Source: a bacterium (GTDB lineage: Bacteria > Patescibacteriota > Minisyncoccia > Phycocordibacterales > UBA2100). From it: DNA of 64,000 nucleotides. Position numbers and translations under genes: made by a program. Positions 1 through 64,000 of the stretch are shown here, piece after piece. How positions within the stretch are numbered: position 1 is the first letter of the stretch; the number at the start of each line of letters is the position of its first letter. Under the pieces are notes generated by a model that was given only the letters and a program-made list of their open reading frames with translations, had not been told where the DNA came from and ran no database searches. Location of the stretch: contig JAYPJF010000002.1 of the NCBI GenBank assembly GCA_038128225.1, positions 258,785 through 322,784 on the forward strand, read 5' to 3'.

Positions 1-119
1 AACACTCTTACTGGTTCAGGAAGTTTTACAGAACGTTCTGGTACAAGCGTGCCGTCAATATCAAGAATGACTGTTTTACCAAAAAAGGTCGCGGGTTCAA
101 GTTCAGTGAGCGCGCGCAT
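1..119 (-). CDS. HAD-superfamily hydrolase, N-terminal fragment (continues beyond window start)
   Basis: Reverse-strand translation from ATG (rc of 117-119) gives MRALTELEPATFFGKTVILDIDGTL, i.e. the DxDGT motif I of HAD phosphatases. It starts 7 nt after the GT4 stop. Confidence 0.5.
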   Translation of the reverse strand, partial: MRALTELEPATFFGKTVILDIDGTLVPERSVKLPEPVRV

Positions 120-125
120 ACACCA

Positions 126-1145
126 CTATGCGCGCGCAGTGACCAAGTTTTCTATAAACTGATCCGTCGGCTGATCCCAGCCGCGCTCCAGCGCAACTTC
201 TCGTGCGCGCGTTCGCGATAGCTCCAATGCGCGCATACATGCCTCTCGCAAATCATCTGAAACAACCCCGTTTTCGCCATCGCGCACAACTACGTGCGAA
301 GCTTGGGAGGCAAGCGCAGCAATTGGCGTGCCGCATGCATTCGCCTCAAGCATAACCAAACCAAGGGTGTCGGTGAGTGACGGGAAAACGAAAACATCTG
401 CCGCGGCAAGATGCCGCGCAAGTTCTCTGCCGAATTTATACCCTGTAAAAACAGTTTTCGGATACGTGCGTTCAAGACGCTTTCTTTCTGGGCCATCACC
501 GACCACATACTTCGTCCCCGGCAAATCAAGTTTTAGAAATGCATCAATATTTTTCTCCGCCGCCAAACGCCCCATGTACATAAAAATGGGACGTTCTCCC
601 GGAAGCGGTAACGGATCTTCAGGGGTAAAAACGGTTGTGTCCACACCACGCCCCCATAACGAAAGGTTCTTAAAACCCCAAGCCTCAAGCTCGTTTTTGA
701 GTGTTTCGCTCGCAACCATGGTGCGTGCACTCCCATTGTGGAACCACCGCGGATACGGGTATATCCATGAGAGCGGAATTCGTGTACGCACGTTCACGTA
801 CTCGGGAAAACGCGTGTGGTATGCAGTGGTAAATCGCAAACGATGCTTCACACAGTAGTTGCGTGCCGCAAACCCAAGCGGACCCTCCACGGCAATGTGG
901 ATCGCATCGGGCGCAAATTCATCGAGCAACTTCTTTAATTTTCTATACGGAAATGGTGCGATACGAATTTCAGAATAGGTGAGTAAGGGTACGGTAATGC
1001 CGAAATCTCGTGGCGAAAATACACGAACTGTGTGCCCCCGCCGCTCAAGCTGTCTTTGCGTTTCCGCGACTGTGGTTGCTACGCCGTTTACCTGCGGATG
1101 AAATGCATCGGAGACGATTGCGATGCGCATTCCTTTGTTTTCCAT
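126..1145 (-). CDS. Glycosyltransferase family 4 (GT-B, group 1)
   Basis: N-terminus MRIAIVSDAFHP...; C-terminal GRLAAEKNIDAFL and FPS...EANACGTP motifs are typical of GT4. Alternative start ATG at 1130. Confidence 0.8.
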   Translation of the reverse strand: MENKGMRIAIVSDAFHPQVNGVATTVAETQRQLERRGHTVRVFSPRDFGITVPLLTYSEIRIAPFPYRKLKKLLDEFAPDAIHIAVEGPLGFAARNYCVKHRLRFTTAYHTRFPEYVNVRTRIPLSWIYPYPRWFHNGSARTMVASETLKNELEAWGFKNLSLWGRGVDTTVFTPEDPLPLPGERPIFMYMGRLAAEKNIDAFLKLDLPGTKYVVGDGPERKRLERTYPKTVFTGYKFGRELARHLAAADVFVFPSLTDTLGLVMLEANACGTPIAALASQASHVVVRDGENGVVSDDLREACMRALELSRTRAREVALERGWDQPTDQFIENLVTARA

Positions 1146-1198
1146 ACTTAAAAAGAGTTCCTTAAATGTAGCAGGCAGCATCGAACCCGCCAACTGGT

Positions 1199-1813
1199 TT
1201 ACTCACGCCGATCGTGAGCAATCCCCACAAAATCAAGTATGTTTCGAAACGGCACCCCATACCCCCGATTTTGCCAAGGAAACGCTCGGTGAGGAATTGG
1301 CTTTCCCAAGAACACGCACAATTGTTCCCAATCACGTTTTTGCGTAAGATCGAGAACGAGCAGATCGCTCGGCCGGTTTGAAAAATGCGCCCGTACATCA
1401 CGTACATAGCGCTCATACTGTGCAACAAGCGCGTCACTATCTGAATATCCACTAGTCCCATAGATGTCACGAACTAGTTTGGAAACTTTTGGAAATATAC
1501 CGAGAACCCAGAGCGAGTACTGAAGTCGCTTCATTGATTTTTTCCATGACGTAGTGTCGCGCACTGTCAAAATAAATTTTGATCCGGGAAACGCCTGGTC
1601 TAGTTCTTTATAAAATCGGGCAACGGGGATGTCCGTAAGTGCATCGTATCTTTCAACGCATTTCGTATCGAGATGCAACTCATCACCCTTGATACGCACC
1701 AAACACAAAGGGTAGTGAATGCTTTTGTAGCCCAATATTCTCAACGCTGCCGTAAGTGACGTGGTCCCTGTGCGCGAAAGACCGATGCCAAAAACCTTTG
1801 GGTGCCCATGCAT
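1199..1813 (-). CDS. Sulfotransferase-family protein (PAPS-type 5'-PSB-like motif)
   Basis: GLSRTGTTSL resembles the PKxGTT 5'-phosphosulfate-binding loop; about 200 aa, the usual size of a bacterial Stf-like sulfotransferase; operonic with the GT4. Confidence 0.55.
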   Translation of the reverse strand: MHGHPKVFGIGLSRTGTTSLTAALRILGYKSIHYPLCLVRIKGDELHLDTKCVERYDALTDIPVARFYKELDQAFPGSKFILTVRDTTSWKKSMKRLQYSLWVLGIFPKVSKLVRDIYGTSGYSDSDALVAQYERYVRDVRAHFSNRPSDLLVLDLTQKRDWEQLCVFLGKPIPHRAFPWQNRGYGVPFRNILDFVGIAHDRRE

Positions 1814-1975
1814 GCGAATATACTACCGTGCGCTTCTGTACGAATACAAACAGTGGATATCTTCTTGCGGCACCTTTTTATTTTTAGCAGTAAAATTCTT
1901 CACTGACCTACTGGCCTAGTAGCGCAGTAGGTTATTTTGCGAGCAGTTTCTTTTGCACAATGGTACCATTCTCTC

Positions 1976-2929
1976 ATGAGGCATTGGCGTGGTTACTTTT
2001 TAAAAGTACACCCTCTCGTATACCTGGCGTTGTGTATCCTCTTTCTGAGCGCCGCGGTTATATACGCGTACATACAACTATTCGCCTTGCGTAACCAAGT
2101 GCTCTCGCTCACATCCAATCTTGCCTCGACCACTGCGGCACTTGCAACCACTTCCGAAAAACTCGCTCTGGGTCTGTCGACTGTGGATCAGAAAGCAGCA
2201 GAGCTCTCCAGCACGCTCTCTGCGACACAGCAGAAAATTGTCGAGACACAAAGTGGCGTAGAAAGTGTGCGCACGCAAGTTGGTGGATTTGAACAACAAG
2301 TCGGTGCAATCACCACTACAGTGGGTACGCTGGAAAAGTTAAGCAAAACTGACCCAGAATTGCTACAAAAGTATTCCAAGATTTTTTTCCTCAATGAACA
2401 CTACGCGCCGGAGCGAGTAAGCGAAATCCCTAAAGAGTACCTATATGACGAGAACGGTTCGGAGGTCATACACGCGCAGGTGTGGCCCTATTTGAAAATG
2501 CTTCTTGACGCTGCAAAAAATGAAGGCGTAACGCTTTACATTAAATCCGCATACCGCTCATTTGATGAGCAGAAAGCTTTAAAAGGCGCATACACGGTTA
2601 CCTATGGTGCGGGCACTGCAAATCAATTTTCTGCGGACCAAGGGTACTCAGAACACCAACTTGGTACCACCGTTGATTTTATTACCACAGGACTTGGGGG
2701 CCAGCTCGCCGGTTTCGATACTACGCAGGCATACCAATGGCTTGTCGCACATGCACACAAGTTTGGCTTCACGCTCTCGTACCCCCACAACAACACCTAC
2801 TACATTTTTGAGCCGTGGCACTGGCGATACGTAGGCGTTGAGCTTGCTACATATTTGCAAAACACCAACAACCATTTCTATAATCTCGAGCAGCGCACCA
2901 TTGACGAATATCTTGTAACGTTGTTTTAA
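1976..2929 (+). CDS. D-alanyl-D-alanine carboxypeptidase, peptidase M15B (VanY-like), membrane-anchored with coiled-coil linker
   Basis: N-terminal TM, then a segment called coiled-coil only by sequence inspection, then a C-terminal M15 domain (YRSFDEQKAL, SEHQLGTTVDF, HKFGFTLSYP). An alternative TTG start at 1937 is possible. Confidence 0.7.
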   Translation: MRHWRGYFLKVHPLVYLALCILFLSAAVIYAYIQLFALRNQVLSLTSNLASTTAALATTSEKLALGLSTVDQKAAELSSTLSATQQKIVETQSGVESVRTQVGGFEQQVGAITTTVGTLEKLSKTDPELLQKYSKIFFLNEHYAPERVSEIPKEYLYDENGSEVIHAQVWPYLKMLLDAAKNEGVTLYIKSAYRSFDEQKALKGAYTVTYGAGTANQFSADQGYSEHQLGTTVDFITTGLGGQLAGFDTTQAYQWLVAHAHKFGFTLSYPHNNTYYIFEPWHWRYVGVELATYLQNTNNHFYNLEQRTIDEYLVTLF

Positions 2930-3060
2930 GCATACCCAAAAGCGTTTTCTATGCTCTGGTGCGCTGTCCCCGCCTTTTTTCATTGCACATCAGCGGTGAA
3001 CCGATAGTATGGTGGGCATACTAGTGACCGACCAGCGGTTGTTAATCAGTAAAGATAGTT

Positions 3061-4557
3061 ATGATGGGACGGAAAGTGGTGCGGATATTCAGTGCCTTAC
3101 TTGTGGGCGCGGTGCTGTTGGGTTCCAGTCCTCTTCCAGCATTCGCTGCAGGTCCAAACCTTGTTTCGAACCCTTCGCTTGAAACTGGAGCTGGGACGCC
3201 TGACATGTGGACTGCCACATATTGGGGCAACGTAACACCTACATTTCAATACCCGGTACCAGGACACACTGGCAACGGTGCCGGTATAACACTGAACGCA
3301 AACACTTCAGGTGACGCCCGTTGGGCACACGACCCGATTCCTGTTGAGGCGGGCGTAACGTACGAGTACAGCAACTGGTATGCATCAAATGTTGCGACTG
3401 AGATCAACGTCCTCTACATGTACACTGATGGCCACGTATCTTACGGTTGGGTTGCATCCCCTGCGTCTTCTGCAAACGCATGGAAACAGTTTTCTACTAC
3501 ACTCAAAATCCCTACGGGGGTAAGCTCTGTAGTACTATTCCACTTGATCGACAGAAAAGGAACTCTTGCTGTTGATGATTTCATTCTCGCAAAACAAAGT
3601 GGTGGCTCAGTGCCGAACAAGCCAACTGTTACGCTTTCTGCAAATCCGACAGCGGTTTCTGCAGGATCATCCTCGACACTCTCGTGGAATAGCCAGTACG
3701 CTGACACCTGTGTGGCATCTGGCGGCTGGACAGGAAACAAGTCGGTGACAGGGAACGAAATTGTCACACCGACGGTAAACACCAGCTACACTCTCGCCTG
3801 TACCGGAGCAGGTGGAACCACAAGCGTTTCAACCTCAGTTACTGTAAATACTGTACAGCCACCGCCGCCAACACCCGGACAATTTTCAGAAGGCATGGTA
3901 ACGCTTTCCTTCGATGACGCCTGGACTTCGCAGTACACTAATGCACTTCCAATACTCAATCAGGCGGGAATCAAAGGTACGTTCTACATTCTTTCAGAAC
4001 CGGTACAAGGAGGGTGGAGTTCGTATATGACACCGCAGCAAGTTAAAACGATCGCGCAGCAAGGGCATGAGATTGGAGGCCATACCGTGACGCATGCTGA
4101 TCTCAGTACACTAAGCAGTTCTCGCATCGATCGGGAAATTAAAAACTCAAAGACCTATTTGCAGAACCTGCTTGGCACCGCCGTTACGACACTCGCCTAC
4201 CCTTATGGCAGTTACAATACGACGGTGATCAATCGCACAAAACTTGCGGGCTATGGAAATGCGCGCACCGCTGACCCGACAATCGCGTATGGATTCAATG
4301 CTGCAACTCAGCCAAAGTATGAAATCAACAGCTTCTCACCGAATAAAAATGTTTCAGTTGCATCGATCAAGTCCGCCATCGACCAAGCAAAAGCAAACAA
4401 GCAGTGGTTTGTGTTCTCAGTCCACGAAGTCTTGCCATCAGGTGGGGATGAATATTCTATGACCACCGCCCAATTCAAAGAAGTGGTTGAGTACATCAAG
4501 GCAACCGGGATCAAAACCGTGACTATCGCGCAAGGCGCTGCGTTATTGCCAAACTAA
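3061..4557 (+). CDS. Secreted polysaccharide deacetylase (NodB/CE4 domain) with N-terminal carbohydrate-binding-like and Ig-like domains
   Basis: Signal peptide MMGRKVVRIFSALLVGAVLLGSSPLPAFA; TLSFDDAWTSQY and GHEIGGHTVTH are CE4 motifs. Confidence 0.75.
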   Translation: MMGRKVVRIFSALLVGAVLLGSSPLPAFAAGPNLVSNPSLETGAGTPDMWTATYWGNVTPTFQYPVPGHTGNGAGITLNANTSGDARWAHDPIPVEAGVTYEYSNWYASNVATEINVLYMYTDGHVSYGWVASPASSANAWKQFSTTLKIPTGVSSVVLFHLIDRKGTLAVDDFILAKQSGGSVPNKPTVTLSANPTAVSAGSSSTLSWNSQYADTCVASGGWTGNKSVTGNEIVTPTVNTSYTLACTGAGGTTSVSTSVTVNTVQPPPPTPGQFSEGMVTLSFDDAWTSQYTNALPILNQAGIKGTFYILSEPVQGGWSSYMTPQQVKTIAQQGHEIGGHTVTHADLSTLSSSRIDREIKNSKTYLQNLLGTAVTTLAYPYGSYNTTVINRTKLAGYGNARTADPTIAYGFNAATQPKYEINSFSPNKNVSVASIKSAIDQAKANKQWFVFSVHEVLPSGGDEYSMTTAQFKEVVEYIKATGIKTVTIAQGAALLPN

Positions 4558-4575
4558 TAATGAGCGTACAACAAA

Positions 4576-4607
4576 AAGGCGCCCACGCGGGCGCTTCTTT
4601 GTTTTAC
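4576..4607 (+). terminator. Rho-independent terminator after the deacetylase gene
   Basis: aaGGCGCCCacgcGGGCGCttctttgtttt, a GC hairpin followed by a T-run. Confidence 0.5.
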
Positions 4608-4611
4608 GCGG

Positions 4612-4767
4612 CTATTTTTTCTTACCGAGAATTTTAAACATTTTAGTACCGCACTTGGTGCATTCGCCTTTCATCGCGCGCATACCATTCTTCATCGTTA
4701 CCTCTTTTGCACTTCCCATTTCCCGATTTGCCTTACACTTCATGCACCTGCCTGTTATTGCCGCCAT
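4612..4767 (-). CDS. Small double CxxC zinc-ribbon protein (51 aa), absent from the ORF track
   Basis: Reverse-strand ATG (rc 4765-4767) to TAG (rc 4612-4614) gives MAAITGRCMKCKANREMGSAKEVTMKNGMRAMKGECTKCGTKMFKILGKKK. Two CxxC pairs; a bidirectional terminator lies downstream. Confidence 0.35.
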   Translation of the reverse strand: MAAITGRCMKCKANREMGSAKEVTMKNGMRAMKGECTKCGTKMFKILGKKK

Positions 4768-4921
4768 ACGTTCATTTAGCTGACTAATAGCTCTAGTATG
4801 TATTTCACTGATATGAGGGCAATGGCCTTGTGTGTATAATTCAACTATTGACTAAATATAGATGTAGTGTTTTCATTCTGCCGGTGCGCCGTAGGCGTGC
4901 TTAGCGATTGGAGAAATCAAC

Positions 4922-5602
4922 ATGATTCTCGATCTCTTCGAGAAATTAGGATTCACCGAATGGTATCACTATGCAATCGGCACCGCATTAGTGATATTCG
5001 GCTATTTTGCTGGTTCTATTTGGACCAGGTGGCGCGAACGACATCGGCACAAGACACAAGAGTTCCCCGACGCGTGGATCGTGCAACGAAACGTCATCGG
5101 AAAAACTGTTGCGGGGCGGCCAATCCTCCAGCTTCGCACGTTTGGTGGTGGGCGCGTCGCTGATCTTACCATTGACCCCGAACTTGCTCGAAAAATCGAA
5201 GCTGCCGCAAATGCCACGACCGCCAACTTCCCCGGCATTTGCATGCCTACGATCGAGCTGCAAGAACAGATGTGGACAGATGTCATCAATACAGTTTCGC
5301 CGCTCATTCCGAAAGGACAAGAACGGCAGCTTGTGACAATAACTCGAGAAGTCCACAGCGAGATGACTGATCGTCGCCAAAGAAACATCATCAGAATCCT
5401 GGTGATCACACCGGAGGAGCTGCGTCTCTTCCGAGACCCACTCTCATCCGAGATCGAGCTTGAGCGGCCGGTGCATGATCTACGCCGAGATCGGCTTCTG
5501 CCATGGATGGCGAAGCTGTGGTTCGATCAGCCAGATGACAGAGGTTATGATCTGAAGACCGGCCTTGAGATGATTCGTTTCATTGACCCGGTCTGGAAGT
5601 AA
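4922..5602 (+). CDS. Hypothetical membrane-anchored protein
   Basis: Single N-terminal TM (YAIGTALVIFGYFAGSIW); no recognisable domain. Confidence 0.45.
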   Translation: MILDLFEKLGFTEWYHYAIGTALVIFGYFAGSIWTRWRERHRHKTQEFPDAWIVQRNVIGKTVAGRPILQLRTFGGGRVADLTIDPELARKIEAAANATTANFPGICMPTIELQEQMWTDVINTVSPLIPKGQERQLVTITREVHSEMTDRRQRNIIRILVITPEELRLFRDPLSSEIELERPVHDLRRDRLLPWMAKLWFDQPDDRGYDLKTGLEMIRFIDPVWK

Positions 5603-5649
5603 GAGTTCATTGAAACCATCCCGCCGCGAGCAATCGCGGCGGGATTCTT

Positions 5650-6090
5650 CTACACAGTCGCCCACCCTTTTGCTGTTGCGTATGCTTTCAACAAATCAGA
5701 CGAGCTACTCACTTTTCCGCCATACCCGACGTTAAATACCGTCGTGATACCAAGCTCTTCGCACACCGCAGCTTCAGGAATATTGTGCAACCATCGATCA
5801 CCGCCATTTGCAAAAATATCAGGCTTATATTTTCTGAGTGTTTCGCACACAGTTTGGTCAGTATCAATTACCGGTATCGCATCAGTGACGCATGAAAATG
5901 CCTTGATGATCTCAATACGCTGCTCAAGCGGCATAAACACTGCACCTTTTTTGGTCATTAAGAAGCGATCCGAATTCACAAACACGATCAGTGTATCGCC
6001 TAATGCCCGTGCCTCTTGAAACATACACACGTGACCCACATGCAGAGGATCAAATCCGCCTGAAACTGCGACAACTTTCTTCTTGCTCAT
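5650..6090 (-). CDS. Cytidylyltransferase-like nucleotidyltransferase (RfaE domain II / glycerol-3-phosphate cytidylyltransferase family)
   Basis: VVAVSGGFDPLHVGHV (HxGH motif); ATGA start/stop overlap with the upstream GH130 gene. Confidence 0.7.
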   Translation of the reverse strand: MSKKKVVAVSGGFDPLHVGHVCMFQEARALGDTLIVFVNSDRFLMTKKGAVFMPLEQRIEIIKAFSCVTDAIPVIDTDQTVCETLRKYKPDIFANGGDRWLHNIPEAAVCEELGITTVFNVGYGGKVSSSSDLLKAYATAKGWATV

Positions 6091-8018
6091 ATTTCTTCCA
6101 AACATTCAGGAGTAAGCACGCGCAACAGCCTCGATAACGAAAGCGTTGCGACGCACACCACCTTGTCGGCTCCTCCGTAATACACGTACATCACATCTCC
6201 GCGCACCGCCTGACCACACGAAAACACTACATTTGGTATCTCTCCTTCCTTTTCAAAATGGTGTTGCGGCGACAAGAATGGTTCGCTGAGACGCCCAAGC
6301 ACATGCGTAGGGTCTTTTGAATCCAAAAGCGCAGCACCAAGTTGGTACACACCATGTTTCGATACCGCATGATAGATCATGAGTAGCCCTTTCTCCGTTT
6401 TTATGATTGGCCCGGCAATCCCGACTTTCTTTTGCTCCCACGTTCCTTCGCGCGGCATGAGGATTTCAAAACACCGATTAATTTCACTATCACTAAAATT
6501 AAGGTCGTCAAACATATCTTGGCAAATATTGGGATCGATGCGATGAACAACTACATATTTTCCATCAATTCTTTCCGGCAAAATACAGGCGTCCTTGTCA
6601 CTTACATGTGCGGGCGAGATCCGCACCGGCATTGTCCACTGATCCCACTTGTGCGCCAAAAAATCAGTCTCAGCAATTGATGTGATCGCAACCCGCGGAG
6701 CCTCGACACCATCATATGCGGTATAGAGCATGTAGAGACGCTCCTCGACTTTCATGATGCGCGGATCTTCGCACCCAGAGTTCCCTGTCGGCGAGCCTCG
6801 TTTTTTTTCAAAATCGGCTCGGGGCACATATATAGGCTCAGGATGGAGTGTGCTGATCGTAGTCCCGTCAATGCTTTCCGCAAGGCCTATCACTGACGTG
6901 TTATCCTGCGACATTGCACGATACAAAATGTAAATCGTTCCATTCAATTCTATCGCGCCCGGATTTAAAACGGCGCGCGCTTGCCAGGCACTGTTGGGAT
7001 TCGGTTGTAGTATGGGGTTATGCGGGGATTTTTGTGCGAATCGAGCACGACGATCGGGTACAAGTGCGTCGAGTAAATCAGGTAGATAGACTGACGCTTT
7101 TGCGCAAAACGTGTCTGCAGCACCATAGTAAATATCGAGCCGCTCACCCACCACAAGCGCACCTGATGGAAACGTGACACGCCCAACAAGTCCATACACT
7201 TCGTACGGTGTCTCTGGTACAAGAAGCGGGCTGTGCGTGCGCCCGATAAACACCCGTGGGTCATTATGTGCCACGAGTGCCGCTTCGATTCCAAACACGC
7301 GCTGCGCGCCGGCAAAGTAGTCTTGAATGTACGAATAAATAAGTAGCCATCCGTCATCTGTTTTTATGGGCACTGCGCCCACTTCGACAAAATCGTTGCT
7401 CGTCCGTTGAAACTGCACGGTGTTACTCTCGATGTTTTCGTGCCACGCTTTCCAGTATTCCTCGCTCCAAAACTCTTCCATACGATCGGCCTGGGCAATG
7501 GCAAGTTTCTGCGGCGGTTCGTCGGAATGCGCAGTCAGTATTGCAGTAATTTTTCCGTTAATTCGCTCAGGAAAAAGCGCGAATGCTTTTGCATTAAACC
7601 GAGTCACGAGCTTCTTCTCTGCGATCGTTTCTAGGTCATCAGAAATCGCGCACCCGATGCGGATGCCTGAGGGGCCAAAAGGCACTTCTGCAAGTGCCGT
7701 GTAAAACGTATAGTAGCGCCCTTCGAAAAACGTAGTGCGCGGATCTTCACATCCGTATTTGTCCCATGCTTCACTTGGCGCAATAAACTGTGTGCGCTCC
7801 TTGAACACATTCCCGTCATCAGACACTGCATGTCCGATGGAAGAAAGATATACTCCGGGCGCTAACAATGGATCAGGTTTGCCTAGCGCCCGATACAGCA
7901 AGTGCGTTTTGCCATCTTTTTTTACTGGGCACCCATTAAAAGTCCCCGCTCCCTCCCATGGGCGATCAGATGATGGTTCAAGTATCGGATTATGCTGCGA
8001 CCGCTTGACGATATACAT
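6087..8018 (-). CDS. Tandem-domain GH130-family glycoside phosphorylase/hydrolase (two beta-propeller DUF377-like domains)
   Basis: Two copies of the pattern NPIL.P...W...FNPGA...G..YLLYRA...GCEDPR (residues about 10-320 and about 330-640). Confidence 0.75.
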   Translation of the reverse strand: MYIVKRSQHNPILEPSSDRPWEGAGTFNGCPVKKDGKTHLLYRALGKPDPLLAPGVYLSSIGHAVSDDGNVFKERTQFIAPSEAWDKYGCEDPRTTFFEGRYYTFYTALAEVPFGPSGIRIGCAISDDLETIAEKKLVTRFNAKAFALFPERINGKITAILTAHSDEPPQKLAIAQADRMEEFWSEEYWKAWHENIESNTVQFQRTSNDFVEVGAVPIKTDDGWLLIYSYIQDYFAGAQRVFGIEAALVAHNDPRVFIGRTHSPLLVPETPYEVYGLVGRVTFPSGALVVGERLDIYYGAADTFCAKASVYLPDLLDALVPDRRARFAQKSPHNPILQPNPNSAWQARAVLNPGAIELNGTIYILYRAMSQDNTSVIGLAESIDGTTISTLHPEPIYVPRADFEKKRGSPTGNSGCEDPRIMKVEERLYMLYTAYDGVEAPRVAITSIAETDFLAHKWDQWTMPVRISPAHVSDKDACILPERIDGKYVVVHRIDPNICQDMFDDLNFSDSEINRCFEILMPREGTWEQKKVGIAGPIIKTEKGLLMIYHAVSKHGVYQLGAALLDSKDPTHVLGRLSEPFLSPQHHFEKEGEIPNVVFSCGQAVRGDVMYVYYGGADKVVCVATLSLSRLLRVLTPECLEEI

Positions 8019-8060
8019 ACCCTGTATGGTATCAGAGTTTTCGCCTTCTCAGCATGCACA

Positions 8061-9206
8061 TCAAACAGGCGAAGAGGCGTGCGCGAGTGTGGGAGTGTGA
8101 TTACTCAGAATACTTTTTAAGATCTCCGCAATCGGTGCGTGCGCGACGTTTACCGTATGATCGCCACCGCCATAGTACACAAGAAGCTCGTCGTCTTTGA
8201 TAACGGCACCACAGGTATATACAACACCTTGTTTCCAATAATTTTCATACGGAGTTTCGGGAGAGAGAATAGGCCCTGGTGAACGCGCGAGCACATGCCT
8301 CGGATCGCCTACATCTAAAAGCAACGCTCCGATTTTGTATTTACCCGGATCTCGCGCTTCAGTCGCATGGTACAAGACCAACCATCCTGCCTCCGTTTTT
8401 ATTGGCGGTGGCCCCACGCCACGCACCCATGTATCCCACGTGGCACGGGGAGTCTTTGATCCAAACGTGCTGCGAATGCGCACTTTACCGCGTGCGAGAT
8501 CCTCAAGGTGATCAACATAATCAATTTGTACTTCAGGATTGATGCTATGCAACAGCGCGTATTTACCTTTAATTTTCTCAGGAAACAGCACCCAGTTTTT
8601 GTGTATCTCTTTTTCTGGTGAAAGTAATATTGGTTGTGTCCAGGCCCACCACTTGCGTATAAAATCCTGAACACCCACGCGAACCTCACCAATACGCACA
8701 AAATCCCACCCATCAAATGCGTTGAAAGTAAGATGCACTGTTTCTCCGATAACGACCATACGCGGATCCTCGCATCCTCCCCAACTACCACCGGAAGGAT
8801 ACAGGACCGGATCGAATCGCTTCACACACGGATAACACTGTCGAGGGTTACGCAATTCGAATACCGGATACAATAGACGTTCATCAAAATTAAATCCATC
8901 AGCACTCGACGCGTACCCAATCCGCGAGACTCCATCAGCACCGATCGCACGATAGAGGAGATGCACGCGCCCGTTGATATATGCGGCCGCAGGGTTAAAC
9001 ACGGAATGAGCTTCCCACCCATTCTGTGCCGTTGGTTTTAAAAGCGGATTATGTGCATACCGATTAACGGTAAACCATGACTGAACGGCGGTTATCGCTC
9101 GCTGTACCCATGCAGCAAACACCGCATTGAACCACCAGAGTCCCAGTAATGCTGCGAGAAGCAAGAACACCACCGCGATGTTACTAAACGATGCTGTTTC
9201 AAACAT
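8061..9206 (-). CDS. Membrane-anchored GH130-family glycosidase/mannoside phosphorylase
   Basis: N-terminal TM, then HNPLLKP...VFNPAAAYINGRVHLLYRA...GGCEDPRMV. Confidence 0.75.
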   Translation of the reverse strand: MFETASFSNIAVVFLLLAALLGLWWFNAVFAAWVQRAITAVQSWFTVNRYAHNPLLKPTAQNGWEAHSVFNPAAAYINGRVHLLYRAIGADGVSRIGYASSADGFNFDERLLYPVFELRNPRQCYPCVKRFDPVLYPSGGSWGGCEDPRMVVIGETVHLTFNAFDGWDFVRIGEVRVGVQDFIRKWWAWTQPILLSPEKEIHKNWVLFPEKIKGKYALLHSINPEVQIDYVDHLEDLARGKVRIRSTFGSKTPRATWDTWVRGVGPPPIKTEAGWLVLYHATEARDPGKYKIGALLLDVGDPRHVLARSPGPILSPETPYENYWKQGVVYTCGAVIKDDELLVYYGGGDHTVNVAHAPIAEILKSILSNHTPTLAHASSPV

Positions 9207-9210
9207 ACAT

Positions 9211-9561
9211 TTATACTCGACCGTATTTGTCGTTTATGCGGTCGATATCATTTTCATCAAACGTCCCAAATGCGATCTCTAAAACACGATTGTCGTCACC
9301 CACGCCACGGAGTCGGTGTGGCGTGCCTGCCGAAACCCAAAATTCATCTCCAGGATGAGCGCGATGCGTCTCTTCTCCGATCACTATTTCAAGATCTCCT
9401 GTTAATACACGCCAAAATTCATCACGATTTTTGTGAGACTGAAGACTATTCTCTTCGTCGCGCGTCACCGAAAGAATTTTAACCGTTGTCGGCTCATTCA
9501 ATGTAAAACGGCGAAAACTCCCCCACGGCCGAGATTCTTCATATGGGCGAAGCGCTTCCAT
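9211..9561 (-). CDS. Cupin-domain protein (mannose-6-phosphate isomerase type II C-terminal-like)
   Basis: 116-aa cupin fold (GEETHRAHPGDEFWVSAGTPHRL); located between the GH130 genes and the phosphomannomutase. Confidence 0.55.
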   Translation of the reverse strand: MEALRPYEESRPWGSFRRFTLNEPTTVKILSVTRDEENSLQSHKNRDEFWRVLTGDLEIVIGEETHRAHPGDEFWVSAGTPHRLRGVGDDNRVLEIAFGTFDENDIDRINDKYGRV

Positions 9562-9596
9562 ATAGTTAGTGTATCAGCAGCACACTGATGCGAGCC

Positions 9597-11012
9597 TCAG
9601 CCCTGTGGAATAATATGCGCCTCCCACGGCTCATGCACCCCTTCGTGTCTAAGTTTGCCTCGAAACTCTTCTACGATACGCTGCAGCGCGTCTTCGGTGT
9701 GCGCCTCAAAACGAAGTACAAGCGTAGGCGTGTTTGATGATGCGCGAATCAACCCCCACCCATCTTCGAAATACACTCGCGCGCCACTGATTGAGACAAT
9801 ACGCCGCCCTTCTTGAGCAAATGCCTTTCCCACACGTTCAACAATCGTGTACTTATCCATATCAGTTGTCTCCACTTGGATAGTTGGTGTTGCAACGTAG
9901 TACGGAGTCTTTGCGACCAACGCCGAAACAGATCCTTGGTGTTCAGAAACATATTCAAGGAGCTTTAGCGTGGCAAACAACGCATCGTCAACTCCGTTAA
10001 AATCGCGATAAAAGACGTGACCGCTCATTTCCCCGGCAAGCGCAGCTTTTTCCTCGGCAAGTTTCGCCTTTATATATGAATGCCCCGTCTTCCACATTAT
10101 AGGCACTCCACCGTGTGCCTTAATGTCCTCAGGAAGTGCCTCTGACACTTTTACATCGAAGACAATTTTTTCACCCGGCCCCTCTTGCAGGATTGCCCGT
10201 GCCAAAAGCATCAAATAGCGATCAGCCCATATAGTTACGCCCCGCTCATCGACTACTCCCAGCCGGTCGCCATCACCATCAAACGCTACCCCGATATCTG
10301 CGCGGTGTGCGACCGTTTGTGCTCCAGTGTCGCGCATCATGTCCTCGCTCTCGGGATTCGGTGTGTAGTTCGGATACGCAGCATCGAGTGTCGTGAGATG
10401 TTCGATGACCGTACACCCAAGCGCGCGAAGCACATCCGGTACAATGACGCCCGCAGTTCCATTTCCTGTATTGACGAGTACTGAAAGTGGCCGCGCAAGC
10501 CTTACGCGTGAGACTAAATCTTGTGTGTATGCTGCGGCAACCGACTCAGTACGCTCGCTTCCAACTCCATCGATCGCTGTGTCGCGCTCTACACGCGCGT
10601 ACAATTCTTGTATTTCATCAGGCAAGAGCGTTTGCGCCTTACTACACCCAAGTTTCAATCCATTCCATTCAGCGGGGTTGTGACTTGCGGTAACCATTAC
10701 CAATCCTGGCGCATCAAAGTGAAATTGTGCCCAATAACTCATGGGCGTAGTTACACGCCCAATATCGATTACATGAAACCCGGAGGCAACGAGGGCACGT
10801 CGAGCCTCCTGTGCAAATAGGTGTGATGTGGCACGGCCATCGTACCCAACAATAACGTCGCGCACTCCGCGCTCATGTGCCATGGTAGCGAACGCGCGAA
10901 CGATCACAAAAATACCCTCAGCGTTCAGCTCGTGCGCTACGCGTCCGCGGATGTCGTATTCACGAAACATAGTCGGTTCAAGATGCATAGCGGAAGTATA
11001 CTGCGACCGCAA
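9597..11012 (-). CDS. manB: Phosphomannomutase / phosphoglucomutase (alpha-D-phosphohexomutase)
   Basis: Active-site TASHNPAEWNG, metal loop DGDGDR, sugar-binding GEMSGH. Confidence 0.85.
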   Translation of the reverse strand: MRSQYTSAMHLEPTMFREYDIRGRVAHELNAEGIFVIVRAFATMAHERGVRDVIVGYDGRATSHLFAQEARRALVASGFHVIDIGRVTTPMSYWAQFHFDAPGLVMVTASHNPAEWNGLKLGCSKAQTLLPDEIQELYARVERDTAIDGVGSERTESVAAAYTQDLVSRVRLARPLSVLVNTGNGTAGVIVPDVLRALGCTVIEHLTTLDAAYPNYTPNPESEDMMRDTGAQTVAHRADIGVAFDGDGDRLGVVDERGVTIWADRYLMLLARAILQEGPGEKIVFDVKVSEALPEDIKAHGGVPIMWKTGHSYIKAKLAEEKAALAGEMSGHVFYRDFNGVDDALFATLKLLEYVSEHQGSVSALVAKTPYYVATPTIQVETTDMDKYTIVERVGKAFAQEGRRIVSISGARVYFEDGWGLIRASSNTPTLVLRFEAHTEDALQRIVEEFRGKLRHEGVHEPWEAHIIPQG

Positions 11013-11132
11013 AGTAACACTACTAGTACAAAATCCCCGAAACAGGCCCCCCTATTGATTTTACAACACGACTTTGATAAAGTGGCAAAGGTCTCTTTGA
11101 CAAAGAGAAAAGCCCCTAAGCAAAGGAGAGTG

Positions 11133-12059
11133 ATGATGTCGAGAAAGCAAAAGACGAAGGGCGAAGAATTGCCGGCGCACCTTACTGCGCCAATCACCGC
11201 CGATCACCCGGAGGGCGAGATCGCGACTCAGGCGTTTCGCGCAGCGTACAACAAGTTGCTGCTCCCTGAAGATCGCGCAGCGCGAGTCAACGCGAACCGA
11301 GAATTTTCCGACGCGCTCGCGGGTGTGATCGAGAGATACTCTCTCCCGGAAGACTACGTCAACGAGGAAGTAAAGTCCGACCGTGTCTACGGCAAGGGCT
11401 ACACTCCCAGGCCGCTCGGCGATCAGATCAGTATACTCCGTATCCTTTGGCCGAGTTTGGGCAGTGGCTTCGACAGTAACTTCCCGGCGCTTCCTCACGG
11501 TGCTGAGGCATTGTTCGCCATTCCAAGATGGGAAAAACTAGGTAAGACCTACGCCGAGGCCGTGATATCGCTCTTCGACATGTTAAGGAGGCAGAGTTAT
11601 GGCTCTTTCAGCCATGGCTACTACTTCGACTTCGGCAACGACCTCTGCCAATCAGAAGTGACGAAGCGGATATGGAATCAAATCGGCCAAGCACAGCATG
11701 GCCACGACATACTCGTAATTCCCGCTCAGTTCGGTATTCGACATCGTGGCCGCTCGGTTCGTCGAGCACGCGCTGTCTATGGCCGCAATGAGTTTAGCCT
11801 CGGCGTGTTCGCGGTCGGCATTATGTTGCTGACACATCCAGAACGCCTAAGCAACAAAGATGATTTGGCCGTCAGATGCGCGGGCGACGATTACAAAAAA
11901 CAGCTCTCGCACGAATCATCACTCGATTGGGCTCCGCAATTTTCCGTAGAGAGCGACACCGGCTGTCGGTATCTGCAGTTTCATGAACGTGATAAGGGAG
12001 ATCTCAATAGACAAGAGGAAACCGGCTCTGCGACAGGGTGGGCTACCCCTCAGATGTAG
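11133..12059 (+). CDS. Hypothetical protein
   Basis: The long ORF 10875-12059 overlaps manB antisense; the real start is probably ATG 11133, preceded by AAGGAGAG. No recognisable domain. Confidence 0.45.
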   Translation: MMSRKQKTKGEELPAHLTAPITADHPEGEIATQAFRAAYNKLLLPEDRAARVNANREFSDALAGVIERYSLPEDYVNEEVKSDRVYGKGYTPRPLGDQISILRILWPSLGSGFDSNFPALPHGAEALFAIPRWEKLGKTYAEAVISLFDMLRRQSYGSFSHGYYFDFGNDLCQSEVTKRIWNQIGQAQHGHDILVIPAQFGIRHRGRSVRRARAVYGRNEFSLGVFAVGIMLLTHPERLSNKDDLAVRCAGDDYKKQLSHESSLDWAPQFSVESDTGCRYLQFHERDKGDLNRQEETGSATGWATPQM

Positions 12060-12095
12060 CTCGCGTTTCTGTCGGCTCAAGAAAACGCAAAATCC

Positions 12096-12128
12096 CAGGG
12101 CGACCTTCCGGTCGCCCTGTTTCGTTTC
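12096..12128 (+). terminator. Rho-independent terminator
   Basis: CAGGGCGACCttccGGTCGCCCTGtttcgtttc. Confidence 0.55.
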
Positions 12129-12318
12129 AGGCTCTCGCAAGCTAAAACATTGCGTGAGTTGGTAATAACTTATTTACTCGCGAAATTTTATTTTTGTGTT
12201 TGAAAAATATATCCACAAAAATTGCGGACTTGTACACAGATTTTCCACATGATGTCCCCGAAAAAAGGCAGAAGCGGCGGTTGACTTTGCGAGATTTTCG
12301 CCGACACTGAGGATAAGT

Positions 12319-12347
12319 TTGCTCTTTGAAAAGCGGTTCTCTATTAA
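12319..12347 (+). promoter_or_regulatory. Putative sigma70-type promoter for the Gam-like gene
   Basis: TTGCTC, 17 nt spacer, TATTAA, located about 155 nt upstream of the start. Confidence 0.25.
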
Positions 12348-12503
12348 AAAACATTTAAGGGGCGCAACGTGCCCCACTTGAAAAAAAGGTGGAACCACTT
12401 TACACAGAAGAGCGAGCCCAGCAGCGGGAACACCCCCATCGTAGATGCGGGGTGTTTCCTGTTATCTTTTTTGATAGACTCCACAAAGCACGACGCACAG
12501 GAG

Positions 12504-13049
12504 ATGCTCATGGTTACAAAGCAAAAAGAAGTGTCGTTTGGTACCGAGCGGGAAGCAAGTGGCGCACAACGGCAGCTTGCGCGAACACTACGAGAAATAG
12601 AGAAGACGCGAACGCGCGCGGCAGAACGCATTGACGCAATCAATGCTGCAGCGGACAATCAAGTTGCAATCCTCACTAATCACGCGATCGCGCTTGCAAA
12701 CGCGCTGGAAGCGTATGCGACCAGAGAACGCGAGTTCGCGAAAGGCAAGACGGTCACGATTGCCAGTGCGGGAGTCGTGCGTTGGCTCGATTCCCCGCCC
12801 GCTCTCGAAATTGATGACGTATCTGTGCTTCTGGCACAACTTAGGAAGCGCAAGCGACACCAGTACATTCGCGTGCGAGAGGAGATCGATAAGAGTGCGC
12901 TTTTGCGTGCGCTCCTGAGACGGCCACATATCGCCGCACAGCTTCCGGGTGTACGCGTTGCACGTTCAAGCAGAATTTTGATTCAACCCTCCGGTTCGGT
13001 GCTCGGTATTGAGCGACCCGAATCAAGAAGGCGTTGGCGTGTGAGATAA
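12504..13049 (+). CDS. gam: Bacteriophage Mu Gam-like protein (host-nuclease inhibitor / Ku-like DNA end-binding, PF07352-like)
   Basis: Aligns by eye with Mu Gam: GKTVTIASAGVVRWLDSPPALEI versus GKVKTANLVTGDVSWRVRPPSVSI, and DDVSVLLAQL..YIRVREEIDKSALL versus MDAVMETLERLGLQRFIRTKQEINKEAILL. RBS GGAG before ATG 12504/12510. Confidence 0.6.
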   Translation: MLMVTKQKEVSFGTEREASGAQRQLARTLREIEKTRTRAAERIDAINAAADNQVAILTNHAIALANALEAYATREREFAKGKTVTIASAGVVRWLDSPPALEIDDVSVLLAQLRKRKRHQYIRVREEIDKSALLRALLRRPHIAAQLPGVRVARSSRILIQPSGSVLGIERPESRRRWRVR

Positions 13050-13055
13050 GTACCC

Positions 13056-13088
13056 AGCCCGCGGCTAAGCCGCGGGCTACTCTTTTTT
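13056..13088 (+). terminator. Rho-independent terminator
   Basis: AGCCCGCGGCtaaGCCGCGGGCTactctttttt. Confidence 0.55.
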
Positions 13089-13204
13089 AATCATGTCGCT
13101 AAGCACTATGCGACACCATCCTGAGCCTAACAACGCCTCTCAACGCCCAGTTCTCGTGCTAAATAAAGTCCTCGTTTCATCAATAATTACCATTTCGTGC
13201 TAGA

Positions 13205-13969
13205 ATGCTCCCCGTGCCAGCACTCACAATCACTAATGTAACAAAAACATACGCCTCAGGTACACAGGCGCTCAAAGGAGTGTCGCTTGTCGTTCCCGCC
13301 GGAGACTTTTATGCACTCCTCGGACCAAATGGCGCCGGAAAAACAACAATCATCGGTATTGCTACAGGTCTCGTGACGAAGAGCGCAGGCACCGTGGAAG
13401 TTTTTGGGTTTAATACCGATAAAGATCCTGAACACGCAAAGGCCCAGATCGGCCTCGTCGGCCAAGAGATAAACTTCAACCCTTTTGAAAAGCCAATCGA
13501 TATCGTGGTGAATCAAGGCGGGTACTATGGCATACCACGCTCGGAGGCGATTCCTCGAGCAAAACAACTGCTTGCCGATTTGGGATTGGGCGAAAAAATG
13601 AACAATCGGTCTATGGAGCTTTCTGGCGGCATGAAGCGGCGTCTTATGATTGCGCGCGCCCTTATCCACAAGCCACGGTTTCTCATTCTCGATGAACCGA
13701 CTGCGGGTGTCGATGTCGAACTCCGGCGCGGTATGTGGGAGTACCTGCGCAAGCTGACCGCCGAAGGATTGACAATACTCCTCACCACACACTACCTGGA
13801 AGAAGCTGAGCAGCTCGCACAGCATATCGCCATAATCAATAAAGGAACGATAGTCGCTCAGGGAACCAAAGATGACATTCTCGCGCTCCATGACGAAACT
13901 GCACACGCGGGTGGATTTCGCTCAGGAAAACTTGAAGAGGTCTTTCTCCAGCTCACCAAAGAAAAATAG
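13205..13969 (+). CDS. ABC transporter ATP-binding protein
   Basis: Walker A GPNGAGKTT, signature LSGGMKRR, Walker B ILDEPTAGVD. Confidence 0.9.
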   Translation: MLPVPALTITNVTKTYASGTQALKGVSLVVPAGDFYALLGPNGAGKTTIIGIATGLVTKSAGTVEVFGFNTDKDPEHAKAQIGLVGQEINFNPFEKPIDIVVNQGGYYGIPRSEAIPRAKQLLADLGLGEKMNNRSMELSGGMKRRLMIARALIHKPRFLILDEPTAGVDVELRRGMWEYLRKLTAEGLTILLTTHYLEEAEQLAQHIAIINKGTIVAQGTKDDILALHDETAHAGGFRSGKLEEVFLQLTKEK

Positions 13970-13970
13970 T

Positions 13971-14753
13971 ATGACGCCACAGCAAAAATGGATCAGTTTT
14001 TATACGATGATACGCAAAGATGTTGTGCGCATGTTTCGCATCTGGGTGCAAACGTTCCTCCCGAGCGCAGTTACGTCGATACTGTACTTTTTAGTGTTTG
14101 GCACGGTGCTAGGAAACCGTATCGGTGACATGCAGGGAGTTGATTACATGACGTTTGTTGTGCCCGGATTGGTGATGCTTGCAGTGGTAACGACAAGCTA
14201 CGCAAACACTTCGTTTACTTTTTTTACCTCAAAGTTTTTCGCGCGCTCTATTGATGAAATCCTTGTGTCCCCCACACCACCGTGGGTGATGATTGCCGGT
14301 TTTATTGGCGGCGGCGTTATTCGTGGCGTGATCACCGGAATGCTCGTGCTTACTATTTCGTTGTTTTTTACTGGCCTCTCGCTCTCGATACATAATCTTC
14401 TCGTTATTCTCGGGTTTGGCATACTCACCGCGCTTGTGTTCTCGCTCGCAGGACTGGTGAATGGCATTTACGCAAAAACGATTGACGGCATCAACTTGGT
14501 GCCGACATTTGTTCTGACACCACTTGTATATCTCGGAGGCATCTTTTACTCAGTTCACACGCTCCCTGCGTGGTGGCAAACAATTACCTACATAAACCCA
14601 CTTTTTTACCTGATTAATGGCTTCCGATGGGGGTTTCTTGGCATCACCGACGTCTCCCTCCTACTCTCGGTAAGCATACTTGTCGTGTTAATAATCGCAC
14701 TTGTCTTTGTAAACTGGTACTTCATCAGAACGGGGCTTGGCCTCAAACAGTAG
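13971..14753 (+). CDS. ABC-2 family transporter permease
   Basis: Six predicted TM segments; start ATG 13971 lies 2 nt after the ATPase stop. Confidence 0.8.
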   Translation: MTPQQKWISFYTMIRKDVVRMFRIWVQTFLPSAVTSILYFLVFGTVLGNRIGDMQGVDYMTFVVPGLVMLAVVTTSYANTSFTFFTSKFFARSIDEILVSPTPPWVMIAGFIGGGVIRGVITGMLVLTISLFFTGLSLSIHNLLVILGFGILTALVFSLAGLVNGIYAKTIDGINLVPTFVLTPLVYLGGIFYSVHTLPAWWQTITYINPLFYLINGFRWGFLGITDVSLLLSVSILVVLIIALVFVNWYFIRTGLGLKQ

Positions 14754-14847
14754 GCTTCTTAAGCTCTCATGAAATCTTCATCAAGACGGTACATACTGTG
14801 ACCGTGGGCGAAAACTGGGTTTACCCAAGTAAGTTGTCACAACACGT

Positions 14848-15522
14848 ATGAAAATTCTCCTAGTTGAGGATGAAAAACAGCTCGCTGATGCGCTTGCCCG
14901 CGGATTAACACAGAAAGGGTACGCCGTTGATATAGTGGAGGATGGCGAGAAGGCGCTTACCCGCATTTCGCTTCATCGTGAAGACTACGACCTGGTTATT
15001 CTTGATCTCATGCTCCCCAAAAAAGATGGGCTTGAGGTATGCAAAGCTGCGCGCGAATTGGGGGTCACCGTGCCGATTCTGATCCTAACCGCCCGAACAG
15101 AGACCGAGCGAAAAGTCGAACTACTTCTTGCTGGCGCCGATGACTACATGATAAAACCATTTTCGCTCGATGAGCTTACCGCGCGCATTCACGCCCTCAT
15201 GCGGCGACCAAGCGAGAGCAAGCCGGAGACACTCACTGTAGGAAACATCGAACTCAATGTCCAAGAGCGGCGCGTAACTCGCAACGGGAAAGATATCCCG
15301 CTCACACTTAAAGAATTTGGGCTTCTCGAATATTTTATGCGGCGCCCGAATCAGGTCGTGAATAGGGAAAATTTACTGGCTAACTTGTGGGATTTCAACT
15401 ATGTCTCGTTTAGCAACGTGGTGGACGTCCATGTCAAGAACCTTCGACGAAAACTCGATGACGGATCGGGTCTGGCGGTTTTGGAAACAGTGCGCGGCAT
15501 TGGGTATCGACTACGTCCATAA
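14848..15522 (+). CDS. OmpR-family response regulator
   Basis: Receiver domain (MKILLVEDE...DLVILDLMLP) plus winged-helix output domain. Confidence 0.9.
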   Translation: MKILLVEDEKQLADALARGLTQKGYAVDIVEDGEKALTRISLHREDYDLVILDLMLPKKDGLEVCKAARELGVTVPILILTARTETERKVELLLAGADDYMIKPFSLDELTARIHALMRRPSESKPETLTVGNIELNVQERRVTRNGKDIPLTLKEFGLLEYFMRRPNQVVNRENLLANLWDFNYVSFSNVVDVHVKNLRRKLDDGSGLAVLETVRGIGYRLRP

Positions 15523-16615
15523 GTATAAGACTGATGCATTTTTCCGTACCGAAGTGCAGGTAGTGTCACTTTCCATCATATTCACGGTTCTTGTTGCAGC
15601 CGGAGGATATGTGTACTTTTGGTCAACATCTACAACACTTGATGCGCCATACTTCTCTTTTTCAGAAGATCCGACGATTGCAGCAATTGAAAGCGTTATC
15701 GCGGCAAATTATTATGACATTCAATACATACGCACACGAAACTACGCAATATACTCGTCACTCGTCATATATCTGGCACTGGTGATGATTTATCTTATCG
15801 TGCGCGTTGCATTCAGGCCGGTGCGAGAGACGCTCACTTCTCAAAAACGCTTCATCAGTAATGTTGCACACGAATTGCGCACGCCGATCGCAACACTCAA
15901 GATACAAGCAGAAGCCTTTCTATTGGAGCCCAACACAACACCGGCCGTTCGCGCTCTTCTCGATGCAAATATCGTGGAGCTCAATCGGCTTTCAGATGTA
16001 ATAAATAATCTGCTTTCAATTGACCCGCCGTTAAACGCCCCTGGCGTCACTTTCACACGCGTAAACCTTGCACGCGTTGCTCAAACGGTTATCAATAATA
16101 TCCATCTTCTGTACGAAAAAAAGCACGTGAACATCTCTTTCAAAAAGGAAGGTCTCGTATTCGTGTGGGGTAATCAAAGCGCACTCGATCAGATCATTGC
16201 AAACGTCTTGAAAAACGCAATTACTCATTCACATCCCTATAGCCAGATTTCAGTAGTAGTGCATCCTACATCTTTCGACATGGTTGAGCTCTGTATTGAA
16301 GATCATGGGGTAGGTATACCGCGCGAGGAGCTCCCAAGAGTATTTGAGCCCTTTTATCGTACGGACACGTCACGCACACGCACAAACGCCTCAGGCGGCG
16401 CGGGACTTGGCCTCGCCATTGTTAATGAGTTGGTAAAGCTCCACAGAGGACGGATTCACATTCGCAGCACTGTTGGTAAAGGAACCACCGTGATTATTCA
16501 CTTCCCTATTGCCGCACTCCAAGAAACAACACTGTCTCCCCGTTTAAGCCCTCGCCCAAATGAAGTGATTGTGGATTATGCTTCGGCACAAATTAAACGC
16601 CTATTTTTCGGATAG
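15401..16615 (+). CDS. Sensor histidine kinase (HisKA + HATPase_c), two TM segments
   Basis: H-box NVAHELRTPIA; G-boxes GGAGLGLAIV and GKGTTVIIHF. The true start is probably downstream of the RR stop (GTG near 15554), since the annotated ORF overlaps the RR gene by 120 nt. Confidence 0.8.
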   Translation: MSRLATWWTSMSRTFDENSMTDRVWRFWKQCAALGIDYVHKYKTDAFFRTEVQVVSLSIIFTVLVAAGGYVYFWSTSTTLDAPYFSFSEDPTIAAIESVIAANYYDIQYIRTRNYAIYSSLVIYLALVMIYLIVRVAFRPVRETLTSQKRFISNVAHELRTPIATLKIQAEAFLLEPNTTPAVRALLDANIVELNRLSDVINNLLSIDPPLNAPGVTFTRVNLARVAQTVINNIHLLYEKKHVNISFKKEGLVFVWGNQSALDQIIANVLKNAITHSHPYSQISVVVHPTSFDMVELCIEDHGVGIPREELPRVFEPFYRTDTSRTRTNASGGAGLGLAIVNELVKLHRGRIHIRSTVGKGTTVIIHFPIAALQETTLSPRLSPRPNEVIVDYASAQIKRLFFG

Positions 16616-16790
16616 TTCACTTCTGCTTCATCCACATTTAGTAGTGTGTACGTAGACATGTTCCTTATACGCGCATTATGTGTTTTGAAACCAAAACGAA
16701 GGTCGAGAGATTACCACTATATACACCACATATGGTAAGACTGAGTATTTCTCAAAATCCAGTGAGGATTGTAAAACGTATCATGTGAAG

Positions 16791-16835
16791 CTGGGAGGCT
16801 GTAGCCGTAATGGTATACAGCCTCCCAGCGTTTTA
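16791..16835 (+). terminator. Strong 13-bp stem hairpin followed by a T-run
   Basis: CTGGGAGGCTGTA-gccgtaatggta-TACAGCCTCCCAGcgtttta, about 175 nt downstream of the HK stop. Confidence 0.4.
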
Positions 16836-16932
16836 TGGCGTGTGTGTCAGTGTAATGCATCGGCCCGAGCAACGTCTACATAACAGAGCGCGTATATCGT
16901 TCACACTGTGCGTGTGCCTTATTCGCTAAAAA

Positions 16933-18291
16933 TTGCTCACCATGAAATTAGACACTACTCGTGTATCGTCACCTGCGCAGTCGCGCACTCAAAAAGTATA
17001 CCGCCATACATCACCACGCCATAACAGTGTCGTTGTTGTAGGAGTCGGTTATGTTGGCCTTCCGCTTGCATTGCGAGCAGCAGAAAAAGGGTTCACCGTC
17101 TTTGGGTATGACGTCGATCATGAAAAAATTGAACACTTAAAAAGAGGTGTGGCTCCGTACGTCACTAAGGCCGAGCAACAACTTCTTTCCCTTCCCCAAT
17201 TTGTCCCAACAACTGACGAAACCGACATACAAAGTGCAGAGACATACATACTGTGCGTCCCTACTCCCGTCGGCAAATCACACATCCCGAATCTTGCGCC
17301 GCTTCGAAGCGCTGCCGCCGTGGTAGGGACACATATGACACGCGGGAGCCTCGTAGTTGTCGAATCTACAGTAAACCCTGGCGTCTGCGAGGAAGTGGTG
17401 CTCTCTATTCTTGAGAAAAAATCCGGCCTCACGGTTGAAAAAGACTTTTACTTTGCTCACTGCCCCGAACGCATCAACCCAGGCGACACGACATGGAACG
17501 TTACCACGCTTCCTCGAGTTATCGGCGCATCTGGCCATCGAAGTCTCACAAAAGCTGAGGAACTGTATGGGCGCATTATTGAAGCGCCGCTACAAAGAAT
17601 GAGCAGCATAAAAGAAGCCGAAGCGGTAAAAATGGTTGAAAATGCATTTCGTGACATTAACATTGCTTTCGTGAATGAGTTGGCGATGGCATTTGACCGA
17701 GCGGGTATCGATCTGGTGAATGTCATCGAGGGTGCCGCAACGAAACCGTTTTCTTTTATGCCACATACGCCAGGGTGCGGTGTTGGCGGGCATTGTATCC
17801 CCGTCGACCCCTATTACTTAATCAGGTACGGAGAAACCAATAACTTTGTGCACCGATTCCTAAAGACCGCGCGCGTCATCAATAACAGCATGCCGCAATA
17901 CACAGTGCGCAGACTACAAGAAGCACTCGCCCAGATCGATGTTCCAATTTCTCGCGCGCGCGTCGCATTGCTCGGACTTGCCTACAAACGCGACATACCC
18001 GATATACGTGAAAGTCCTGCACTCGTAATTGAACGGCTGTTGCGCGCCAAAGGAGCCACCGTGCATACCTTTGACCCATACGTGAAAGAAGCATCGACAT
18101 CAGCATCGTTAGACGACGCGATCGAGAACGTGGACGCGGTCATTATTGCAACGAACCATACGGATTTTGAGCATCTCAGCCCCAAAGAATTCGAACGCGC
18201 GGGGGTACGGATCGTCATTGATGGTCGAAATTGCCTCGATAAAGAAGCCTTTAGCAAAAGTGTGGTCATCTACCGCGGCATCGGCCGTTAA
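16933..18291 (+). CDS. Nucleotide-sugar dehydrogenase (UDP-glucose / UDP-N-acetyl-mannosamine 6-dehydrogenase family)
   Basis: Rossmann VVVVGVGYVGLPLAL and catalytic GGHCIPVDP. Confidence 0.85.
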   Translation: MLTMKLDTTRVSSPAQSRTQKVYRHTSPRHNSVVVVGVGYVGLPLALRAAEKGFTVFGYDVDHEKIEHLKRGVAPYVTKAEQQLLSLPQFVPTTDETDIQSAETYILCVPTPVGKSHIPNLAPLRSAAAVVGTHMTRGSLVVVESTVNPGVCEEVVLSILEKKSGLTVEKDFYFAHCPERINPGDTTWNVTTLPRVIGASGHRSLTKAEELYGRIIEAPLQRMSSIKEAEAVKMVENAFRDINIAFVNELAMAFDRAGIDLVNVIEGAATKPFSFMPHTPGCGVGGHCIPVDPYYLIRYGETNNFVHRFLKTARVINNSMPQYTVRRLQEALAQIDVPISRARVALLGLAYKRDIPDIRESPALVIERLLRAKGATVHTFDPYVKEASTSASLDDAIENVDAVIIATNHTDFEHLSPKEFERAGVRIVIDGRNCLDKEAFSKSVVIYRGIGR

Positions 18292-18300
18292 TCCTTCTCT

Positions 18301-19590
18301 ATGCAACGCATCCACTCAATGTATAAAGCGATGCACCGCGTAACACAGGACGTAGGCCCATGGTTTTTGTTTCTGTTCGTCATTTACGTTATTCTCCTCT
18401 TGAAAGTTATTACCTATCACACCATCTATGACAACGTATTTTTTGGGTTTTACAGCATCCTGATTACTACGTACATCCTTTCAAGATTCCTTCTCGCATA
18501 CATGCACAAACCAGTAATTCCTGACCCATCGTATGAGCCAAGCATCGCGTTCGTCGTTCCAGCAAAAAACGAGGAAGACAACATCGCCGAGACGTTGTAC
18601 CGGTTTGGTGCCGTCGATTATCCAAAAGAAAAAATTGAGGTGATCACCATTAACGATGGTTCGACTGACAAGACGTACGAACGAATGCTCGAGGCGGCTC
18701 AGGCCATCGCGCCAAAAGTTCGCCGCGTCGAGGTTGTTAATTGGGAAACGAACCGCGGAAAACGCCACGGCATGGCCGAAGGTGTCTTGCGTGCAACCCA
18801 CGATATCGTCGTGTTCATCGATTCCGATAGTTTTATCGAGCCTGATTGTGTTCGCCATTTAGTAAAGTACTTCGTGGACCCAGGAGTCGGCGCTGTGTCA
18901 GGGCACACCGATGTGTTTAACCGAGACACAAACCTCCTCACCCAAATGCAAGCAATTCGGTACTACATCGCATTTAAGGTATACAAAGCCGCAGAATCAG
19001 TGTTTGCAAACGTAACCTGTTGTCCAGGATGTTGCAGCGCATATCGACGCTCATACGTCTTGCCGTTCATCTATGAATGGCGAGATCAAATGTTTCTGGG
19101 CGAAAGATGCACGTTTGGAGACGACCGAGCGTTAACGAACTTTATCATTCGTTCGTATCGTGCCGTCTATTCACCTGAGGCACGGGCGCATACGGTTGTT
19201 CCAGATAACTTTGCGAAATATGTAAAACAGCAGCAGCGCTGGAAAAAGTCATGGATCAGAGAGACTTTCATCGCTTCTCTGTTTATGTGGCGCAAACATC
19301 CGCTTGCGGCTGCTTCTTTCTACTCATACGTTTTTCTCGCATTCGCGTCTCCTGTCGTCTTTTTCAGGGCCATGGTGTGGTATCCGATCATGCTTTCAAC
19401 GTGGCCGGTAGTGTACCTTATTGGACTCATGCTCATGCTTTTCTTGCACGGTCTTTACTATCGAATCCAAGTCGGGCCACGCGCGTGGCTTCTTGCGATA
19501 TGCAACTTCTGGTTTAACACGGTCATCCTCATGTGGCAGTTGCCGTGGGCAATTATTACTATCCGTGATTCCCGGTGGGGCACCCGATAA
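18301..19590 (+). CDS. Processive family-2 glycosyltransferase (NodC/HasA/chitin-synthase-like polysaccharide synthase)
   Basis: About 7 TM; VPAKNEE, INDGSTDKT, IDSDS, and the QQQRWKKSW (QxxRW) processivity motif. Confidence 0.85.
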   Translation: MQRIHSMYKAMHRVTQDVGPWFLFLFVIYVILLLKVITYHTIYDNVFFGFYSILITTYILSRFLLAYMHKPVIPDPSYEPSIAFVVPAKNEEDNIAETLYRFGAVDYPKEKIEVITINDGSTDKTYERMLEAAQAIAPKVRRVEVVNWETNRGKRHGMAEGVLRATHDIVVFIDSDSFIEPDCVRHLVKYFVDPGVGAVSGHTDVFNRDTNLLTQMQAIRYYIAFKVYKAAESVFANVTCCPGCCSAYRRSYVLPFIYEWRDQMFLGERCTFGDDRALTNFIIRSYRAVYSPEARAHTVVPDNFAKYVKQQQRWKKSWIRETFIASLFMWRKHPLAAASFYSYVFLAFASPVVFFRAMVWYPIMLSTWPVVYLIGLMLMLFLHGLYYRIQVGPRAWLLAICNFWFNTVILMWQLPWAIITIRDSRWGTR

Positions 19591-19593
19591 GAT

Positions 19594-21210
19594 ATGTATA
19601 TCCAACTTACTACTGCAAAAACCGTAGCGCTTCTTGCATTGCTCCTCGTTATGGCTACTGCGCTTTTCATGACCTGGAAACTCAAAATGAGCTGGTATGG
19701 AACAACTCCCCCTTTTTACTCGCTTGAACTAATGATGCGAGAACTAGCGCTGCGCACGCGATACTCGTTTGAGCGAACATTCATATACGCAACGCAGACT
19801 GCAAGCGCCGGCAGCGTAACACTCGCTGACACTCAGACGTTTGAACGCGAGCACACTGAGGCTGTGTCTGCCTATGCAATTCCCGTCCTCACTTACCACC
19901 GCATTTCAAAAAGCGAAAACGATTTTAATAACGTCACGACGAAGAATTTTCGCGACCAAATGTATATGCTTAAAAATGCAGGCTGGGAAACAGTGACACT
20001 CCGCGAGTTTGAGGAGTTTGTTCGCGGAGAACGGAGCCTGCCTCATCGTTCATTCTTACTGACATTTGACGACGGCGCGAAAGATAGCTTTTACCCTGTT
20101 GATCCGCTGTTAAAGACCTTGGGATACGAAGCGGTCATATATATTATCGCTGCATCAGCGCATACACCTGAAAGCACATACTATTTGTCTCCGACAGAGA
20201 TCAAGCGTCTACTTGCTACCGGACGCTGGGAGATAGGTTCGCATTCTTATGATGGACATCGCCCTTACTCTGGTGATGCGCAAGGTTCTTCAGCAATATT
20301 TTTCGCAGACAAGCTCTGGGTTCCTGATGCGGCGCGCATCGAAACCGAGGCAGAATTTAGCACTCGGGTGCACGACGACCTTTCGCGCGCCCGCGAAGAA
20401 CTTGAACAAGAATTTAACGTGCCCATTAACACATTTGCATTTCCTTTGGGAAATGAGACCGGCATCCAAGGCACAGCAAACTTCCCTCGTGGCGCATCTA
20501 TTACCGAACAAACAGCACGCTCGCTCTACGACATCGGATTCCTCCAAACCAACAACCAAGATTACACGTTTGTAGAACCAAATAATTCTTTTATCGCACG
20601 ACGCATACACGTTGATCACGACTGGGACGGCGAGCGACTCCTCGAAATCATGGAGAACGGCATCGAGAAAGAGTTGCCATGGAGCGATAGGTTTGAGCGA
20701 AACCGTGGCTGGATCCCAGCGTGGGGCTCACTTGACCTGGGGCGGAATAATTTGACACTGCGAGCACTTACCGACACATCAAGCGCTTCGACGTTTCTTG
20801 ATGGCAGCGCGTCGTGGGACAATTATTCGTTTGCGGCTTCGGCACAGTGGAGTAGTGGAACCATGTTTCTGCTTGCAGATGTCAGGAACGCAAAAACATA
20901 CCACGCTTGTGTTTTTTCTGACGGAGAAGTGAGTATTCAGAAAACAGTTGCTGGCGAAACAGCGATACTCGAGCGACGCGCGGTGGATGCAATCACGTAC
21001 GGCCCTGCGGTCCACGCAGGCATTCGTGTACACGGTGCGGTGATTGAATGTTTATGGGACTATGCCTCGGTACTAGAATCGTATGAGCGAACCGCAACGG
21101 GCGGCATCGGCATCCAAGTATGGAATCCTGAACTTGGTGCCGCGTCGCTTCAAGTTTCTGAAGTTCTCATTCGTGACTATGACGCAACCACGACACCGAA
21201 TACTCCTTAA
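19594..21210 (+). CDS. Polysaccharide deacetylase (CE4/NodB domain) with N-terminal TM and a C-terminal extension domain
   Basis: LLTFDDGAKDSFYPV and FAFPLGNE CE4 motifs; starts 4 nt after the GT2 stop. Confidence 0.8.
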   Translation: MYIQLTTAKTVALLALLLVMATALFMTWKLKMSWYGTTPPFYSLELMMRELALRTRYSFERTFIYATQTASAGSVTLADTQTFEREHTEAVSAYAIPVLTYHRISKSENDFNNVTTKNFRDQMYMLKNAGWETVTLREFEEFVRGERSLPHRSFLLTFDDGAKDSFYPVDPLLKTLGYEAVIYIIAASAHTPESTYYLSPTEIKRLLATGRWEIGSHSYDGHRPYSGDAQGSSAIFFADKLWVPDAARIETEAEFSTRVHDDLSRAREELEQEFNVPINTFAFPLGNETGIQGTANFPRGASITEQTARSLYDIGFLQTNNQDYTFVEPNNSFIARRIHVDHDWDGERLLEIMENGIEKELPWSDRFERNRGWIPAWGSLDLGRNNLTLRALTDTSSASTFLDGSASWDNYSFAASAQWSSGTMFLLADVRNAKTYHACVFSDGEVSIQKTVAGETAILERRAVDAITYGPAVHAGIRVHGAVIECLWDYASVLESYERTATGGIGIQVWNPELGAASLQVSEVLIRDYDATTTPNTP

Positions 21211-21378
21211 AAAATACAGCCGTGTGCGGTGGCCCTTTCATGAAAATGTCTCCACACCACGATCTTCATCAAAATCACACTTGACCACGCCCGCTGAGTC
21301 GATACGATTGTCGACGTGCCCCGTGCGCAAGCAACTAGTTTCGAGTCTGCGAACATATTTCGCGCCGAAATTATTTAT

Positions 21379-22239
21379 ATGAGTGCGGTTCGATTCATGA
21401 TCGCGAGTGTTCTAGTGGTAACGATTATCGTTTCGCTAGGAATGTACCTGCCGCCATTTCGTAAACCGCCTTCCGGTACGCCAGCAGTCATCACTGTCGC
21501 GCAACCGTTTATCTATTCATTTAATTCGTCAGGTATTTTATACGAAGCAGGCAGCGCAGAGCGCAGCACAAGCCCCTACTGGTGGCTCAACTCTGGCGCC
21601 AAAATGACTATCAACGAAAATGTCGGTGCGACAAATTACGGCTCGCTTGCCGCAACTGATCCGTGGCGGTTAATGTACGCGCTTTCGAATCCCCGTGATA
21701 CTGATAACGGATTTCATCCTCAGAATACGTTCAGGCTTGTGAGCAAGGCCGTGGTCGGCAACTCTCGTGTCGAGTCATTATTCATGATCGACGAGGACAA
21801 CTTTAGCAGTTCTTCGTATCGCAATGCCTCAAACGGACTCTTGTTGATGAATCGCTACATAACACAAGAAACTTTGTATTATGCCGGCATCCGTGTCGAT
21901 GGCACGGCAGTCATCAAAAAGAAATACAATGGCACCTACTATACCATGGCGCAAAAACCTATTTTTTCGGGCACGTACGTGCGCGAAAAAAACATGAATT
22001 TACTGCCGCATCATGAATGGATCGGGTTGCGCACCGATACCGTCACGCAACCTGATGGAAGCGTGCGTATCACGCTCTCGATGAAGCGTGAAAATGGCCC
22101 ATGGGAAAAAATTCTCGAAGCTCGCGACAACGGTTCCTCGTATGGCGCCACGCCACCCATCACGCAACTTGGACGTGCTGGAATCCGCACCGATTTCATG
22201 GACGTACAATTTGAATCGTTCAAAATAATGGCTCTGTAA
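21379..22239 (+). CDS. Hypothetical membrane-anchored/secreted protein (last gene of the EPS operon)
   Basis: N-terminal TM MSAVRFMIASVLVVTIIVSLG; no recognisable domain. Confidence 0.45.
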   Translation: MSAVRFMIASVLVVTIIVSLGMYLPPFRKPPSGTPAVITVAQPFIYSFNSSGILYEAGSAERSTSPYWWLNSGAKMTINENVGATNYGSLAATDPWRLMYALSNPRDTDNGFHPQNTFRLVSKAVVGNSRVESLFMIDEDNFSSSSYRNASNGLLLMNRYITQETLYYAGIRVDGTAVIKKKYNGTYYTMAQKPIFSGTYVREKNMNLLPHHEWIGLRTDTVTQPDGSVRITLSMKRENGPWEKILEARDNGSSYGATPPITQLGRAGIRTDFMDVQFESFKIMAL

Positions 22240-22342
22240 TTTTAGTTGAGATGGTATATTTACAGAGTTGGATTTAATGGTATAGTCTTTTCGGCCAGCA
22301 ATTGCTGGATCTATATAGGTTAAACACACAGAGGAGGTGTGG

Positions 22343-23278
22343 ATGTTCGTCACATTCACAAAAGGATTCGTGCTGCACGCATTGTGGCAGCATATGAAGA
22401 GTCTTTTCTACTTCCTGTGCATCATGGGGGTGGCGATCCTGCCACCCTTCGCAGTCACGTGGACGTATGATCGAACGCATACCGGTGCTGCTGATTTCGT
22501 CGCGCAAGCGCTTGCCTGGTGGCCACTCGCCTACGTCGCCGCGTTTTTTCTTACAGTAGCGGCGCACGAGGCGGCTGGTTACTACTTCTACCAGCGTCGC
22601 GTGCGAAACCTCGATGGAACCACGGTGGACGACATCGTGGTACCGCTCGCTGAGCGTGCCGGAATACCGATGCCAACCATCGTGGTAATGGAGAGAGAGC
22701 ACTTCTTCAACGCGGGCGCCATGCACAGCTTCTTTTTTGGAGGCAAGATCATCGTCATGGGAAAAATACAGGAGTTGTTTCGCGAAAACCCCGGCAGGTT
22801 TGCTGCCGTGCTCGCGCACGAAGTAGCGCACCTGAAACATCGGGACATGATCCCGATGTGGGCCATTGCAATCGTGCAGCAGGTGCTCACCTTCCATCGC
22901 CTCGCACTTCTCGGGGTTGCGGCGGTCGGATCCGCGTGGTCGCCAGAGCATCTCGTGTTCCTCTGGGCACTCTTCGGAGTGTTCTGGGTGCTCGAGATCG
23001 TGGTGAGGCTTCTCACTGCGGCCGTGAGCCGGGCGCGTGAATACGTTGCGGACGTCGGCGCACATGCGCTCACGAAGGACTACGAGCTGCGCGACGATCT
23101 CATCGCCGCCATGCTCACCTTGGAGAATATCAGTTCGGGGCTGCATCCGATGCGGATTCTCGAACAGACAGGGTGGGCCGTCTTCCGCTCGCACCCCACC
23201 ACCGCCGACCGCGCCCGTGCATTGAAAGTCACAGGGCGACTGGCCGGAAATGGCGACTTTGTCGTTTCCGCGGCGTGA
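22343..23278 (+). CDS. htpX: M48-family zinc metalloprotease (HtpX-like)
   Basis: HEVAHLKHRD (HExxH) with flanking TM helices; RBS GGAGG 7 nt upstream of ATG 22343. Confidence 0.8.
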   Translation: MFVTFTKGFVLHALWQHMKSLFYFLCIMGVAILPPFAVTWTYDRTHTGAADFVAQALAWWPLAYVAAFFLTVAAHEAAGYYFYQRRVRNLDGTTVDDIVVPLAERAGIPMPTIVVMEREHFFNAGAMHSFFFGGKIIVMGKIQELFRENPGRFAAVLAHEVAHLKHRDMIPMWAIAIVQQVLTFHRLALLGVAAVGSAWSPEHLVFLWALFGVFWVLEIVVRLLTAAVSRAREYVADVGAHALTKDYELRDDLIAAMLTLENISSGLHPMRILEQTGWAVFRSHPTTADRARALKVTGRLAGNGDFVVSAA

Positions 23279-23290
23279 CACGTAAGAATC

Positions 23291-23325
23291 GGGGCGGCCT
23301 ACGCATAGGCCGCCCCGCTTGTTTA
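23291..23325. terminator. Bidirectional terminator between convergent genes
   Basis: GGGGCGGCCTacgcatAGGCCGCCCCgcttgttt. Confidence 0.5.
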
Positions 23326-23931
23326 TGCATCATTCCATTTTTCCGGAGGCCCCTTGTCTGGAGAAACCTCATACGGTTTGAATGTAACATTCGGCGATTC
23401 GAGAGCCCCACCGAATGAAAACGTCACCTCTCCTCGACTCAATCCCGCCCGATCAGCTCCTCCATGTGCAAGAAGTGCGCTGATTCTCTTAAAGAGACCC
23501 TTCGCCCGCGGGTGTCCCATTGAGATCACACACGTATGCAGGTCAGCTCCCCAGCGTTCGCTGCGCACAAGAAGAACCAAGTCTGGTTCCCCGAGTACGC
23601 CAGCGTGAAGCGACTGCTGTGTAGTCATCTCATACAGGGTCATCGAAAGCTGCCCACGTTCGTAGAGATGACATCGATGATCGAGTGTTCCTCGCGAAGA
23701 TTCATTGAGCATGAAACCCGATAAGAACACCAGAACTACCAATACATGAGCGACCGCAACGTACCATGGCTCAACGTTTCGATAGCGTAGCCACAGATTG
23801 AGAATAAAGAGGACTGAAAGTGCTCCTGTTGCGAGCAGCAGAAGTTCTGCCGCACGCATCGAAATGCCGAGCGAAACCGAGAGTGCATCAAACGCCGACG
23901 CTTCCACCCACGTGTTCCATTGGTCATCCAT
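23323..23931 (-). CDS. Hypothetical membrane protein (2 TM plus soluble domain), third gene of the MotA-like operon
   Basis: TM segments LLLLATGALSVLFILNLWL and VAVAHVLVVLVFLSGFML; 4-nt gap to the upstream gene. Confidence 0.45.
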   Translation of the reverse strand: MDDQWNTWVEASAFDALSVSLGISMRAAELLLLATGALSVLFILNLWLRYRNVEPWYVAVAHVLVVLVFLSGFMLNESSRGTLDHRCHLYERGQLSMTLYEMTTQQSLHAGVLGEPDLVLLVRSERWGADLHTCVISMGHPRAKGLFKRISALLAHGGADRAGLSRGEVTFSFGGALESPNVTFKPYEVSPDKGPPEKWNDA

Positions 23932-23934
23932 AGA

Positions 23935-24609
23935 TCACCTTCCTGTCATTATTGCGGCAAGTTTGGTTGCTGGATATTTCTCGAGTACTTCCTCGAGAAG
24001 CTGACTTCTCTCATTCCACGTTGCGATGAGAAGCGTCAGTTCCTCGCCTGGTTTCGTGAGCGTAAACGGCACCGTAGCAATCAAGTGTTCATGCGCATTG
24101 TCCTTATCTTGAATCGCAAGGAGCTCGCCTTCAACCGGCATGGGCCCATTGTGAGTATTGTAGAGGTGCACATTGACCCAGCAACGCGTAAGCGGCGGGA
24201 CCTTACCAACGTCGGTGTTTGATTCCGCCTTCTCCATGTTGATGACCGAAGGGCCACCAAGATCGTCTTGCTTCAAAACGAGCCAGCTGCTGTGCAGCTG
24301 CCTGAAGTTAACCGTTGCGAGCCCATAATCACCTCGCAAACTCGCGCATCGTAGTGCCACATCAATGTCATGAGGCAATCCATCGCCCCAAGTGATCTGA
24401 ACATACAAGGCGGTTGGTGTTGCCGCCATGCGCTTGTCCGCCATATCTTTCGGTGGCGGATTGATGTGCGGTGTTGCAAGCCCAGAAAGAATGATGCCGG
24501 TCGCACTTGTGTTGACCAAGAGATCATTGAATGCCAGCAACATCGTAAGAAAGCCAACGCCGATGAACGCGCTCGTATGTTTCATCTCACTCCTCCGCGC
24601 CTTGCGCAT
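23935..24609 (-). CDS. Hypothetical single-pass membrane protein in the ExbD/TolR/MotB position
   Basis: N-terminal TM FIGVGFLTMLLAFNDLLV resembles the MotB/ExbD helix (DFMTAMMAF) but has Gly in place of the conserved Asp; 23-nt overlap with the MotA-like gene. Confidence 0.45.
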   Translation of the reverse strand: MRKARRSEMKHTSAFIGVGFLTMLLAFNDLLVNTSATGIILSGLATPHINPPPKDMADKRMAATPTALYVQITWGDGLPHDIDVALRCASLRGDYGLATVNFRQLHSSWLVLKQDDLGGPSVINMEKAESNTDVGKVPPLTRCWVNVHLYNTHNGPMPVEGELLAIQDKDNAHEHLIATVPFTLTKPGEELTLLIATWNERSQLLEEVLEKYPATKLAAIMTGR

Positions 24610-25366
24610 GCAACACGGGAAATACCACCGTGAACATCAGCTCACTGAGACGGTCCGCTATGTCCTCGATTCGAGGTTCACAGATGAGAGACTTTACGAG
24701 CGTCAAGATGACGCATCCTGAAAGTCCCAGTACACCCGCCATATACCCCATCCCAAGTCCAGAGAGCATCTGGAAGTTGAATTTCTGGACTTCGTCGAAA
24801 GTTACTGGAGTTTGCTGTCCAAAATATGAGAGGAAAATTCCGAGAACAGAACCCAGAATGCCGACGAAGAATAAGATGACGATCGCGCGCTCGAGCTGGG
24901 TCGTACCTCGCGCAACCGTCCGCATAACGATCTCTTCGAACGCTTTGCGATTGATAGGCTCGCCGGTATTGTGCTCGTGCGCAACTCGATGTCGCGTCGC
25001 GAGCATGCAGAACGCACGCGTGATTGCCCCTGGCTGCTTCGTTGCGAGCGCTTGCGCAAGCATAGCGTTCAAGATTCCTGCACGCTTACGAGGTTCTTCA
25101 ACCCCGAGAAGCGCGTCAGAAAACAGGCGCAATTGTGCGTCATCGTCCGAAAGACGCCACACTACCGAATGCGCATACGCATACAGCACAGCAATGATTG
25201 CAAGTACGACAACCGCAATTGCAAAGGAAGCTGGCCGTTCGTTGAACGTGATAGCAAACTGCTTGCTGTCACTATTGAGTGCAAGAAGAAATCCTGCTAC
25301 CACCAGTACCACGGTGAGCGCACAGAAACGCTCATAGGCGCTCCATTGTGTGAGTTTTAGAGACAT
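24587..25366 (-). CDS. MotA/TolQ/ExbB-family proton-channel protein
   Basis: 4 TM; ILGSVLGI (compare ExbB LLGTVWGI) and AGVLGLSGCV in the last two helices, characteristic of MotA_ExbB. Confidence 0.65.
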   Translation of the reverse strand: MSLKLTQWSAYERFCALTVVLVVAGFLLALNSDSKQFAITFNERPASFAIAVVVLAIIAVLYAYAHSVVWRLSDDDAQLRLFSDALLGVEEPRKRAGILNAMLAQALATKQPGAITRAFCMLATRHRVAHEHNTGEPINRKAFEEIVMRTVARGTTQLERAIVILFFVGILGSVLGIFLSYFGQQTPVTFDEVQKFNFQMLSGLGMGYMAGVLGLSGCVILTLVKSLICEPRIEDIADRLSELMFTVVFPVLHAQGAEE

Positions 25367-25490
25367 GACTCGCTCCTTTTCTTTCCCTATTCACTGCCGA
25401 AGGGCAGTCCACTTTCGTTTATACGCTCCCCACTGGATGCGTCAAGCAAAAAACTCTTGTGGATAGTCCTTTTTTGATGCACAGCAGAAA

Positions 25491-25516
25491 CACCGGCGGC
25501 GAATTCGCCGCCGGTG
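25491..25516 (-). terminator. Hairpin downstream of the large surface-protein gene
   Basis: CACCGGCGGCGaattCGCCGCCGGTG, a perfect 11-bp palindromic stem. Confidence 0.4.
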
Positions 25517-25529
25517 TTGGCTGCTACCA

Positions 25530-28289
25530 CTATCGCATCGAGACTTCTCTGAAGTTGAAGCTCATCGGAGCCTCGAGGAAACTCCTCAAATCTCTAAAAA
25601 AGAGGTTGAGGATCGAGGGAGGGAGCTGAAATGGTATCGCTTCAGCTGCTGCAGCTGCTTGCACGTTCGCGTGCGCTTTTTCCCGCACTTCATCCAGGAC
25701 TTCGTCTTGTGAGGGCATGTCGAGCACCGCAGCAAGTGTCGGCGTTTCGATCGCGCCAACAGAACTGGTAGGAGGAAGCGGTTCATTGTTTTGGATCGCT
25801 GCCTCAAGTCGCGTGCGGAATGTTTCGATTTCTGATTGTTGCCCTGCGGTGAGACCGAAATCAGATACCCCCTGACAGTACAGGTTATTGATCATATTCT
25901 GTGTCGTGTAGTAGACATAGCCGGTCGCGCGCGTAATTCCCCACGGTTCGAGAATGTCGCTCTTGTTTGTTTCCTGGAACTGCTGCACGGCAGCAAGCGT
26001 TGCATTGTCGAAGATGCCGGTGATCTGCAAATCACTGCCGAGCCAATCGCGCAGGAAGAATTGAAGTTTGCGCACCTCTCGTTCATCATTGATCTCATTG
26101 ATGCCCAAGTAACTTGTGAGGTAGGGGGCACACTGTGGTGCTGCAACAATTTCTTCAGTCACTACCGGCGTGTTATTCAGTCGCGGCACAATGATGATTG
26201 ACGTGGATACAGTTGGTGAATGCCCAAACGCACCATAAAACGGGTTCACTGACGGATGGCGCGTAATCGCTTTTACTTGCGCCTTGTTCGTGTACTTTCC
26301 GGGTTTAGTCGATGTCGCAAATTGTACGGTGTAATCGACGGTGATTCGCTCCCCAGCAGGAATCTCCCCCAATCGCCATGTCTTCTGAAACACAGGTTGG
26401 CCGGCTCCATCGAGCATCGTGTCGAACAGTTCAGCGTGATATGCGGGTCCCTTGCCAGCATTGGTAACGACTATTTGATACTTGACCTCGCCGCCTGGCA
26501 CCGTCCCTTTTCCAACAACATTTTTTGTAATCTGAAGATCAGATTCTGGAGTGTATCGCACCGCAGTTCCACTGAACCCCCCATTCTGAAGTTGCAGTTG
26601 TTCGTTCACATCGTCCCAGAATGCTTGATCACCAAATCGCAAGTTTCCATTCCAGTCTCCCGAAATTGTGAAGAGCGCAAAAATCCAGTCTTGGCCGATA
26701 ATGTTCTGGTTCGCGAAGTTCAAGATATGCAAGAATGCATTCGCATCTCCGGTCCGTATTGCTGCAATAGTACCCTCAGCGACGTTGCCACCCGATACGG
26801 CCTCAACAAGAACGTTGTTAAGGATTTTTGCATAGTTGGTTGTTGTCGCGGTCACATTATCTTCAACATCAGTCGCTCGCTCAGCATTGCCCGCTCCACA
26901 AATGACTTCGCCAAATGGCGTCTCCTCGCGACTGAAGTTTTCAGGCAATCCGATAACGTCCCCATTCCACGTGCCCCCAACGTTCACGATAAAACAGATT
27001 GGGCGACCGCCCACTGAGTTTTGGTTCAGGAAGTTTTGCACTACAGCTCCCGTGTTTGCATCTCCGGTAACAACAAGCGCGCCTTCTGATCCAAGTGCTG
27101 CGTTCTCACCTGAGCTCGCTGTCGTGGTGCCATTATTGGTCACGTCCGCCGTATTATTGGCAGCAAAAGAACTTCCGTCATCAACCGAAGCCACGGTCGA
27201 AAGCGATGCAAAAAAAGTAGGAGGCGGTAATACCACATCACCTATCAAATCACCGACGTTACTCATAAGAATAACAAGGTACCGTGAGTTTACGATCTGA
27301 AGGTTTCCAAAGTTAATGATGCTTCCAAATGCGCTCGCGTCTCCTGTCTCGATAACTGCTGCGCCTTCTTCACTCTGCGCTTGATTCCCTCCTGAGTGCG
27401 AACGCACAACAAGCGTATTGGTAATTTCGGCCACACTGTCGGTGACAATGTTGAAAATCGCATCCGGGTTCACACACCCCGCGAGGGAACACGTTTCGTC
27501 ATTGGCGACGCCGCTGAAAATACTTTGAATGCGATCCGAGAGATCGAGCATGTCACCAATCGGGTTCTGGAGGAAGAGCAAACTTCCCGTTGAATTCGTG
27601 ATAACGACGTTAAACAAGGAAATGAGGACCGCAAATGCATCGGCCTCACCAGTAAATACGTAGGCGCCATCAGCATCTTCTGCCATGTTGCCGCCAGTTT
27701 CCGCAAACGCCACCGCGTCGTTTTGGTTATCAGCCGCACTTTCATTTTCTACTGCAACGTCCCCACCGCTTGCCCCTTGAGCCCCTTCGTCATTGGTGCC
27801 TCCTTCGCTAGTTTCTGTAGATGTGCCTGTGTCAGAAACCGTCGTGTCGTTCACGTTTGTCTGATCCACAACAGTTGCACCTGTTGACGCATCCCCTGTT
27901 TCAATAATTGAAGGTGCGCCATCGCTTGCCTGTGTCCCATCTCCTTCAGGTGTTGCTTGTTCTCCTGCCTGTGTGCCATCAGTCCCCGCCTCTCCGCCCT
28001 CGGTGGCATCACCATCTTCTCCAGCATCAGGAGTTGTTGTCTCGGCAGGAGCGCCGTCAGAACCATCAGCTCCATTTCCGCCATCTTCAAGTACCGGAGC
28101 CGGCGGTGTCGAATTATTTTCTTGAACAGGAGTTTCGACAACAGGAACACCCCCATCTTCAGCCCGAACAGAACTTGGAAACACCAACACGCCACCTGTA
28201 AGCACCACGATAAGAAGTGCTGCTACACACTGCTCAACAAAAAACCATTTTGAAAATTTATAGCCATCCGAATACATACGAAAATACAT
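25530..28289 (-). CDS. Large secreted surface protein with four internal SGGN...TGDA repeats, a DUF11 repeat and a C-terminal PG_binding_1-like domain
   Basis: Signal peptide; acidic low-complexity N-terminus; repeats such as AVIETGDASAFGSIINFGNLQIVNS; DUF11-like LQITKNVVGKG...VKYQIVVTNAGKGPA; C-terminal REVRKLQFFLRDWLG...AVQQFQ. Confidence 0.7.
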   Translation of the reverse strand: MYFRMYSDGYKFSKWFFVEQCVAALLIVVLTGGVLVFPSSVRAEDGGVPVVETPVQENNSTPPAPVLEDGGNGADGSDGAPAETTTPDAGEDGDATEGGEAGTDGTQAGEQATPEGDGTQASDGAPSIIETGDASTGATVVDQTNVNDTTVSDTGTSTETSEGGTNDEGAQGASGGDVAVENESAADNQNDAVAFAETGGNMAEDADGAYVFTGEADAFAVLISLFNVVITNSTGSLLFLQNPIGDMLDLSDRIQSIFSGVANDETCSLAGCVNPDAIFNIVTDSVAEITNTLVVRSHSGGNQAQSEEGAAVIETGDASAFGSIINFGNLQIVNSRYLVILMSNVGDLIGDVVLPPPTFFASLSTVASVDDGSSFAANNTADVTNNGTTTASSGENAALGSEGALVVTGDANTGAVVQNFLNQNSVGGRPICFIVNVGGTWNGDVIGLPENFSREETPFGEVICGAGNAERATDVEDNVTATTTNYAKILNNVLVEAVSGGNVAEGTIAAIRTGDANAFLHILNFANQNIIGQDWIFALFTISGDWNGNLRFGDQAFWDDVNEQLQLQNGGFSGTAVRYTPESDLQITKNVVGKGTVPGGEVKYQIVVTNAGKGPAYHAELFDTMLDGAGQPVFQKTWRLGEIPAGERITVDYTVQFATSTKPGKYTNKAQVKAITRHPSVNPFYGAFGHSPTVSTSIIIVPRLNNTPVVTEEIVAAPQCAPYLTSYLGINEINDEREVRKLQFFLRDWLGSDLQITGIFDNATLAAVQQFQETNKSDILEPWGITRATGYVYYTTQNMINNLYCQGVSDFGLTAGQQSEIETFRTRLEAAIQNNEPLPPTSSVGAIETPTLAAVLDMPSQDEVLDEVREKAHANVQAAAAAEAIPFQLPPSILNLFFRDLRSFLEAPMSFNFREVSMR

Positions 28290-28797
28290 TAGATACAAAC
28301 GCGTACACTTTGCTAATAACAGACTCCGCCGCGTGTTGAGGTTCAGCCTCAACGTCACTAATAATTTCTACGCCGGCGGGGCCCGGGTTCGCAGACTCTT
28401 CATGCACCACCACTTCTTCCGTGGTTATGGCTTTCTTTTCGCTTGAGATCGCAGTTGCAACCTCGCTCTTACCTGTGATCAGAGACGAGGTACCGGTATT
28501 GACATGCACTTGTGTCGAGACGCTCGCGCTGGTGCTCGTTGCTGTGTGTGCATACTTAATGGGTTCACTCTGTACGGTTTCTTCATATGCTTCCACAACT
28601 TTTCCATCAACAACCGTTTTGACTGACACACTACTGTTGCTTGCCCCTTCAAGAACCGTACCCCCCGTGCTCACATTACCTCCCGTAGTTGAGTGCACTT
28701 GTACTGAGTTATTCACTACGGTTGTTGCCGCACGCGCGACAAAAGGCGCACAGAGCCCAAGTGAAAAAATAAGTGTGTATGTCAGTGTGTACCGCAT
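28258..28797 (-). CDS. Secreted Ser/Thr-rich protein with a TGGNV motif
   Basis: Signal peptide MRYTLTYTLIFSLGLCAPFVARA; NNSVQVHSTTGGNVSTGG is related to its neighbours. Confidence 0.5.
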   Translation of the reverse strand: MRYTLTYTLIFSLGLCAPFVARAATTVVNNSVQVHSTTGGNVSTGGTVLEGASNSSVSVKTVVDGKVVEAYEETVQSEPIKYAHTATSTSASVSTQVHVNTGTSSLITGKSEVATAISSEKKAITTEEVVVHEESANPGPAGVEIISDVEAEPQHAAESVISKVYAFVSNVFSYVFGWL

Positions 28798-28877
28798 GCT
28801 TCTCGGCAAGACCTTAACCTTCAAGGTTCAGATCTTGCCAGAAGGGCTCTCAGAGAGAGCCGCTGTCTGGAAAACCA

Positions 28878-30086
28878 CTAGCGCAAGATGCGAGAGAGGT
28901 TTGTGTTGATGACGTTCATGAATGCTGAAGCAGTCTGAACTTCACCAGTTTGGATGAGGCCGCCAGCTGCACCGTTGCCGCCTTCGCCGCCCTCAGCGCC
29001 GTCACCTGTGTGACCGCCGTTGCCGCCAGCTGCACCGTTACCGCCGTTACCGCCCTCACCACCGTGACCACCGAGGTTGTTGCCAACGTAGGTTTCGTAC
29101 CAGTCGTACCAGTCATCAGACCAGATGTCCCACCAGTCTCCGCTACCGTTTGCATCACCACCGTTGCCACCCTCGTCACCGTCGCCGCCGCTGCCGCCTT
29201 TAGCACCATCGCCAGCGTTGTCGCCAGCTGAGCCGCCTTTGCCGCCCTTTGCGCCGTCGCCACCGTCAGAAACGTTGCCACCGGTGTTTGCAGTGTCAAT
29301 TACTGCGTTGGTTACTACTGCAGTGTTTGCGTTTACCACGCCAACATCCCCGTGATCAACTGGAACGTGGGTCTTTGCGTATTCACGATACGCCTTGTCC
29401 TTCATCCAGTCGTGGGTGTATCCGTCTTCGTCGCAATCATAATCACACCAGTCAGACCAATCATCCCAGTAGCCGTAGCCACCTGAAACATGATCTTCTT
29501 CATGAGAGAGTTTTTCCTTCTCCCAGATGTCGTACATTGCTTCGCCGCAACCGCAATCGGTTGTGTCGATTTCAGTGTCGTTGGTGTTTACTGTGTTTGA
29601 GATCACAACTCCGGTTGTGATGTCGCCGGTTGAGATTACTCCACCTACGCCACCGTTACCACCGTTGCCACCTGCTGCGCCTGATCCGGTTGAACCACCT
29701 TGGCCACCGTATGCAGCGTCGCCGCCGTTACCACCGTTACCACCAAAACCACCGAGGTTGTCACCGCCGTTGCCGCCGTTTGCTTCACCGCCGTTGCCAC
29801 CCTCGTCACCGTCGCCGCCGCTGCCGCCTTTAGCACCATCGCCAGCATTGTCGCCACCATTGCCGCCCTTGCCACCCTTACCAGCGTCGCCGCCAACTGC
29901 GACGTTACCACCGGTGTTTGCCGTCGTAACTACTGAGTTGGTTACTACTGCAGTGTTTGTGTTTGTGACAAACACATCTCCGTAGTCAACATCTGCAGAT
30001 GCTACGGTTGCTGCGCCGAACAATGCGATCGCTGCAACTACAACTGCAAAAACAACACCAAAAGACATTTCTCGAACTGTAGTCAT
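28878..30086 (-). CDS. Secreted Gly-rich repeat protein with an internal 210-aa tandem duplication
   Basis: NTAVVTNSVVTTANTGGNVAVGGDAGKGGKGGNGGDNAGDGAKGGSGGDGDEGGNGG is repeated as NTAVVTNAVIDTANTGGNVSDGG...; ends QTASAFMNVINTN. Confidence 0.6.
   Translation of the reverse strand: MTTVREMSFGVVFAVVVAAIALFGAATVASADVDYGDVFVTNTNTAVVTNSVVTTANTGGNVAVGGDAGKGGKGGNGGDNAGDGAKGGSGGDGDEGGNGGEANGGNGGDNLGGFGGNGGNGGDAAYGGQGGSTGSGAAGGNGGNGGVGGVISTGDITTGVVISNTVNTNDTEIDTTDCGCGEAMYDIWEKEKLSHEEDHVSGGYGYWDDWSDWCDYDCDEDGYTHDWMKDKAYREYAKTHVPVDHGDVGVVNANTAVVTNAVIDTANTGGNVSDGGDGAKGGKGGSAGDNAGDGAKGGSGGDGDEGGNGGDANGSGDWWDIWSDDWYDWYETYVGNNLGGHGGEGGNGGNGAAGGNGGHTGDGAEGGEGGNGAAGGLIQTGEVQTASAFMNVINTNLSRILR
29161..29345. 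repeat. Intragenic direct repeat copy A (about 185 bp)
   Basis: The first 56 nt are identical to 29791-29846 (ccgttgccaccctcgtcaccgtcgccgccgctgccgcctttagcaccatcgccagc); the remainder is about 75% identical. Confidence 0.7.
29791..29975. repeat. Intragenic direct repeat copy B (630 bp offset)
   Basis: Partner of 29161-29345. Confidence 0.7.
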
Positions 30087-30440
30087 AATTTTTCTTTAAG
30101 TAAGCCTTTCTAATGCTTAATAATTAAGACTGATAATCTTCTCGACCCGCGCGGCTATTATTAGCCAACGCCGGAATGCAAAACCCCAACGTTTTGGTTC
30201 TGTTTTCCAACGTGGTGTGCGAGTTTAAATAAAAACTCGCCCGTGGGGCGGTTTACAAGTCAGTTTTCTGGCCTGTTCGCGCGCGCACGTAAATAGCGTT
30301 TGCGAAGCAGATCTTCTCGTTTTGTCTACAGGGCTTCGTGCAGTGCACGAATTAGCATGATTTTCGCGCAATAGCTTTTAACTGTCAACCTGTGGAAAAC
30401 TCAGTTTGTGTTCTGTAGTGCAGCACTATCCTTAAAAAAG

Positions 30441-30540
30441 AAAACAGCCCCAGAGTGGGTACTAAACCCCCGTAGACGTGAGTCGAGAAGACCAGCTTCT
30501 TTTTCTCAAGCTTCGTTTAGTACCCGCCCTGAGGCTGTTT
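30441..30540 (-). terminator. Extended imperfect inverted repeat with T-runs on both sides; acts as the terminator of the 450-aa surface-protein gene
   Basis: aaaacagcc...GGGTACTAAAC (30458-30468) ... GTTTAGTACCC (30515-30525)...ggctgttttt; the 11-bp outer stem encloses inner gagaag/cttct pairing. Confidence 0.4.
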
Positions 30541-30558
30541 TTCGAAAGATCAGACGCA

Positions 30559-31911
30559 CTATTCACCAAAACCTGGCAACACACTCCGCATTTTCGCGAA
30601 CAAACTACCGATATGTTCTCGAATATTCTTTATGAACACCCGGTTTTTCACCGGTGTCGCATCATCAGCAGTCACTGCCGCAGCGGCAAGTTGGGAATCA
30701 CTTCCTTCTGCTGATTCCGCAGGAATTTCGTCCGCAGCCTCGGCTACCGCAGCCACAATCGGAGCAATTGTGCTGCGTTCAACTCCTAGTATTGTTCGGT
30801 CACCGAGGCGCGCATGTTCGATTTCTTTGACCTGTGCGTCACTCAGAGGAAATTGCTCACGATTTTCACAATACAGCTCATTTATTTTTTTTCGTGTCGT
30901 CAAATAGACATGTCCTGTCGGAGCAGTCGTACCCCAAGGATTTAAAACTTCAGAAGCGTAGCGTTTTTGGAACACTTCAACTGCAGCGATTGAAGGTGCG
31001 TCATATTCACCTGAAGTCTCCAACGTAAACCCCTCGAGCGTCCGCAAGAAATCTTGAAGTTTACGCACTTCAGCAGGATCGTTCGCTCCACCGCGTTTAA
31101 TAAACATCTGCAAATAAGGCACGCATTGGTTTGCTTTGGATTGCTCCGGCGTGGTTGTTGCATGAATAGCGATCTCATGTTCAGCACCAAACGCAAACAT
31201 GCCGTTCACCGTAGCAACAGGCCGCACATACCACACCTGGTCAGAAGCAAGATCGAGCACTACGTTGTGCCACCACCGGTCTTCTGATCCGATCTCGGTG
31301 TGATAGCCGTAGGTATAGTGTGGTGACGTAAATCCATCAGCAGTCCCACCAATCATGGGCACGCTCGTCGTGCCGTATACTACCCAGCCGGTTGCAGCTA
31401 TATTAGTTTCCCACGTCACACTCACTCCACCCTCAACTACTTCATACGTCTCATTAGAAATCATCAGTGTTTCCAGTGTGGCTCCGCCACCAGAAGAGCC
31501 TGATGTGCCTCCGCCAGAAGTACCTCCTGGCGAACCGCCTCCTGAAGAATCACCACCAGAACTACCCCCGCCTCCCCCATTTTCTCCGGAGCCGTTTCCA
31601 CCTCCAGTGTCTCCACCCCCAGACCCACCACCGTCAGTTCCGCCCCCTCCTGAACCCCCGCCAGTGCATGAGCCGGGCACATCGAGCACTCCAGCCTGGT
31701 GCAGTATTGAGTATGTGTCACACACAATCTCCCCCGCATCGGACGACTGTCCGACCGGGTCTCCACTACTCTGGTCAGTAGCCGATTGCAACGCATCGGT
31801 CAAAAGTTGTTGAGCCAAATCGATGATTCCCCCCGTATCCACCGAAACCGACGCGTGCGCTGGTGTCGCCATCAATATCAGTGCCAAAACAAAAAAAAGT
31901 GATGACTTCAT
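30559..31911 (-). CDS. Secreted protein with a long Gly/Ser-rich linker and a C-terminal PG_binding_1-like domain
   Basis: Signal peptide MKSSLFFVLALILMATPAHA; about 70 aa of GGGSGG linker; C-terminal EVRKLQDFLRTLEG...AVEVFQKRY. Confidence 0.6.
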   Translation of the reverse strand: MKSSLFFVLALILMATPAHASVSVDTGGIIDLAQQLLTDALQSATDQSSGDPVGQSSDAGEIVCDTYSILHQAGVLDVPGSCTGGGSGGGGTDGGGSGGGDTGGGNGSGENGGGGGSSGGDSSGGGSPGGTSGGGTSGSSGGGATLETLMISNETYEVVEGGVSVTWETNIAATGWVVYGTTSVPMIGGTADGFTSPHYTYGYHTEIGSEDRWWHNVVLDLASDQVWYVRPVATVNGMFAFGAEHEIAIHATTTPEQSKANQCVPYLQMFIKRGGANDPAEVRKLQDFLRTLEGFTLETSGEYDAPSIAAVEVFQKRYASEVLNPWGTTAPTGHVYLTTRKKINELYCENREQFPLSDAQVKEIEHARLGDRTILGVERSTIAPIVAAVAEAADEIPAESAEGSDSQLAAAAVTADDATPVKNRVFIKNIREHIGSLFAKMRSVLPGFGE

Positions 31912-32054
31912 AATTTTTTATTTATAAGTTGCCTACGCGCACTATTCTGCATGAGTGATGAAAATCATCAAAATAAAAAGAAAATACTGAGTCTCTGTCC
32001 TTGTTACGAGCAACGGTGATGTCTTTTTACTTTGAAGTGCGTGTTCTGTTTAAG

Positions 32055-32113
32055 TCTTATATAAAGCCAATATAAAAAGTTACGTAAAAGACACACTTTC
32101 TTTTATATAAGAC
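32055..32113. promoter_or_regulatory. 12-bp perfect inverted repeat in an AT-rich intergenic region (candidate operator)
   Basis: GTCTTATATAAA ... 35 nt ... TTTATATAAGAC, between the TrmB stop and the surface-protein start. Confidence 0.3.
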
Positions 32114-32141
32114 ATTCGAGTATGCGGCGCTTTTCTCGCCA

Positions 32142-32819
32142 CTAATGATGTGCAGAGAGCGAATGTTCGCACAGTGCACGCATTATGCGCGAAACTTCCT
32201 GACTGCGTGTGTGGAATGCCACATAACTTCCATCGGGGTGCACGGTAATGAACGAAAGCGCCTGTGCGCTGACCAATACTCCCGTTTGTGGACTCACGCG
32301 CCCCTCATCTTCGGGCTTATTCAAGGCGAGCACTTCTTCGGGAAGAACGGTTGCCCGTTTTTCCAATTTCTTCCACGAGCGAAGACTGCTCATGTGTCGA
32401 ACAAATGCGGTGTTTGCGATCACGATTGGCGCGTCTTCAACAACAAGATAGTCCTCAAGAATGGTATCTACTCCTTCGGCACCAAGAGCTGTTTGCATGT
32501 ATTGTTGTGCCACTTTCGTTTTACGTGTTTGTTCCAGCTGTGGAAGGATCGCGGCAAAACTCTTGGTTACGTCTTCGTGACGCTTCAGTATGTTTCGCGG
32601 CGGCTCTGCAGTCCAAATTTTCTGGCGCCGCTTCATGTAGCATCGGGCGTATCCTTGTTTTTCCAACTTGTCGAGCACATCGCGTGCGGTGGTGCGCGGA
32701 GTTCCTGCTGCGCGCGCAATGTCTGCAGCGGTACCTTCTCCAATCTGAAGGAGTAGGAGGTATGTTTTTGCCTCAACAGGCTTGTGCCCCAGTCGTTCAA
32801 TTACCCGTTGAGCTTCCAT
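32142..32819 (-). CDS. TrmB-family transcriptional regulator
   Basis: wHTH AKTYLLLLQIGEGTAADIARAAGTPRTTARDVLDKLEKQGYA. Confidence 0.7.
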   Translation of the reverse strand: MEAQRVIERLGHKPVEAKTYLLLLQIGEGTAADIARAAGTPRTTARDVLDKLEKQGYARCYMKRRQKIWTAEPPRNILKRHEDVTKSFAAILPQLEQTRKTKVAQQYMQTALGAEGVDTILEDYLVVEDAPIVIANTAFVRHMSSLRSWKKLEKRATVLPEEVLALNKPEDEGRVSPQTGVLVSAQALSFITVHPDGSYVAFHTRSQEVSRIMRALCEHSLSAHH

Positions 32820-32960
32820 GGGAAGCATTTAGCCATAACTGCGCATAAAAGACACTAGACGAAAGCAAAATACTGTGATGTTGGTCAGCGCAGAGAATGT
32901 CCTTTATAAATCCATAAAGGACTCGATGTGAGTTTTTTACTTTGATACAAAAGGAATTGT

Positions 32961-33617
32961 TCACCACTTTATCGGTGATTTCTCATGAGTGACGAGATAC
33001 GCATTGGCTTTGCTGAAGTGTTTACATCCGAAGAATCCTGATGCGGAAAATGGTGACGGATGTGCTGCTTCCAAGACACAGTGTTTATTTCGATCAATAA
33101 CACTGCCTTTTTGTCGCGCATAGTTACCCCACAACATAAACACCAAATGCTCTCGTTCTTCAGAAAGTAGCCGAACAATGGCGTCAGTGAATTTTTCCCA
33201 ACCCTTTCCCTGATGGCTGCCCGGCGTGCCCGCACGTACCGTGAGTGTTGCATTAAGCAGCAAAACCCCTTGTCGTGCCCACCGGGACAAATCGGGGTTT
33301 CTATCTGCAGGAATACCAAGATCGTTTTCAATTTCTTTGAAGATATTGCTCAGCGATGGTGGTATCGGTACTTCCTCAGGAACCGCAAAACATAGTCCGT
33401 TTGCCTGGCGCGCCCCGTGATACGGATCTTGCCCAAGAATAACTACCGAAACGTCTTCAAATGGGCACAAATCTAATGCTTTAAAAATATTTTTTGGATG
33501 CGGGTATGTCGCATTTTTTGCATACTCGTTTTTTACGAATGTACTGAGTTCCTGAAAATACGGCTTTTCAAACTCTGGCGCAAGCCGGGTTTTCCACGAC
33601 TGCTCCAGGCGAATCAT
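32961..33617 (-). CDS. ung: Uracil-DNA glycosylase, family 1
   Basis: GQDPYHG water-activating motif, LLLN, HPSP leucine-intercalation loop. Confidence 0.9.
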   Translation of the reverse strand: MIRLEQSWKTRLAPEFEKPYFQELSTFVKNEYAKNATYPHPKNIFKALDLCPFEDVSVVILGQDPYHGARQANGLCFAVPEEVPIPPSLSNIFKEIENDLGIPADRNPDLSRWARQGVLLLNATLTVRAGTPGSHQGKGWEKFTDAIVRLLSEEREHLVFMLWGNYARQKGSVIDRNKHCVLEAAHPSPFSASGFFGCKHFSKANAYLVTHEKSPIKW

Positions 33618-33627
33618 GCTCTCACTC

Positions 33628-34026
33628 TCACACAGCCTCTACCTTCGCACAAGGCCTACACCTACACCCGTGTGGCTTTATAAATTCTTTGAAATACTCT
33701 TCCCCATAATCCATGGTGATTTCTGTCCCTGGTGAAATGTTTTTTTCCGCATAAATGTAAATGTGGCCGTTTTTCAATGACGCCGCCGCGTTTGGTTTAC
33801 AAGAATGATTGATATACCGCGCAATATTGTCATAGGCAGAACCGTCAATCGTCCACCCATTCTCGAGATCAAACAGATAGCGCGTCGTCAGCGTATCGGC
33901 GTATGTTGTTTTAATGAGGGAACCAGTATATTCAATGATGAACTTCCCCTTGAGAATTGCTCGGTCGGCAAACAAACCGAGGCCCGTATTTTCCGTGCGT
34001 TTAACGCGAACTGCCGGTGCATCCAT
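33628..34026 (-). CDS. SET-domain protein (putative lysine methyltransferase)
   Basis: NHSCKPN (pseudoknot motif), GTEITMDYG, ELxF/Y-like, and a C-terminal Cys cluster CRCRPC (post-SET). Confidence 0.75.
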   Translation of the reverse strand: MDAPAVRVKRTENTGLGLFADRAILKGKFIIEYTGSLIKTTYADTLTTRYLFDLENGWTIDGSAYDNIARYINHSCKPNAAASLKNGHIYIYAEKNISPGTEITMDYGEEYFKEFIKPHGCRCRPCAKVEAV

Positions 34027-34102
34027 AGAGCGAATACTATACTACACAAACTAAAGATGTATAGAGCCGTGCGGCCTCGTGGTTTTATGACATACTAAAG
34101 GC

Positions 34103-34300
34103 ATGGAACAGCTCGCTCCGCTTTTGTGGCTCATGTTTGGCGGCTGTTTACTCATGTACACGGTGTATGGTTTCATTCTTGGGTACCATTGGATTCGATT
34201 CAGCGCAAACTATACAGCTGCACTTATCACACTCGGCATATATGTTGGGTTTGGCGTGCTCCTATTTGTAGTTATGTTTGGCACCCTGCTTGTACTGTAA
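34103..34300 (+). CDS. Small 2-TM membrane protein
   Basis: 65 aa, two hydrophobic helices; ends 2 nt before the PH-domain gene. Confidence 0.35.
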   Translation: MEQLAPLLWLMFGGCLLMYTVYGFILGYHWIRFSANYTAALITLGIYVGFGVLLFVVMFGTLLVL

Positions 34301-34302
34301 CT

Positions 34303-34833
34303 ATGCTTAACCTGCCCATCCAACCCGGCGAGCGTGTGGTCATGAAGGTTAGAAAACACTGGTTTATCCTCCTGCGCGAAAAACTGGGCGTAGCGATCGC
34401 GGGGATTATCCCGTTTGTTCTTGCGCCATTTATTTTTTCGCTTTTCCAGACGCCCTCAACAGTTGCAACGTTCTTGAGCGCACTCTGGTGTGCGTTCATT
34501 ATCATGGGCTTTATGAATGTGTGGACAAGTTATTTCCTCGACATTTGGATTGTTACCGACCGACGCATTATGTACATTGAGCAGGTGCGTTTTTTTGTTC
34601 GGGAAGTCGTTACACTTCGGCTCGAACGCGTTCAAGACGCGACGGTTCGATTTGAAGGTTTTTTCGAAACCTTACTCAATTTCGGTTCGTTACGCATCCA
34701 AACTGCGGGCGCGGCACTCGACGAGGTGGTGATTCACGGCATTCCTAATCCTGAGTGGGTAAAACGTCGCGTGCTTGACGAGGTAGACCGGTGTATAGAG
34801 GCGCATCGACACGATCCGTTTACTACTGTGTAA
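34303..34833 (+). CDS. Bacterial PH-domain (bPH_2/YdbT-like) membrane protein
   Basis: Two TM segments after MLNLPIQPGERVVMKVRKHWFIL; DIWIVTDRRIMYIE...LRIQTAG resembles bPH_2. Confidence 0.55.
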   Translation: MLNLPIQPGERVVMKVRKHWFILLREKLGVAIAGIIPFVLAPFIFSLFQTPSTVATFLSALWCAFIIMGFMNVWTSYFLDIWIVTDRRIMYIEQVRFFVREVVTLRLERVQDATVRFEGFFETLLNFGSLRIQTAGAALDEVVIHGIPNPEWVKRRVLDEVDRCIEAHRHDPFTTV

Positions 34834-34854
34834 TCTTTACCTCTTCATCTCATC

Positions 34855-36120
34855 GTGTATTATCGCGCTATGGCAAAACTTTCAACCGAACCATACAAAG
34901 GAGTGCGCGACTTTTACCCGAAAGAACAGTTTGTCCAGCAATACATCGCAGAAGTTGAGCGCCGTGCATGTGAAAAATACGGTTACGAAGAATATAACGC
35001 GAGTGTGTTGGAGCCGGCCGAACTCTATCGAAGTAAAACAAGCGAAGAGATCGTAAACGAGCAAACATACACCTTCACCGACCGCGGGGATCGCGCGGTA
35101 ACCCTACGCCCAGAAATGACCCCCACCGTCGCACGCCTCGTGGCACACAAGCGTCGCGAGCTCGGCCTCCCACTGCGCCTCTATTCGATTCAGAATTTTT
35201 TTCGGTACGAGCGCCCACAACACGGCCGCCTTCGCGAGTTTTGGCAATTGAATGCAGATATCTTCGGCGTGCCGGGCGTCGAGGCAGAAGTGGAGATCAT
35301 TGCACTTGCTCACAGTATTCTTATAGGGTTTGGTGCCTCCGAACACGATTTTGAGATCCGCATCAACGACCGTTCCGTGCTCCAAACGATTGCACATACC
35401 GCAGGGCTGGACGAGCAGTTGTTTGCGCATGCGCTACACCTTCTCGATCGACGCGCAAAAATGGATAATTTCGAAGACGTGTTTGCTCGTGAACTGGGCG
35501 CTACGACTGCACGCGCATTTCTTGATGGCCTCGCACAAACCGCTTCAAACACACACATCGAACGTCTCCGCGAACTGCTTGCGCTTCTCAATGTGCGCAA
35601 CGTCGTTGTTGATACCAGCATTGTGCGTGGTTTTGATTACTACACCGGCATGGTTTTTGAAGTTTTTGATACGAGCGAAGCAAACCCTCGATCGCTCGCG
35701 GGGGGCGGTAGGTATGACAATTTGCTATCCCTGTTTGGTGAAGAGACAGTTCCCGTAGTTGGCTTCGCGCTCGGTGACGTAACAGCACGTGATTTCTTGG
35801 ACACACACAACCTCATCCCTCCGTATCGCCCCGCAACCGAGCTTATGCTTGGGGTCGTTGACACAGATGCGGTTGCGCACGCAATGAAACTCGCTGCAGA
35901 TTTACGAAGCGAAGATATCACTGTCGCCATTAACTACTCAGGAAAACGACCGGGTGATCAAATTAAGCAAGCAGAAAAATTGGGTATTCCGTTCTTCATT
36001 CTTATTGGTGATAAAGAGCGCGATTCTGGAACCTACGTACTAAAAAATATTCAGACTGGGGACGAAATCACGTTGCCTCCATCTCGAATCGTTGAGCATA
36101 TGGCGAGCGCGCTCGGGTAG
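34855..36120 (+). CDS. hisS: Histidine--tRNA ligase
   Basis: Class II motifs (FRYERPQ, GGGRYD) and a C-terminal anticodon-binding domain. Confidence 0.9.
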   Translation: MYYRAMAKLSTEPYKGVRDFYPKEQFVQQYIAEVERRACEKYGYEEYNASVLEPAELYRSKTSEEIVNEQTYTFTDRGDRAVTLRPEMTPTVARLVAHKRRELGLPLRLYSIQNFFRYERPQHGRLREFWQLNADIFGVPGVEAEVEIIALAHSILIGFGASEHDFEIRINDRSVLQTIAHTAGLDEQLFAHALHLLDRRAKMDNFEDVFARELGATTARAFLDGLAQTASNTHIERLRELLALLNVRNVVVDTSIVRGFDYYTGMVFEVFDTSEANPRSLAGGGRYDNLLSLFGEETVPVVGFALGDVTARDFLDTHNLIPPYRPATELMLGVVDTDAVAHAMKLAADLRSEDITVAINYSGKRPGDQIKQAEKLGIPFFILIGDKERDSGTYVLKNIQTGDEITLPPSRIVEHMASALG

Positions 36121-36142
36121 CGCTCTGGTATACTTTTTGCTC

Positions 36143-36718
36143 ATGCGCATTATCACATTCGATATAGAAACCGCGAATGTATTTTCTGATGTCGGATCAT
36201 CTGACCCCACTGCTCTCGACATTTCACTTGTCGGTATCCACGACTCTGAAACCAATGCGTACGACGCGTTTCTTGTTCAAGACTTCGGACGATTGTGGAC
36301 CATTCTTGAACATGCGGATATGCTCGTCGGCTACAATTCGGATCACTTCGACATCCCACTTTTGAACAAATACTACCCCGGGGATCTTTCCCACATTCGA
36401 TCGCTCGATCTTCTGAAAGAAATTCACCGCGTACTCGGTAGACGCGTCAAACTCGATTCTGTTGCGGAGGCAACGCTTGGGGTAAACAAAAGCGGTAATG
36501 GTCTACAAGCGCTCGAATGGTGGCGCAAAGGCGAAATCGACAAAGTGCGCGAATACTGTTTAAAGGATGTCGAGATTACACGCAATATATTCGACTACGC
36601 ACTCAAGCATCAGGCGATCAAAATTAAGGAGCTTGGCGGTGTGCGGGACGTGCGTCTTGATACCAGAGGGTGGCTCAAAGAGACTTCACAGCCGTTAACC
36701 AAAACGCTAGGTTTTTAA
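36143..36718 (+). CDS. DEDD-family 3'-5' exonuclease (DnaQ-like)
   Basis: Exo I FDIET; Exo II NSDHFDIPLL; Exo III YCLKDVE. Confidence 0.7.
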   Translation: MRIITFDIETANVFSDVGSSDPTALDISLVGIHDSETNAYDAFLVQDFGRLWTILEHADMLVGYNSDHFDIPLLNKYYPGDLSHIRSLDLLKEIHRVLGRRVKLDSVAEATLGVNKSGNGLQALEWWRKGEIDKVREYCLKDVEITRNIFDYALKHQAIKIKELGGVRDVRLDTRGWLKETSQPLTKTLGF

Positions 36719-37035
36719 GCCGCCGGCTTTTGCGTAAGTTCGTGAAAAAGATTCACCGCTGACACACCAGATCCGGGAGTAAGCATTTCCACGATTCTTT
36801 CTGGAAATTGATCGGCAAAATTACTGTATCGTTCTCCATACCGGGTGGCCCACGCCTCCATAACTTCATTTCTTTCTTCTGGTCGCAACACGTCAAGATC
36901 GTACACGTCATTACCAAACGCATCTTTTAAACTCTTGCCCAACTCACTACGCGCAAAAACCGCTGCAAGGTGGAGTTGCACTGTTGCGCGGTCACGCAAG
37001 GAAATCGTTGTTACTGGTTTACTTTCGAAGTTCAT
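36715..37035 (-). CDS. Hypothetical protein (possibly coupled to uppP)
   Basis: Start ATG lies 2 nt after the uppP stop; no domain recognised. Confidence 0.35.
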   Translation of the reverse strand: MNFESKPVTTISLRDRATVQLHLAAVFARSELGKSLKDAFGNDVYDLDVLRPEERNEVMEAWATRYGERYSNFADQFPERIVEMLTPGSGVSAVNLFHELTQKPAA

Positions 37036-37826
37036 GCCAAAACGATGAGCACCACCACTGCAAGAAATACACGGTAACAAATGAAGGGCCATAGCGTATT
37101 CGTCCGGAGAAATACGAGCATGTAATGCATAGCCATGACTCCGGTTACTACCGCCGCGATAACTCCCGCACTAATAACAACAAGATCTGCGCTTGCCGTC
37201 TCAAAAACAAAAACATCAATAATCTTTTTAAGCCCCGCTCCGCATAAAAGAGGCACTGCGAGCACAAATGCAAAACGAGTCGCGTGGACGCGATCAAGTC
37301 CTGCAAACATACCGCCGGCAATAGCCATCCCTGAGCGGCTCATCCCCGGAACAAGTGCGAGTGATTGAAAAAAGCCAACTAGCAATGCGCCAGATGCATG
37401 CAGCGTCTTAGACTGCCGCCGTGCGTAATGCCATTCGGCCGCAAACATAATACCCGCACCTGCGATAAGCGTTATCGCAACAAGAACAGGATTCCGAAAC
37501 ACTGTCTCCATCGAGGATTCCAAAACATACCCAAGCACCACCGCAGGGATTGTGGCAATAACTATGTGTACACTAAGAGATCTGTCTTCCGTACCAAATC
37601 CGAGTGCCGAGAACCCAGAGCGCGCAATCTGCACGATGTCTTTCCAAAAGTAGCACGCAACGGCACATGCGGTTGCGAAGTGAAGCATCGCGTCAAACAG
37701 GAGCCCTGATTCCGAAGTGATGCCAAAAAACTCCCGCGCAAGGATCAAATGTCCTGAAGAAGAAATCGGCAAAAACTCTGTAATACCCTGTACAATTCCG
37801 AGGAGTATGGCATCGCCAATAGTCAT
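37032..37826 (-). CDS. uppP: Undecaprenyl-diphosphatase
   Basis: GITEFLPISSSGHL and the BacA fold with 8 TM. Confidence 0.9.
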   Translation of the reverse strand: MTIGDAILLGIVQGITEFLPISSSGHLILAREFFGITSESGLLFDAMLHFATACAVACYFWKDIVQIARSGFSALGFGTEDRSLSVHIVIATIPAVVLGYVLESSMETVFRNPVLVAITLIAGAGIMFAAEWHYARRQSKTLHASGALLVGFFQSLALVPGMSRSGMAIAGGMFAGLDRVHATRFAFVLAVPLLCGAGLKKIIDVFVFETASADLVVISAGVIAAVVTGVMAMHYMLVFLRTNTLWPFICYRVFLAVVVLIVLA

Positions 37827-37871
37827 CAGACTAGTATGCTATACTTTGTCCGTTACTACTAGACATATAAG

Positions 37872-38570
37872 GTGATTATGGAAACCGTGCAAAAGTTAGC
37901 AGTTCCTATCGCGATCGTGGTTGCGGGTGCACTCATCGCTGCGGCTCTTTATTTTGTTAACAGCAACGTCTCAAACCCTGGCACCGATACGCCTGTAGCG
38001 CTTAAAGATATCCGAGGCGTGCAGTCTGACGATCATATTCGTGGAAATCCCAATGCTCCCATCGTGATTGTGGAATATTCCGATCCTGAATGTCCGTTTT
38101 GCAAAAACTATCACCAGACGATGAAGCAGGTTATGGACGCGTATGGTGCGGATGGAAAAGTTGCATGGGTGTACCGCCACTTCCCCCTTGATTCAATTCA
38201 CCCAAAGGCACGCGCTGAGGCACAGGCGATGGAGTGTGCGTTTGAACTCGGCGGCAACGACGCATTCTGGAAATTTACTGACCGGTTGTACGAAACAACG
38301 CCATCAAACAATGGTTTTGACTTAAGTAAACTTGGTGACGTGGCCACATTTGCCGGCGTCGACAAAACAAAGTTTGAGGCATGTATTGCATCTGAAAAAC
38401 ACAAAGACCGCATCCAGCGCGATCTCGACGAAGTGGTTGCTGCCGGTGGCCGTGGCACCCCTCACTCAATTATCCTTGTCGATGGCGAACAAGTGCCTGT
38501 TGAGGGTGGTCAGCCATTCGATGTGCTTAAGGGCTTGATCGATACTATTCTGAGCGACCAAAATTCCTAA
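37872..38570 (+). CDS. DsbA-like thiol:disulfide oxidoreductase, membrane-anchored
   Basis: N-terminal TM, CPFC active site, thioredoxin fold. Confidence 0.8.
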   Translation: MIMETVQKLAVPIAIVVAGALIAAALYFVNSNVSNPGTDTPVALKDIRGVQSDDHIRGNPNAPIVIVEYSDPECPFCKNYHQTMKQVMDAYGADGKVAWVYRHFPLDSIHPKARAEAQAMECAFELGGNDAFWKFTDRLYETTPSNNGFDLSKLGDVATFAGVDKTKFEACIASEKHKDRIQRDLDEVVAAGGRGTPHSIILVDGEQVPVEGGQPFDVLKGLIDTILSDQNS

Positions 38571-38586
38571 CTGAACATTAAGCATG

Positions 38587-38622
38587 AAAACAACCCAGGC
38601 TCTGCCTGGGTTGTTTTTTATT
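38587..38622 (+). terminator. Rho-independent terminator
   Basis: ACAACCCAGGctctgCCTGGGTTGTttttta. Confidence 0.55.
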
Positions 38623-38689
38623 AAGTCACCGGTTAAAAAATCACTCTACAAGTGATGGCGTGAGGTAAGAGTGATCAGTGGAGCAAAAC

Positions 38690-39499
38690 CTATAATCGAA
38701 GCCGGTAGATATCAAAAGAGTTCTCACCTTCACACTTGTCTGCGGGTTTGGGACGTAAATGGGTGCGTCGCTTCAAACCATTGTTTACATCGGTAAGTAG
38801 TCGTGTAAAAAGCGCAAACGACTCTTCGTGTTCGTCAAAGTTAATCGTATACGTACGCATCTGTTTTCCTCCGTCTGCGTTCTTTCTTTTTTTGCACTCA
38901 TGCAAGATAAAGCGGTCTACAGGCTTATTAAACAACTCCCGGATCGTGTAGTAATTAAAGAGCGCCTGAATGAGAAAAAGTGTCTTGTGCGATCCGAGTG
39001 CACTAAACGAATCAACAAATTTGTGGTCAACAATGTCCAACGCTCCTCGGGTTCGCTTTGACTTTACCACCAAATCCGAAACCGCCTTAAGAGGGACTGG
39101 TATCCCTTTCACACGCGCGGTTGCTTTCACCTCCACCCCCAACACTGAGTATTTCGGCGGCCGCGCAAGATAAAACCCGATCGCCTGTACATACTCTCGC
39201 TCCATAAACGCACGCCTTGCCTTGCGTGCAGTCCGATGCGCCGTCTTGCCAAAGTTAATTTCGAAATCTGGAACTCCGCGAAGATATTGCAACCCAAGAT
39301 CAATTGCCCCTTCCTTGGCAATGCCGCCATAAAAGTGCTGCAGCGCAACATGCCCCGCACGACCAACAATTGAAGAAGGGGTCGCTGGGGTATCGTACAC
39401 ATGTTCAACATACCGTTTATACCACGCCAGCGGATTGCGTAGATATGCCATCAACGACGAATGGCTCCAGTGTGAGATGGGAATGCGCGCACGTGCCAC
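38690..39499 (-). CDS. PD-(D/E)XK (RecB-family) nuclease-fold protein
   Basis: GALDIVDHKFV (motif II D, motif III DxK) and an upstream motif-I-like region. Confidence 0.55.
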   Translation of the reverse strand: MARARIPISHWSHSSLMAYLRNPLAWYKRYVEHVYDTPATPSSIVGRAGHVALQHFYGGIAKEGAIDLGLQYLRGVPDFEINFGKTAHRTARKARRAFMEREYVQAIGFYLARPPKYSVLGVEVKATARVKGIPVPLKAVSDLVVKSKRTRGALDIVDHKFVDSFSALGSHKTLFLIQALFNYYTIRELFNKPVDRFILHECKKRKNADGGKQMRTYTINFDEHEESFALFTRLLTDVNNGLKRRTHLRPKPADKCEGENSFDIYRLRL

Positions 39500-39581
39500 A
39501 CAGAAAAGTATACACGACTATGCAACTTGACCAGAGAACAATGATGCTGTTTAATACCCAGCGGAAACAAAGGAGGAACGA

Positions 39582-39710
39582 ATGCGAGCTAAGGCTTTTC
39601 TGTGGCTATCGCAGTGGGCAGAACGCAATCCATTTCAAGTTGCAATGGCAATTTGTCTTATTGGCCTTCTGACCATCTTCGCAAAGATTATAAGTTTTGG
39701 GGCAAATTAG
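39582..39710 (+). CDS. Small membrane peptide (42 aa), absent from the ORF track
   Basis: AAAGGAGG SD 6 nt before ATG 39582; MRAKAFLWLSQWAERNPFQVAMAICLIGLLTIFAKIISFGAN; followed by its own terminator. Confidence 0.4.
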   Translation: MRAKAFLWLSQWAERNPFQVAMAICLIGLLTIFAKIISFGAN

Positions 39711-39729
39711 CCTCGCGAATCAATTCCCA

Positions 39730-39760
39730 CGTCGCGCCGAAAGGCGCGACGTTTGCTATT
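39730..39760 (+). terminator. Rho-independent terminator
   Basis: CGTCGCGCCgaaaGGCGCGACGtttgctatt. Confidence 0.45.
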
Positions 39761-40020
39761 ATCCCAGCTGATGAAACTTTCTGGTATCAGCAAACGTAAC
39801 CCCAACAAGTACCTTGGTAATCCTTCAAGCTCTGGCACTGACTGCTTTAATACTTGTTTTGAAACGCGCTCAACATACCATGCTTTTTCGATTGCAAGAT
39901 TCCATCCAAAACTCCCCTCCTCGTCCCTCTCACACACCAGTGACACTATCCACCAATCGTCAATTGACAGTTCTCTTTTCAGGAATAATATGCCCGAATC
40001 CGTAAACCAGAGAGGTACAG

Positions 40021-40701
40021 ATGGCAAACGGACATGTTCTTTCGTTGGCTATTTCAGGGCTTCGGTTCTCAGGGAGAACCGAACTCTACCAACAGCTTGA
40101 ACTCGTGTTGCCGAAGGACGAAAGCCTTCGGGAATGTGAATTCGCATTCTTGGGAAATCCGTTCGGTCACTTGCGACACCCGCTTCAATGGGTACGCGAG
40201 GGACACAAAAAGCATGGCCTTTCCCGGCTATTCGAATGCTGGGGCATGCTGAACGAATTCACCGAGGAGCTGTGGATGCCGGCACTCAAGACGGGAAAGA
40301 TTCCCGTTATGGACGGATGCGGGCTCGATGCCGTCCTCTACGCGACGGCGTGCATCGAATGCCCGATGGACCATGCAAAGGTTATGGACTGGCATCATGA
40401 GCTCGTCCATGATCGCATCGTGAAGCAGGGCGTCTCTCCTCCGAGATACCTGATCACGCGAGCGGATCCGCAGCGACTGCTGCGTGGTCTTCGTGAAAAG
40501 GAGATTGTCGACGCCGGAGTGAATGATCACACGATACTCGGCTTTATCGACAAGGAACGTACAACGATCGTCGACTACTTCAGGCCGGGCTCAGGACAGC
40601 AGACTCCCTACTATCTGCCCGCTCTCATGAGCACGGAGACGATGGTGACGGAGGCGGTGATGCACATTCGCCGCGCAGTGCGAACACGAGTGGCTGCCTG
40701 A
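40021..40701 (+). CDS. Hypothetical protein with a degenerate Tmk/dNK-like P-loop
   Basis: LSLAISGLRFSGRTELYQQL versus the Tmk consensus IEGLEGAGKST (Lys replaced by Arg, extra residue). Confidence 0.4.
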   Translation: MANGHVLSLAISGLRFSGRTELYQQLELVLPKDESLRECEFAFLGNPFGHLRHPLQWVREGHKKHGLSRLFECWGMLNEFTEELWMPALKTGKIPVMDGCGLDAVLYATACIECPMDHAKVMDWHHELVHDRIVKQGVSPPRYLITRADPQRLLRGLREKEIVDAGVNDHTILGFIDKERTTIVDYFRPGSGQQTPYYLPALMSTETMVTEAVMHIRRAVRTRVAA

Positions 40702-40723
40702 GATGGACGGCGCTTAGATATCA

Positions 40724-40753
40724 GGGGGGCCCGGCCATGCCGGGCCCTTTTCT
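40724..40753 (+). terminator. Rho-independent terminator
   Basis: GGGCCCGGcatgCCGGGCCCttttct. Confidence 0.55.
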
Positions 40754-41046
40754 ATACGGACACACCCGGGAGAAGAACTTTCACCTCGAGCTCTGTCCCA
40801 AAATATCTACTTGATAGCAACAAAAACAAGAGTAGAATGACCTCGTTCTGAAGCATTTGCATTGCTTGCCTCCAGGGCTTGCAACGCGAGTTCTGCAGGG
40901 CTCCCTATGGACGTGTCTTTCATGGCTGCTGTATTTTTGTTGACCACACTCTGCATTGTGGATCTTTGTGCCGCATACAGCTTTTCAGCCCATCCTTTTG
41001 TGCTGGCCCTAACAATGCACAATAGAGGCGCTTTACAGATCTTTAC

Positions 41047-43605
41047 ATGACACCCCCAATACGTCATCCGGGCACGACCTTCGATGAGGCACACGTGCTG
41101 CACTCGCTCAAACATTACCTCCCTTCGCAAGGCCCTTTGAAGGATTTCGTACATCACAATACGCTCCATGCCTTCCAGGATATGCTGTTTTATGACGCGA
41201 TCTTCAAAGCATCGGAGATTTTCGGTTACAAAGTGACATTCTCACTTGCTGAGTATCGCAACCTCTATCGGACCGGACGTATTCATACAACTATCCTTGA
41301 GAGGACCGTCCGTGAACACAAGGGTGATGAACATTTTGATGAGTGGTATCGCAAGGTACTGCATGAGACGTTCGGTGGCCAGCTCGAAGCGCGCATACAC
41401 GCGCTGCGAAAGGGGTGGCGAGAACACTACCCGATCGATCTCAACAATGCGGTACATCCCTTATTGTTCCGTATCTTATGCAGTTACCTCGACCAAGGCA
41501 TAGCCATCGTCCCGTTTCCGTATGAAAACGCGGGACTATTAGACGCGATACGAGCCTTAGAGAAAAACAGTGCGGCGCATTTCTTGAATACCGACCGAGC
41601 GCGAACACTCTTGCACGACCCTGACCTCACCCTCGAGGTATTGCTCACGATCCTGGTCGGTAAGCAAGAGTATTTTGAAGAGTACATCTACGGACAGCAG
41701 TTTGCGCACCGAGGATGGTCGGGCATGGTCTCGACTCTGGAGAATCGCCCCGAAACACTCCTGTACCCAAAAAAGATCGCCCTCAAGGACCTTATACTTC
41801 TGGAGTGTCTCATGGAAATCGATGCGTTGGATTCGGCATTCGGGCTGAATTGGAAACCGTTGGGTGAACTTACCAACCGCCCGCCTATGGACATCTTTGC
41901 AGATATCGATGCGAAAGAGATCTACGATGTCATCAAGATATGGCATGATGCGTTCGAGTGGAGTTACTACGACGAAGCACTGATGGCGATCAAGAAAAGC
42001 GCATCACATAATCCGAATACAAAGGAAGGAGCGAAGAGGTTCCAAGCAATATTCTGCATCGACGAACGCGAGGACTCGATCCGTCGCCACATCGAAAGCA
42101 CTGGCGCGTGCGAGACACTCGGCGCCCCCGGATTCTTCGGCGTCGAATTCTATTTTCACCCTGCGCACGCGAAGTTCTATGACAAATTGTGTCCCGCACC
42201 AGTGACGCCCGCATTCTTAATCGAGGAGATCCCGTCTGCCGAAAAACACACACCGGCTCGAGAAATCGTATACACGAAGGAATCCCACACGCTCATACGC
42301 GGAACGGTAGCCTCATACATCTTAGGAATACCTTCCCTCGTAAAACTCATTTTTAATCTCTTGTCTCCCACCATGAGCCCGGCCATCGCCGATGCGTTTG
42401 CGCACATGCACGATGAAAACGAACTAACCGTCGTACATGAGGGGAAACGGGACGAAGCGCGCAACCTCCAGATCGGCTTCACCGTGGCCCAGATGGCGGA
42501 CCGCGTGGAGAAACTCCTTCGCGGCATCGGATTGGTCCGGAATTTTACCCGCCTAGTGTACTTCATCGGCCATGGCTCTTCGAGCGCCAACAACCCTCAC
42601 CATGGCGCTCACGACTGCGGCGCCTGCAGCGGACGCCCTGGTTCTGTGAACGCCCGTGTCGCTGCGACTATGGCCAATCATCCAGATGTGCGCGAGGAAC
42701 TGCGAAAGCGCGGACTCGACATTCCGGCATCGACGCATTTCGTAGGCGGTCTCCACGATACCGCGAGCGATGAGATCGAATTCTACGACGAACGGAAGAT
42801 GTCTGCCGAGCACCAGGAACTCCACACACAAAACAAACAGGACTTCGAGCGCGCACTGGATCTCAATGCGAAGGAGCGTTCGCGACGGTTTATGTCGATC
42901 GACACGAAGCAATCGCTAGAACGAATTAGGAAGGCGATCAAACAACGATCCGTGTCTTACTTCGAACCGCGCCCCGAACTCGGTCATGGAACGAACGCAC
43001 TCTGTATCGTGGGTAACCGTGCGCTCACTCGCAACCTTTTCCTCGACCGACGCGCCTTCATGAATTCCTATGACTACCGCACGGATCCCGACGGGACCTT
43101 CCTTACCAATGTCATAGCGCCACTTCCTCTGGTATGCGGAGGCATCAACCTCGAATACTATTTCTCGCGCATGGACAACTCGAAGCTGGGAGCGGGTACC
43201 AAACTACCGCACAACGTGATGGGACTCATCGGTGTCGCTAACAGCAGTGATGGTGACCTACGAGCAGGGTTGCCCTTGCAGATGATTGAGGTGCATGATC
43301 CTATCCGGCTCATGATGATCGTCGAACATGATCCTGCGGTGGTATCGCGAGTCATCTTAGCAACACCTGCGCTCTCAGAGTGGTTCACCAATGAATGGGT
43401 CCATCTGGCAGCCTTCCATCCGGAAGAGAATAGACTGTATATCTTCAAAGACCGTGAGTTCGTCCCCTATGAGCCATGTACCGATGAGACAAGCGTCCTC
43501 GAGGAGGATTTCCTTGCGGTGATCGAATCTGCCGAAAAGATGAAGACCAACAACATCGTCGACGCGACCAAAGAGAATCTTCGCATCCGGCTCATGCCCC
43601 GCTAA
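41047..43605 (+). CDS. dabA: DabA (DUF2309/UPF0753) subunit of the DAB inorganic-carbon pump
   Basis: 852 aa; FCIDERED (Cys-x-Asp) and HGSSSANNPHHGAHDCGACSG (His/Cys) are placed like the Zn ligands of characterised DabA. Confidence 0.8.
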   Translation: MTPPIRHPGTTFDEAHVLHSLKHYLPSQGPLKDFVHHNTLHAFQDMLFYDAIFKASEIFGYKVTFSLAEYRNLYRTGRIHTTILERTVREHKGDEHFDEWYRKVLHETFGGQLEARIHALRKGWREHYPIDLNNAVHPLLFRILCSYLDQGIAIVPFPYENAGLLDAIRALEKNSAAHFLNTDRARTLLHDPDLTLEVLLTILVGKQEYFEEYIYGQQFAHRGWSGMVSTLENRPETLLYPKKIALKDLILLECLMEIDALDSAFGLNWKPLGELTNRPPMDIFADIDAKEIYDVIKIWHDAFEWSYYDEALMAIKKSASHNPNTKEGAKRFQAIFCIDEREDSIRRHIESTGACETLGAPGFFGVEFYFHPAHAKFYDKLCPAPVTPAFLIEEIPSAEKHTPAREIVYTKESHTLIRGTVASYILGIPSLVKLIFNLLSPTMSPAIADAFAHMHDENELTVVHEGKRDEARNLQIGFTVAQMADRVEKLLRGIGLVRNFTRLVYFIGHGSSSANNPHHGAHDCGACSGRPGSVNARVAATMANHPDVREELRKRGLDIPASTHFVGGLHDTASDEIEFYDERKMSAEHQELHTQNKQDFERALDLNAKERSRRFMSIDTKQSLERIRKAIKQRSVSYFEPRPELGHGTNALCIVGNRALTRNLFLDRRAFMNSYDYRTDPDGTFLTNVIAPLPLVCGGINLEYYFSRMDNSKLGAGTKLPHNVMGLIGVANSSDGDLRAGLPLQMIEVHDPIRLMMIVEHDPAVVSRVILATPALSEWFTNEWVHLAAFHPEENRLYIFKDREFVPYEPCTDETSVLEEDFLAVIESAEKMKTNNIVDATKENLRIRLMPR

Positions 43606-43611
43606 TCGCCT

Positions 43612-45453
43612 ATGTATCTGCCCTTCCTCGTCCTCCTGCCGCTGTTCGCCGCTCTATTCTGCAGTCTTTTCCCAAGTCGCTCAGAGAGAGTCATTTCGCG
43701 CATAGCGATCATATCCACGCTCGCGGCCATGTTCATGTTTGCGTGGACATTTGCCCTCTGGGTACGCGGTGGAGTTGAACCGATTTTCGATGCCGGATTG
43801 ACTCTATTTTCCAGCGACGCGTATGTGTTCGCCTTTAATTTCTACATGGATGCCATCTCGGCGGTTTTCTTCGGGGTGACCTGTCTCATTACGATCCTGA
43901 TCTTGCTCTTTAGTAAGTACTACATGCATCGGGACCCAGGGTTCCGGCGCTTTCACGCGACAATCCTTCTCTTTGTGTTCGGCCTCTCGCTCGTCATATT
44001 TTCGGGAAATTTTGAGACGCTTTTCGTGGGGTGGGAGTTCATCGGTATCAGCTCGTTTCTCCTGATCTCCTTCTACCGTGACCGGTACCTACCCACAAAG
44101 AATAGCCTCAAAGTGTTCGCCCTGTACCGCATCGCCGACACTCTCTTCATCATCGCTTTATGGTACGCGCATCACCTGTTCGACAAGAATGTCCTGTTTT
44201 CCGAGTTCGCGTCACTCATCGGCGAACACGGCAACGACCTCTTGATCCTGGGCATACTCTTCGTGGCGGTCGCTATGATCAAGTCTGCACAGTTCCCTTT
44301 CTCATACTGGCTCCCGCGTGCCATGGAGGGACCGACGACGTCTAGCGCCATTTTCTATGGGGCCTTGTCGGTGCATATCGGGTTGTTTCTTTTGCTCCGT
44401 ACCTATCCGTTGTGGGAAGGTAATACCGGGCTTCGCATACTGGTAGCGCTCGTTGGGCTTCTCACTGCACTCATAGCGACTTCGATCACCCGTGTGCAGT
44501 CGTCCGCGAAGACGCAGATCGCATACGCGTCGGTTACGCAGATCGGGATCATGTTCGTCGAGGTTGCAGCAGGGCTTCACGCCCTCGCATTGTTCCACTT
44601 CGTCAGTAATGCCTGCCTCCGCACGTATCAGCTGCTCATTTCTCCTTCGATACTGAGCTACCTAATTCACTATCAGTTTTATACCTTCACGCCACCCACA
44701 CATAAGATGCAGCCTAATTTCGTCGGGAAAATCCGTTCGACGCTCTTCATACTGGGGCTCAAGGAGTGGAATATGGATAGCGTCATGACGCATCACATCT
44801 GGCAGCCGCTCAAGTCTATGGGCCAGCGGCTGCGCTTTCTGGACAAAAAGCCCGCGTTGATGTTCTGCGTAGCACTCTTATTCTTGGGCATGTACGTCGC
44901 GCATGACGAGCACGCCTCTCGCATGATAGTGAGCGGCATGACATGGGTCAGTGCGGTACTGAGCATACTCCTTTTCGTGCGCTCCTACGCGAATACGGGC
45001 ACAGCGCTCGCATGCTGGACACAGGTTTTCTTTGGCCAGGTCTTTGCGTTCGTATTCTTGATTACACTAACAGAGGTGACGTTCCAAACCGCCCTCATCT
45101 ATCTTACTGGCATCGTGCTTGCGTATGCCGCAGGACTACTGTGTCTCAGATTCCTTGATACTGGTAGCGTCCGACTCAGCGTGAGCGAGTATCATGGCTA
45201 CATGTATAAACACCCCGCGATAGGCAACATATTCTTCGTCGCTACTCTAGCGATGGTTATGTTTCCGATTACGCCGTCCTTTATCGGCGAGGAAGTACTC
45301 TTGAGCGGGATTCACACGGATCAAAGTGCGTTCGTAGCTGTCTTCATATTAGGGTATGTTCTTTCAGGAGTGAGCTCGATGCGGCTCTTTGCGAAAGTAT
45401 TCTTCGGTCCGCACGCAAAGACCTACCACGAGATGGCATATAGATCGTCCTAG
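43612..45453 (+). CDS. dabB: DabB, NuoL/MrpA-family proton-translocating membrane subunit
   Basis: About 15 TM; SAQFPFSYWLPRAMEGPTTSSAIFYGALSVHIGLFLL matches the PF00361 core ([22 protein letters not shown]); 6 nt after the dabA stop. Confidence 0.8.
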   Translation: MYLPFLVLLPLFAALFCSLFPSRSERVISRIAIISTLAAMFMFAWTFALWVRGGVEPIFDAGLTLFSSDAYVFAFNFYMDAISAVFFGVTCLITILILLFSKYYMHRDPGFRRFHATILLFVFGLSLVIFSGNFETLFVGWEFIGISSFLLISFYRDRYLPTKNSLKVFALYRIADTLFIIALWYAHHLFDKNVLFSEFASLIGEHGNDLLILGILFVAVAMIKSAQFPFSYWLPRAMEGPTTSSAIFYGALSVHIGLFLLLRTYPLWEGNTGLRILVALVGLLTALIATSITRVQSSAKTQIAYASVTQIGIMFVEVAAGLHALALFHFVSNACLRTYQLLISPSILSYLIHYQFYTFTPPTHKMQPNFVGKIRSTLFILGLKEWNMDSVMTHHIWQPLKSMGQRLRFLDKKPALMFCVALLFLGMYVAHDEHASRMIVSGMTWVSAVLSILLFVRSYANTGTALACWTQVFFGQVFAFVFLITLTEVTFQTALIYLTGIVLAYAAGLLCLRFLDTGSVRLSVSEYHGYMYKHPAIGNIFFVATLAMVMFPITPSFIGEEVLLSGIHTDQSAFVAVFILGYVLSGVSSMRLFAKVFFGPHAKTYHEMAYRSS

Positions 45454-45500
45454 TCAGAAGGCCCTCTGGCGATTCTGCGAGCATGCCACAAAGTGCCGGG

Positions 45501-46727
45501 TCAGTAGCTCCTCAGCTGCTTCGCCCGTTCGTGCAAACGGATTTTTTCAAGCGCCTTAGCCTCGATTTGGCGAATACGCTCGCGCGTCACACCAAATTCT
45601 CGCCCTACTTCTTCAAGCGTGTAGCACACGCCATCGTCGGTGAGCCCGTGTCGCAATTCCAAAATCTTTCGCTCTTTCGGAGATAATTCATCTAATACTG
45701 CTTGCATTTGATCCGAGAGGATACGGTGTGACGCGGCGCGATCAGGCGCTTCAATTGTTTCGTCCGCAATAAAACTCCCCAGAGTTGAACGATCTTCGTC
45801 ATCGCTCCCCACAGGACTTTCAAGCGAAACGGTGTCTTGGTTAATTTTTTGAATCGTGTAAATCTTATCGAGTTCGATGCCCATTTCTGCAGCAATTTCT
45901 TCTGGCACCGGCTCGCGGCCCAAATGTTGCGAAAGCTCGCGCACTTTTTGTTTATACTTTGCGATCGTCTCCACCATGTGCACCGGAATGCGGATGGTGC
46001 GTGATTGATCAGCGAGCGCGCGTGTAATCGCCTGTCGAATCCACCACGTTGCATACGTTGAAAATTTAAATCCTTTTGTCCAGTCGAACTTTTCTACCGC
46101 TTTATACAAACCCATATTTCCCTCTTGAATGAGGTCGAGAAGCGTAAGGTCCGGAGAACGATTAACGTACTTTTTTGCGATCGAAACTACCAAGCGCAAG
46201 TTTGATCGAGCAAGAATATGTTTTGCTTCTTCGTCTTCTTGCATAATGCGCTTTGCGAGATCTTTTTCCTGTTGCGCATTCAAAAGCGGGTATTGCCCGA
46301 TCTCGCGCAGATACATCTGCACCGGGTCATATGCGCTATCAGAGCGCCGGTGCTGTAGTTTCTTCTTTTCAAGAATTTCATACGCGGAAGCGTCTTCAAG
46401 CATGCCGCCGCCTTCAAGCACATCAACGCCTGCGGTACTAAACTTTTCGTACAATTCCTCAAGGGTAAACACGTCGTCCTCGATTGTCGGAAACTCGCGG
46501 AGAATTTCATCGTACGTTACATATCCGCGACCTCTCCCGAGCGAGAGAAGTGCCTCGATGCGTTGTTCGCGCGTTTTGCCTTTTTGCGGAACTTTCTTTG
46601 CGCCTTTTCTTACAGTGCCGTTACCTGCCTTTTTTGCCCCTCGTTTTTGGGTTTTTTGTTGAACACGAGAACCCCCTTTTTTCCGGGGCGCTTTCTGTGC
46701 AACGCGTTTAGATTTCTTTTTTGCCAT
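45501..46727 (-). CDS. rpoD: RNA polymerase sigma factor RpoD (sigma-70)
   Basis: Region 2 [18 protein letters not shown] and [13 protein letters not shown]; region 4 [25 protein letters not shown]; basic N-terminal extension. Confidence 0.9.
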
Positions 46728-46776
46728 GAGAAGATTGAGTACGAAAAAATCACACCGATGCGGTGTTTGCACTAAT

Positions 46777-48453
46777 CTATCTCGAAACCGCTATTTTTGC
46801 AAGCGTGGATGAGAGCTCTGTGCATAACCGTACAAGACGCTCGATTTCTTGAGAGTCCCTTGCAGCCTCTGCGTGACGCAATGTCTGAGATGCCTCCTCA
46901 AGCTCGCGCTGTAACCGATCGCGCGTCACAAAGCGCGCAAGCGCTCGCCTATGCTCTTGCAGATCACGTACACGTCCCCCATCCTCCTCAGCAAGAAACA
47001 CAAGTGCCTCCTTTTGCTTTTCTGCAAGGGCGTCGAGTTGGTGGATCCCAGCTCCCAACGCTTCACGAATCGCGTGCGCGATGTGATCGTCGTTATTTTG
47101 GCCAAGTAAAAGTAAATGGCCATATAAAAGTTCTGCCCGAGTGTACTGCGGTGCGCCTTTTTCTGCTGCGGCTTCAGTCTGTGTAGAAAGGGTAATGCCA
47201 CGCATCGCGGCGCGTACTGAATCTTCGGATACATTGATACGCCCTGCGACCATGCGCACAAAGTGACTCTGATCGATTGCGCTTGGAATAACTGCCACAA
47301 ATGGCACCACCGTGCGCTCCACAGCGCGTGCGAATGCACGCGCATCTTTCGATGCTTTTTCCAACGTATCGAGAAGAAAAGTAACGATGTGTACTGATTC
47401 TCGAATCGCCCCACGCCACACCTCTTTTCCCCCCTCGTTTTGAAGCAGATCTGCAGGATCTTTGCCGCTACTAATACGTGCAACTTTTACGTCCATACCT
47501 GCCGCAAGCGCTTCTCGGGCACTTTTTTCACTTGCACGAATCCCCGCTTCGTCAGCATCAAGTGCTAAAACGACGTTCTCGCTCATGCGCCGCAATAATG
47601 CAATATGCTCCGTAGTTAACGCGGTTCCCGACACTGCTACCGTGTTGGGCCACCCAGCTTGGTGTACGGCAATGAGATCCATCTGCCCCTCAACAAGAAT
47701 AGAAAAATCATGCTTTCGTATCGCGAGTTTGGCACGATCATAACCAAAAAGGATGCTTCCTTTGTGATACAGAGATGTTTCCGGACTGTTAATATATTTC
47801 GCTACATCTTCTTTTGCTTCGCCAAAAATGCGCCCCGAGAATGCAACAACACGGCCTGCTGAGTCATTAACGGGAAACATGATACGGCTGCGAAAACGAT
47901 CATAAATACCTTTTTCAGAACGCTTTACTAAACCCGCTGCCTCCATTTCTTTTTCAAAATACCCACGCTGTTTCAGATGTGGCGAAACTGACCGCCACTC
48001 ATCCGGAGCAAACCCGATCCGGAACAGTGCGATTGTCTCTCTTGTGAGACCCCGTTTTTTAAGATACTCGTACGCAGGATGTTTCTCGGTAAGCTGCGTT
48101 TGATAGAACAACGTGGCTTCCTCAAGAAGAGAGCGTAGCCGATCTTTCTCGTCTTTTTTTTCGCGCTCCTGATAGACAATCTCAACCCCCGCGCGTTCCG
48201 CGAGTACTTTCAGAGCACCTTTAAAGTCCAACCCTTCAATCTCCTGCACAAAGGTAAAAATATCGCCGCCAACATTGCAGCCAAAGCAATGGTAAGTGCC
48301 GCGCTCGGGAGAAACGACAAATGACGGCGTGCGTTCATTATGAAAAGGACACCGCGCCTTAAAAACGGCGCCGGCACGCTGCAGCTGCACATACTGCGAG
48401 ACTACGTCTACTATCGAAAGCCGCGCTTTGACCTGTTCTACCGTATCCGCCAT
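46777..48453 (-). CDS. dnaG: DNA primase
   Basis: CHC2 zinc finger [11 protein letters not shown]...[13 protein letters not shown] polymerase core domain, Toprim. Confidence 0.9.
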
Positions 48454-48490
48454 GCCGCTATCATACGTGACAAAAAAGACAACCGCGAGC

Positions 48491-48558
48491 GCCGAAACGC
48501 TCGCGACTTTGTTAGCTACTTAAAAACATCACCCCGGGCCGAAGTCCGGGGTGAAGGC
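48491..48558 (-). terminator. Two tandem hairpin terminators between the S21-like ORF and dnaG
   Basis: CACCCCGGgccgaagtCCGGGGTG (48533-48556) and GCGAGCGccgaaacGCTCGC (48491-48510); on the minus strand each is followed by a T-run. Confidence 0.45.
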
Positions 48559-48583
48559 AGCTAGGCTGCTGTGTGGAGGTGCG

Positions 48584-48781
48584 CTAGTGGCGCGTCGGGC
48601 GGTGGCCCGAGCGCCGCGTGCGCCGGTCGGTGATGCGAACGGTGGGCGCAGAAAGCCGCGCCGCCTTCACGACGATCCGCCGCAGGGCACGCTGATCTGC
48701 GGCCGTCAGGATGTGCCGGCTCGTCCGAGCCGGCACTCCGCCGTAGGGTCGCCGGACGTGCACCGGGATTGTGATCACCAT
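48584..48781 (-). CDS. Small Arg-rich basic protein (65 aa); possibly a divergent ribosomal protein bS21 by synteny with dnaG-rpoD
   Basis: GGAGG 9 nt upstream of ATG (rc 48779-48781); MVITIPVHVRRPYGGVPARTSRHILTAADQRALRRIVVKAARLSAPTVRITDRRTRRSGHRPTRH has 15 of 65 Arg; local GC is about 70%. Confidence 0.4.
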   Translation of the reverse strand: MVITIPVHVRRPYGGVPARTSRHILTAADQRALRRIVVKAARLSAPTVRITDRRTRRSGHRPTRH

Positions 48782-48872
48782 GTCGTCTTTCCTCCGTTTA
48801 GGAGCCACTCCTGTGGCACCGTACGCATTTTACAACACTTTATATTAAGTGTCAATTCTCCTCTACGTGTGC

Positions 48873-51800
48873 TTATTCCTCGGCCGGCGCGCTCGCTTCA
48901 AGCGCACTTTGCTCTGCTTCGAGTTCTTTTTGGAGTTTGCTGATCATTTCCTGTTTTTTGCTTCCCGCAAAACCGGTTCCGGCAGGGATGAGGCGGCCAA
49001 CAATGACGTTTTCTTTAAGTCCGATCATCTTATCAACAGCGCCGGCAAGCGATGCCTCGACAATTTTTCGAGTCGCGTGCTGGAATGAGACTGACGAGAG
49101 GAAACTGGTACGGGTGAGCGAGACATCGGCGATACCAAGGATAAGCAGCCTGCCTTTTGCCGGCTCTTCACCTTTCGCTTTCGCTTCGCGATTCGCCTCC
49201 TCGAACTCGAAATCTTCAACAGTGTCGTTGATCGAGAACTGCGTGTCGCCTGGGTTTGTGATCTTGATGCGGCTAAACATCTGCTTGACGATCAGTTCCA
49301 TGTGCTTACGTGAAGGCGCCGCGCCCTGCATTTTGTAGATCCTGATCACTTCTTCAATGATGTAATCTTGTGTTGCCGCTTTGCTTGAATACTCAAAGAG
49401 GTCTTCGAGGTTTGCCGAACCGTCTGTAAGGAACTGCCCTTTGACTACCGTGTCTCCTTCTTTTACTGAGAGCGAGCGCGCGGGGTGAATTGCGTATTCA
49501 CAATCACGCTTAGAGGCTTTGCCGCTCTCCGGCGTAATGATGAGCGTGGTCTCCCCTTCTTCTTTCTTGATTTGCGAAACCATACCATCAATGTGCGCAA
49601 TTACTGCAGGAATTTTTGGTTTGCGGCGCTCGAACACTTCTTCGACGCGCGGCAACCCCATGGTGATGTCACCACCCGCCGCCGCCACACCACCGGTGTG
49701 GAAGGTACGCATGGTAAGCTGTGTGCCCGGTTCACCAATTGCTTGCGCGGCAACTACGCCAATCGCTTCACCAACATCGACTAGCTCCTGTGTGGTGAGA
49801 TCGATGCCATAACAGTGCCGACAAACGCCGCGCATTGTTTTGCATGACATGGGCGAGCGCAACACAATCTCGGGTGGATTTTTTTCCTTAATTTTTATCG
49901 TATCAGATGGTGTAACCAAGTGCCCGCGCTTCAAATCAGTGCCTTCGATATCTTCGGCAAGCACACGGCCAAGCGCCTCTTCTGCGAGCGAGCCACCGAA
50001 TTGCTCGGCCTGTGCGCGCGTAATCGTAATACCCTCTCTGGTACCACAATTTTCTTCAAGAATAAGAACGTCCTGCGCAACATCGAACAGACGGCGGGTA
50101 AGATAGCCGGCTCGTGCGGTATTGAGCGCGGTGTCGGCAAGACCTTTGCGCGCACCGTGCGTCGAGATGAAGTACTCAGCCGGTGTAAGACCCTCTTTCA
50201 TGGACGCCGTAATGGGAAACTCGATGGTCTCACCGCGCGGATTGGTGATGAGGCCTTTCATACCGATCATCTGGTGAAGCTGGCCGACAGAACCACGTGC
50301 TCCCGACATAATGAGGTTGTGCACAGAGCCCAACGGGTTAAGACTTCCGACAACTGCTTCGCGAACACGGTCTGAGGTTTTCGCCCATTTTTCGATCACA
50401 AGGCGATGTCGTTCCTCGTCAGTGAGAAGACCCTCGTTGTACTGGTTAGTTAATTCCTGCACCGCGGTGCGGCCTTCTTCAACAATCGCTTCTTTTTCTT
50501 TCGGTACGATCACATCAGATGCGCTCCATGTGATTCCCGCGTATGTTGCGTAGCGGAATCCGAACGCTTTAATTTTGTTCAAAATCTCAGGAAGTCCTTC
50601 AAGACCGTATCGCGCAACCAAATTTCTGATGACGCCGGTCATTTTTTTCTTCGTCAATTCCTCGTTCACAAAAGGGAAATCGTTTGGCAGTGACGAGTTG
50701 AACAAGAGGCGACCCACTGTGGTTTCGAACACACCACCGTTGAAATGCGTGTATTTTTGGTTATCGCTCGGGAGTACTCTGATTTTTGCGCGCAAATCAA
50801 CATCGCCAAAATCAAATGCGGTAATCGCTGCGTTTGGCGAAGGAAACGCTTTCCCTTCCCCCTTAAGTCCTGCGAGTTCTTGCGTCATCCAGAAACAGCC
50901 AAGAATCATGTCTTGGCGTGGCTCGGCAACAACATCGCCTGAACCTGGTTTCAAAATGTTTTTGTTTGCAGAAATAATCTCTTTTGCTTCAAGCTGTGCC
51001 TCAGGAGTAAGTGGCACGTGCACTGCCATCTGGTCACCATCGAAGTCCGCGTTGTACGCAGGACACACGAGCGGGTGAAGTTGGATAGCGTTACCTTCGA
51101 TCAACACTGGGCGAAACGCCTGGAATGATTGGCGGTGCAAAGTCGGTGCGCGGTTTAAGAGCACATACTTCCCTTCAATTACTTCTTCAAGAATCGCCCA
51201 TACCTCAGGTACACCGTCTTCGATCAAACGTCCTGCGCCGCGAATGTTATACGCGAGTTCGCGCGCAATCAGGCCTGCAATTACAAACGGGCGGAAAAGT
51301 TCCAACGCCATATGTTTCGGAAGACCGCATTCGTCGAGTTGAAGATCTGGACCAACGACAATCACCGAACGCCCTGAGTAGTCAACGCGCTTACCGAGAA
51401 GATTTTGACGCAAATACCCTTGTTTTCCTTTGAGATAGTCTGCAAGCGATTTAAGTTCACGGCGCCGACCACCGAGAATACTCGAGGTTGAGCCGCCTTT
51501 GCGCATTGAGTTGTCGAGAAGTGCGTCAATCGCTTCCTGTAAAATACGCTTCTCGTTGCGCAGAATCACCTCCGGCGCATGAATGGTGAGCAATTTCTTC
51601 AAACGATTGTTGCGGTTGATGACGCGACGATACAAGTCGTTAAGATCAGACGATGCATGGCGGCCGCCTTCGAGGGCAACCATCGGGCGCAGTGCAGGTG
51701 GAACAACCGGCAACCGTGTCAAAAACATCCATTCCGGACGCACGTTTGAACGCTGCATAGTTTCGATGAGTGCGAGTCGGCGCTTTGCCTTGTCACGATC

Positions 51801-52544
51801 GGTCGCGTTGGCTTCCTCAGCTTGGGTGCGAAGCTCTGCGGCAAGTGCGTTAAGATCTGTTTTTTTAAGGAGCGCATACAACGCTTCAGCGCCAATTTCT
51901 GCGCTAAACATTGCTCCATATTTGACTGCTGCAACGTGATACGATGCCTCATCAAGTACCGAACCTTCCACGATTGACTCTATTTCGTGCTTTGCCTGTG
52001 CCATCAAATCCTTAAGGCGTTTGCGCTCATCTTCGTTGTTTGCGGCTTTAACCTTGAGTTGGAACTCGTGGTCAAGCTCTTTGAGCAATCGTGCTTTCTC
52101 TTCAGGCAGTACTTTCGTAACGATGTACCCTGCGAAATAGACAACTTTTTCAACATCGTTTGCTGAAAGCCCGAGCATAAGCGCGATACGTGAAGGGATG
52201 CCGCGCAAAAACCAAATGTGTGCAACAGGAGCGGCAAGATCAATGTGCCCCATGCGCTCTCGTCGGACGATCGCGCGTGTAATTTCAACGCCACATTTTT
52301 CACATACAATACCCTTAAACCGAATGCCGCGGTATTTGCCACAGTAGCATTCATAATCTTTTTCAGGGCCGAAAATTTTCTCGTCAAACAGACCGCTTTT
52401 TTCTGGGCGCTGAGTTCGGTAGTTAATCGTTTCCGGTTTTGTCACTTCTCCATGTGACCAATCGAGGATACGTTCAGGAGACGCGAGCGAAACGCGCAAT
52501 TCGTCAAAGTGTTGTGGGATTGTGTCTTTTTTCTTGAGTGCCAT
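48873..52544 (-). CDS. rpoC: DNA-directed RNA polymerase subunit beta'
   Basis: Zn finger CxxC...CxxC, NADFDGD catalytic loop, trigger loop. Confidence 0.95.
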
Positions 52545-52549
52545 ATGCG

Positions 52550-55500
52550 TTAGTTGTTATGCTCGTAAGTCCCTGTAAGCGACTCTTCGTTTTGGGTAAA
52601 TGAGATATCAATTCCTAGACCCCGCAAGTGGCGTACGAGCACGTTGAAGGTCGCCGGAATGCCGCCTTCTTTAATTGGCTTGCGGAACACGATTGATTCA
52701 AACGCTGCTGAGCGGCCAAGAATATCGTCAGACTTGATGGTAAGGATTTCGCGAAGTGTGTGCGCAGCACCGTATCCAAGAAACGCCCAGACTTCCATTT
52801 CCCCCACACGCTGACCACCGTTTTGTGCTTTACCACCAAGCGGCTGTTGTGTTGTAAGTGAGTACGGACCAATAGCGCGCATGTGAATCTTATCTTCAAC
52901 CATGTGGTGAAGTTTGAGCATGTACATAACACCAACCGCGATTGGCTGGGCGAATGCCTCACCCGTGCGGCCATCAAAGAGTGTGCGCTTCCCGTCCTCG
53001 TTGATTCCTGCTTTTTCAAGTTCTTCGCGCACTTCTTTTTCAGTCGCACCCGCAAATGAAGGTACAATCGCTTGGTATCCGAGCATTTCTGCCGCAAGAC
53101 CAAGGTGCAACTCGAGAATCTGCCCGAGGTTCATACGTGACGGAACACCAAGTGGCGTGAGAATAATGTCTACCGGTTCACCGTTTTTATCATACGGCAT
53201 GTCTTCTTCTGGAAGAATACGAGAGATGACCCCTTTGTTTCCGTGACGACCCGCGAGCTTGTCTCCCACTGAAATCGCCCGAAGTTGTGCTACTTCGATA
53301 TGAATGCGTTTGATAACACCCGATTCGAGCTGGTCGCCTTGTTCGCGCGAGAATATCTTCACCCCAATAATGCGGCCGCGCTTGCCACCTTCCATGCGCA
53401 GCGACGTGTCTTTTACATCTTTCGCCTTCTCACCGAAAATGGAGTGGAGCAAACGCTCTTCGGGAGTCAGCTGCGTCTCGCCTTTAGGAGTCACTTTACC
53501 GACAAGAATATCTCCTGGACGCACTTCTGCACCGACTCGAATGATACCGTCTTCATCAAGGTTGCGAAGTTTAAATTCCGAAACGTTTGGGATGTCATGC
53601 GTGGTAACTTCTGGACCAAGTTTTGTATCGCGAACGATACATTCGAACTCCTCCATGTGAATAGAAGTGAACCGGCCGTCTTTTACAAGACGCTCCGAAA
53701 CAACGATCGCGTCTTCGTAGTTTGCACCTGACCATGGCATAAATGCCACACGAATATTTTGCCCAATTGCGAGTTGCCCATTGACGCTCGCCGAGGTATC
53801 CGCAAGCACATCACCACGTTTGATTTTATCTCCGACAGAAACAATCGGGCGTTGATGGGACACTGTAAAGCCATTCGTGCGGGCGAAATTTACCAATCCG
53901 TACACACGCTCTTTGCCTTCTTTATTCTCCACTTTGATAGTGCGGGCATCCACATACGTAACTTCACCCGCTTCGTGCGCAATAATCAGTCTTCCTGAAT
54001 CTCGTGCGGCTGACTCTTCAACACCCGTTGCAACGAGCGGAGCTGCGGGAATAACACATGGAACAGCTTGTTTCTGCATGTTCGAACCCATCAGCGCGCG
54101 GTTAGCGTCGTCGTTTTCAACGAACGGGATCAGAGAGGTGCCCACAGAGAAAAGCTGGTTAGTCGCTACTTCAATAAGATCGATTTTTTCTCGCGGTACG
54201 AGTGTTGGCTCGCCATGAACGCGCGCCTCAACTAGTTTCGATGCAATAGACCCGTCTTCTTTTCGCGCCACCGCGGCGTGCGCAATCGCATATTGTTCTT
54301 CGTCAAATGCGTTGAGGTACACGATCTCGTCCGTCACCTTTCCGTTTTTTACTTTCGCATACGGCGTCTCGATAATTCCGAATTCATTCGGTCGTGCATA
54401 CAATGCCATGTGCAATACCAACCCGATGTTTTTACCCTCAGGAGTATGCACGGGACATACGCGTCCGTAATGAGACGAGTGCACGTCGCGCACTTCAAGA
54501 CCTGCGCGCTCCGACGTAAGCCCACCAGGGCCAAGTGTCGAGAGGCGGCGCAAGTGCTCCATTTCATCGAGCGTGTTGTATTGCTCCATCAATTGAGAGA
54601 GTTGGTTCGAAGTGAAAAATTCTTTAATAGAAGCAGCGAACGGACGCGGGTTTACAAACTGTGTCGGCAGCGTCGCTTCAGTGTCAACCATCGACATGCG
54701 ATCTTGAATGTTGCGCTTCATGCGAGAAAGGCCCACGCGCATTTTTTGCTCAAGCAATTCGCCTACAAAACGCACGCGGCGAAAACCGAGGTTATCAATG
54801 TCATCAGGGCGTGCATTTTTGTCCGCATTCAACGTGAGAATATGCTTCACGATGCGCACCATATCGTCGAGTGACAGTGTCAACATGGCGAGATCCTTCT
54901 CTCCAGTCGGAATACCAAAGCGACGGTTGAAATGGAATCGCCCGACCGCTGAAAGATCGTACCGCTCTGATGAAAGAATAGAGCTCACGTAGTCGCGCGC
55001 TGTCTCAGGGGTAACCATGTCACCATCACGCAAGCGTCGGTAGATCTCAATACATGCCTCGTCGAGGGACTGTGCCGTGTCGTGGGCAAGCGTTTTTTTG
55101 ATCATCTCTTCTGCAAGCGGCACTTTACCAAGGAGGGAAACAAAATCTGCCTCAGTTTTTGCACCAAGAACACGGAAAAGTTGTGTGATAGGAAATCGGC
55201 GCTTGCGATCAATTTTTACGTACAAACCATCTGGTTCAGATTCTACTTCAATCCAAACACCACGAAGCGGAATAATCTTCGCCGTGAAATAATTAACGCC
55301 GCGGTACGGAACCGCGTCAAAAAACACTCCATAGGAGCGCGCGAGCTGTGGCACCACGACTCGCTCAACTCCATTGATTACGAACGTACCGTGCTCCGTC
55401 ATCCATGGAAAATCAGCAAGAAAGATTTCCTGCTCTTTTTCTTCACCCGTTGTTTTATTTCGGAGTTTTGCAACAACACTCAACGGTGCTTCGTACGTGC

Positions 55501-55744
55501 GCATCATGCGCTTTGCGTAATATTCGTCCCACTTCGGTTCGCCAAACGTAAATTGTGAAAAGGTAAGCTCGAACTTTTTTGCCGTATGATCGGTAATCGG
55601 AGAAAACTCCTGGAACACCGTTGCAGCACCTTTTTCGATTAACTCTTTAAATGAACGCAATTGCGGCTCCACCAGATTGGGGAGCTCGATGAGTGGCTTT
55701 TGAAACCGCCCGAACACTTTCTGCGGAAGTTCACGCTGACGCAT
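52550..55744 (-). CDS. rpoB: DNA-directed RNA polymerase subunit beta
   Basis: Conserved beta regions; compact at 1064 aa. Confidence 0.95.
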   Translation of the reverse strand: MRQRELPQKVFGRFQKPLIELPNLVEPQLRSFKELIEKGAATVFQEFSPITDHTAKKFELTFSQFTFGEPKWDEYYAKRMMRTYEAPLSVVAKLRNKTTGEEKEQEIFLADFPWMTEHGTFVINGVERVVVPQLARSYGVFFDAVPYRGVNYFTAKIIPLRGVWIEVESEPDGLYVKIDRKRRFPITQLFRVLGAKTEADFVSLLGKVPLAEEMIKKTLAHDTAQSLDEACIEIYRRLRDGDMVTPETARDYVSSILSSERYDLSAVGRFHFNRRFGIPTGEKDLAMLTLSLDDMVRIVKHILTLNADKNARPDDIDNLGFRRVRFVGELLEQKMRVGLSRMKRNIQDRMSMVDTEATLPTQFVNPRPFAASIKEFFTSNQLSQLMEQYNTLDEMEHLRRLSTLGPGGLTSERAGLEVRDVHSSHYGRVCPVHTPEGKNIGLVLHMALYARPNEFGIIETPYAKVKNGKVTDEIVYLNAFDEEQYAIAHAAVARKEDGSIASKLVEARVHGEPTLVPREKIDLIEVATNQLFSVGTSLIPFVENDDANRALMGSNMQKQAVPCVIPAAPLVATGVEESAARDSGRLIIAHEAGEVTYVDARTIKVENKEGKERVYGLVNFARTNGFTVSHQRPIVSVGDKIKRGDVLADTSASVNGQLAIGQNIRVAFMPWSGANYEDAIVVSERLVKDGRFTSIHMEEFECIVRDTKLGPEVTTHDIPNVSEFKLRNLDEDGIIRVGAEVRPGDILVGKVTPKGETQLTPEERLLHSIFGEKAKDVKDTSLRMEGGKRGRIIGVKIFSREQGDQLESGVIKRIHIEVAQLRAISVGDKLAGRHGNKGVISRILPEEDMPYDKNGEPVDIILTPLGVPSRMNLGQILELHLGLAAEMLGYQAIVPSFAGATEKEVREELEKAGINEDGKRTLFDGRTGEAFAQPIAVGVMYMLKLHHMVEDKIHMRAIGPYSLTTQQPLGGKAQNGGQRVGEMEVWAFLGYGAAHTLREILTIKSDDILGRSAAFESIVFRKPIKEGGIPATFNVLVRHLRGLGIDISFTQNEESLTGTYEHNN

Positions 55745-55837
55745 GGAAGTTGCTCTTAGTTCTTTATAAAAAGGAGAAACACGAGCGTACCTTTACTATC
55801 CAAGCATTACTCAGTCGTGTCAAAGGATACGCCGGAG

Positions 55838-55866
55838 ATTCTATTATTGATAGGTATATGTGTCAA
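55838..55866 (-). promoter_or_regulatory. Near-consensus sigma70 promoter upstream of rpoB
   Basis: Minus strand reads TTGACA, 17 nt spacer, TAGAAT (rc of 55861-55866 and 55838-55843); about 90 nt 5' UTR. Confidence 0.4.
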
Positions 55867-55867
55867 G

Positions 55868-55920
55868 TACCAAAAAAACTTTCTGTGGAAAAAGTTGCAG
55901 GCGGCCCGAAGGCCGCCTGC
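55868..55920 (-). terminator. Rho-independent terminator for the small basic gene
   Basis: GCAGGCGGCCcgaaGGCCGCCTGC; on the minus strand followed by aactttttcc...gtttttttg. Confidence 0.5.
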
Positions 55921-55954
55921 GCATACTGGGTTTTCGGAAGCAGGATAGGCTAGC

Positions 55955-56149
55955 CTATCCTCTACGGTTCCACAGTTCAGCACTGGAACCTTCCTTCACC
56001 CACGACACAACCAAAGCCTCGCCGCGAAGACTTTCCCGCTCGATTCGGCGACGAGCAAAATCGCGTGCGAAGCGATCGCGTTCGCTGTTGCTCATCTCCT
56101 CTTTTGTCGGGCGGTGCTTCGCTTTCCTTGCCTTGGGTTTCTGAGGCAT
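55955..56149 (-). CDS. Small basic hypothetical protein (64 aa)
   Basis: GGAGGA 5 nt before ATG; MPQKPKARKAKHRPTKEEMSNSERDRFARDFARRRIERESL...; its own terminator; an 18-nt palindrome GGATAGGCTAGCCTATCC overlaps the stop. Confidence 0.45.
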   Translation of the reverse strand: MPQKPKARKAKHRPTKEEMSNSERDRFARDFARRRIERESLRGEALVVSWVKEGSSAELWNRRG

Positions 56150-56237
56150 ACCATTCCTCCACCTCTATCGAAGAACCGGTCTCCAGGTTCTACCCCTTTG
56201 CCGGTCCTTTGCCATTTAACTACGATTTAGAGTTGCG

Positions 56238-56942
56238 TCAAACTTTTTGTTTGCGTACCTGTGTATCAGATTTTTGTTGTCTCCATTGCTCTATCGCCGC
56301 ATGATCACCCGAAAGAAGCACTTTCGGCACCGAATATTTCTTCTTTTTCCAGACAAACACCTCGGGTCGCGTGTAGACGTCATGGCTCGCACTCGCTTTT
56401 TGTTGCTCACCTTTTGAAAAATGCGTGCTGTGCCGTTTTTCTTCTAATGAATTTTCATCGCCAAGCACCCCAGGAACAAACCGCGCGATCGTATCAATCA
56501 CCGTAGCAGCTGGCAGTTCACCTCCGGTAAGGACGTATGGCCCGACGCTTATCGGGAGCGCACCGGTGATGCGCGCCACGCGCGCATCGACTCCTTCATA
56601 CCGACCGCAAATAAGAACCACATGTTTTTTCTGAGCATATTTTTCTGCATGCGCGCCAGTGAACTGTTCACCCCCTGGCGAAAAAAACAAAACGATCGCG
56701 CCGCGCACACCTTTTGTTGCTTTTTCTATTGCACGCAACATTGCTTCCGGTTCGATCACCATTCCCGGCCCGCCGCCGTATGGTTTACGGTCCACCCGCT
56801 TCCATTTGTCGTCGGTATACTCGCGCGGATTGTAGTAAGAGATCTTTATGTGCCTGCTTTTTTGGGCACGCCCCAGAATTGAACTCTCAAGATACGGTGC
56901 AATTGCCTCGGGGAATAGCGTGACGATGTGGAAATGTATCAT
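56238..56942 (-). CDS. trmD: tRNA (guanine37-N1)-methyltransferase
   Basis: MIHFHIVTLFPE... SPOUT-fold TrmD N-terminus; length about 235 aa. Confidence 0.85.
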   Translation of the reverse strand: MIHFHIVTLFPEAIAPYLESSILGRAQKSRHIKISYYNPREYTDDKWKRVDRKPYGGGPGMVIEPEAMLRAIEKATKGVRGAIVLFFSPGGEQFTGAHAEKYAQKKHVVLICGRYEGVDARVARITGALPISVGPYVLTGGELPAATVIDTIARFVPGVLGDENSLEEKRHSTHFSKGEQQKASASHDVYTRPEVFVWKKKKYSVPKVLLSGDHAAIEQWRQQKSDTQVRKQKV

Positions 56943-57061
56943 TAATTGACTTTTACCATTTGTGAGGTAAAAAATCAATCGCAAACTGATGGCACCCTTC
57001 GGAAAGAAACCGGCGAGGGCGCCGGTTTCTCTTTTAAAATCTCTAGCCTCCAAGGAGAGTG

Positions 57062-57376
57062 TTATGATTCTAGATCAGCAAGCGCCTCATCCACAGTCTT
57101 TTCTCGTGCAGGCGCATCAGGGCGCGCACCACCTTCCGGCTCATTAATCTTGAGATTGACACGCGCATCGTGCTTCATACCCACGACACGCAATAATACG
57201 CGGATTGCTTTTGCAGTTGCTCCTGCCCGGCCAATGACTTTGCCCATATCGTCTTTCCCTACCTCAAGCGTCAAAAGTACTCCCATCTCATCGACGGTAC
57301 GGTTAATTTTCACCTGATCAGGACTATCAACTAGCGCCTTAACTACGTATTCCAAAAAAGCTTGATCTCGTTCCAT
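57062..57376 (-). CDS. KH-domain RNA-binding protein (YlqC/UPF0109 family)
   Basis: VIGRAGATAKAIRVL KH GxxG loop; typical position between rpsP and trmD. Confidence 0.75.
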   Translation of the reverse strand: MERDQAFLEYVVKALVDSPDQVKINRTVDEMGVLLTLEVGKDDMGKVIGRAGATAKAIRVLLRVVGMKHDARVNLKINEPEGGARPDAPAREKTVDEALADLES

Positions 57377-57465
57377 GCAGTCTTGTTAGTTCGGTTAAAC
57401 GGACGCGCACATCCTCACGCTCCATTGTATCGGTGAGCCTTTTGAGGTCAATGTGGCTAAAAGGA

Positions 57466-57885
57466 TTACGCAGATGCACCATCGGCACCTCCTGCGTCTG
57501 TTGCCCCAGTGTCACCTCCACTCTGTCCAGCTTCTGATTCTTCTGCTTTTTCCGCAGCAGCAACGGGGGCCGCGCTTGCTACAGCAGCCTCTTCTTTATC
57601 TTCTTTTTTGGGCGGTGACTTTTTAGGTAAAACGTTTATTTTCTTCCCAGAAAGAATCTTCGCATTAATCAGCATGTTATGCATAGACTCCGACACTTGA
57701 GCACCTTTTGAAATCCAGTACTCGATCCGCTCTTTATTAAGTGTTTGTTGTTTCGTGTGCGGATCGTAAAAACCCAACTTTTCAAGAAAACGACCGCTCT
57801 TCGGGCCCATAGTGTGCTCTCCTACAACAACACGAAAACTGGGGTCGTTCTTGCGGCCAGTTCTCTGCATTCGGATCTTTAACAT
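57466..57885 (-). CDS. rpsP: 30S ribosomal protein bS16 with a C-terminal Ala/Lys-rich extension
   Basis: MLKIRMQRTGRKNDPSFRVVV... Confidence 0.85.
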   Translation of the reverse strand: MLKIRMQRTGRKNDPSFRVVVGEHTMGPKSGRFLEKLGFYDPHTKQQTLNKERIEYWISKGAQVSESMHNMLINAKILSGKKINVLPKKSPPKKEDKEEAAVASAAPVAAAEKAEESEAGQSGGDTGATDAGGADGASA

Positions 57886-58079
57886 ACGCGCGCTACTGTA
57901 CCAGGGAATCACTGTACATGCAATAGTTGCAGTAATGCGTATCTAGGTATCTAATAGTTCCAGTTCCACCCAAACCCCAAAGGAGGTGAGTCAACTGTCA
58001 GCCAATACAATAACTTGGATCACCGTGCTCGTGATCCTGGGCATCGTTGGCTACGCCGTCATTTGGTGAGGCGGATGGC

Positions 58080-58117
58080 AAACAAATACAAACGGTCCGC
58101 CCTTCTCAGGGCGGACC
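58080..58117 (-). terminator. Rho-independent terminator for the L,D-transpeptidase gene
   Basis: GGTCCGCCCttctcaGGGCGGACC; on the minus strand followed by gtttgtatttgtt. Confidence 0.45.
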
Positions 58118-58133
58118 GAACTTATGCCGTGCT

Positions 58134-58853
58134 TTAGTTGGAAGCGGTCTCCGCGTCCAAAGCACGAATCTCAGCGTGAACAAGTTCCTCGTCGAGATCG
58201 CTGAGACTCTCGACGATGACGACGACCGCTTCGTGCTTATACGGGACGAACACGTTCCTGAAGAGGAACTCAGCCCAGTCGGGGCGGACCCGGATGCACC
58301 CATGGCTTGCCCAGCCGTACTTCACATTCCCGGCGTGGAGGGCGTAGCCGTCATGGAGCCGATTTCCGTCGGCACCATGATCGATGAACGCCGAGAATGG
58401 CATCGAAGCATCGTACTTCCCCGATACATAATTCTCGTCGACCATCGCTATCTTGTACGACCCCGTTGGAGTCGCGAAGCCGCGGCGCCCAGAAGAAATG
58501 GGAGCCACCACCGACACCACTTCTCCAGTCGTACTCTGCGCCTTCATACGCTCGCCACTTGGATGGTATGCGGCAAGCGTCTGCTGCTCGAGGTCGACCA
58601 CGACCACCGGAACTCCGAGAGGAGGGAGTTCCTCGGGCATACCGAGTAGGGTCGGTCGCCGAGTACGCGGGTCAGGATCAGAGGCGGGTCGCCGAATGCG
58701 CTCAGCAGTCGGGGCACGCAAAGTAGTATGAGCCTTCTTCTTCGACTTCACCATCTCTTCGTATCGGCGTTCGCCGAAAGTCGACTCGGCTCGCGCCGAG
58801 TCATTCACGGTGAAGAATACCGCGAAACACGCCAGCATCATCAATATTCTCAT
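58134..58853 (-). CDS. L,D-transpeptidase (YkuD domain), secreted
   Basis: Signal peptide MRILMMLACFAVFFTVNDSARA; catalytic HDGYALHAG...ASHGCIRV. Confidence 0.8.
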   Translation of the reverse strand: MRILMMLACFAVFFTVNDSARAESTFGERRYEEMVKSKKKAHTTLRAPTAERIRRPASDPDPRTRRPTLLGMPEELPPLGVPVVVVDLEQQTLAAYHPSGERMKAQSTTGEVVSVVAPISSGRRGFATPTGSYKIAMVDENYVSGKYDASMPFSAFIDHGADGNRLHDGYALHAGNVKYGWASHGCIRVRPDWAEFLFRNVFVPYKHEAVVVIVESLSDLDEELVHAEIRALDAETASN

Positions 58854-58981
58854 GCTGATTCCTTTCGATTTTTTGCTGCCTGTCGTTTTATCCGTTAAAA
58901 TTATGACACGCCAGTATAAAAAAATCAAGCAACAAAAAGGGCCCAGGATGACCTGGGCCCGAAATTCGCCTAGCAAGGCGT

Positions 58982-59998
58982 TTACTTCTTCTTTTTCTGC
59001 CCACCCCCGCTGCTCATACCCTTGGCGGGCTGAGCAGCAAGACGATTGGCGCGATTCTCCTCCCTCCTCTTCTTGATTTTCGCGCGCTTGAGGGCAGCAT
59101 CATGCGACTGCACGCGCACCTGTTCGGCAGGAACTCCCACGTCACGAGTATGCGCGACATTGATGCGCATCGCGTGTTCCGAAGAAATTCTCCGCAGCAC
59201 AGAAACCGCATGCTCTTGCACTGCCTTGCGCAACCCAACATCCCACGCGAACTCCTCGAGGATTTCGAAAGCCTTCGCAAAGACGTACTTGTTCCGCCCG
59301 GCAACTGCGAGCATGCTGACAAGCTGGTGAAGTGCGAAGTCTTCACGCTTCACCCTCTGATCTCCGTCGCACTCTTTGGCTGCCGCTAGCATGGTGAGTA
59401 CTTCCGCGATGCGAACATCTGCCTGCTCTTCATGGGAGAGCGCATCAGTGACGAGCGTCCCTCCCTCCCGAGCAATGCGCACAACTCGCCCGTCGACATA
59501 CATGATGTCAGCGTACTGCCCATCTCTCTCAAACGAGAGGAGCCACTCACCCTGGCTCTCCATACGTACATCTGCATCACCCGCCACCACCGTCTGGAGG
59601 CGCTCTTTTGGAACATACCGCGCCGGTGCGTGGGTGATGACGTGCAAGAGAAGCGACGTCTCAGAAGATGGGTACACGAGCAGCAACATCCGGCCGCCGC
59701 TTTGCGTCATGCGCTCCTCAAGCGCGACTCGCTTGGCAATGCCGATAGTGCTGCCCTCTTTTACATACTCACACCCTCGTTCAACTCCGTGCTCGACGCG
59801 GCTATCCCGAAGGACGAACCGCTCGCCCACAAAGAGCGCCGGCCGATTCCGGGTGAGCGGATGCTCGAGCGTCAAAGCGACCCCTTCGAAGAGCTTGCTG
59901 TCCCACCCTATGCTGTACCCCAGTGCCCTTTTGCTGAGCGTACCAGCACTAAGAAGAGTCTGCCCCATTTTCAATACTCCATTTTTCAACCCGCCCAT
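58982..59998 (-). CDS. Hypothetical protein with a C-terminal Lys/Arg-rich tail
   Basis: No recognisable domain; ends ...KKRREENRANRLAAQPAKGMSSGGGQKKKK. Confidence 0.45.
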   Translation of the reverse strand: MGGLKNGVLKMGQTLLSAGTLSKRALGYSIGWDSKLFEGVALTLEHPLTRNRPALFVGERFVLRDSRVEHGVERGCEYVKEGSTIGIAKRVALEERMTQSGGRMLLLVYPSSETSLLLHVITHAPARYVPKERLQTVVAGDADVRMESQGEWLLSFERDGQYADIMYVDGRVVRIAREGGTLVTDALSHEEQADVRIAEVLTMLAAAKECDGDQRVKREDFALHQLVSMLAVAGRNKYVFAKAFEILEEFAWDVGLRKAVQEHAVSVLRRISSEHAMRINVAHTRDVGVPAEQVRVQSHDAALKRAKIKKRREENRANRLAAQPAKGMSSGGGQKKKK

Positions 59999-60083
59999 GC
60001 GGGCACCGCCAAGCTTTTACTATATTTAATAGCATCTGTCAAGACCTTACGTGTATTAGGGTTTTGTTTGCTATGCTTCTTGT

Positions 60084-62018
60084 ATGCCCAAAAAAGACTT
60101 GCAGGCACACGGTGTCATTGATGTCACGCGCCGTGGCGTCGGGTATCTTCCCCATGAAGATCTGGAGCTTGATATTGAAATCCCGCACGAAGAGCTCAAC
60201 ACTGCCCTTAACGGTGATGAGGTGAGAGTTGCAATCACTTCGCACGGGCGGGGAAAGCGGACACGAGGCACCGTGATCGAAATTATTAAGCGCGCACGAG
60301 AAGCGTACGTAGGAACGCTGAAGCACTCGGCGGCGCGTGGCTTCGAATTTATTTCCTCGGACCCGCGCTTCTACCCCACGCTCCGCATCCCTCCCGAAGA
60401 AGCCGCGCAGGCTACCGAAAAAGACAAAGTCATTGTGCGTATTACGCGTTGGGTTCCGGGCACCGACCCTGTAGGCGCCGTTATTGAAGTAATCGGCACC
60501 GCAGGAGCACACGAGACTGAAATGCGTGCTGCAGTACTTGCGCGCGGCATGAGTATTGAATTTCCAAAAGAAGTCGAGTATGAAGCAGAAGCACTCAACC
60601 GTACACGCGGCATGTCCGCAGAAGAAATCGCGCGTCGTCGTGATTTTCGTGCAGTGACCACGTTTACCATCGATCCTGACGACGCGAAAGATTTTGACGA
60701 CGCGCTTTCCGTGCGAAAAATTTCCGAAGACACGTACGAAATTGGCGTTCATATTGCCGATGTAACCCACTACGTGCGCCCCAATACTGCGCTTGACCGC
60801 GAAGCCCGCACACGCGGTACCTCTATTTATTTGGTGGACAGAACAATTCCCATGCTCCCCGAAGTGCTTTCAAACGACCTCTGTTCTCTGCGCCCGAACG
60901 AAGACAGACTCACTTTTTCTGCAGTGTTTACGGTAGACATGAATGGCCGGATTCTTGAGCGATGGTTTGGCAAATCTATCATTCACTCGAACCGGCGCTT
61001 TACGTATCGCGAAGCGCAGCAGGTACTCGACGGGAACTCACCTGAATATAAAGAAGAGCTTGAGACACTCGCCACAATTGGAAAGAAGCTACGCCGTAAA
61101 CGCGAACAAGAAGGTGCGCTTTCATTTGATACCGACGAAGTGAAATTCGAACTCGATGAACACGGGAAGCCGGTTCGCGCCTATGTGAAAGAACGACTCG
61201 AGACAATGCGTGTCATCGAAGACTGGATGCTCCTCGCAAACCAAGAAGTCGCGCAGTGGGTTTCGAACCACGTCAAAGGCAAAAAACCTGCGGAGCAAGT
61301 GTTCATTTACCGTATCCACGACTCGCCTGACCATGATCGTTTGGAAGAGCTGCGCATTTTTCTTAAAGCAGTTGGCTATGATCTTGGCAAGGAAGGGCGG
61401 CAAATTGAATCACGCGACATCGACACACTTCTACGAACCGTGCGCGGCACTCAGGAAGAGGCGGTAATTCAAATGGCAACACTGCGCTCCATGGCGAAAG
61501 CAGTCTATAGTCACAAAAATATTGGTCATTTCTCACTCAGTTTCAAACACTACACCCATTTTACTTCTCCGATTCGTCGCTACCCCGATATGATGGTGCA
61601 CCGCATTCTTGCATCGCACCTCCACAATGAACCACTCTCCACTGAAGAACTGGCAGCGTACCAGCGCGCGGCACTCGCGGCATCGGAACGAGAAGTTGCC
61701 GCGGTAGAAGCAGAACGTGAATCGATTAAATACAAACAAGTCGAATTCATGACGAGCAAAATCGGCACTCTATTTGAAGGCACGATCACTGGCGTTACCG
61801 AACACGGCCTCTACATCGCCGAGAAAGAAACACGTGCCGAAGGATTCGTGCACGTTTCCTTGCTTCAAGACGATTATTACGATTTCAAAGCGCGCTCCTA
61901 TTCACTCGTTGGCTCGCGCACAAAAAAGGCCTATCGGATGGGTGACCGCGTACAAATCAAACTCCTACGCGCGGATCTTGAATCACGGCAGATCGAATGG
62001 GGCCTAGACTTAGAATAA
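60084..62018 (+). CDS. rnr: Ribonuclease R (RNB-family 3'-5' exoribonuclease with a C-terminal S1 domain)
   Basis: Cold-shock-like N-terminus; RNB domain (DPDDAKDFDDA); S1 domain at the C-terminus. Confidence 0.9.
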   Translation: MPKKDLQAHGVIDVTRRGVGYLPHEDLELDIEIPHEELNTALNGDEVRVAITSHGRGKRTRGTVIEIIKRAREAYVGTLKHSAARGFEFISSDPRFYPTLRIPPEEAAQATEKDKVIVRITRWVPGTDPVGAVIEVIGTAGAHETEMRAAVLARGMSIEFPKEVEYEAEALNRTRGMSAEEIARRRDFRAVTTFTIDPDDAKDFDDALSVRKISEDTYEIGVHIADVTHYVRPNTALDREARTRGTSIYLVDRTIPMLPEVLSNDLCSLRPNEDRLTFSAVFTVDMNGRILERWFGKSIIHSNRRFTYREAQQVLDGNSPEYKEELETLATIGKKLRRKREQEGALSFDTDEVKFELDEHGKPVRAYVKERLETMRVIEDWMLLANQEVAQWVSNHVKGKKPAEQVFIYRIHDSPDHDRLEELRIFLKAVGYDLGKEGRQIESRDIDTLLRTVRGTQEEAVIQMATLRSMAKAVYSHKNIGHFSLSFKHYTHFTSPIRRYPDMMVHRILASHLHNEPLSTEELAAYQRAALAASEREVAAVEAERESIKYKQVEFMTSKIGTLFEGTITGVTEHGLYIAEKETRAEGFVHVSLLQDDYYDFKARSYSLVGSRTKKAYRMGDRVQIKLLRADLESRQIEWGLDLE

Positions 62019-64000
62019 CTATTTCGCTACTCGCTCCGCTTCGGCAAGCTTGACTGAAAGGAGGCGCGACACACCATCTTGGCCCATGGTAACCCCATAG
62101 AGTTCCCCCGCTGCAGACATCGTTGCACGATTGTGAGTAATGAGAATGAGTTGGCTGCGTTTTCCTAACTCCATGATCATGTCTGCATAACGCCGTGAGT
62201 TTGCCTCATCAAGCGCAGCATCGGTTTCATCAAGAATCAAAAACGGTGGCGGGTTCACCTGAGACATGGCAAAAATCATTGCGATCGACGTAAGCGCTCG
62301 CTCACCCCCAGACAAGACTTCGAGTCCGCGCACTTTCTTGCGAGGCAGCTGCACCGACACTGCCAAACCAGCAATGGGGGTGCGTTCAGCGGGAATCTCA
62401 AATTCTTCCTCTACTGCAGCAAGCTCCTCCGCAGCATCAGGATCAATCGTTTTCCGTTCCGGTTTTTCAATTACCAATTTTGCACTTCCGCCGCCAAACA
62501 GTCGTGTGAAAAACGCCATCAGTGCTTCATTGATTCGCTCCAAACCCTCGGTGAATTTTTCGTCCATCTTTTGGTCGAGCTCTTTGATGATTTCGCGTAA
62601 ATTCTTTTCTGATTGTGACAAATCACCTAACTCCCGTTCCAAAAACACATCGCGCTCTTGTGTTTGTTTGAATTCCTTCATCACCTCCTCACTGTTTCCT
62701 GCGCCATATTCTTCTATTTTTATCTTAAGACGTTCGATGGCTTTCCGTCGCGTTTCTTGCTCGTGCCGTGGTTCCGTGAGCGCCCCGTGCGGCACTTCTC
62801 CTTTATGCCATTCGTGAATCGCTGCGCCAATAAGCGCGATACCTTCTCGCACTTCCTCTTCAAACGATTGTTTCGCATGAGCAACAAGCTCCAAACTACG
62901 CTCAACGTCACGAAGACGCCCTTCAAGCTCCTTTAACTCCGCTCCCGCGGTAAGACGCGCGCGTTCTACTTCATGCGCGTGTTCTCGCGCCTGATCACGT
63001 TCTCGTTCAAGTTCGCGCACTCGCTCTGTATGCACCAGCTCCTCTTCCTGTAAGCGCGCAAGTTCTTGTGCGTACTCTGCGACATGATGCTCTGCTTTCA
63101 TGCGCTCTTGGTCATGTTCCGCGCCACCTTCAATACCGCGCATAAATTGTTCCGCCTCATCTCTGATGCGCGCTATATGTTCGCGCGCCACACCATGATC
63201 AGGCGCAGAAAGTGCGGTTTCCGCGAAACGCATTATGATTCGTGCAAAACCAGAAGCGCGCTCAGTAGGAACTGAGACCGGCCCCGCAGCTTTCTTCACC
63301 AAATCAAGTGCTCCCTCCGCCCGCCCAAGTGCACGCATCACTTCCTCACGCTTCGCCCGTGTCGTCTCAAGTGCGCGCTCGGCCGCGCGAATCTCTTCCA
63401 AGCGTTCTTTAGGTGCCGCCGATGGCGTCGGCGCTGTGTGTGCGACAACTGATTGATGCGTATGTGTAAGCGCATCCCGTTCATCGGTAAGCCGCGTTTT
63501 TTCTGCAACAATCCACGCGTCTTCGCGTGCCAAATAGTCGGCAAGTTTTGCTGCAAGCTCTTCTTTTAAATCGCGTGCTTTTTCGATACGCTCCACCTGT
63601 TTTCGCAAAAACTTCAGATGCGGGGCAAGTTCTCGGCGCAGTGATTCTACTTTTTCTATATTCTCTTTTGTCTCCTCGAGCTTACGTTCGCTTTCAGCTT
63701 TTTTATGCTGGTACAGCTTAAGCCCAAGCGCATCCTCAACCATCTCGCGCCGCTCTCGGGGCGAAGCATTTAAAATACGATCTGCCTCTCCTTGTGAAAT
63801 GATCTGATATCCTGAACCGCCAATATTTGCTCCGGCAAGAAGCCGAATCACATCTTTAAGCCGGACGGCACTTCCGTTAAGCACGTATTCATTTTGACCA
63901 TCGCGATACACAATGCGTTCGATCGCCACTTCTTCAAAATCAATATCCAGACGGCGTGACGAATTATCAAACACCGCTTTCACCGACGCCCTATTTTGCC
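62019..64000 (-). CDS. smc: Chromosome segregation protein SMC, C-terminal part (N-terminus beyond window end)
   Basis: Long coiled coil; signature LSGGERALTSIAMIFAMSQ; Walker B FLILDETDAALD; D-loop/H-loop LILITHN. No stop before the window edge. Confidence 0.85.
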   Translation of the reverse strand, partial: QNRASVKAVFDNSSRRLDIDFEEVAIERIVYRDGQNEYVLNGSAVRLKDVIRLLAGANIGGSGYQIISQGEADRILNASPRERREMVEDALGLKLYQHKKAESERKLEETKENIEKVESLRRELAPHLKFLRKQVERIEKARDLKEELAAKLADYLAREDAWIVAEKTRLTDERDALTHTHQSVVAHTAPTPSAAPKERLEEIRAAERALETTRAKREEVMRALGRAEGALDLVKKAAGPVSVPTERASGFARIIMRFAETALSAPDHGVAREHIARIRDEAEQFMRGIEGGAEHDQERMKAEHHVAEYAQELARLQEEELVHTERVRELERERDQAREHAHEVERARLTAGAELKELEGRLRDVERSLELVAHAKQSFEEEVREGIALIGAAIHEWHKGEVPHGALTEPRHEQETRRKAIERLKIKIEEYGAGNSEEVMKEFKQTQERDVFLERELGDLSQSEKNLREIIKELDQKMDEKFTEGLERINEALMAFFTRLFGGGSAKLVIEKPERKTIDPDAAEELAAVEEEFEIPAERTPIAGLAVSVQLPRKKVRGLEVLSGGERALTSIAMIFAMSQVNPPPFLILDETDAALDEANSRRYADMIMELGKRSQLILITHNRATMSAAGELYGVTMGQDGVSRLLSVKLAEAERVAK

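Follow-up and report, generated by a model that had tools for sequence, protein, structure and literature searches.

Motors of the MotA/ExbB type are, to our knowledge, the sole bacterial route by which the proton-motive force is delivered to extracytoplasmic structures. Each new branch of these motors (Ton, Tol, gliding, Zorya) has uncovered a new cell-biological process once it was characterized. In the TolQ-TolR-TolA and ExbB-ExbD-TonB systems, a channel subunit is combined with a single-pass carboxylate subunit and a membrane-anchored third protein. In the Zorya pair ZorA-ZorB (PDB 8qyd, 8vvn), residue T147 of ZorA is part of the ion path and the long ZorA tail is required for signaling (PMC11946911). 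A non-flagellar 'generic ion transporter' type with a compact cytoplasmic domain has also been reported (PMC12505986). No description of MotA/ExbB proteins in Patescibacteria, or of an architecture such as the one presented here, was found in the literature.

The window, i.e. the whole stretch of 64,000 nucleotides that was analyzed, harbors three co-directional open reading frames on the minus strand, here designated genes A, B and C (259, 224 and 202 amino acids, respectively). Gene A is located at positions 24587-25366, gene B at 23935-24609 and gene C at 23323-23931, and 23 nt (24587-24609) are shared by the reading frames of A and B, all as described in an earlier sequence-only reading of this DNA. 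The spacing between B and C is 3 nt instead of the 4 nt given there. A Shine-Dalgarno sequence, AAGGAG (25373-25378, minus strand), is positioned 6 nt ahead of the ATG of gene A. The operon had also been described as bracketed by a promoter region and a strong terminator. A strong 12-bp GC-rich hairpin, probably a bidirectional terminator, is indeed located at 23290-23317 between the convergent gene C and an M48 peptidase gene. On the other side, a putative promoter element 5' of gene A, TTGACG-N16-TATAAA (25418-25445, minus strand), can be read straight off the sequence, but was missed by a strict consensus promoter scan owing to the A at the end of its -10 hexamer. Another terminator-like hairpin (25494-25510) lies upstream of gene A in the sense of the minus strand.

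The protein encoded by gene A contains four hydrophobic segments (approximately residues 15-31, 47-67, 160-182 and 205-227), which are arranged in two pairs with a loop of about 90 amino acids between them. Its cytoplasmic domain is small and helical (residues 68-158), thereby resembling that of the 'generic ion transporter' type, and the protein ends with a C-terminal helix of 30 amino acids. The four segments and the motifs ILGSVLGI (170-177) and AGVLGL (210-215) had been pointed out before and are all present. On these grounds A had been called a clear MotA_ExbB-family protein, which holds at the level of the superfamily but not for the Pfam family model: the window protein showed no match to MotA_ExbB (PF01618) even at E<=1 and did not reach the gathering threshold. 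Scans against NCBIfam and Pfam yielded no significant match, a PDB search with A as a single sequence gave none, a word-indexed homologue search returned only the protein itself, and a PADLOC scan produced only a faint match to ZorA1 (E 0.026).

Relatives of A were found by an exhaustive HMMER search. Three of them, P0018, P0021 and P0022, exceed the PF01618 cut-off of 22.9 bits (31.9, 27.2 and 23.5 bits), and the window protein matches them with E-values of 1.8e-20, 2.0e-14 and 2.8e-14, respectively. When the family profile was compared with the PDB, ZorA was the best match (1.7e-4), followed by ExbB, TolQ and MotA; hhalign of the family against TolQ gave an E-value of 3.5e-4, but a probability of just 37%. 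The structure model of A is of high confidence, and its predicted fold is that of a motor A subunit. The window protein fails the Pfam model, and the assignment is made only through its relatives and the predicted structure; by this transitive HMM evidence and the modeled fold, A is shown to be a divergent, remote homologue in the MotA/ExbB/TolQ/ZorA superfamily. With four membrane segments it is like MotA, whereas TolQ and ExbB have three. Both in sequence profile and in fold the best match is ZorA, which shares with A a P-x-T-x-E motif in the outer loop and the polar residue of a GxxGT/S motif in TM3. The latter is Ser173 of A (codon 24848-24850, minus strand; part of GILGS), which aligns with the Thr conserved in the GLLGT motif of the family and with T147 of ZorA and T145 of TolQ. 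The second polar pore position, T178 in TolQ and S184 in ZorA, is taken by G211 in A and is variable in the family, and the A protein of a Paceibacterota locus (L009) carries a Val at the Thr/Ser position of TM3.

Gene B, for which 13 homologues were found, encodes a protein with a basic N-terminus, the acidic residue Asp29, a single N-terminal membrane helix, an NPPP linker and an ectodomain (residues 63-220; 23950-24423, minus strand). The sequence-only reading had presented it as an Asp-less partner in which Gly replaces the protonatable Asp, on the basis of an alignment of GFLTMLLAF with DFMTAMMAF of MotB. This alignment is nine residues off and was rejected. The glycine in question, G20, is not conserved across the family, whereas position 29 is Asp in 23 of 25 family members and Glu in the other two. 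The survey of homologues bore out the conserved three-gene neighborhood, but not the replacement residue. The Asp29 codon (GAT, 24523-24525, minus strand) marks the cytoplasmic end at which the membrane helix begins; around the acidic residue, the helix varies among family members. In the Glu-bearing protein of locus L025 the hydrophobic helix is clearly located after the acidic residue, as it is in MotB, ExbD and TolR, and the distance from D29 to the proline ending the helix is comparable to that in the E. coli proteins MotB (D32), ExbD (D25) and TolR (D23). D29 is proposed to be the ion-binding site equivalent to these three residues and to D26 of ZorB; ZorB and B have in common an N-terminal helix whose Asp is essential or conserved. 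With an Asp or Glu conserved at position 29, the proposed ion-binding site is mechanistically more conventional than had been claimed, and the most surprising claim, a motor without a protonatable Asp, does not stand. What is unconventional in this system are the ectodomains and the third subunit.

B is accordingly a single-helix partner with a conserved carboxylate that is encoded beside A, but outside the helix it is unrelated to ExbD and TolR. A confident alignment to these proteins, with an Asp elsewhere in the helix, had been named as evidence that B would be conventional; the Asp is there, but the alignment is not, as hhalign against E. coli TolR and ExbD gave probabilities of 0.2-0.3%, i.e. 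no detectable homology. No match to Pfam, NCBIfam or PADLOC was obtained for B or the 13 aligned family members, and the B family profile found nothing meaningful in the PDB. In the AF2 model the helix is of low confidence (pLDDT 41-59), and the ectodomain is predicted to be a beta-sandwich without an OmpA-like or ExbD-like fold. Together with the profile searches this agrees with the earlier statement that the C-terminal domain is of neither the OmpA nor the ExbD/TolR kind. The net charge of B is +4 in the N-terminal part and +1 past the helix. The ectodomain harbors two invariant cysteines, C88 and C143, as well as two acidic motifs, PHDxD and DDxG..NxE. Any resemblance to TerD (PDB 2qz7, 2kxt) is at the level of the fold only; there is no sequence or Pfam similarity, and a Foldseek search against the PDB gave no significant match and did not recover TerD. 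In contrast to the soluble, cytoplasmic TerD proteins, the B ectodomain is membrane-tethered and probably extracellular. The assignment of the modeled domain to TerD is tentative.

Hydrophobicity of the gene C product is in line with its earlier description as two membrane segments plus a soluble part. The segments (approximately residues 27-50 and 55-75) are separated by a short basic loop and followed by an ectodomain of about 125 amino acids, which according to the positive-inside rule would face outward. This domain contains the invariant residues C87 and C134 as well as the motifs GxxDxxCxxY, RWGxxxHxC, TxxFG and PNV. Neither the protein nor its family profile matched anything in Pfam or the PDB, NCBIfam and PADLOC scans gave nothing significant, and a word-indexed homologue search recovered only C itself. 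The relatives of C are positional homologues taken from the fetched loci. At all loci that reach far enough, such a homologue follows B, so that the third gene completes a conserved operon as had been suggested.

A-B-C is a real, conserved three-gene operon, and its genes are kept together and translationally coupled. The order A-B-C occurs in more than 10 independent loci, in fact in every locus long enough to show it, with proteins that are 20-45% identical, and the overlap of A and B is also kept in more than 10 loci. The Pfam-positive P0018 is directly followed by a gene of the B family. The module family is very small. One related module was found in a metagenome-assembled genome (MAG) of Candidatus Paceibacterota (CPR), which fits an earlier hint at a CPR-like host. 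As far as we know, Paceibacterota are commonly considered to have no outer membrane.

The genes around the module are housekeeping genes that vary from locus to locus, and no conserved neighbor hinting at a cargo was present among the loci examined. At different loci, an M48 peptidase, a PrsW protease with HSP20, a PspC-domain protein and an ECF sigma factor with DUF5667 are found next to it. In agreement with the sequence-only reading, no flagellar, Tol-Pal/TolB, TonB, TonB-dependent receptor, gliding or Zorya partners were detected among the window genes scanned. A location in a defence island, which had been raised as well, was rejected: PADLOC found no defence match in ten flanking genes (spanning about 4 kb to one side of the module and 9 kb to the other), and the neighbors are variable housekeeping genes.

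The operon probably encodes a rare and so far undescribed membrane motor that is driven by ions, consists of three components and belongs to the MotA/ExbB/TolQ/ZorA class. By analogy to other members of this class, A would form a pentameric ring in the membrane that encloses the helices of two B subunits in a 5:2 arrangement. Asp29 of B may face Ser173 in TM3 of A, so that its protonation and deprotonation would couple an inward ion flow to movement of A against B. The beta-sandwich ectodomain of B would anchor the protein outside the cell, and this domain may recognize a ligand of the cell wall or cell surface, perhaps together with Ca2+. C, anchored by two helices and equipped with its own disulfide-type ectodomain, could receive or modulate the work, and by analogy would take the place of TolA in tolQRA and of TonB in exbBD-tonB operons. 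Our best guess is that the module serves the envelope or surface of a CPR-type monoderm. A farther-reaching proposal is conceivable, though rather doubtful: the operon might represent a hitherto unrecognized class of 5:2-type motors that are driven by ions and perhaps confined to ultra-small CPR/Patescibacteria-like monoderms. Their stator axle would be fixed outside the cell not through a peptidoglycan-binding domain but through a TerD-like beta-sandwich that may bind Ca2+ or glycans, and a third subunit with two membrane segments would pass the proton-motive force to a surface process such as host attachment, DNA uptake, or the dynamics of pili or the wall.

In this operon a ring-plus-carboxylate core is joined to two protein domains without described relatives, and the predicted outward-facing domains of B and C have not been seen in any described motor of the MotA/ExbB kind. 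The module occurs in genomes in which an outer membrane and flagella are probably missing. An active module would mean that CPR-like bacteria, about whose cell biology little is known, energize a process at their surface. With its three genes in about 2 kb, the system is also compact enough to probe how much variation in the partner subunits the 5:2 mechanism can accommodate.

It is unlikely that the module is a gated ion channel or an envelope-stress or Ca2+-sensing device and not a motor. In that case an oligomer of A would conduct, and the TerD-like, possibly Ca2+-binding B would sense or regulate together with C in a Ter/Psp-like manner. The conserved acidic motifs of B, the membrane-stress genes adjoining the module in unrelated contexts and the lack of a conserved cargo gene would be compatible with such a role. 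However, none of the stress neighbors recurs across the loci examined, and the likeness to TerD has neither Pfam nor Foldseek support. Furthermore, we know of no characterized superfamily member with a carboxylate-bearing partner that is not a mechanical transducer (review PMC9389320).

A Zorya-like anti-phage variant, in which A and B sense a perturbation of the envelope and signal to an effector, is considerably less probable still. A ends about 30 amino acids past TM4 and lacks the long ZorA tail, and B carries a predicted beta-sandwich in place of the OmpA-type peptidoglycan-binding domain of ZorB. In contrast to Zorya, the module includes a third membrane subunit and stands outside a defence neighborhood: apart from the ZorA-type match of A no Zor match was obtained (none to ZorB, ZorC, ZorD or ZorE), the ten flanking genes scanned include no defence gene, and the housekeeping neighbors change between loci.

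A strongly diverged but ordinary ExbB-ExbD-TonB, TolQ-TolR-TolA or flagellar MotAB system is highly improbable. The order of A, a single-pass B with a carboxylate and an anchored third protein is that of tolQ-tolR-tolA, and the hhalign E-value against TolQ points in the same direction. On the other hand, B has no match to ExbD, MotB_plug or OmpA and thus differs from the partners in the MotA-MotB and PomA-PomB stators, and the cytoplasmic domain of A is small compared with flagellar stators. C possesses two membrane segments and a small globular domain, but no long spacer, TonB_C or TolA_III. An exbB-exbD-tonB operon, which would have made the locus conventional, is excluded. TolB/Pal, TonB-dependent receptor and flagellar genes are missing among the window genes scanned, and the module is present in a Paceibacterota MAG and, unlike Tol and Ton systems, belongs to a host that is probably without an outer membrane. 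Chance open reading frames or decaying genes without a functional system can practically be discounted, since, although the family is very small and B is cut off after 70 amino acids on the related contig L022, A, B and C are conserved with many invariant residues over distant loci, identical copies of the module were recovered from five independent samples (DRR685536 and SRR26337528 among them), and the model of A is of high confidence.

The three minus-strand genes of the operon, A (24587-25366, 259 aa), B (23935-24609, 224 aa) and C (23323-23931, 202 aa), were called as ORFs at exactly the coordinates proposed in the sequence-only reading. A and B share 23 nt, and the gap between B and C is 3 nt, not 4 nt as reported there. 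The proposed bracketing by a promoter and a terminator was borne out in part. A GC-rich hairpin of 12 bp (23290-23317) is located downstream of C, before the convergent M48 peptidase gene, and a TTGACG-N16-TATAAA element (25418-25445, minus strand), followed by an AAGGAG ribosome-binding site on the same strand, is present upstream of A, but a strict promoter scan did not call this element. On the minus strand, an ORF of 335 aa (22274-23281) lies wholly antisense to the M48 peptidase gene; it almost certainly does not represent a real gene.

Hydropathy analysis of A revealed four membrane segments, paired 2+2, with a loop of about 90 aa between the pairs, and the motifs ILGSVLGI (170-177) and AGVLGL (210-215) are present, as had been described. 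The window protein had also been termed a clear MotA_ExbB member, but it did not itself match Pfam MotA_ExbB even at E<=1; nothing was found in NCBIfam, nor in the PDB by sequence search, and PADLOC gave only a faint ZorA1 match (E 0.026). A word-indexed search of 5.8 billion proteins returned A alone, while an exhaustive HMMER search of 1.84 billion cluster representatives recovered 18 relatives (E 2.6e-27 to 8e-4). PF01618 was matched by 12 of 19 A-family members, with the relatives P0018 (31.9 bits), P0021 (27.2) and P0022 (23.5) exceeding the gathering score of 22.9 bits. PADLOC ZorA models matched the family at up to 1.3e-7, and the top PDB matches of the A-family profile were ZorA (1.7e-4), ExbB, TolQ and MotA. 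Alignment of the family with E. coli TolQ by hhalign (E 3.5e-4, probability 37%) placed GLLGT opposite TolQ GLFGT. Because its relatives match PF01618, ZorA and TolQ, the assignment of A to the MotA/ExbB class is solid.

The Thr of the family motif GLLGT aligns with ZorA T147, which is part of the ion-selectivity filter (PMC11946911); window A harbors Ser173 at this position. The second filter position (ZorA S184, TolQ T178) corresponds to Gly211 of window A in the alignments. The extracytoplasmic TM3-TM4 loop carries a conserved P-x-T-x-E-E-x-K-x-F motif (about residues 184-195 of window A, 24782-24817), with which the P-S-T-P-E-Q loop of ZorA aligns. In the A family, this motif may be a site of plugging or gating that contacts the N-P-P-P linker of B.

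B possesses a single hydrophobic stretch, which is N-terminal according to hydropathy. Thirteen homologues were found in a large protein collection, and further members came from related loci. The claim that this partner lacks the Asp did not hold: at the D29 column, within the N-terminal hydrophobic region, all 25 aligned members have an acidic residue (Asp in 23, Glu in two). The earlier comparison of GFLTMLLAF with MotB DFMTAMMAF had set Gly20 opposite MotB D32, but Gly20 is unconserved and the register was off by nine residues. Anchored on the acidic residue, the family shows a basic N-terminus, the carboxylate at position 23-31 and a helix of about 18 residues running to a conserved Pro, followed by the N-P-P-P linker. 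The layout is the same in E. coli TolR (D23), ExbD (D25) and MotB (D32), and D29 looks equivalent to their Asp by position and conservation. Thus the ion-binding logic of B looks conventional. The Pfam-positive P0018 is directly followed by a B-family gene with the Asp. Glu replaces Asp in B of two related loci, L009 (9235-10711, Paceibacterota) and L025 (1493-2203); in the latter a clearly hydrophobic helix comes after the acidic residue, as in canonical partners. L009 A contains Val at the family TM3 Thr/Ser position; together with the Glu in B, this could reflect coupled substitutions at the putative ion site.

The C-terminal domain of B had been described as unrelated to those of known partners, and this was supported. 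Neither B nor its family had a sequence match in Pfam, NCBIfam, PADLOC or the PDB, and hhalign against E. coli TolR and ExbD gave probabilities of <1%. In the AlphaFold2 model (overall pLDDT 71.7; block means 63-94 across the domain), residues 15-44 form a long helix of low confidence and residues 63-220 a beta-sandwich; the Pro-rich linker between the two is disordered. Within the domain two cysteines, C88 and C143, are invariant, and PHDxD and DDxG...NxE form acidic motifs. Judging by the charge distribution, B is more likely to be oriented N-in, C-out. In locus L022 a B-family gene (2304-2516) ends at 70 aa, just past the NPPP linker, and lacks the ectodomain; this is either a truncated variant, a pseudogene or an assembly error.

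Hydropathy of C agrees with the two membrane segments plus soluble domain claimed for it, the latter comprising about 125 residues. The loop joining its helices is short and basic, which implies an outward-facing C-terminal domain. No relatives were detected by word-indexed search, and the C family matched nothing in Pfam or the PDB. A C homologue comes after B in every locus extending far enough. W47 is among the 18 positions that are invariant in the family, as are the residues of the motifs G81-x-x-D84-x-x-C87-x-x-Y90, R126-W127-G128-x-x-x-H132-x-C134, T170-x-x-F173-G174 and P180-N181-V182. B and C are covered by no Pfam or NCBIfam family.

A survey of homologues showed that the A-B-C order is kept in every locus long enough to display it, usually with an A/B overlap. 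These loci are L006/L007, L008, L009/L017, L010, L011, L014/L021, L023, L025/L026 and L027; partial contigs share the order, and protein identity is 20-45%. One relative occurs in a Candidatus Paceibacterota MAG (DATKNP010000017.1). The hosts are probably monoderm CPR-type bacteria. CPR lineages are not mentioned in a recent survey of MotAB and its relatives outside the flagellum (PMC12505986), and no description of the A-B-C architecture was found in the literature.

The best-supported reading, which we regard as fairly likely, is that A-B-C represents a novel variant, built from three components, of the MotA/ExbB/ZorA class of ion-driven motors. The B helices would lie inside a ring of A, and D29, beside S173 of A, would be the residue that is protonated. 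The beta-sandwich would tether B outside, possibly to a wall or surface ligand, and C would be a third subunit, analogous to TolA or TonB by operon position. The sequence-only reading was therefore largely accurate except in its most striking element, the partner without Asp, and the module is less surprising as a result. What is left standing is a rare and compact system that resembles a motor and includes two novel proteins with ectodomains.

Neighbours of the module differ between loci and none is conserved. They include the M48 peptidase (22337-23278) and surface proteins in the window, an ECF sigma factor with DUF5667 in L006 (102-1937), BipA and a PspC-domain protein in L010 (12238-13338), topoisomerase I, DprA (8329-9291) and a PilO-like protein in L014, PrsW protease and HSP20 in L025 (3132-4309), and DprA in L027 (720-1817). 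DprA is divergent and upstream of the module in two loci. Membrane-stress or protease genes (M48, PrsW with HSP20, PspC, ECF sigma with DUF5667) adjoin it in unrelated contexts. These neighbours, and the tentatively TerD-like fold of the modelled B ectodomain, suggest a non-motor channel or envelope-stress sensor, which we consider unlikely; the proximity of stress genes may be coincidence. A Zorya-like defence variant appears considerably less probable: ZorA is the closest relative of A, but A ends about 30 residues past TM4 and therefore lacks a ZorA-like tail, no effector is present, and defence context is absent. A PADLOC scan of the ten genes flanking the operon in the window gave no match. 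That the operon is an ordinary Ton, Tol or Mot system is highly improbable; flagellar, Tol-Pal, TonB and gliding genes were, as claimed, not seen among the window genes scanned. Non-functional ORFs can practically be discounted, the window locus having copies in five independent sequencing runs that are identical bar single substitutions in B or C.

The window is chromosomal and encodes rpoB, rpoC, rpoD, dnaG, hisS, RNase R and an SMC-type protein. Immediately upstream of the operon, three successive genes (25530-30086, minus strand) encode probable surface or secreted proteins: the first (942 aa) has DUF11/CARDB and PG_binding_1 domains, the second has 188 aa, and the third (402 aa) is rich in GGNGG-type repeats and has no Pfam match. 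They are cut off from A by a terminator-like hairpin (25494-25510, minus strand) that terminates the 942-aa gene, and are unconserved beside the module elsewhere. Upstream of the operon, region 1-21210 contains an extensive block of genes for polysaccharide and cell-wall functions; among their products are a GT4 glycosyltransferase, two polysaccharide deacetylases, two GH130 phosphorylases, phosphomannomutase, UDP-glucose dehydrogenase and a chitin-synthase-like GT2, with a two-component system and an ABC-2 transporter interspersed. At 41047-45453 (plus strand), a gene for DabA (PF10070, E 2.7e-214) precedes one for a Proton_antipo_M protein; together they make up the two-gene DAB inorganic-carbon pump pair, which would be unusual if the genome is that of a CPR bacterium.

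Follow-up and report, generated by a model that had tools for sequence, protein, structure and literature searches.

Four adjacent genes in a 64,000-nt stretch of a Patescibacteria genome (contig JAYPJF010000002.1 of assembly GCA_038128225.1; hereafter the window) raise the question of what kind of surface structure they encode and whether the repeats inside them are still expanding. An initial annotation described them as an island of low-complexity, secreted surface-type proteins that share one repeated module. We consider it probable that the region is a conserved Patescibacteria cell-envelope cluster for a peptidoglycan-tethered surface assembly with associated p402 and p188 proteins, and that its repeat is ancestral and was later modified by gene conversion.

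The four minus-strand open reading frames lie where they had been placed originally (25530-28358, 28258-28824, 28878-30086 and 30559-31911) and encode, in this order, p942, p188, p402 and p450 (Table 1). Translation of p942 probably starts at ATG 28277, matching the gene calls of public assemblies. As judged by eye, each of the four N-termini runs from a basic n-region through a hydrophobic core to an AxA-like site, in agreement with the signal peptides noted for all of them, and export would proceed by the Sec pathway. Together with a peptidoglycan-binding-type anchor and a DUF11 domain (see below), these signal-like N-termini bear out, as a prediction, the description as secreted, surface-type proteins. 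The gap of 53 nt between p402 and p188 and the 20-nt overlap of the p188 3' end with the start of p942 suggest that these three genes are expressed together, and a long-stem hairpin with a U-run directly behind p450 is probably an intrinsic terminator that divides this gene from the p402-p188-p942 unit. A promoter-like sequence upstream of p402 matches the consensus only, and the count of promoter-like sites across the region does not exceed that in shuffled sequences.

About 20 related Patescibacteria genomes keep the cluster in synteny, and the module counts stay at about 4.5, 2 and 1; the cluster is therefore neither an island nor an expanding array. It is single-copy and lineage-wide, and its G+C content is unremarkable. 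Judged by homologues of at most 45% identity, the uncultivated bacterium would belong to the Paceibacteria ('Parcubacteria') and be Kaiserbacteria-like. In about 19 loci, the gene directly upstream of the four-module gene is a Gly-rich two-module gene. A p188-like gene is a further neighbour, and at least 9 loci have a p450-like gene upstream. A comparison of the related loci revealed no secretion or chaperone genes conserved beside the cluster.

Table 1. Coordinates of genes, domains and repeats in the window.
Feature	Position	Strand	Remarks
p942 gene	25530..28277	-	probable ATG 28277, 915 aa; longest ORF from GTG 28358, 942 aa
p942 PG_binding_1-like C-terminal domain (residues 735-865)	25764..26156	-	PWG..PTG.VYYTTQ extension and conserved Cys pair
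p942 CLIPPER (DUF11, PF01345) Ig-like domain (residues 607-699)	26262..26540	-	Pfam 35 bits vs cutoff 24.6, E 2e-8
p942 module region	26673..27920	-	HMM matches, AlphaFold2, coevolution ladder
p942 full module (residues 506-562)	26673-26843	-	
p942 full module (residues 401-458)	26985-27158	-	
p942 full module (residues 307-365)	27264-27440	-	
p942 full module (residues 206-262)	27573-27743	-	
p942 half module (residues 147-170)	27849-27920	-	
p188 gene	28258..28797	-	probable ATG 28797, 179 aa
p402 gene	28878..30086	-	two-unit gene
p402 unit 2	N-half 29256-29333, insert 28962-29255, C-half 28881-28961	-	
p402 CGCG motif and W/D/Y-rich linker	29334-29570	-	between units
p402 unit 1	N-half 29889-29963, insert 29646-29888, C-half 29571-29645	-	
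DNA repeat copy A	29146..29360	.	in p402 unit 2; identical 56-nt tract 29161-29216
DNA repeat copy B	29776..29990	.	in p402 unit 1; identical 56-nt tract 29791-29846
Promoter-like TTGACA-17-GAAAAT	30360..30388	-	upstream of p402; consensus match only
Long-stem hairpin and U-run	30434..30541	-	directly 3' of p450 stop; ΔG -50.1 kcal/mol, z -5.8
p450 gene	30559..31911	-	no module
p450 PG_binding_1-like C-domain	30802-31140	-	homologous to p942 C-domain, E 4e-26; behind different N-terminal part
p450 β-rich middle domain	31147-31485	-	between Gly/Ser-rich linker and C-domain
p450 Gly/Ser-rich linker	31489-31635	-	after signal peptide

The module and its predicted fold

The repeated module is real, but its length is about 58 aa instead of the roughly 40 aa first estimated, with a 60-position profile of the form N.A.V.N.l...A.TG.N.A..[turn]..I.TGDA.a.....N..N.N. 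An HMM built from distant relatives only, with no window sequence included, matches the p942 modules at E 3.8e-27. The copy numbers of four, two and one that had been proposed hold for p942, which has an additional half copy, and for p402, where each of the two modules is split by a Gly-rich insert of 90-105 aa and is detected only after this insert has been spliced out (E 1e-6 to 6e-3). In p188, which consists of a signal peptide, one degenerate module and a C-terminal hydrophobic tail, the single copy (around residues 33-72; 28609-28728) is non-significant by itself (E 0.6-0.8) and is backed by homologues that keep TGGN...TGDA and by an hhalign comparison (probability 69%, P 4e-5). A search with the module profile found none in p450, and the module is not common to all four proteins as first described but present in p942, p402 and, in degenerate form, p188.

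Beyond this locus, at least 3,207 protein clusters (counted at 50% identity) contain the module at E<=1e-3 and 708 do so at E<=1e-30, typically with five copies per protein, and all named carriers are Patescibacteria (Parcubacteria, Kaiserbacteria, Roizmanbacteria, Woesebacteria and Microgenomates). It has no match in Pfam, NCBIfam or PDB sequences and no significant one in Foldseek searches of PDB and BFVD, as anticipated by the initial annotation, which could not assign it to a named family; RTX/HemolysinCabind and Chlam_PMP likewise gave no Pfam match at E<=1 in any of the four proteins. The hairpin-module family is thus large and widespread in Patescibacteria and absent from domain and structure databases.

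AlphaFold2 predicts the module region of p942, an all-β domain of about 420 aa with 4.5 module copies, as a confidently folded domain (pLDDT 86, pTM 0.81) with strands of equal length (16-22 residues) in each module, which is at odds with the label of low complexity. Mean-field direct coupling analysis (DCA) of 810 module copies places 16 of the 35 top couplings on the antidiagonal i+j = 48-52, compared to about 8% expected, so that positions 2-21 and positions 28-48 face each other as antiparallel strands (i+j about 49) around a turn at positions 22-27. DCA and AlphaFold2 concur on a long antiparallel β-hairpin as the core of the module, and each module has a third strand in addition. A classical β-solenoid, which had seemed plausible before structure prediction, is ruled against by the antiparallel ladder within each module and by the long predicted strands.

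The turn seen by DCA is the insert site of p402, and the GGX inserts of this protein sit exactly at the hairpin tip. Glycine-rich regions with GGX/GGN-type repeats are also found in mycobacterial PE_PGRS proteins and in the GGxGxD nonapeptides of RTX proteins. Like these, the p402 inserts are acidic and rich in glycine (42-52%) and contain 16-20 GGx triplets as well as several GG.G.[DN] motifs, but they form loops on a hairpin tip and not a free-standing domain, and they match neither HemolysinCabind nor any other Pfam family.

The anchored proteins p942 and p450

From its N-terminus, p942 comprises a signal peptide and a disordered, acidic spacer, followed by the 4.5-module β domain, a CLIPPER/DUF11 domain, a PG_binding_1-like domain and a C-terminal tail. 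The DUF11 domain that had been recognized in one of the proteins is confirmed above the Pfam gathering cutoff. CLIPPER domains are defined by a Lys in the first strand, a catalytic Asp and an Asn in a late strand that form an intramolecular isopeptide bond (PMC12617251), and p942 has a candidate triad of K612 (ITK), D646 (FDT) and N691 (YTNKA) that is invariant in 20 homologues. Fibrillar adhesins with a CLIPPER stalk (Protein Sci 2025, PMC12617251) share with p942 the order of signal peptide, N-terminal head, CnaA-like Ig stalk with the Lys/Asp/Asn triad and C-terminal envelope anchor. However, p942 has one stalk domain and not a tandem array, its anchor is PG_binding_1-like and not an LPXTG or other sortase signal or OmpA, and its head is a previously undescribed domain of 4.5 β-hairpin modules with small head-only paralogues encoded alongside.

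Both p942 and p450 carry the same PG_binding_1-like C-domain, as had been noted before, and this is the one part that they have in common. At full length they score below the PF01471 cutoff of 23 bits (21.1 and 17.1 bits, respectively), the excised p942 domain reaches 25.4 bits, and 15 of 16 members of the C-domain family match PF01471 (best E 3.4e-8), though only over profile positions 4-41 of 57; profile matches to peptidoglycan-binding domains in the PDB are weak (E 0.014-0.14). In sequence, the C-domain resembles the helical peptidoglycan-binding repeat of PG_binding_1 proteins such as the Streptomyces D-Ala-D-Ala carboxypeptidase (1LBU) and phage endolysins, and its position suits non-covalent tethering. 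It differs from them by the partial profile match, by the lack of an attached catalytic domain and by a conserved extension of about 60 aa (PWG..PTG.VYYTTQ.K.N.L.C) with a Cys pair that is specific to Patescibacteria surface proteins; in the alignment, these Cys pairs are conserved and of an extracytoplasmic type. A motif search for an LPXTG sortase signal found none, and the sole match in p942, LPPTS at residue 861, was rejected because it is not conserved and no transmembrane segment follows. Judged from sequence, p942 and p450 would be held non-covalently on the peptidoglycan by their C-domains, with the CLIPPER domain of p942 as a short rigid stalk and its hairpin-module domain as an exposed head.

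This layout could also belong to an S-layer-type lattice in which p942, alone or together with p450, self-assembles into the main peptidoglycan-tethered layer, with p402 and p188 as accessory lattice components. The proteins are acidic and predicted to be secreted, p942 combines a large β-rich domain with a wall-binding-type C-domain, the cluster is conserved as a single copy throughout the lineage, and a survey preprint has reported S-layer proteins in Patescibacteria (10.1101/2024.05.28.596244). We nevertheless regard such a lattice as unlikely, given that no SLH or other S-layer family in Pfam or NCBIfam is matched and that a head-stalk-anchor arrangement suits a protruding adhesin-like protein equally well.

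The repeat in p402

The initial annotation had pointed out a recent 630-bp duplication in p402 and taken it as a sign of ongoing repeat expansion. The two copies indeed lie exactly 630 nt apart, an in-frame offset, and have 56 identical nucleotides in a row, but the part that can be aligned is 215 nt long and 83% identical. Of 71 codons, 12 differ synonymously and 14 non-synonymously, and the duplication is not recent. All members of the p402 family have two units, and unit 1 matches unit 1 while unit 2 matches unit 2 across L004/L011/L008, L016/L027 and L018/L023. Since this unit-to-unit orthology spans species, the duplication predates speciation, and the repeat is, by these sequence comparisons, an old two-unit design of the p402 family. 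The 56-nt identical run is improbable against the overall divergence of the copies (permutation P 8e-5) and most likely results from gene conversion within p402, and intragenic homogenisation is evident in several lineages. The short-read contigs of three samples, from independent read sets, all end within the repeat, 30 nt into the 56-nt tract, a sign that this region is hard to assemble; two of them (L001 and L002) are identical to the window or have a single mismatch across about 6 kb, and the third (L051), which carries a p942 variant of at least 90% identity, breaks at the same point.

If these genes encoded variable surface adhesins with ongoing tandem-repeat expansion, the p402 duplication would be a recent source of antigenic or adhesive diversity. 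Such a scenario could draw on the wide variation in insert and total length among p402 homologues (227-454 aa), the 9-nt periodic repeats in the DNA, the homogenisation within genes and the contigs that end in the repeat. Yet it appears improbable to us, as the module numbers do not vary (four full copies and an N-terminal half in the large protein, two in p402-like and one in p188-like proteins), the wider family mostly has five stretches per protein, orthology dates the duplication before speciation, synonymous divergence between the copies is substantial, and the contigs from other samples are nearly identical to the window (L001 and L002) or carry a close p942 variant and break at the same point (L051).

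A possible wall-associated structure

How the anchored and the unanchored proteins might come together is suggested by their shared modules and the adjacency of their genes. p402 and p188, which have no anchor domain, may associate with the homologous module domain of p942 by β-sheet contacts, and the three proteins together would then constitute a defined wall-associated surface structure for adhesion or protection.

A different way to combine them would be an amyloid like curli, Fap or chaplins, with p402 and p188 as secreted fibre subunits and anchored p942 as nucleator, comparable to CsgA and CsgB. As in curli and Pseudomonas FapC, anchored and free proteins are encoded in one cluster, here within one operon, and have in common imperfect Asn/Gly/Ala-rich strand-turn repeats with a G-x-G-N-x-A-like motif, and the top Foldseek matches of the module domain in the PDB are FapC and CsgA. 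These matches are, however, non-significant and at chance level (E 0.2-1.3, TM 0.06), Curlin_rpt gave no Pfam match at E<=1, and hhalign against CsgA repeats returned a probability of 0.3%, leaving no sequence, profile or structural similarity. Moreover, the module spans about 58 aa and not about 22 aa, its coevolution signal indicates an intramolecular antiparallel hairpin instead of parallel cross-β stacking, AlphaFold2 is confident of a monomeric domain, CsgG/E/F-type machinery is absent, and no secretion or chaperone genes adjoin the cluster in a conserved manner, all of which renders an amyloid very improbable. That the p402 duplication is an assembly artefact, i.e., a mis-join or repeat collapse, is hardly credible even with three samples' contigs ending inside the repeat, where the 345-kb contig has its join, as ends 30 nt into a 56-nt tract are what a real branch of a k=31 graph with two distinct contexts would produce, the offset is in frame and all homologues from independently assembled genomes have the same two-unit architecture.

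A bolder and rather doubtful proposal is that of a previously undescribed, Patescibacteria-specific extracellular assembly in which p942, as a peptidoglycan-tethered platform whose head starts with an unpaired half module, recruits or templates p188 and p402 by β-strand or β-sheet complementation, giving rise to a surface fibre or layer with Gly-rich, possibly Ca2+-binding loops at the hairpin tips. If true, bacterial surface appendages would gain a new structural class, with a fold that has no solved relative.

Patescibacteria (CPR) are ultra-small and mostly episymbiotic bacteria whose surface contact with hosts and the environment is poorly understood. The present analysis delimits a module family that comprises, with clustering at 50% identity, at least 3,200 clusters and gives it a fold unit, a long β-hairpin, that is supported by coevolution. 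It further describes, for one lineage, a fixed set of one predicted wall-anchored and two free module proteins. While no new mechanism follows from this by itself, p942, p402 and p188 are concrete candidates, open to testing, for the structure that forms the outermost part of the Paceibacteria envelope.

The repeat module and its distribution

The initial annotation had placed four genes for secreted surface proteins on one strand, and all four open reading frames are present on the minus strand (p942, p188, p402 and p450, named by ORF length; see table). Public gene calls on identical contigs start p942 at ATG 28277 (915 aa, protein P0017) and p188 at ATG 28797 (179 aa). The annotated signal peptides were borne out on inspection by eye, as each N-terminus begins with basic residues and continues into a hydrophobic core and an AxA-like site (VRA/ED, ARA/AT, ASA/DV and AHA/SV), and the four proteins are probably exported.

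Features of the surface protein cluster and related loci (window nucleotide positions unless marked otherwise)
Feature	Location	Strand	Remark
p942 ORF	25530-28358	-	942 aa
p188 ORF	28258-28824	-	188 aa
p402 ORF	28878-30086	-	402 aa
p450 ORF	30559-31911	-	450 aa
p942 full modules	residues 206-262, 307-365, 401-458, 506-562		motif scan and HMM
p942 half module (C-terminal half of a module)	residues 147-170		motif scan and HMM
Hydrophobic/amphipathic C-terminal tails	p188 28261-28323; p942 25533-25650; p450 30562-30640		
Acidic Trp/Asp/Tyr-rich stretches of p402	29334-29570; 29110-29160		linker; second insert
Long stable hairpin and U-run	30434-30541	-	immediately after p450 stop; ΔG -50.1 kcal/mol, z -5.8 vs shuffles
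Short GC hairpin and T-run	30228-30250	-	inside p402 leader
TrmB-family HTH regulator gene	32142-32828	-	adjoins p450 upstream
SET-domain protein gene	33628-34026	-	132 aa; Pfam E 1e-24
p450 orthologues with C.DG.DND.DG..D...DP.C repeats	L003:4841-6130, L004:4859-6118		Kaiserbacteria-like relatives
Leader RNA in related loci	L003:6761-6889, L004:6821-6929, L011:287-414, L008:5544-5684, L016:4867-4992, L027:5173-5300, L021:4814-4922, L012:4904-5030, L013:4957-5083, L029:5907-6034, L032:5921-6045		

We located module copies (TGGN...TGDA) with a motif scan and with an HMM derived from their alignment, and found four full modules of ~58 aa each in p942. Because this HMM contained window sequences, we rebuilt an independent one from eight distant relatives only; it still matches p942 (E 3.8e-27), where three of the modules score between E 1e-10 and 6e-6 and the half copy E 0.009. 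The intact HMM detects nothing in p402. When the Gly-rich segment separating TGGN.A from I.TGD is removed, each of the two p402 units gives a match, at E 1e-6 and 6e-6 (full HMM) or 6e-3 and 2e-4 (independent HMM). By itself p188 gives a weak N-half match (E 0.6-0.8), but TGGN...TGDA is retained in full by its homologues adjoining the large gene of other genomes, and hhalign places the p188-family profile on the module in the correct register (probability 69%, P 4e-5). Neither motif scan nor HMM finds a module in p450, so that the sharing of the repeat claimed for all four proteins holds for three of them.

As the initial annotation had suspected, the repeat lies outside any named family. Scans of the four window proteins and nine relatives turned up no Pfam or NCBIfam model covering it, profiles of the full-length protein and of the module gave nothing meaningful against PDB sequences, a Foldseek search of the module-region model against PDB and BFVD gave no significant match, and we found no description of module or cluster in the literature. 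Searching databases with an HMM of the repeat had been proposed as a check; we compared the profile exhaustively with 1.84 billion cluster representatives and recovered 3,207 proteins at E<=1e-3, of which 708 reach E<=1e-30; the majority have five matched stretches. A word-index homology search with a short module alignment found nothing. Every named member is a "hypothetical protein" from Parcubacteria, Kaiserbacteria, Roizmanbacteria, Woesebacteria, Microgenomates or "Patescibacteria group".

The hairpin unit and the p402 duplication

AlphaFold2, given a 65-66-sequence alignment, modeled p942 confidently, full-length at pLDDT 79 and its module region alone at pLDDT 86 and pTM 0.81, with an all-β fold whose strands of ~22, 16 and 8-9 residues per module are equal between modules. 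The fold was tested independently by mean-field DCA on 810 unique module copies from 219 proteins, where 16 of the 35 top couplings fall on the antidiagonal i+j = 48-52 (~8% expected), among them (4,45), (10,39), (12,37), (14,35), (16,33), (17,32), (19,30) and (21,28). Judged by these couplings, the module is a long antiparallel β-hairpin with positions 2-21 paired with 28-48 around a turn at 22-27, and hence not the classical β-solenoid coil that had been considered plausible. The inserts splitting the two p402 units (90-105 aa, 42-52% Gly, 16-20 GGx triplets, acidic) sit exactly at this turn, which makes them hairpin-tip loops. An E/D-CGC-E/D motif directly after the first p402 module is kept across p402 homologues, and acidic Trp/Asp/Tyr-rich stretches (DWWDIWSDDWYDWYETY) recur in linker and second insert.

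p402 had also been described as carrying a recent 630-bp duplication with 56 identical nucleotides. The offset is indeed exactly 630 nt (210 codons) and the copies share one 56-nt identical tract, but only 215 nt can be aligned (29146-29360 with 29776-29990, 83% identity), and outside them the units are not alignable as DNA. The Logan contigs of three different samples stop at position 29190, which is 30 nt inside the identical tract and where a k=31 assembly graph should branch, so the repeat exists in independent data; the join of the two units in the window assembly appears supported, as the offset is in frame and all homologues have two units. The duplication is old rather than recent, since in three groups of related genomes each unit has its closest match in the unit of the same number, and of 71 codons 12 differ synonymously and 14 non-synonymously between the two copies in the window. 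Given this age, the improbability of a 56-nt identical run against background divergence (permutation P 8e-5) and the homogenization of units relative to orthologues in several lineages (clearest at locus L003), the best explanation is an ancestral duplication that carries a tract of intragenic gene conversion. Ongoing repeat expansion does not fit, as module copy-number variation was rejected on constant counts across homologues; only the Gly-rich inserts vary in length, and p402-like proteins range from 227 to 454 aa.

Gene arrangement and transcription signals

In ~19 related loci, a Gly-rich protein (17-29% Gly) with two N-half motifs is encoded directly upstream of a large protein with, in every case, four full modules. 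Between the two or just downstream comes a p188-like protein with a single module, and a p450-like protein with the C-terminal domain described below lies further upstream in at least nine loci. Flanking genes vary between genomes, and the four genes thus form a conserved unit. On this synteny and a G+C content of 0.49-0.54, the same as in the flanks, we reject the idea of a horizontally acquired "island". A TrmB-family HTH regulator gene adjoins p450 on the same strand, with a SET-domain protein gene nearby; scans of the whole 64-kb window (1-64000) for tRNA genes and for Rfam families at gathering threshold were both negative.

Consensus scans for promoters and terminators gave no more matches than shuffled sequence, and the only signal to stand out is the long hairpin and U-run behind p450, probably an intrinsic terminator. 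Together with the 53-nt gap between p402 and p188 and the 20-nt p188-p942 overlap that follows from the public starts, it suggests two transcription units, p450 alone and p402-p188-p942. A short hairpin (CGCCC-CAC-GGGCG) downstream of a promoter-like site and ~150 nt upstream of the p402 ATG may act as an attenuator or mark where a small transcript ends.

Among the related genomes, one subclade shares a ~127-nt conserved structured RNA located in the 5' leader of its p402-like genes; this candidate new cis-regulatory element has a 23-bp hairpin, a second, invariant hairpin (GCGCCGUCCGUACGGAGGC) and compensatory changes in 12 of 34 predicted consensus pairs. Its covariance model found 4 non-seed loci (44-91 bits); it has no Rfam match and is absent from the window's own p402 leader.

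Domains, and a proposed anchoring and surface role

The annotated DUF11 repeat is found in p942 (residues 607-699; 35 bits, Pfam cutoff 24.6). DUF11, now CLIPPER, was recently shown to serve fibrillar adhesins as a CnaA-like, isopeptide-bonded stalk (PMC12617251), and a candidate Lys/Asp/Asn isopeptide triad of p942 (K612, D646, N691) is invariant in 20 homologues. With the full p942 model, Foldseek returned only Ig-like (CARDB/Spo0M-type) matches, to this domain. The PG_binding_1-like ends annotated in two proteins correspond to a C-terminal domain of ~110-130 aa common to p942 and p450 (E 4e-26), but both full-length proteins score below the Pfam cutoff. The excised p942 domain reaches 25.4 bits (cutoff 23), 15 of 16 family members match PF01471, and the best PDB profile matches, though weak, are the PG-binding region of 1LBU, an endolysin and a putative PG-binding protein. 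The match is partial, spanning about two thirds of the Pfam model, and is followed by a conserved family-specific extension. LPXTG, RTX, Chlam_PMP and SLH were rejected for all four proteins by Pfam scans and a sequence check.

The C-terminal tails of p188, p942, p450 and their homologues are hydrophobic or amphipathic and rich in aromatic residues (e.g., ...VYAFVSNVFSYVFGWL; in homologues ...FAAFKFW and WLLSA.PFVEA.E), and may be membrane- or wall-associating helices. The p450 orthologues of Kaiserbacteria-like relatives have 3-4 C.DG.DND.DG..D...DP.C repeats with poly-Gly between that look Ca2+-binding; window p450 lacks them and instead has an FN3-like middle domain also present in giant Lloydbacteria proteins. 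Distant module proteins outside the window (P0007-P0014 and many profile matches, Roizmanbacteria and Woesebacteria among them) are ~750 aa long with five modules; they lack DUF11 and PG-binding domains and carry at the C-terminus a conserved NLAW.L motif with a hydrophobic helix and an RRK tail, suggesting that the same head domain is anchored differently across CPR lineages.

We propose that p942 and p450 would be tethered non-covalently to peptidoglycan, with p942 organized as head, stalk and anchor like fibrillar adhesins, and that the anchorless module proteins p402 and p188 might associate with the homologous p942 head. A curli-like reading is disfavored by the Pfam, Foldseek, hhalign and DCA hairpin evidence. 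The surface structure built from this cluster may be adhesive, protective (S-layer-like) or fiber-forming. While offering no mechanistic surprise, these results solidly delimit an uncharacterized, lineage-wide surface protein system.

Follow-up and report, generated by a model that had tools for sequence, protein, structure and literature searches.

The window analysed here, a stretch of 64,000 nucleotides, carries on its forward strand a pair of genes, dabA and dabB, arranged in the order A→B with a gap of 6 nt. Their coordinates, lengths and spacing are exactly those given in an earlier sequence-only reading, and rpoD (45501–46772, reverse strand) is convergent with dabB, as that reading also stated, and lies 47 bp beyond its end. 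The locus comprises:

40021–40701, forward: orf226, conserved hypothetical with a degenerate Walker-A-like 'GLRFSGRT'
40727–40753, forward: GC-rich hairpin with a 9-bp stem, a 3-nt loop and a T-rich tail (inverted repeat I1)
40811–40838, forward: promoter-like site TTGATA-16-TAGAAT, sigma-70-like, 10/12 consensus matches
41047–43605, forward: dabA, 852 aa, cytoplasmic beta-carbonic-anhydrase-like Zn subunit of the His-type branch (PF10070, PDB, AF2)
43612–45453, forward: dabB, 613 aa, NuoL-like cation-translocating membrane subunit of the 'long DabB' type (PF00361 and PF00662)

The closest relatives come from CPR/Saccharimonadales MAGs whose contigs measure ~1 Mb, which fits the earlier suggestion of a reduced, heterotroph-like genome and points to a tiny-genome host of a CPR/Saccharibacteria-like (Saccharimonadia-like) lineage. 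RuBisCO, carboxysome, carboxylase and carbonic-anhydrase Pfam domains are absent from the ~45 window ORFs that reach 150 aa or more, in line with the earlier statement that the window holds no RuBisCO or carboxysome genes, and a Pfam scan of the ORFs found no other nuo or mrp genes within the window. The GC3 of dabAB exceeds that of the remaining window by 2–3 sd.

Upstream of dabA, orf226 matches nothing in Pfam or the PDB, even with the threshold relaxed to E ≤ 10. Its homologues lie immediately 5′ of dabA in one related locus (L002, 61%) and immediately 3′ of dabB in another (L007, 60%), and its GC3 of 0.643 (+2.4 sd) is elevated as in dabAB; it may serve the CPR dabAB module as an accessory gene. 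The hairpin begins 26 nt past the orf226 stop and reads GGGCCCGGC-cat-GCCGGGCCC at 40727–40747, followed by TTTTCT, with arms (40727–40735 and 40739–40747) that are 100% complementary. It is likely the intrinsic terminator of orf226, setting this gene apart from dabAB. A terminator had been proposed at 40724–40753, and the hairpin with its T-rich tail is indeed present, although a consensus terminator scan does not list it. The promoter-like site, ~210 nt 5′ of the dabA start, is suggestive at most, because sigma-70-like sites are not commoner across the region than in shuffled sequences. The dabA leader matches no Rfam family.

DabA: a conserved zinc site with branch-specific substitutions

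DabA matches PF10070 over profile positions 2–747 of 747 (E=2.7e-214, 714 bits; Pfam) and DabB matches PF00361 and PF00662, with scores far beyond chance. The full-length PF10070 match and the PF00361 partner, together with the co-inheritance described below, bear out the description of a complete DabA/DabB-type pair. Against DAB2, the DabA2–DabB2 complex of Halothiobacillus neapolitanus (PDB 9rd0; Lo et al., bioRxiv 10.64898/2026.03.13.711513; Desmarais et al., 2019), DabA aligns to 9rd0_A with E=1e-65 and ~35% identity across the catalytic half. Its AF2 model (pLDDT 80.6, pTM 0.83) has, in a Foldseek search of the PDB, the carboxysomal beta-carbonic anhydrase (beta-CA) CsoSCA (8thm) as its sole match; unlike CsoSCA, DabA carries a large helical domain at its N terminus as well as a membrane finger, and it depends on a membrane partner. 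The following elements can be located:

42055–42069, forward: codons of C337-I-D339-E-R341, first Zn ligand and Asp-Arg dyad, aligned with C351/D353/R355 of DabA2
42121–42141, forward: lid motif G359-A-P-G-F-F-G365 (regex match; DAB motif GI(A/G)GFFG)
42292–42363, forward: hydrophobic 'finger/elbow', residues 416–439, LIRGTVASYILGIPSLVKLIFNLL, its tip without an acidic residue
42571–42633, forward: H509 through NNPHHGAHDC524GACSG, Zn ligands H509 and C524, aligned with H524 and C539 of DabA2
42970–42987, forward: R642-P-E-L645-G-H647, variant of the DAB motif RPEWGL, anchored by a near-invariant R-P-E

The motifs quoted in the sequence-only reading, FCIDERED (which holds C337, D339 and R341) and HGAHDCGACSG in DabA and WLPRAMEGPT at residues 233–242 of DabB, are all found, and alignment to DabA2 of 9rd0 shows the Cys, Asp, His and Cys positions to be conserved. 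C337, C524 and D339 align as had been proposed, but the His ligand is H509, which lies within 'IGHGSS', 15 residues N-terminal of C524 and outside the quoted HGAHDCGACSG. C337, D339, H509 and C524 are invariant in all 261 aligned relatives; R341 is invariant in 120 close relatives and present in 139 of 141 representatives. Lid residues G359, G362, F363, F364 and G365 (alignment A2) are likewise invariant, the motif itself having been defined for DAB1, the DabA1–DabB1–DabC complex of Thermocrinis albus and H. neapolitanus (Phillips et al., bioRxiv 10.64898/2026.05.01.722082).

With DAB2 the window pair has in common the two-gene PF10070 and PF00361 composition without DabC, the Cys2His Zn site, the Asp-Arg dyad, the lid GxxGFFG, the NNPH..DCGAC motif and the R-P-E core. 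It differs in that H647 replaces the hallmark Leu658 and L645 the gate residue Trp656 (DabA2 numbering), and Glu and Pro stand at the positions of Ser356 and Ala376. The Leu658 position is His in 261/261 window-type proteins and Leu in 109/109 Hnea-like proteins as well as in seven named canonical DabAs, staphylococcal MpsB-type and Vibrionaceae-type proteins among them; structural work on DABs (2026) called this Leu 'strictly conserved' in canonical DabA. Opposite the finger residue Glu444 of DabA2 the alignments show Tyr or a gap, with Glu in 0/261 relatives, and the finger segment is a low-confidence helix in the AF2 model. The His at the bicarbonate hydrogen-bond position is like that of some beta-CA active sites, as described in the DAB1 paper, apparently citing the CsoSCA structure paper (bioRxiv 10.64898/2026.05.01.722082).

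DAB1 has the superfamily, the Zn site, the lid with its conserved Cys-Pro (C382-P383 in the window DabA) and a NuoL-like DabB in common with the window pair, whereas its DabC has no gene at the window locus. Its motif NNPYESALDCGACGG corresponds to NNPHHGAHDCGACSG (residues 515–529) in the window DabA and DW(xxx)RPEWGL to SYFEPRPELGH; the Nitrobacter DAB1 locus has a carboxysome/RuBisCO neighbourhood, unlike the window locus.

DabB: a long, NuoL-like membrane subunit

DabB scores 212 bits against the NuoL equivalog, under 40% of the 556-bit cut-off (NCBIfam), and falls far below every Mrp equivalog cut-off. Its best PDB sequence match is ND5/NuoL (137 bits, vs 97 bits for DabB2), and the top structural match of its AF2 model (pLDDT 82.1, pTM 0.84) is Escherichia coli NuoL (TM 0.54). 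Among 70 related loci, a DabB homologue adjoins dabA in 63, full-length in nearly all, and lies directly 3′ on the same strand in 62; the long DabB (612–627 aa across the branch) is never inside a nuo operon. These scores and linkages set the membrane subunit apart from the NuoL of complex I, in line with its earlier reading as a DabA partner. Sequence identities of DabA and DabB rise and fall together (r=0.93), and the partnership is obligate. The residues of interest are:

44035–44037, forward: E142, TM5 glutamate, equivalent to NuoL E144 and Ile151 of DabB2
44281–44376, forward: K224, Y249 and H255, with K224 equivalent to NuoL K229/DabB2 K235 and Y249 at DabB2 H260/NuoL H254
45265–45303, forward: TM12b-like broken-helix motif P552-ITPSFIGE560-E561-VLL (local alignments, PDB phmmer, AF2)

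The published I151/E144 correspondence is recovered in the MAFFT alignment. E142 is Glu in 71/71 CPR and 29/29 family members, H255 is invariant, and the channel residues E142, R173, D176, K224, K300 and H329 (NuoL E144, R175, D178, K229, K305 and H334) are conserved, whereas Y249, N333 and R337 are substituted (NuoL H254, H338 and K342; DabB2 His260, His343 and Lys347). Equivalents of DabB2 K235/D185, K310 and H339 are present. The Tyr stands at the position of an essential DAB1 His (H229, T. albus), and the DAB1 paper also gives DabB2 H260 as essential (bioRxiv 10.64898/2026.05.01.722082). In the TM12b region, resembling the K399/D400 motif of NuoL, E560 aligns with NuoL K399, NuoM E407 and NuoN K395, and E561 with NuoL D400. 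Local alignment scores there are 60–82 vs NuoL/M/N and 29 vs DabB2, phmmer against the PDB matches solely Nad4/NuoM TM12–14, and the AF2 model has helices at 535–548 and 555–565 with a break between them. Position 561 is D or E in 71/71 (CPR) and 29/29 (family) sequences; DabB2, by contrast, is shorter (551 vs 613 aa), is encoded before DabA2 (order B→A) and has no TM12b acid. Compared with NuoL/ND5, the window DabB has no nuo operon, long lateral helix or TM16, and carries a ~165-residue insert between TM11 and the TM12-like helix.

Phylogeny and gene neighbourhood

The split between His-type and canonical DabA has 100% bootstrap support, with DAB1, DAB2 and the MpsAB-type and Vibrionaceae-type proxies on the canonical side and the window pair on the other. 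The MpsAB-type proxy, a staphylococcal pair from an S. pettenkoferi plasmid, is canonical where the window pair is not: it has RPEWGL, the finger Glu and the order mpsA→mpsB, and its MpsA (492 aa) has an H-K-H-H-K signature and no TM12b motif. By its sequence, the window pair is a genuine DAB-superfamily pair of a deep sister branch, 'His-type DabA with long DabB', rather than a canonical DAB. The equivalence to characterised DabA that had been proposed does not hold, given this placement, the replacement of Leu658 by His, the missing Glu444, the His260-to-Tyr change in DabB, the retained TM5 Glu, the intrinsic TM12b acid and the reversed gene order. We found no experimental test of any member of the His-type branch in the searchable literature.

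The CPR clade of DabA (100% support) nests within Bacteroidota, grouping with Saprospiraceae (96%) and with the Chitinophaga group (100%); relatives at 63% identity or more form at least 120 distinct 90%-identity clusters. The dabAB module apparently originated in Bacteroidota and entered the CPR lineage by horizontal transfer. The slot HisRS–RNaseH-like–DsbA–PD-(D/E)XK–dabAB recurs in relatives with only 74–81% DabA identity, and therefore dabAB is not a recent insertion at its present site. Of the 'self-contained insertion' once suggested, the foreign origin stands, with the raised GC3, but not a recent arrival here.

In the 60 non-CPR loci, nearly all labelled Bacteroidota, a SulP transporter gene adjoins in 44, sometimes fused to DabA, and a beta-CA gene is present in ~14. 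The Saprospiraceae sister lineage has a SulP–DabA fusion followed by a long DabB and a beta-CA, and fusions of SulP to a carbonic-anhydrase-like domain, a known arrangement, recur there. CPR loci have dabAB only, without these SulP and beta-CA partners, and no SulP gene occurs in the window's genome region. The Bacteroidota neighbourhood points to a tie between the branch and inorganic carbon.

Discussion

What would a His-type DabAB do in such a cell? Since the hallmark residues of the tested DABs differ here, we infer a pump function by family and not by orthology. The most likely function, judged from sequence features, is energy-coupled CO2 hydration with altered coupling. The sequence-only reading put forward anaplerotic bicarbonate supply or pH homeostasis, both conjectural roles. 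CPR bacteria are not generally known to have bicarbonate-consuming biosyntheses. This, and the absence of a carboxylase from the 64-kb window and of SulP and beta-CA from the CPR loci, was counted against the pump reading.

The complex might instead mainly translocate cations (Na+ or H+) in relation to membrane potential, as first proposed for S. aureus Mps, with the carbonic-anhydrase-like subunit as regulator or proton source, bicarbonate accumulation not its purpose, and a role in ion or pH homeostasis in a CPR cell that lacks a respiratory chain. The full NuoL-like charged set, TM5 Glu and TM12b acid included, makes DabB a more complete antiporter-like module than DabB2, Na+-sensitive E. 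coli is rescued by MpsAB and not by DAB2 according to the literature, a close relative carries the NCBI name 'Na-translocating system protein MpsB', and the window holds no bicarbonate-consuming enzyme. However, the Zn site, Asp-Arg dyad, lid and NNP..DCGAC are all invariant, which speaks for genuine CO2/HCO3− chemistry, the relatives in Bacteroidota sit amid SulP-type and beta-CA genes, with one SulP fusion, favouring inorganic carbon over sodium, and the staphylococcal MpsAB-type pair lies outside the His-type branch; we consider this explanation unlikely. Slightly harder still to credit is a reversible or mainly dehydrating complex (HCO3− + H+ → CO2 + H2O) coupled to outward ion movement, in which the restored canonical His lets bicarbonate bind and the complete NuoL-like channel carries ions, acting either as a proton sink or as an ion pump run by a disequilibrium between CO2 and bicarbonate. 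Both structure papers propose that Leu disfavours bicarbonate binding or blocks dehydration, and the His in its place could permit the reverse reaction; the signatures of both half-channels found in pumping antiporter-like subunits are present in DabB, and the adjacent or fused SulP (BicA family) of Bacteroidota could import bicarbonate. Yet Leu658 alone does not set direction, because L658Q, L658N, L658A and L658G in DAB2 kept in vivo function and gave no free CA activity (bioRxiv 10.64898/2026.03.13.711513); CPR loci, without SulP, have no evident bicarbonate import route, and the proposal is a purely structural one.

Decay of a horizontally transferred relic without current function would suit the foreign origin, the atypical GC3 and a minimal genome without an obvious bicarbonate sink. 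Both ORFs are nevertheless intact and full length, at least 120 CPR clusters, diverged to 63–81% identity, all keep the catalytic and channel residues unchanged, and the locus is syntenic in relatives; this points to strong purifying selection despite reductive genome pressure, and we regard decay as very improbable. That dabB is an ordinary complex-I NuoL/Mrp gene, a chance neighbour of the DUF2309 gene, was the refuting case named in the sequence-only reading and deserves the least credence of all: ND5/NuoL gives the top PDB matches by sequence and predicted fold, but the sub-cut-off scores, the lack of other nuo or mrp genes in the window, the dabA linkage with correlated divergence across CPR and Bacteroidota, and the distinct C-terminal architecture effectively refute it.

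We therefore favour, as the rather probable reading, a His-type DabAB that is an energy-coupled CO2-hydration complex of Bacteroidota derivation with altered coupling; which way the reaction runs, which ion is coupled and what the cell uses it for are inferred. DabA would be a cytoplasmic enzyme with a buried beta-CA-like Cys2His zinc site, docking onto DabB, a NuoL-like ion-translocating membrane protein, and would hydrate CO2 to bicarbonate in the cytoplasm at the expense of an ion gradient. Its bicarbonate-facing residue is the canonical beta-CA His instead of the Leu proposed to stop the back-reaction and its membrane finger has no Glu, while DabB would supply its own full NuoL-like path, made up of the TM5 Glu, the ion-pair residues (Lys/Asp and Arg) and an invariant acid in a broken TM12 helix. 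DabA Leu658, DabA Glu444 and DabB His260 are reported as essential or strictly conserved in the DAB1/DAB2 structure papers and are missing here, and therefore the published coupling model is not transferable unchanged.

In conclusion, the branch is typical of Bacteroidota, usually next to a gene for an anion transporter (bicarbonate-type) of the SulP family and often with a beta-CA gene as well, and a Saccharimonadia-like CPR lineage apparently gained dabAB alone by horizontal transfer and retained it at a fixed chromosomal position. Database names for close relatives of the window DabA are 'MpsB' or 'YbcC family', and the heterotroph DABs, MpsAB of Staphylococcus aureus and NdhF-YbcC(MpsB) of Bacillus subtilis, also occur in heterotrophs without autotrophy genes; the setting common to MpsAB and the window pair makes a general role in bicarbonate supply plausible. 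In a cell with apparently no other carbonic anhydrase gene nearby, the bicarbonate product would supply or trap inorganic carbon.

Organization of the dabA–dabB locus

The two genes of the pair lie on the same strand, 6 nt apart, and the following features make up the locus:

40021–40701, +, orf226, an ORF of 226 aa with a degenerate Walker-A-like GLRFSGRT
40727–40747, terminator-like hairpin (9-bp GC stem, 3-nt loop, T-rich tail)
40811–40838, promoter-like site upstream of dabA
41047–43605, +, dabA, 852 aa, PF10070
43612–45453, +, dabB, 613 aa, PF00361 and PF00662
45501–46772, –, rpoD, convergent with dabB and 47 bp downstream of it, then dnaG, rpoC and rpoB

The dabA product matches PF10070 (DabA/DUF2309) with 714 bits against a cut-off of 25, over profile positions 2–747 of 747, and the dabB product matches PF00361, in agreement with the sequence-only reading of a complete DabA–DabB-type pair. 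The layout described in that reading is borne out as well: a terminator-like hairpin, which a consensus terminator scan did not list, lies upstream, rpoD is convergent downstream, and RuBisCO and carboxysome genes, like genes for a carboxylase or carbonic anhydrase, are absent from the window's ORFs of 150 aa or more. These approximately 45 ORFs are genes for envelope and glycan functions, two-component systems, tRNA synthetases and RNA polymerase. The window contains neither nuo nor mrp genes, and the dabA leader has zero Rfam family matches. The public gene call for the window DabA (P0001) comprises 836 aa, 16 residues fewer than the ORF (window 41047–41094); we favor the longer start because homologues of 851–856 aa align from residue 1. 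Elsewhere in the window, a gene for a bacteriophage Mu Gam-like protein (12369–13049, +; PF07352) adjoins ORFs without a Pfam match, and two GH130 (beta-1,4-mannooligosaccharide phosphorylase family) genes with a phosphoglucomutase/phosphomannomutase gene (6087–11012, –) suggest mannoside scavenging.

No homologue of orf226 was detected in Pfam or the PDB. It adjoins dabAB in three CPR genomes, upstream in the window and in L002 (991–1671) and downstream of dabB in L007 (10803–11471), and perhaps serves the dabAB module as an accessory gene. The GC3 of orf226, dabA and dabB (0.64, 0.63 and 0.68) exceeds that of the 42 other window ORFs (0.513 ± 0.055) by a modest +2 to +3 sd. GC3 does not differ between dabAB and the neighboring genes in relatives, and the anomaly is limited to the window genome; allelic replacement is one possibility for the high GC3 despite the synteny of the locus, and the horizontal transfer proposed below is not based on this anomaly. 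GC3 also exceeds the window mean by 2 sd or more at 22274–23281 (–), a 335-aa ORF without assigned function, and at 58134–59998 (–), a YkuD L,D-transpeptidase gene followed by a 338-aa ORF without assigned function.

DabA has a complete zinc site

As NCBIfam gave no model matching the window DabA, its subfamily was placed by alignment. The reference was the 2026 cryo-EM structure of the Halothiobacillus neapolitanus DabB2–DabA2 fusion (PDB 9rd0; Lo et al, bioRxiv 10.64898/2026.03.13.711513), to whose DabA2 chain, natively numbered, residues 319–794 align with E=1e-65. C337, D339 and R341 align with DabA2 C351, D353 and R355, H509 with H524, and C524 with C539. The Cys, Asp, His and Cys residues recognized earlier from the sequence therefore align with DabA2, with one correction: the ligand His is that of IGHGSS, as H509 aligns with DabA2 H524, and lies outside the HGAHDCGACSG segment to which it had been assigned. 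In a MAFFT alignment with 261 relatives, 120 of them close and 141 taken as representatives at 50% identity, the zinc ligands and the Asp never vary; 259 sequences have the Arg, and the two that do not are both representatives. The DAB lid motif GI(A/G)GFFG appears as GAPGFFG at 359–365 and the loop motif NNPxxxxxDCGACxG as NNPHHGAHDCGACSG at 515–529, both with invariant core residues, and the lid Cys-Pro is conserved at 382–383. DabA of this type carries a complete and conserved Zn-hydratase site.

The AlphaFold2 model of the window DabA (pLDDT 80.6, pTM 0.83) found only one neighbor by Foldseek in the PDB (copy to April 2026), the carboxysomal beta-carbonic anhydrase (beta-CA) CsoSCA, as a weak match, and 9rd0 was not returned; a likeness of DabA to CsoSCA is also stated for DAB1 (Phillips et al, bioRxiv 10.64898/2026.05.01.722082). 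Judged from the PF10070 match, the zinc site, the partner and the lid and loop motifs, all of which are present, the pair is a member of the DAB/DAC/MpsAB superfamily.

The DabA active site and finger depart from canonical DABs

We compared the window DabA and its relatives (the window type, or His-type branch) with canonical DabAs, represented by 109 relatives of H. neapolitanus DabA2 and seven named proteins from Nitrobacter, Pantoea, Salinivibrio, a haloarchaeon (Halobaculum), Phaeobacter, Mycolicibacterium and Staphylococcus pettenkoferi. The Nitrobacter example is a DAB1 with DabC that adjoins RuBisCO and carboxysome genes, and the staphylococcal MpsAB type is represented by the plasmid-borne S. 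pettenkoferi pair as a proxy for MpsB of S. aureus and B. subtilis. On that mobilizable plasmid (NZ_CP066063.1; L081, 868–7480) the canonical mpsA–mpsB-type pair and two small genes lie between two IS6 transposase genes, an arrangement resembling a mobile DAB cassette of staphylococci.

In DabA2, Leu658 stands where ordinary beta-CAs have a Gln or His to stabilize bicarbonate or the transition state, and it shows strict conservation across 150 homologues of DabA2 (Lo et al, 2026); the equivalent Leu825 of DAB1 is broadly conserved within a DW(xxx)RPEWGL motif (Phillips et al, 2026). The window has SYFEPRPELGH instead, which, anchored on the near-invariant R-P-E, places His647 at Leu658 and Leu645 at the gate residue Trp656. 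His occupies the Leu658 position in 261/261 relatives of the window protein, and the W...L motif is kept in all 109 relatives of DabA2 and in the seven named canonical proteins. Further differences are found at position 356, which is Ser in canonical DabA (Ala or Cys in two named examples) and Glu in the window type, and at position 376, where canonical DabA has Ala and the CPR and Bacteroidota members of the window type have Pro.

The finger-tip Glu444 of DabA2 is essential (Lo et al, 2026). Its position is Glu in the same 109 and seven canonical sequences, whereas Tyr, Leu, Phe or a gap is found in the window type; the window DabA has the hydrophobic finger segment (416–439), with Tyr or a gap opposite Glu444. 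We found no conserved acid at the finger tip anywhere in the window branch, in a region where the alignment is less certain than elsewhere, and the lack of a Glu444 equivalent rests on sequence alignment only, because the AlphaFold2 model of the finger has low confidence. The window operon also differs from the DAB1 subtype by the absence of the third, small membrane subunit DabC: a DabC-encoding ORF is found neither between the two genes nor behind them, and orf226 shows no long hydrophobic stretch by inspection and is set apart from dabAB by the terminator-like hairpin.

DabB retains NuoL elements

The dabB product scores 212 bits with the NCBIfam NuoL equivalog (cut-off 556) and at most 128 bits with MrpA/MrpD models (cut-offs of at least 542). 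An identity as complex I NuoL/ND5 is rejected by the score below the cut-off, the lack of a nuo operon, the lack of a lateral helix and TM16, and the constant position beside dabA; an identity as the Mrp antiporter subunit MrpA/MrpD is rejected by scores far below the cut-offs and the absence of mrp genes from the window. We aligned the window DabB and 28 partner DabBs from CPR/Bacteroidota loci with NuoL, NuoM and NuoN of E. coli MG1655 and H. neapolitanus DabB2 (MAFFT), an alignment that is validated by its reproduction of the mapping I151=E144, D185=D178 and K235=K229 of Lo et al. All 29 proteins keep the TM5 Glu E142, R173, D176, K224, K300 and H329; E142 is also kept in 71/71 CPR proteins. 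The position of DabB2 His260 (NuoL His254), which Phillips et al use as an essential proton-path residue, is taken by Tyr (Y249), with an invariant His (H255) six residues further on, and Asn (N333) and Arg (R337), invariant in the branch, occupy the positions of DabB2 H343 and K347. The canonical signature H260-K310-H339-H343-K347, found as H-K-H-H-K in 7/7 canonical DabB/MpsA proteins (DabB2 and six named), thus corresponds to Y249-K300-H329-N333-R337 in the window.

The C-terminal 100 residues of DabB give local alignment values of 60, 82 and 62 with TM12–13 of NuoL, NuoM and NuoN and only 29 with DabB2, and a PDB search with the C-terminal region matches only TM12–14 of Nad4/NuoM. In the motif P552-ITPSFIG-E560-E561, E560 lies opposite NuoL K399, NuoM E407 and NuoN K395, and E561 opposite NuoL D400; an acid, Asp or Glu, occupies position 561 in 71/71 CPR proteins and 29/29 family members, and a PITPSFIGEE-type motif is absent from the seven canonical DabB/MpsA proteins. 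The AlphaFold2 model of DabB (pLDDT 82.1, pTM 0.84) has a broken helix, 535–548/555–565, at this TM12b motif and ends in short helices, with no lateral helix; structurally it is closest to E. coli NuoL chains, with a TM-score of about 0.54. Approximately 165 residues (about 345–510; nt about 44645–45141), with three to four predicted helices between TM11 and the TM12-like broken helix, have no NuoL counterpart and include the invariant E385 and K401. In DabB, the conserved partner, a charged-residue path of the NuoL type and both broken helices are present.

According to Lo et al, DabB2 is without the TM12b element, and Glu444 of DabA2 stands in for K399/D400. The two differences thus complement each other: in canonical DABs a finger Glu of DabA goes with a DabB that has no TM12b acid, and in the window type the finger Glu is missing and DabB carries the TM12b acid.

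dabA and dabB are inherited together

Of 70 loci, 63 have a DabB homologue next to dabA. It follows immediately downstream on the same strand in 62 of them and is found about 2 kb off, on the other strand, in L017; the remaining seven loci end early, without a DabB homologue beside dabA. The partner matches over its full length (about 612–627 aa) in nearly all loci, and the identities of DabA and DabB to the window proteins are correlated (r=0.93 over 60 loci). dabA and dabB are strictly co-inherited. The order is dabA→dabB in the window and all loci of its branch, in contrast to the B→A order of all canonical loci examined (H. neapolitanus, Nitrobacter, Pantoea, Salinivibrio, Halobaculum, Phaeobacter, Mycolicibacterium and Staphylococcus). 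A canonical DAB identity of the pair is rejected on five counts: Leu658, Glu444, the DabB H260 signature, the TM5/TM12b losses and the canonical gene order are all lacking.

In the Saprospiraceae sister protein P0122 (1390 aa), a SulP-family transporter domain (PF00916) is fused to a His-type DabA, and downstream of the fusion come a long DabB of 622 aa and a small gene that matches the beta-CA family PF00484 weakly:

L079, 6001–12602 (and L080), SulP–DabA fusion locus of the Saprospiraceae MAG GCA_030729925.1

Among the 60 non-CPR loci of the branch, nearly all Bacteroidota-labelled, a SulP gene adjoins dabAB in 44 and a beta-CA gene in about 14 (L010–L070, at about 3.6–5.2 kb or 10.4–12 kb in locus coordinates), often in the order SulP–beta-CA–DabA–DabB, as in Chitinophaga-type loci. 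These genes form a conserved inorganic-carbon gene cluster. The SulP family includes the cyanobacterial bicarbonate transporter BicA (Phillips et al, 2026), and the SulP and beta-CA associations tie the branch to inorganic carbon. Neither gene occurs in the flanks of the CPR loci or the window; CPR genomes have the minimal two-gene dabAB, some with orf226. We found no description of this association of His-type dabAB in the searchable literature.

Phylogeny and probable transfer

In a neighbor-joining (not maximum likelihood) tree of 131 sequences (807 columns, Kimura distances, 100 bootstraps), the split between the window type and the canonical proteins has 100% bootstrap support and the CPR clade is monophyletic (100%). 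This clade groups with two Saprospiraceae sequences (96%) and then with the Chitinophaga-type group (100%), and the whole assemblage sits inside a broad Bacteroidota radiation. The simplest reading of the tree is that dabAB would have been transferred from Bacteroidota to a CPR lineage. The His-type branch takes in many Bacteroidota as well as CPR bacteria, the latter with at least 120 sequence clusters.

Relatives at 64–81% identity come from MAGs labelled Candidatus Saccharibacteria/Saccharimonadales, Chromulinivoraceae, Patescibacteria, Kaiserbacteria and Lloydbacteria, and the CPR assignment of the host rests on these labels, which are inconsistent at class level (Saccharibacteria, Kaiserbacteria, Lloydbacteria), together with shared synteny. 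Some of the CPR relatives are on contigs of 1.0–1.3 Mb, and the window is part of a 345-kb contig. MAGs labelled Bdellovibrionales, Gammaproteobacteria and Bacillota (L006, L055, P0055/P0558) also carry dabAB 64–81% identical to that of the window; L006 and P0055 fall within the fully supported CPR clade, and these are probably mis-binned or mislabelled contigs. The upstream order HisRS–RNaseH-like–DsbA–PD-(D/E)XK–dabAB is common to four relatives, whole or in part, which puts dabAB at this site before the separation of these genomes. The earlier proposal of a self-contained insertion survives in part: the tree supports a foreign, Bacteroidota origin, and a recent insertion at the site is rejected, the locus being syntenic in relatives. 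In L001, a Saccharimonadales-like genome (JGI 3300044745, contig of 1.07 Mb), the genes for an F-type ATP synthase form a complete operon (1–4190) that ends about 6 kb upstream of dabA; this enzyme is likely to generate, or to draw on, the ion gradient that would serve DabB.

Discussion

What does the pair do? The reading that we favor, and consider fairly probable, is energy-coupled, bicarbonate-supplying CO2 hydration with altered coupling. By analogy with DAB1 and DAB2, ion flow through DabB would gate CO2 hydration in DabA; the periplasmic half-channel would be provided by DabB itself, not by the DabA finger, and the active site of the window DabA may be able to hydrogen-bond bicarbonate. 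A complex that is reversible or coupled to dehydration appears quite unlikely: in DAB2, the substitutions L658Q, L658N, L658A and L658G left in vivo function intact and created no free carbonic anhydrase activity (Lo et al, 2026), and the His alone is therefore no proof of reversibility. A role mainly as a cation or membrane-potential system is unlikely, and there is a small chance that the pair is a relic. Small, too, is the chance that the membrane gene is a stray NuoL, a reading that the co-location and the correlated identities of dabA and dabB exclude; together with the score far below the NuoL cut-off, the partner's place beside dabA in 63/70 loci upholds the view that the subunit is not a bona fide NuoL.

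A broader reading would make the branch a distinct class of vectorial or reversible carbonic anhydrase. Its membrane subunit would need no outside contribution to its NuoL-like proton path, which would be complete with a TM5 Glu and a TM12b acid of the subunit itself, and its catalytic subunit would retain an ancestral bicarbonate-binding His. In CPR/Saccharibacteria, which to our knowledge are without most bicarbonate-consuming biosynthesis, the complex would feed no carboxylases; the CO2/bicarbonate couple would be linked to ion translocation for energy conservation or for control of pH or membrane potential, and the CPR module would be a stripped-down piece of the Bacteroidota SulP/beta-CA/DAB inorganic-carbon cluster. 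Taken jointly, these proposals are improbable, if not negligibly so.

The family assignment is not new: DABs have been described before from heterotrophs, from Bacteroidetes and from more than 14 phyla, and the proteins of this branch go by DabA, MpsB or YbcC in databases. In the searchable literature we did not find it recognized that this branch differs at the residues now regarded as defining the mechanism, and both structure papers limited their conservation analyses to relatives of DabA1 or DabA2 (Lo et al, 2026; Phillips et al, 2026). Nor did that literature yield an experimentally tested member of the His-type branch, a mention of DAB/MpsAB in CPR or Saccharibacteria, or anything relevant on carbonic anhydrase in Saccharibacteria. 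The automated names "DabA", "MpsB" and "NuoL" mask a functional subdivision.

How DAB makes carbonic anhydrase chemistry one-directional is an open question in the field. The two 2026 structures attribute one-directionality partly to the conserved active-site Leu and describe an essential His in DabB, and they disagree on the role of the Glu on the DabA finger (Lo et al, 2026; Phillips et al, 2026). In the His-type branch the Leu, the finger Glu and the DabB His are all replaced and DabB regains NuoL elements lost in canonical DabB, making the branch a ready natural comparison for which features confer vectoriality and coupling. Finally, a reduced, host-dependent CPR lineage has acquired and kept an apparently energy-consuming inorganic-carbon device, which raises the testable question of what purpose bicarbonate, or CO2-linked ion movement, may serve in such cells.
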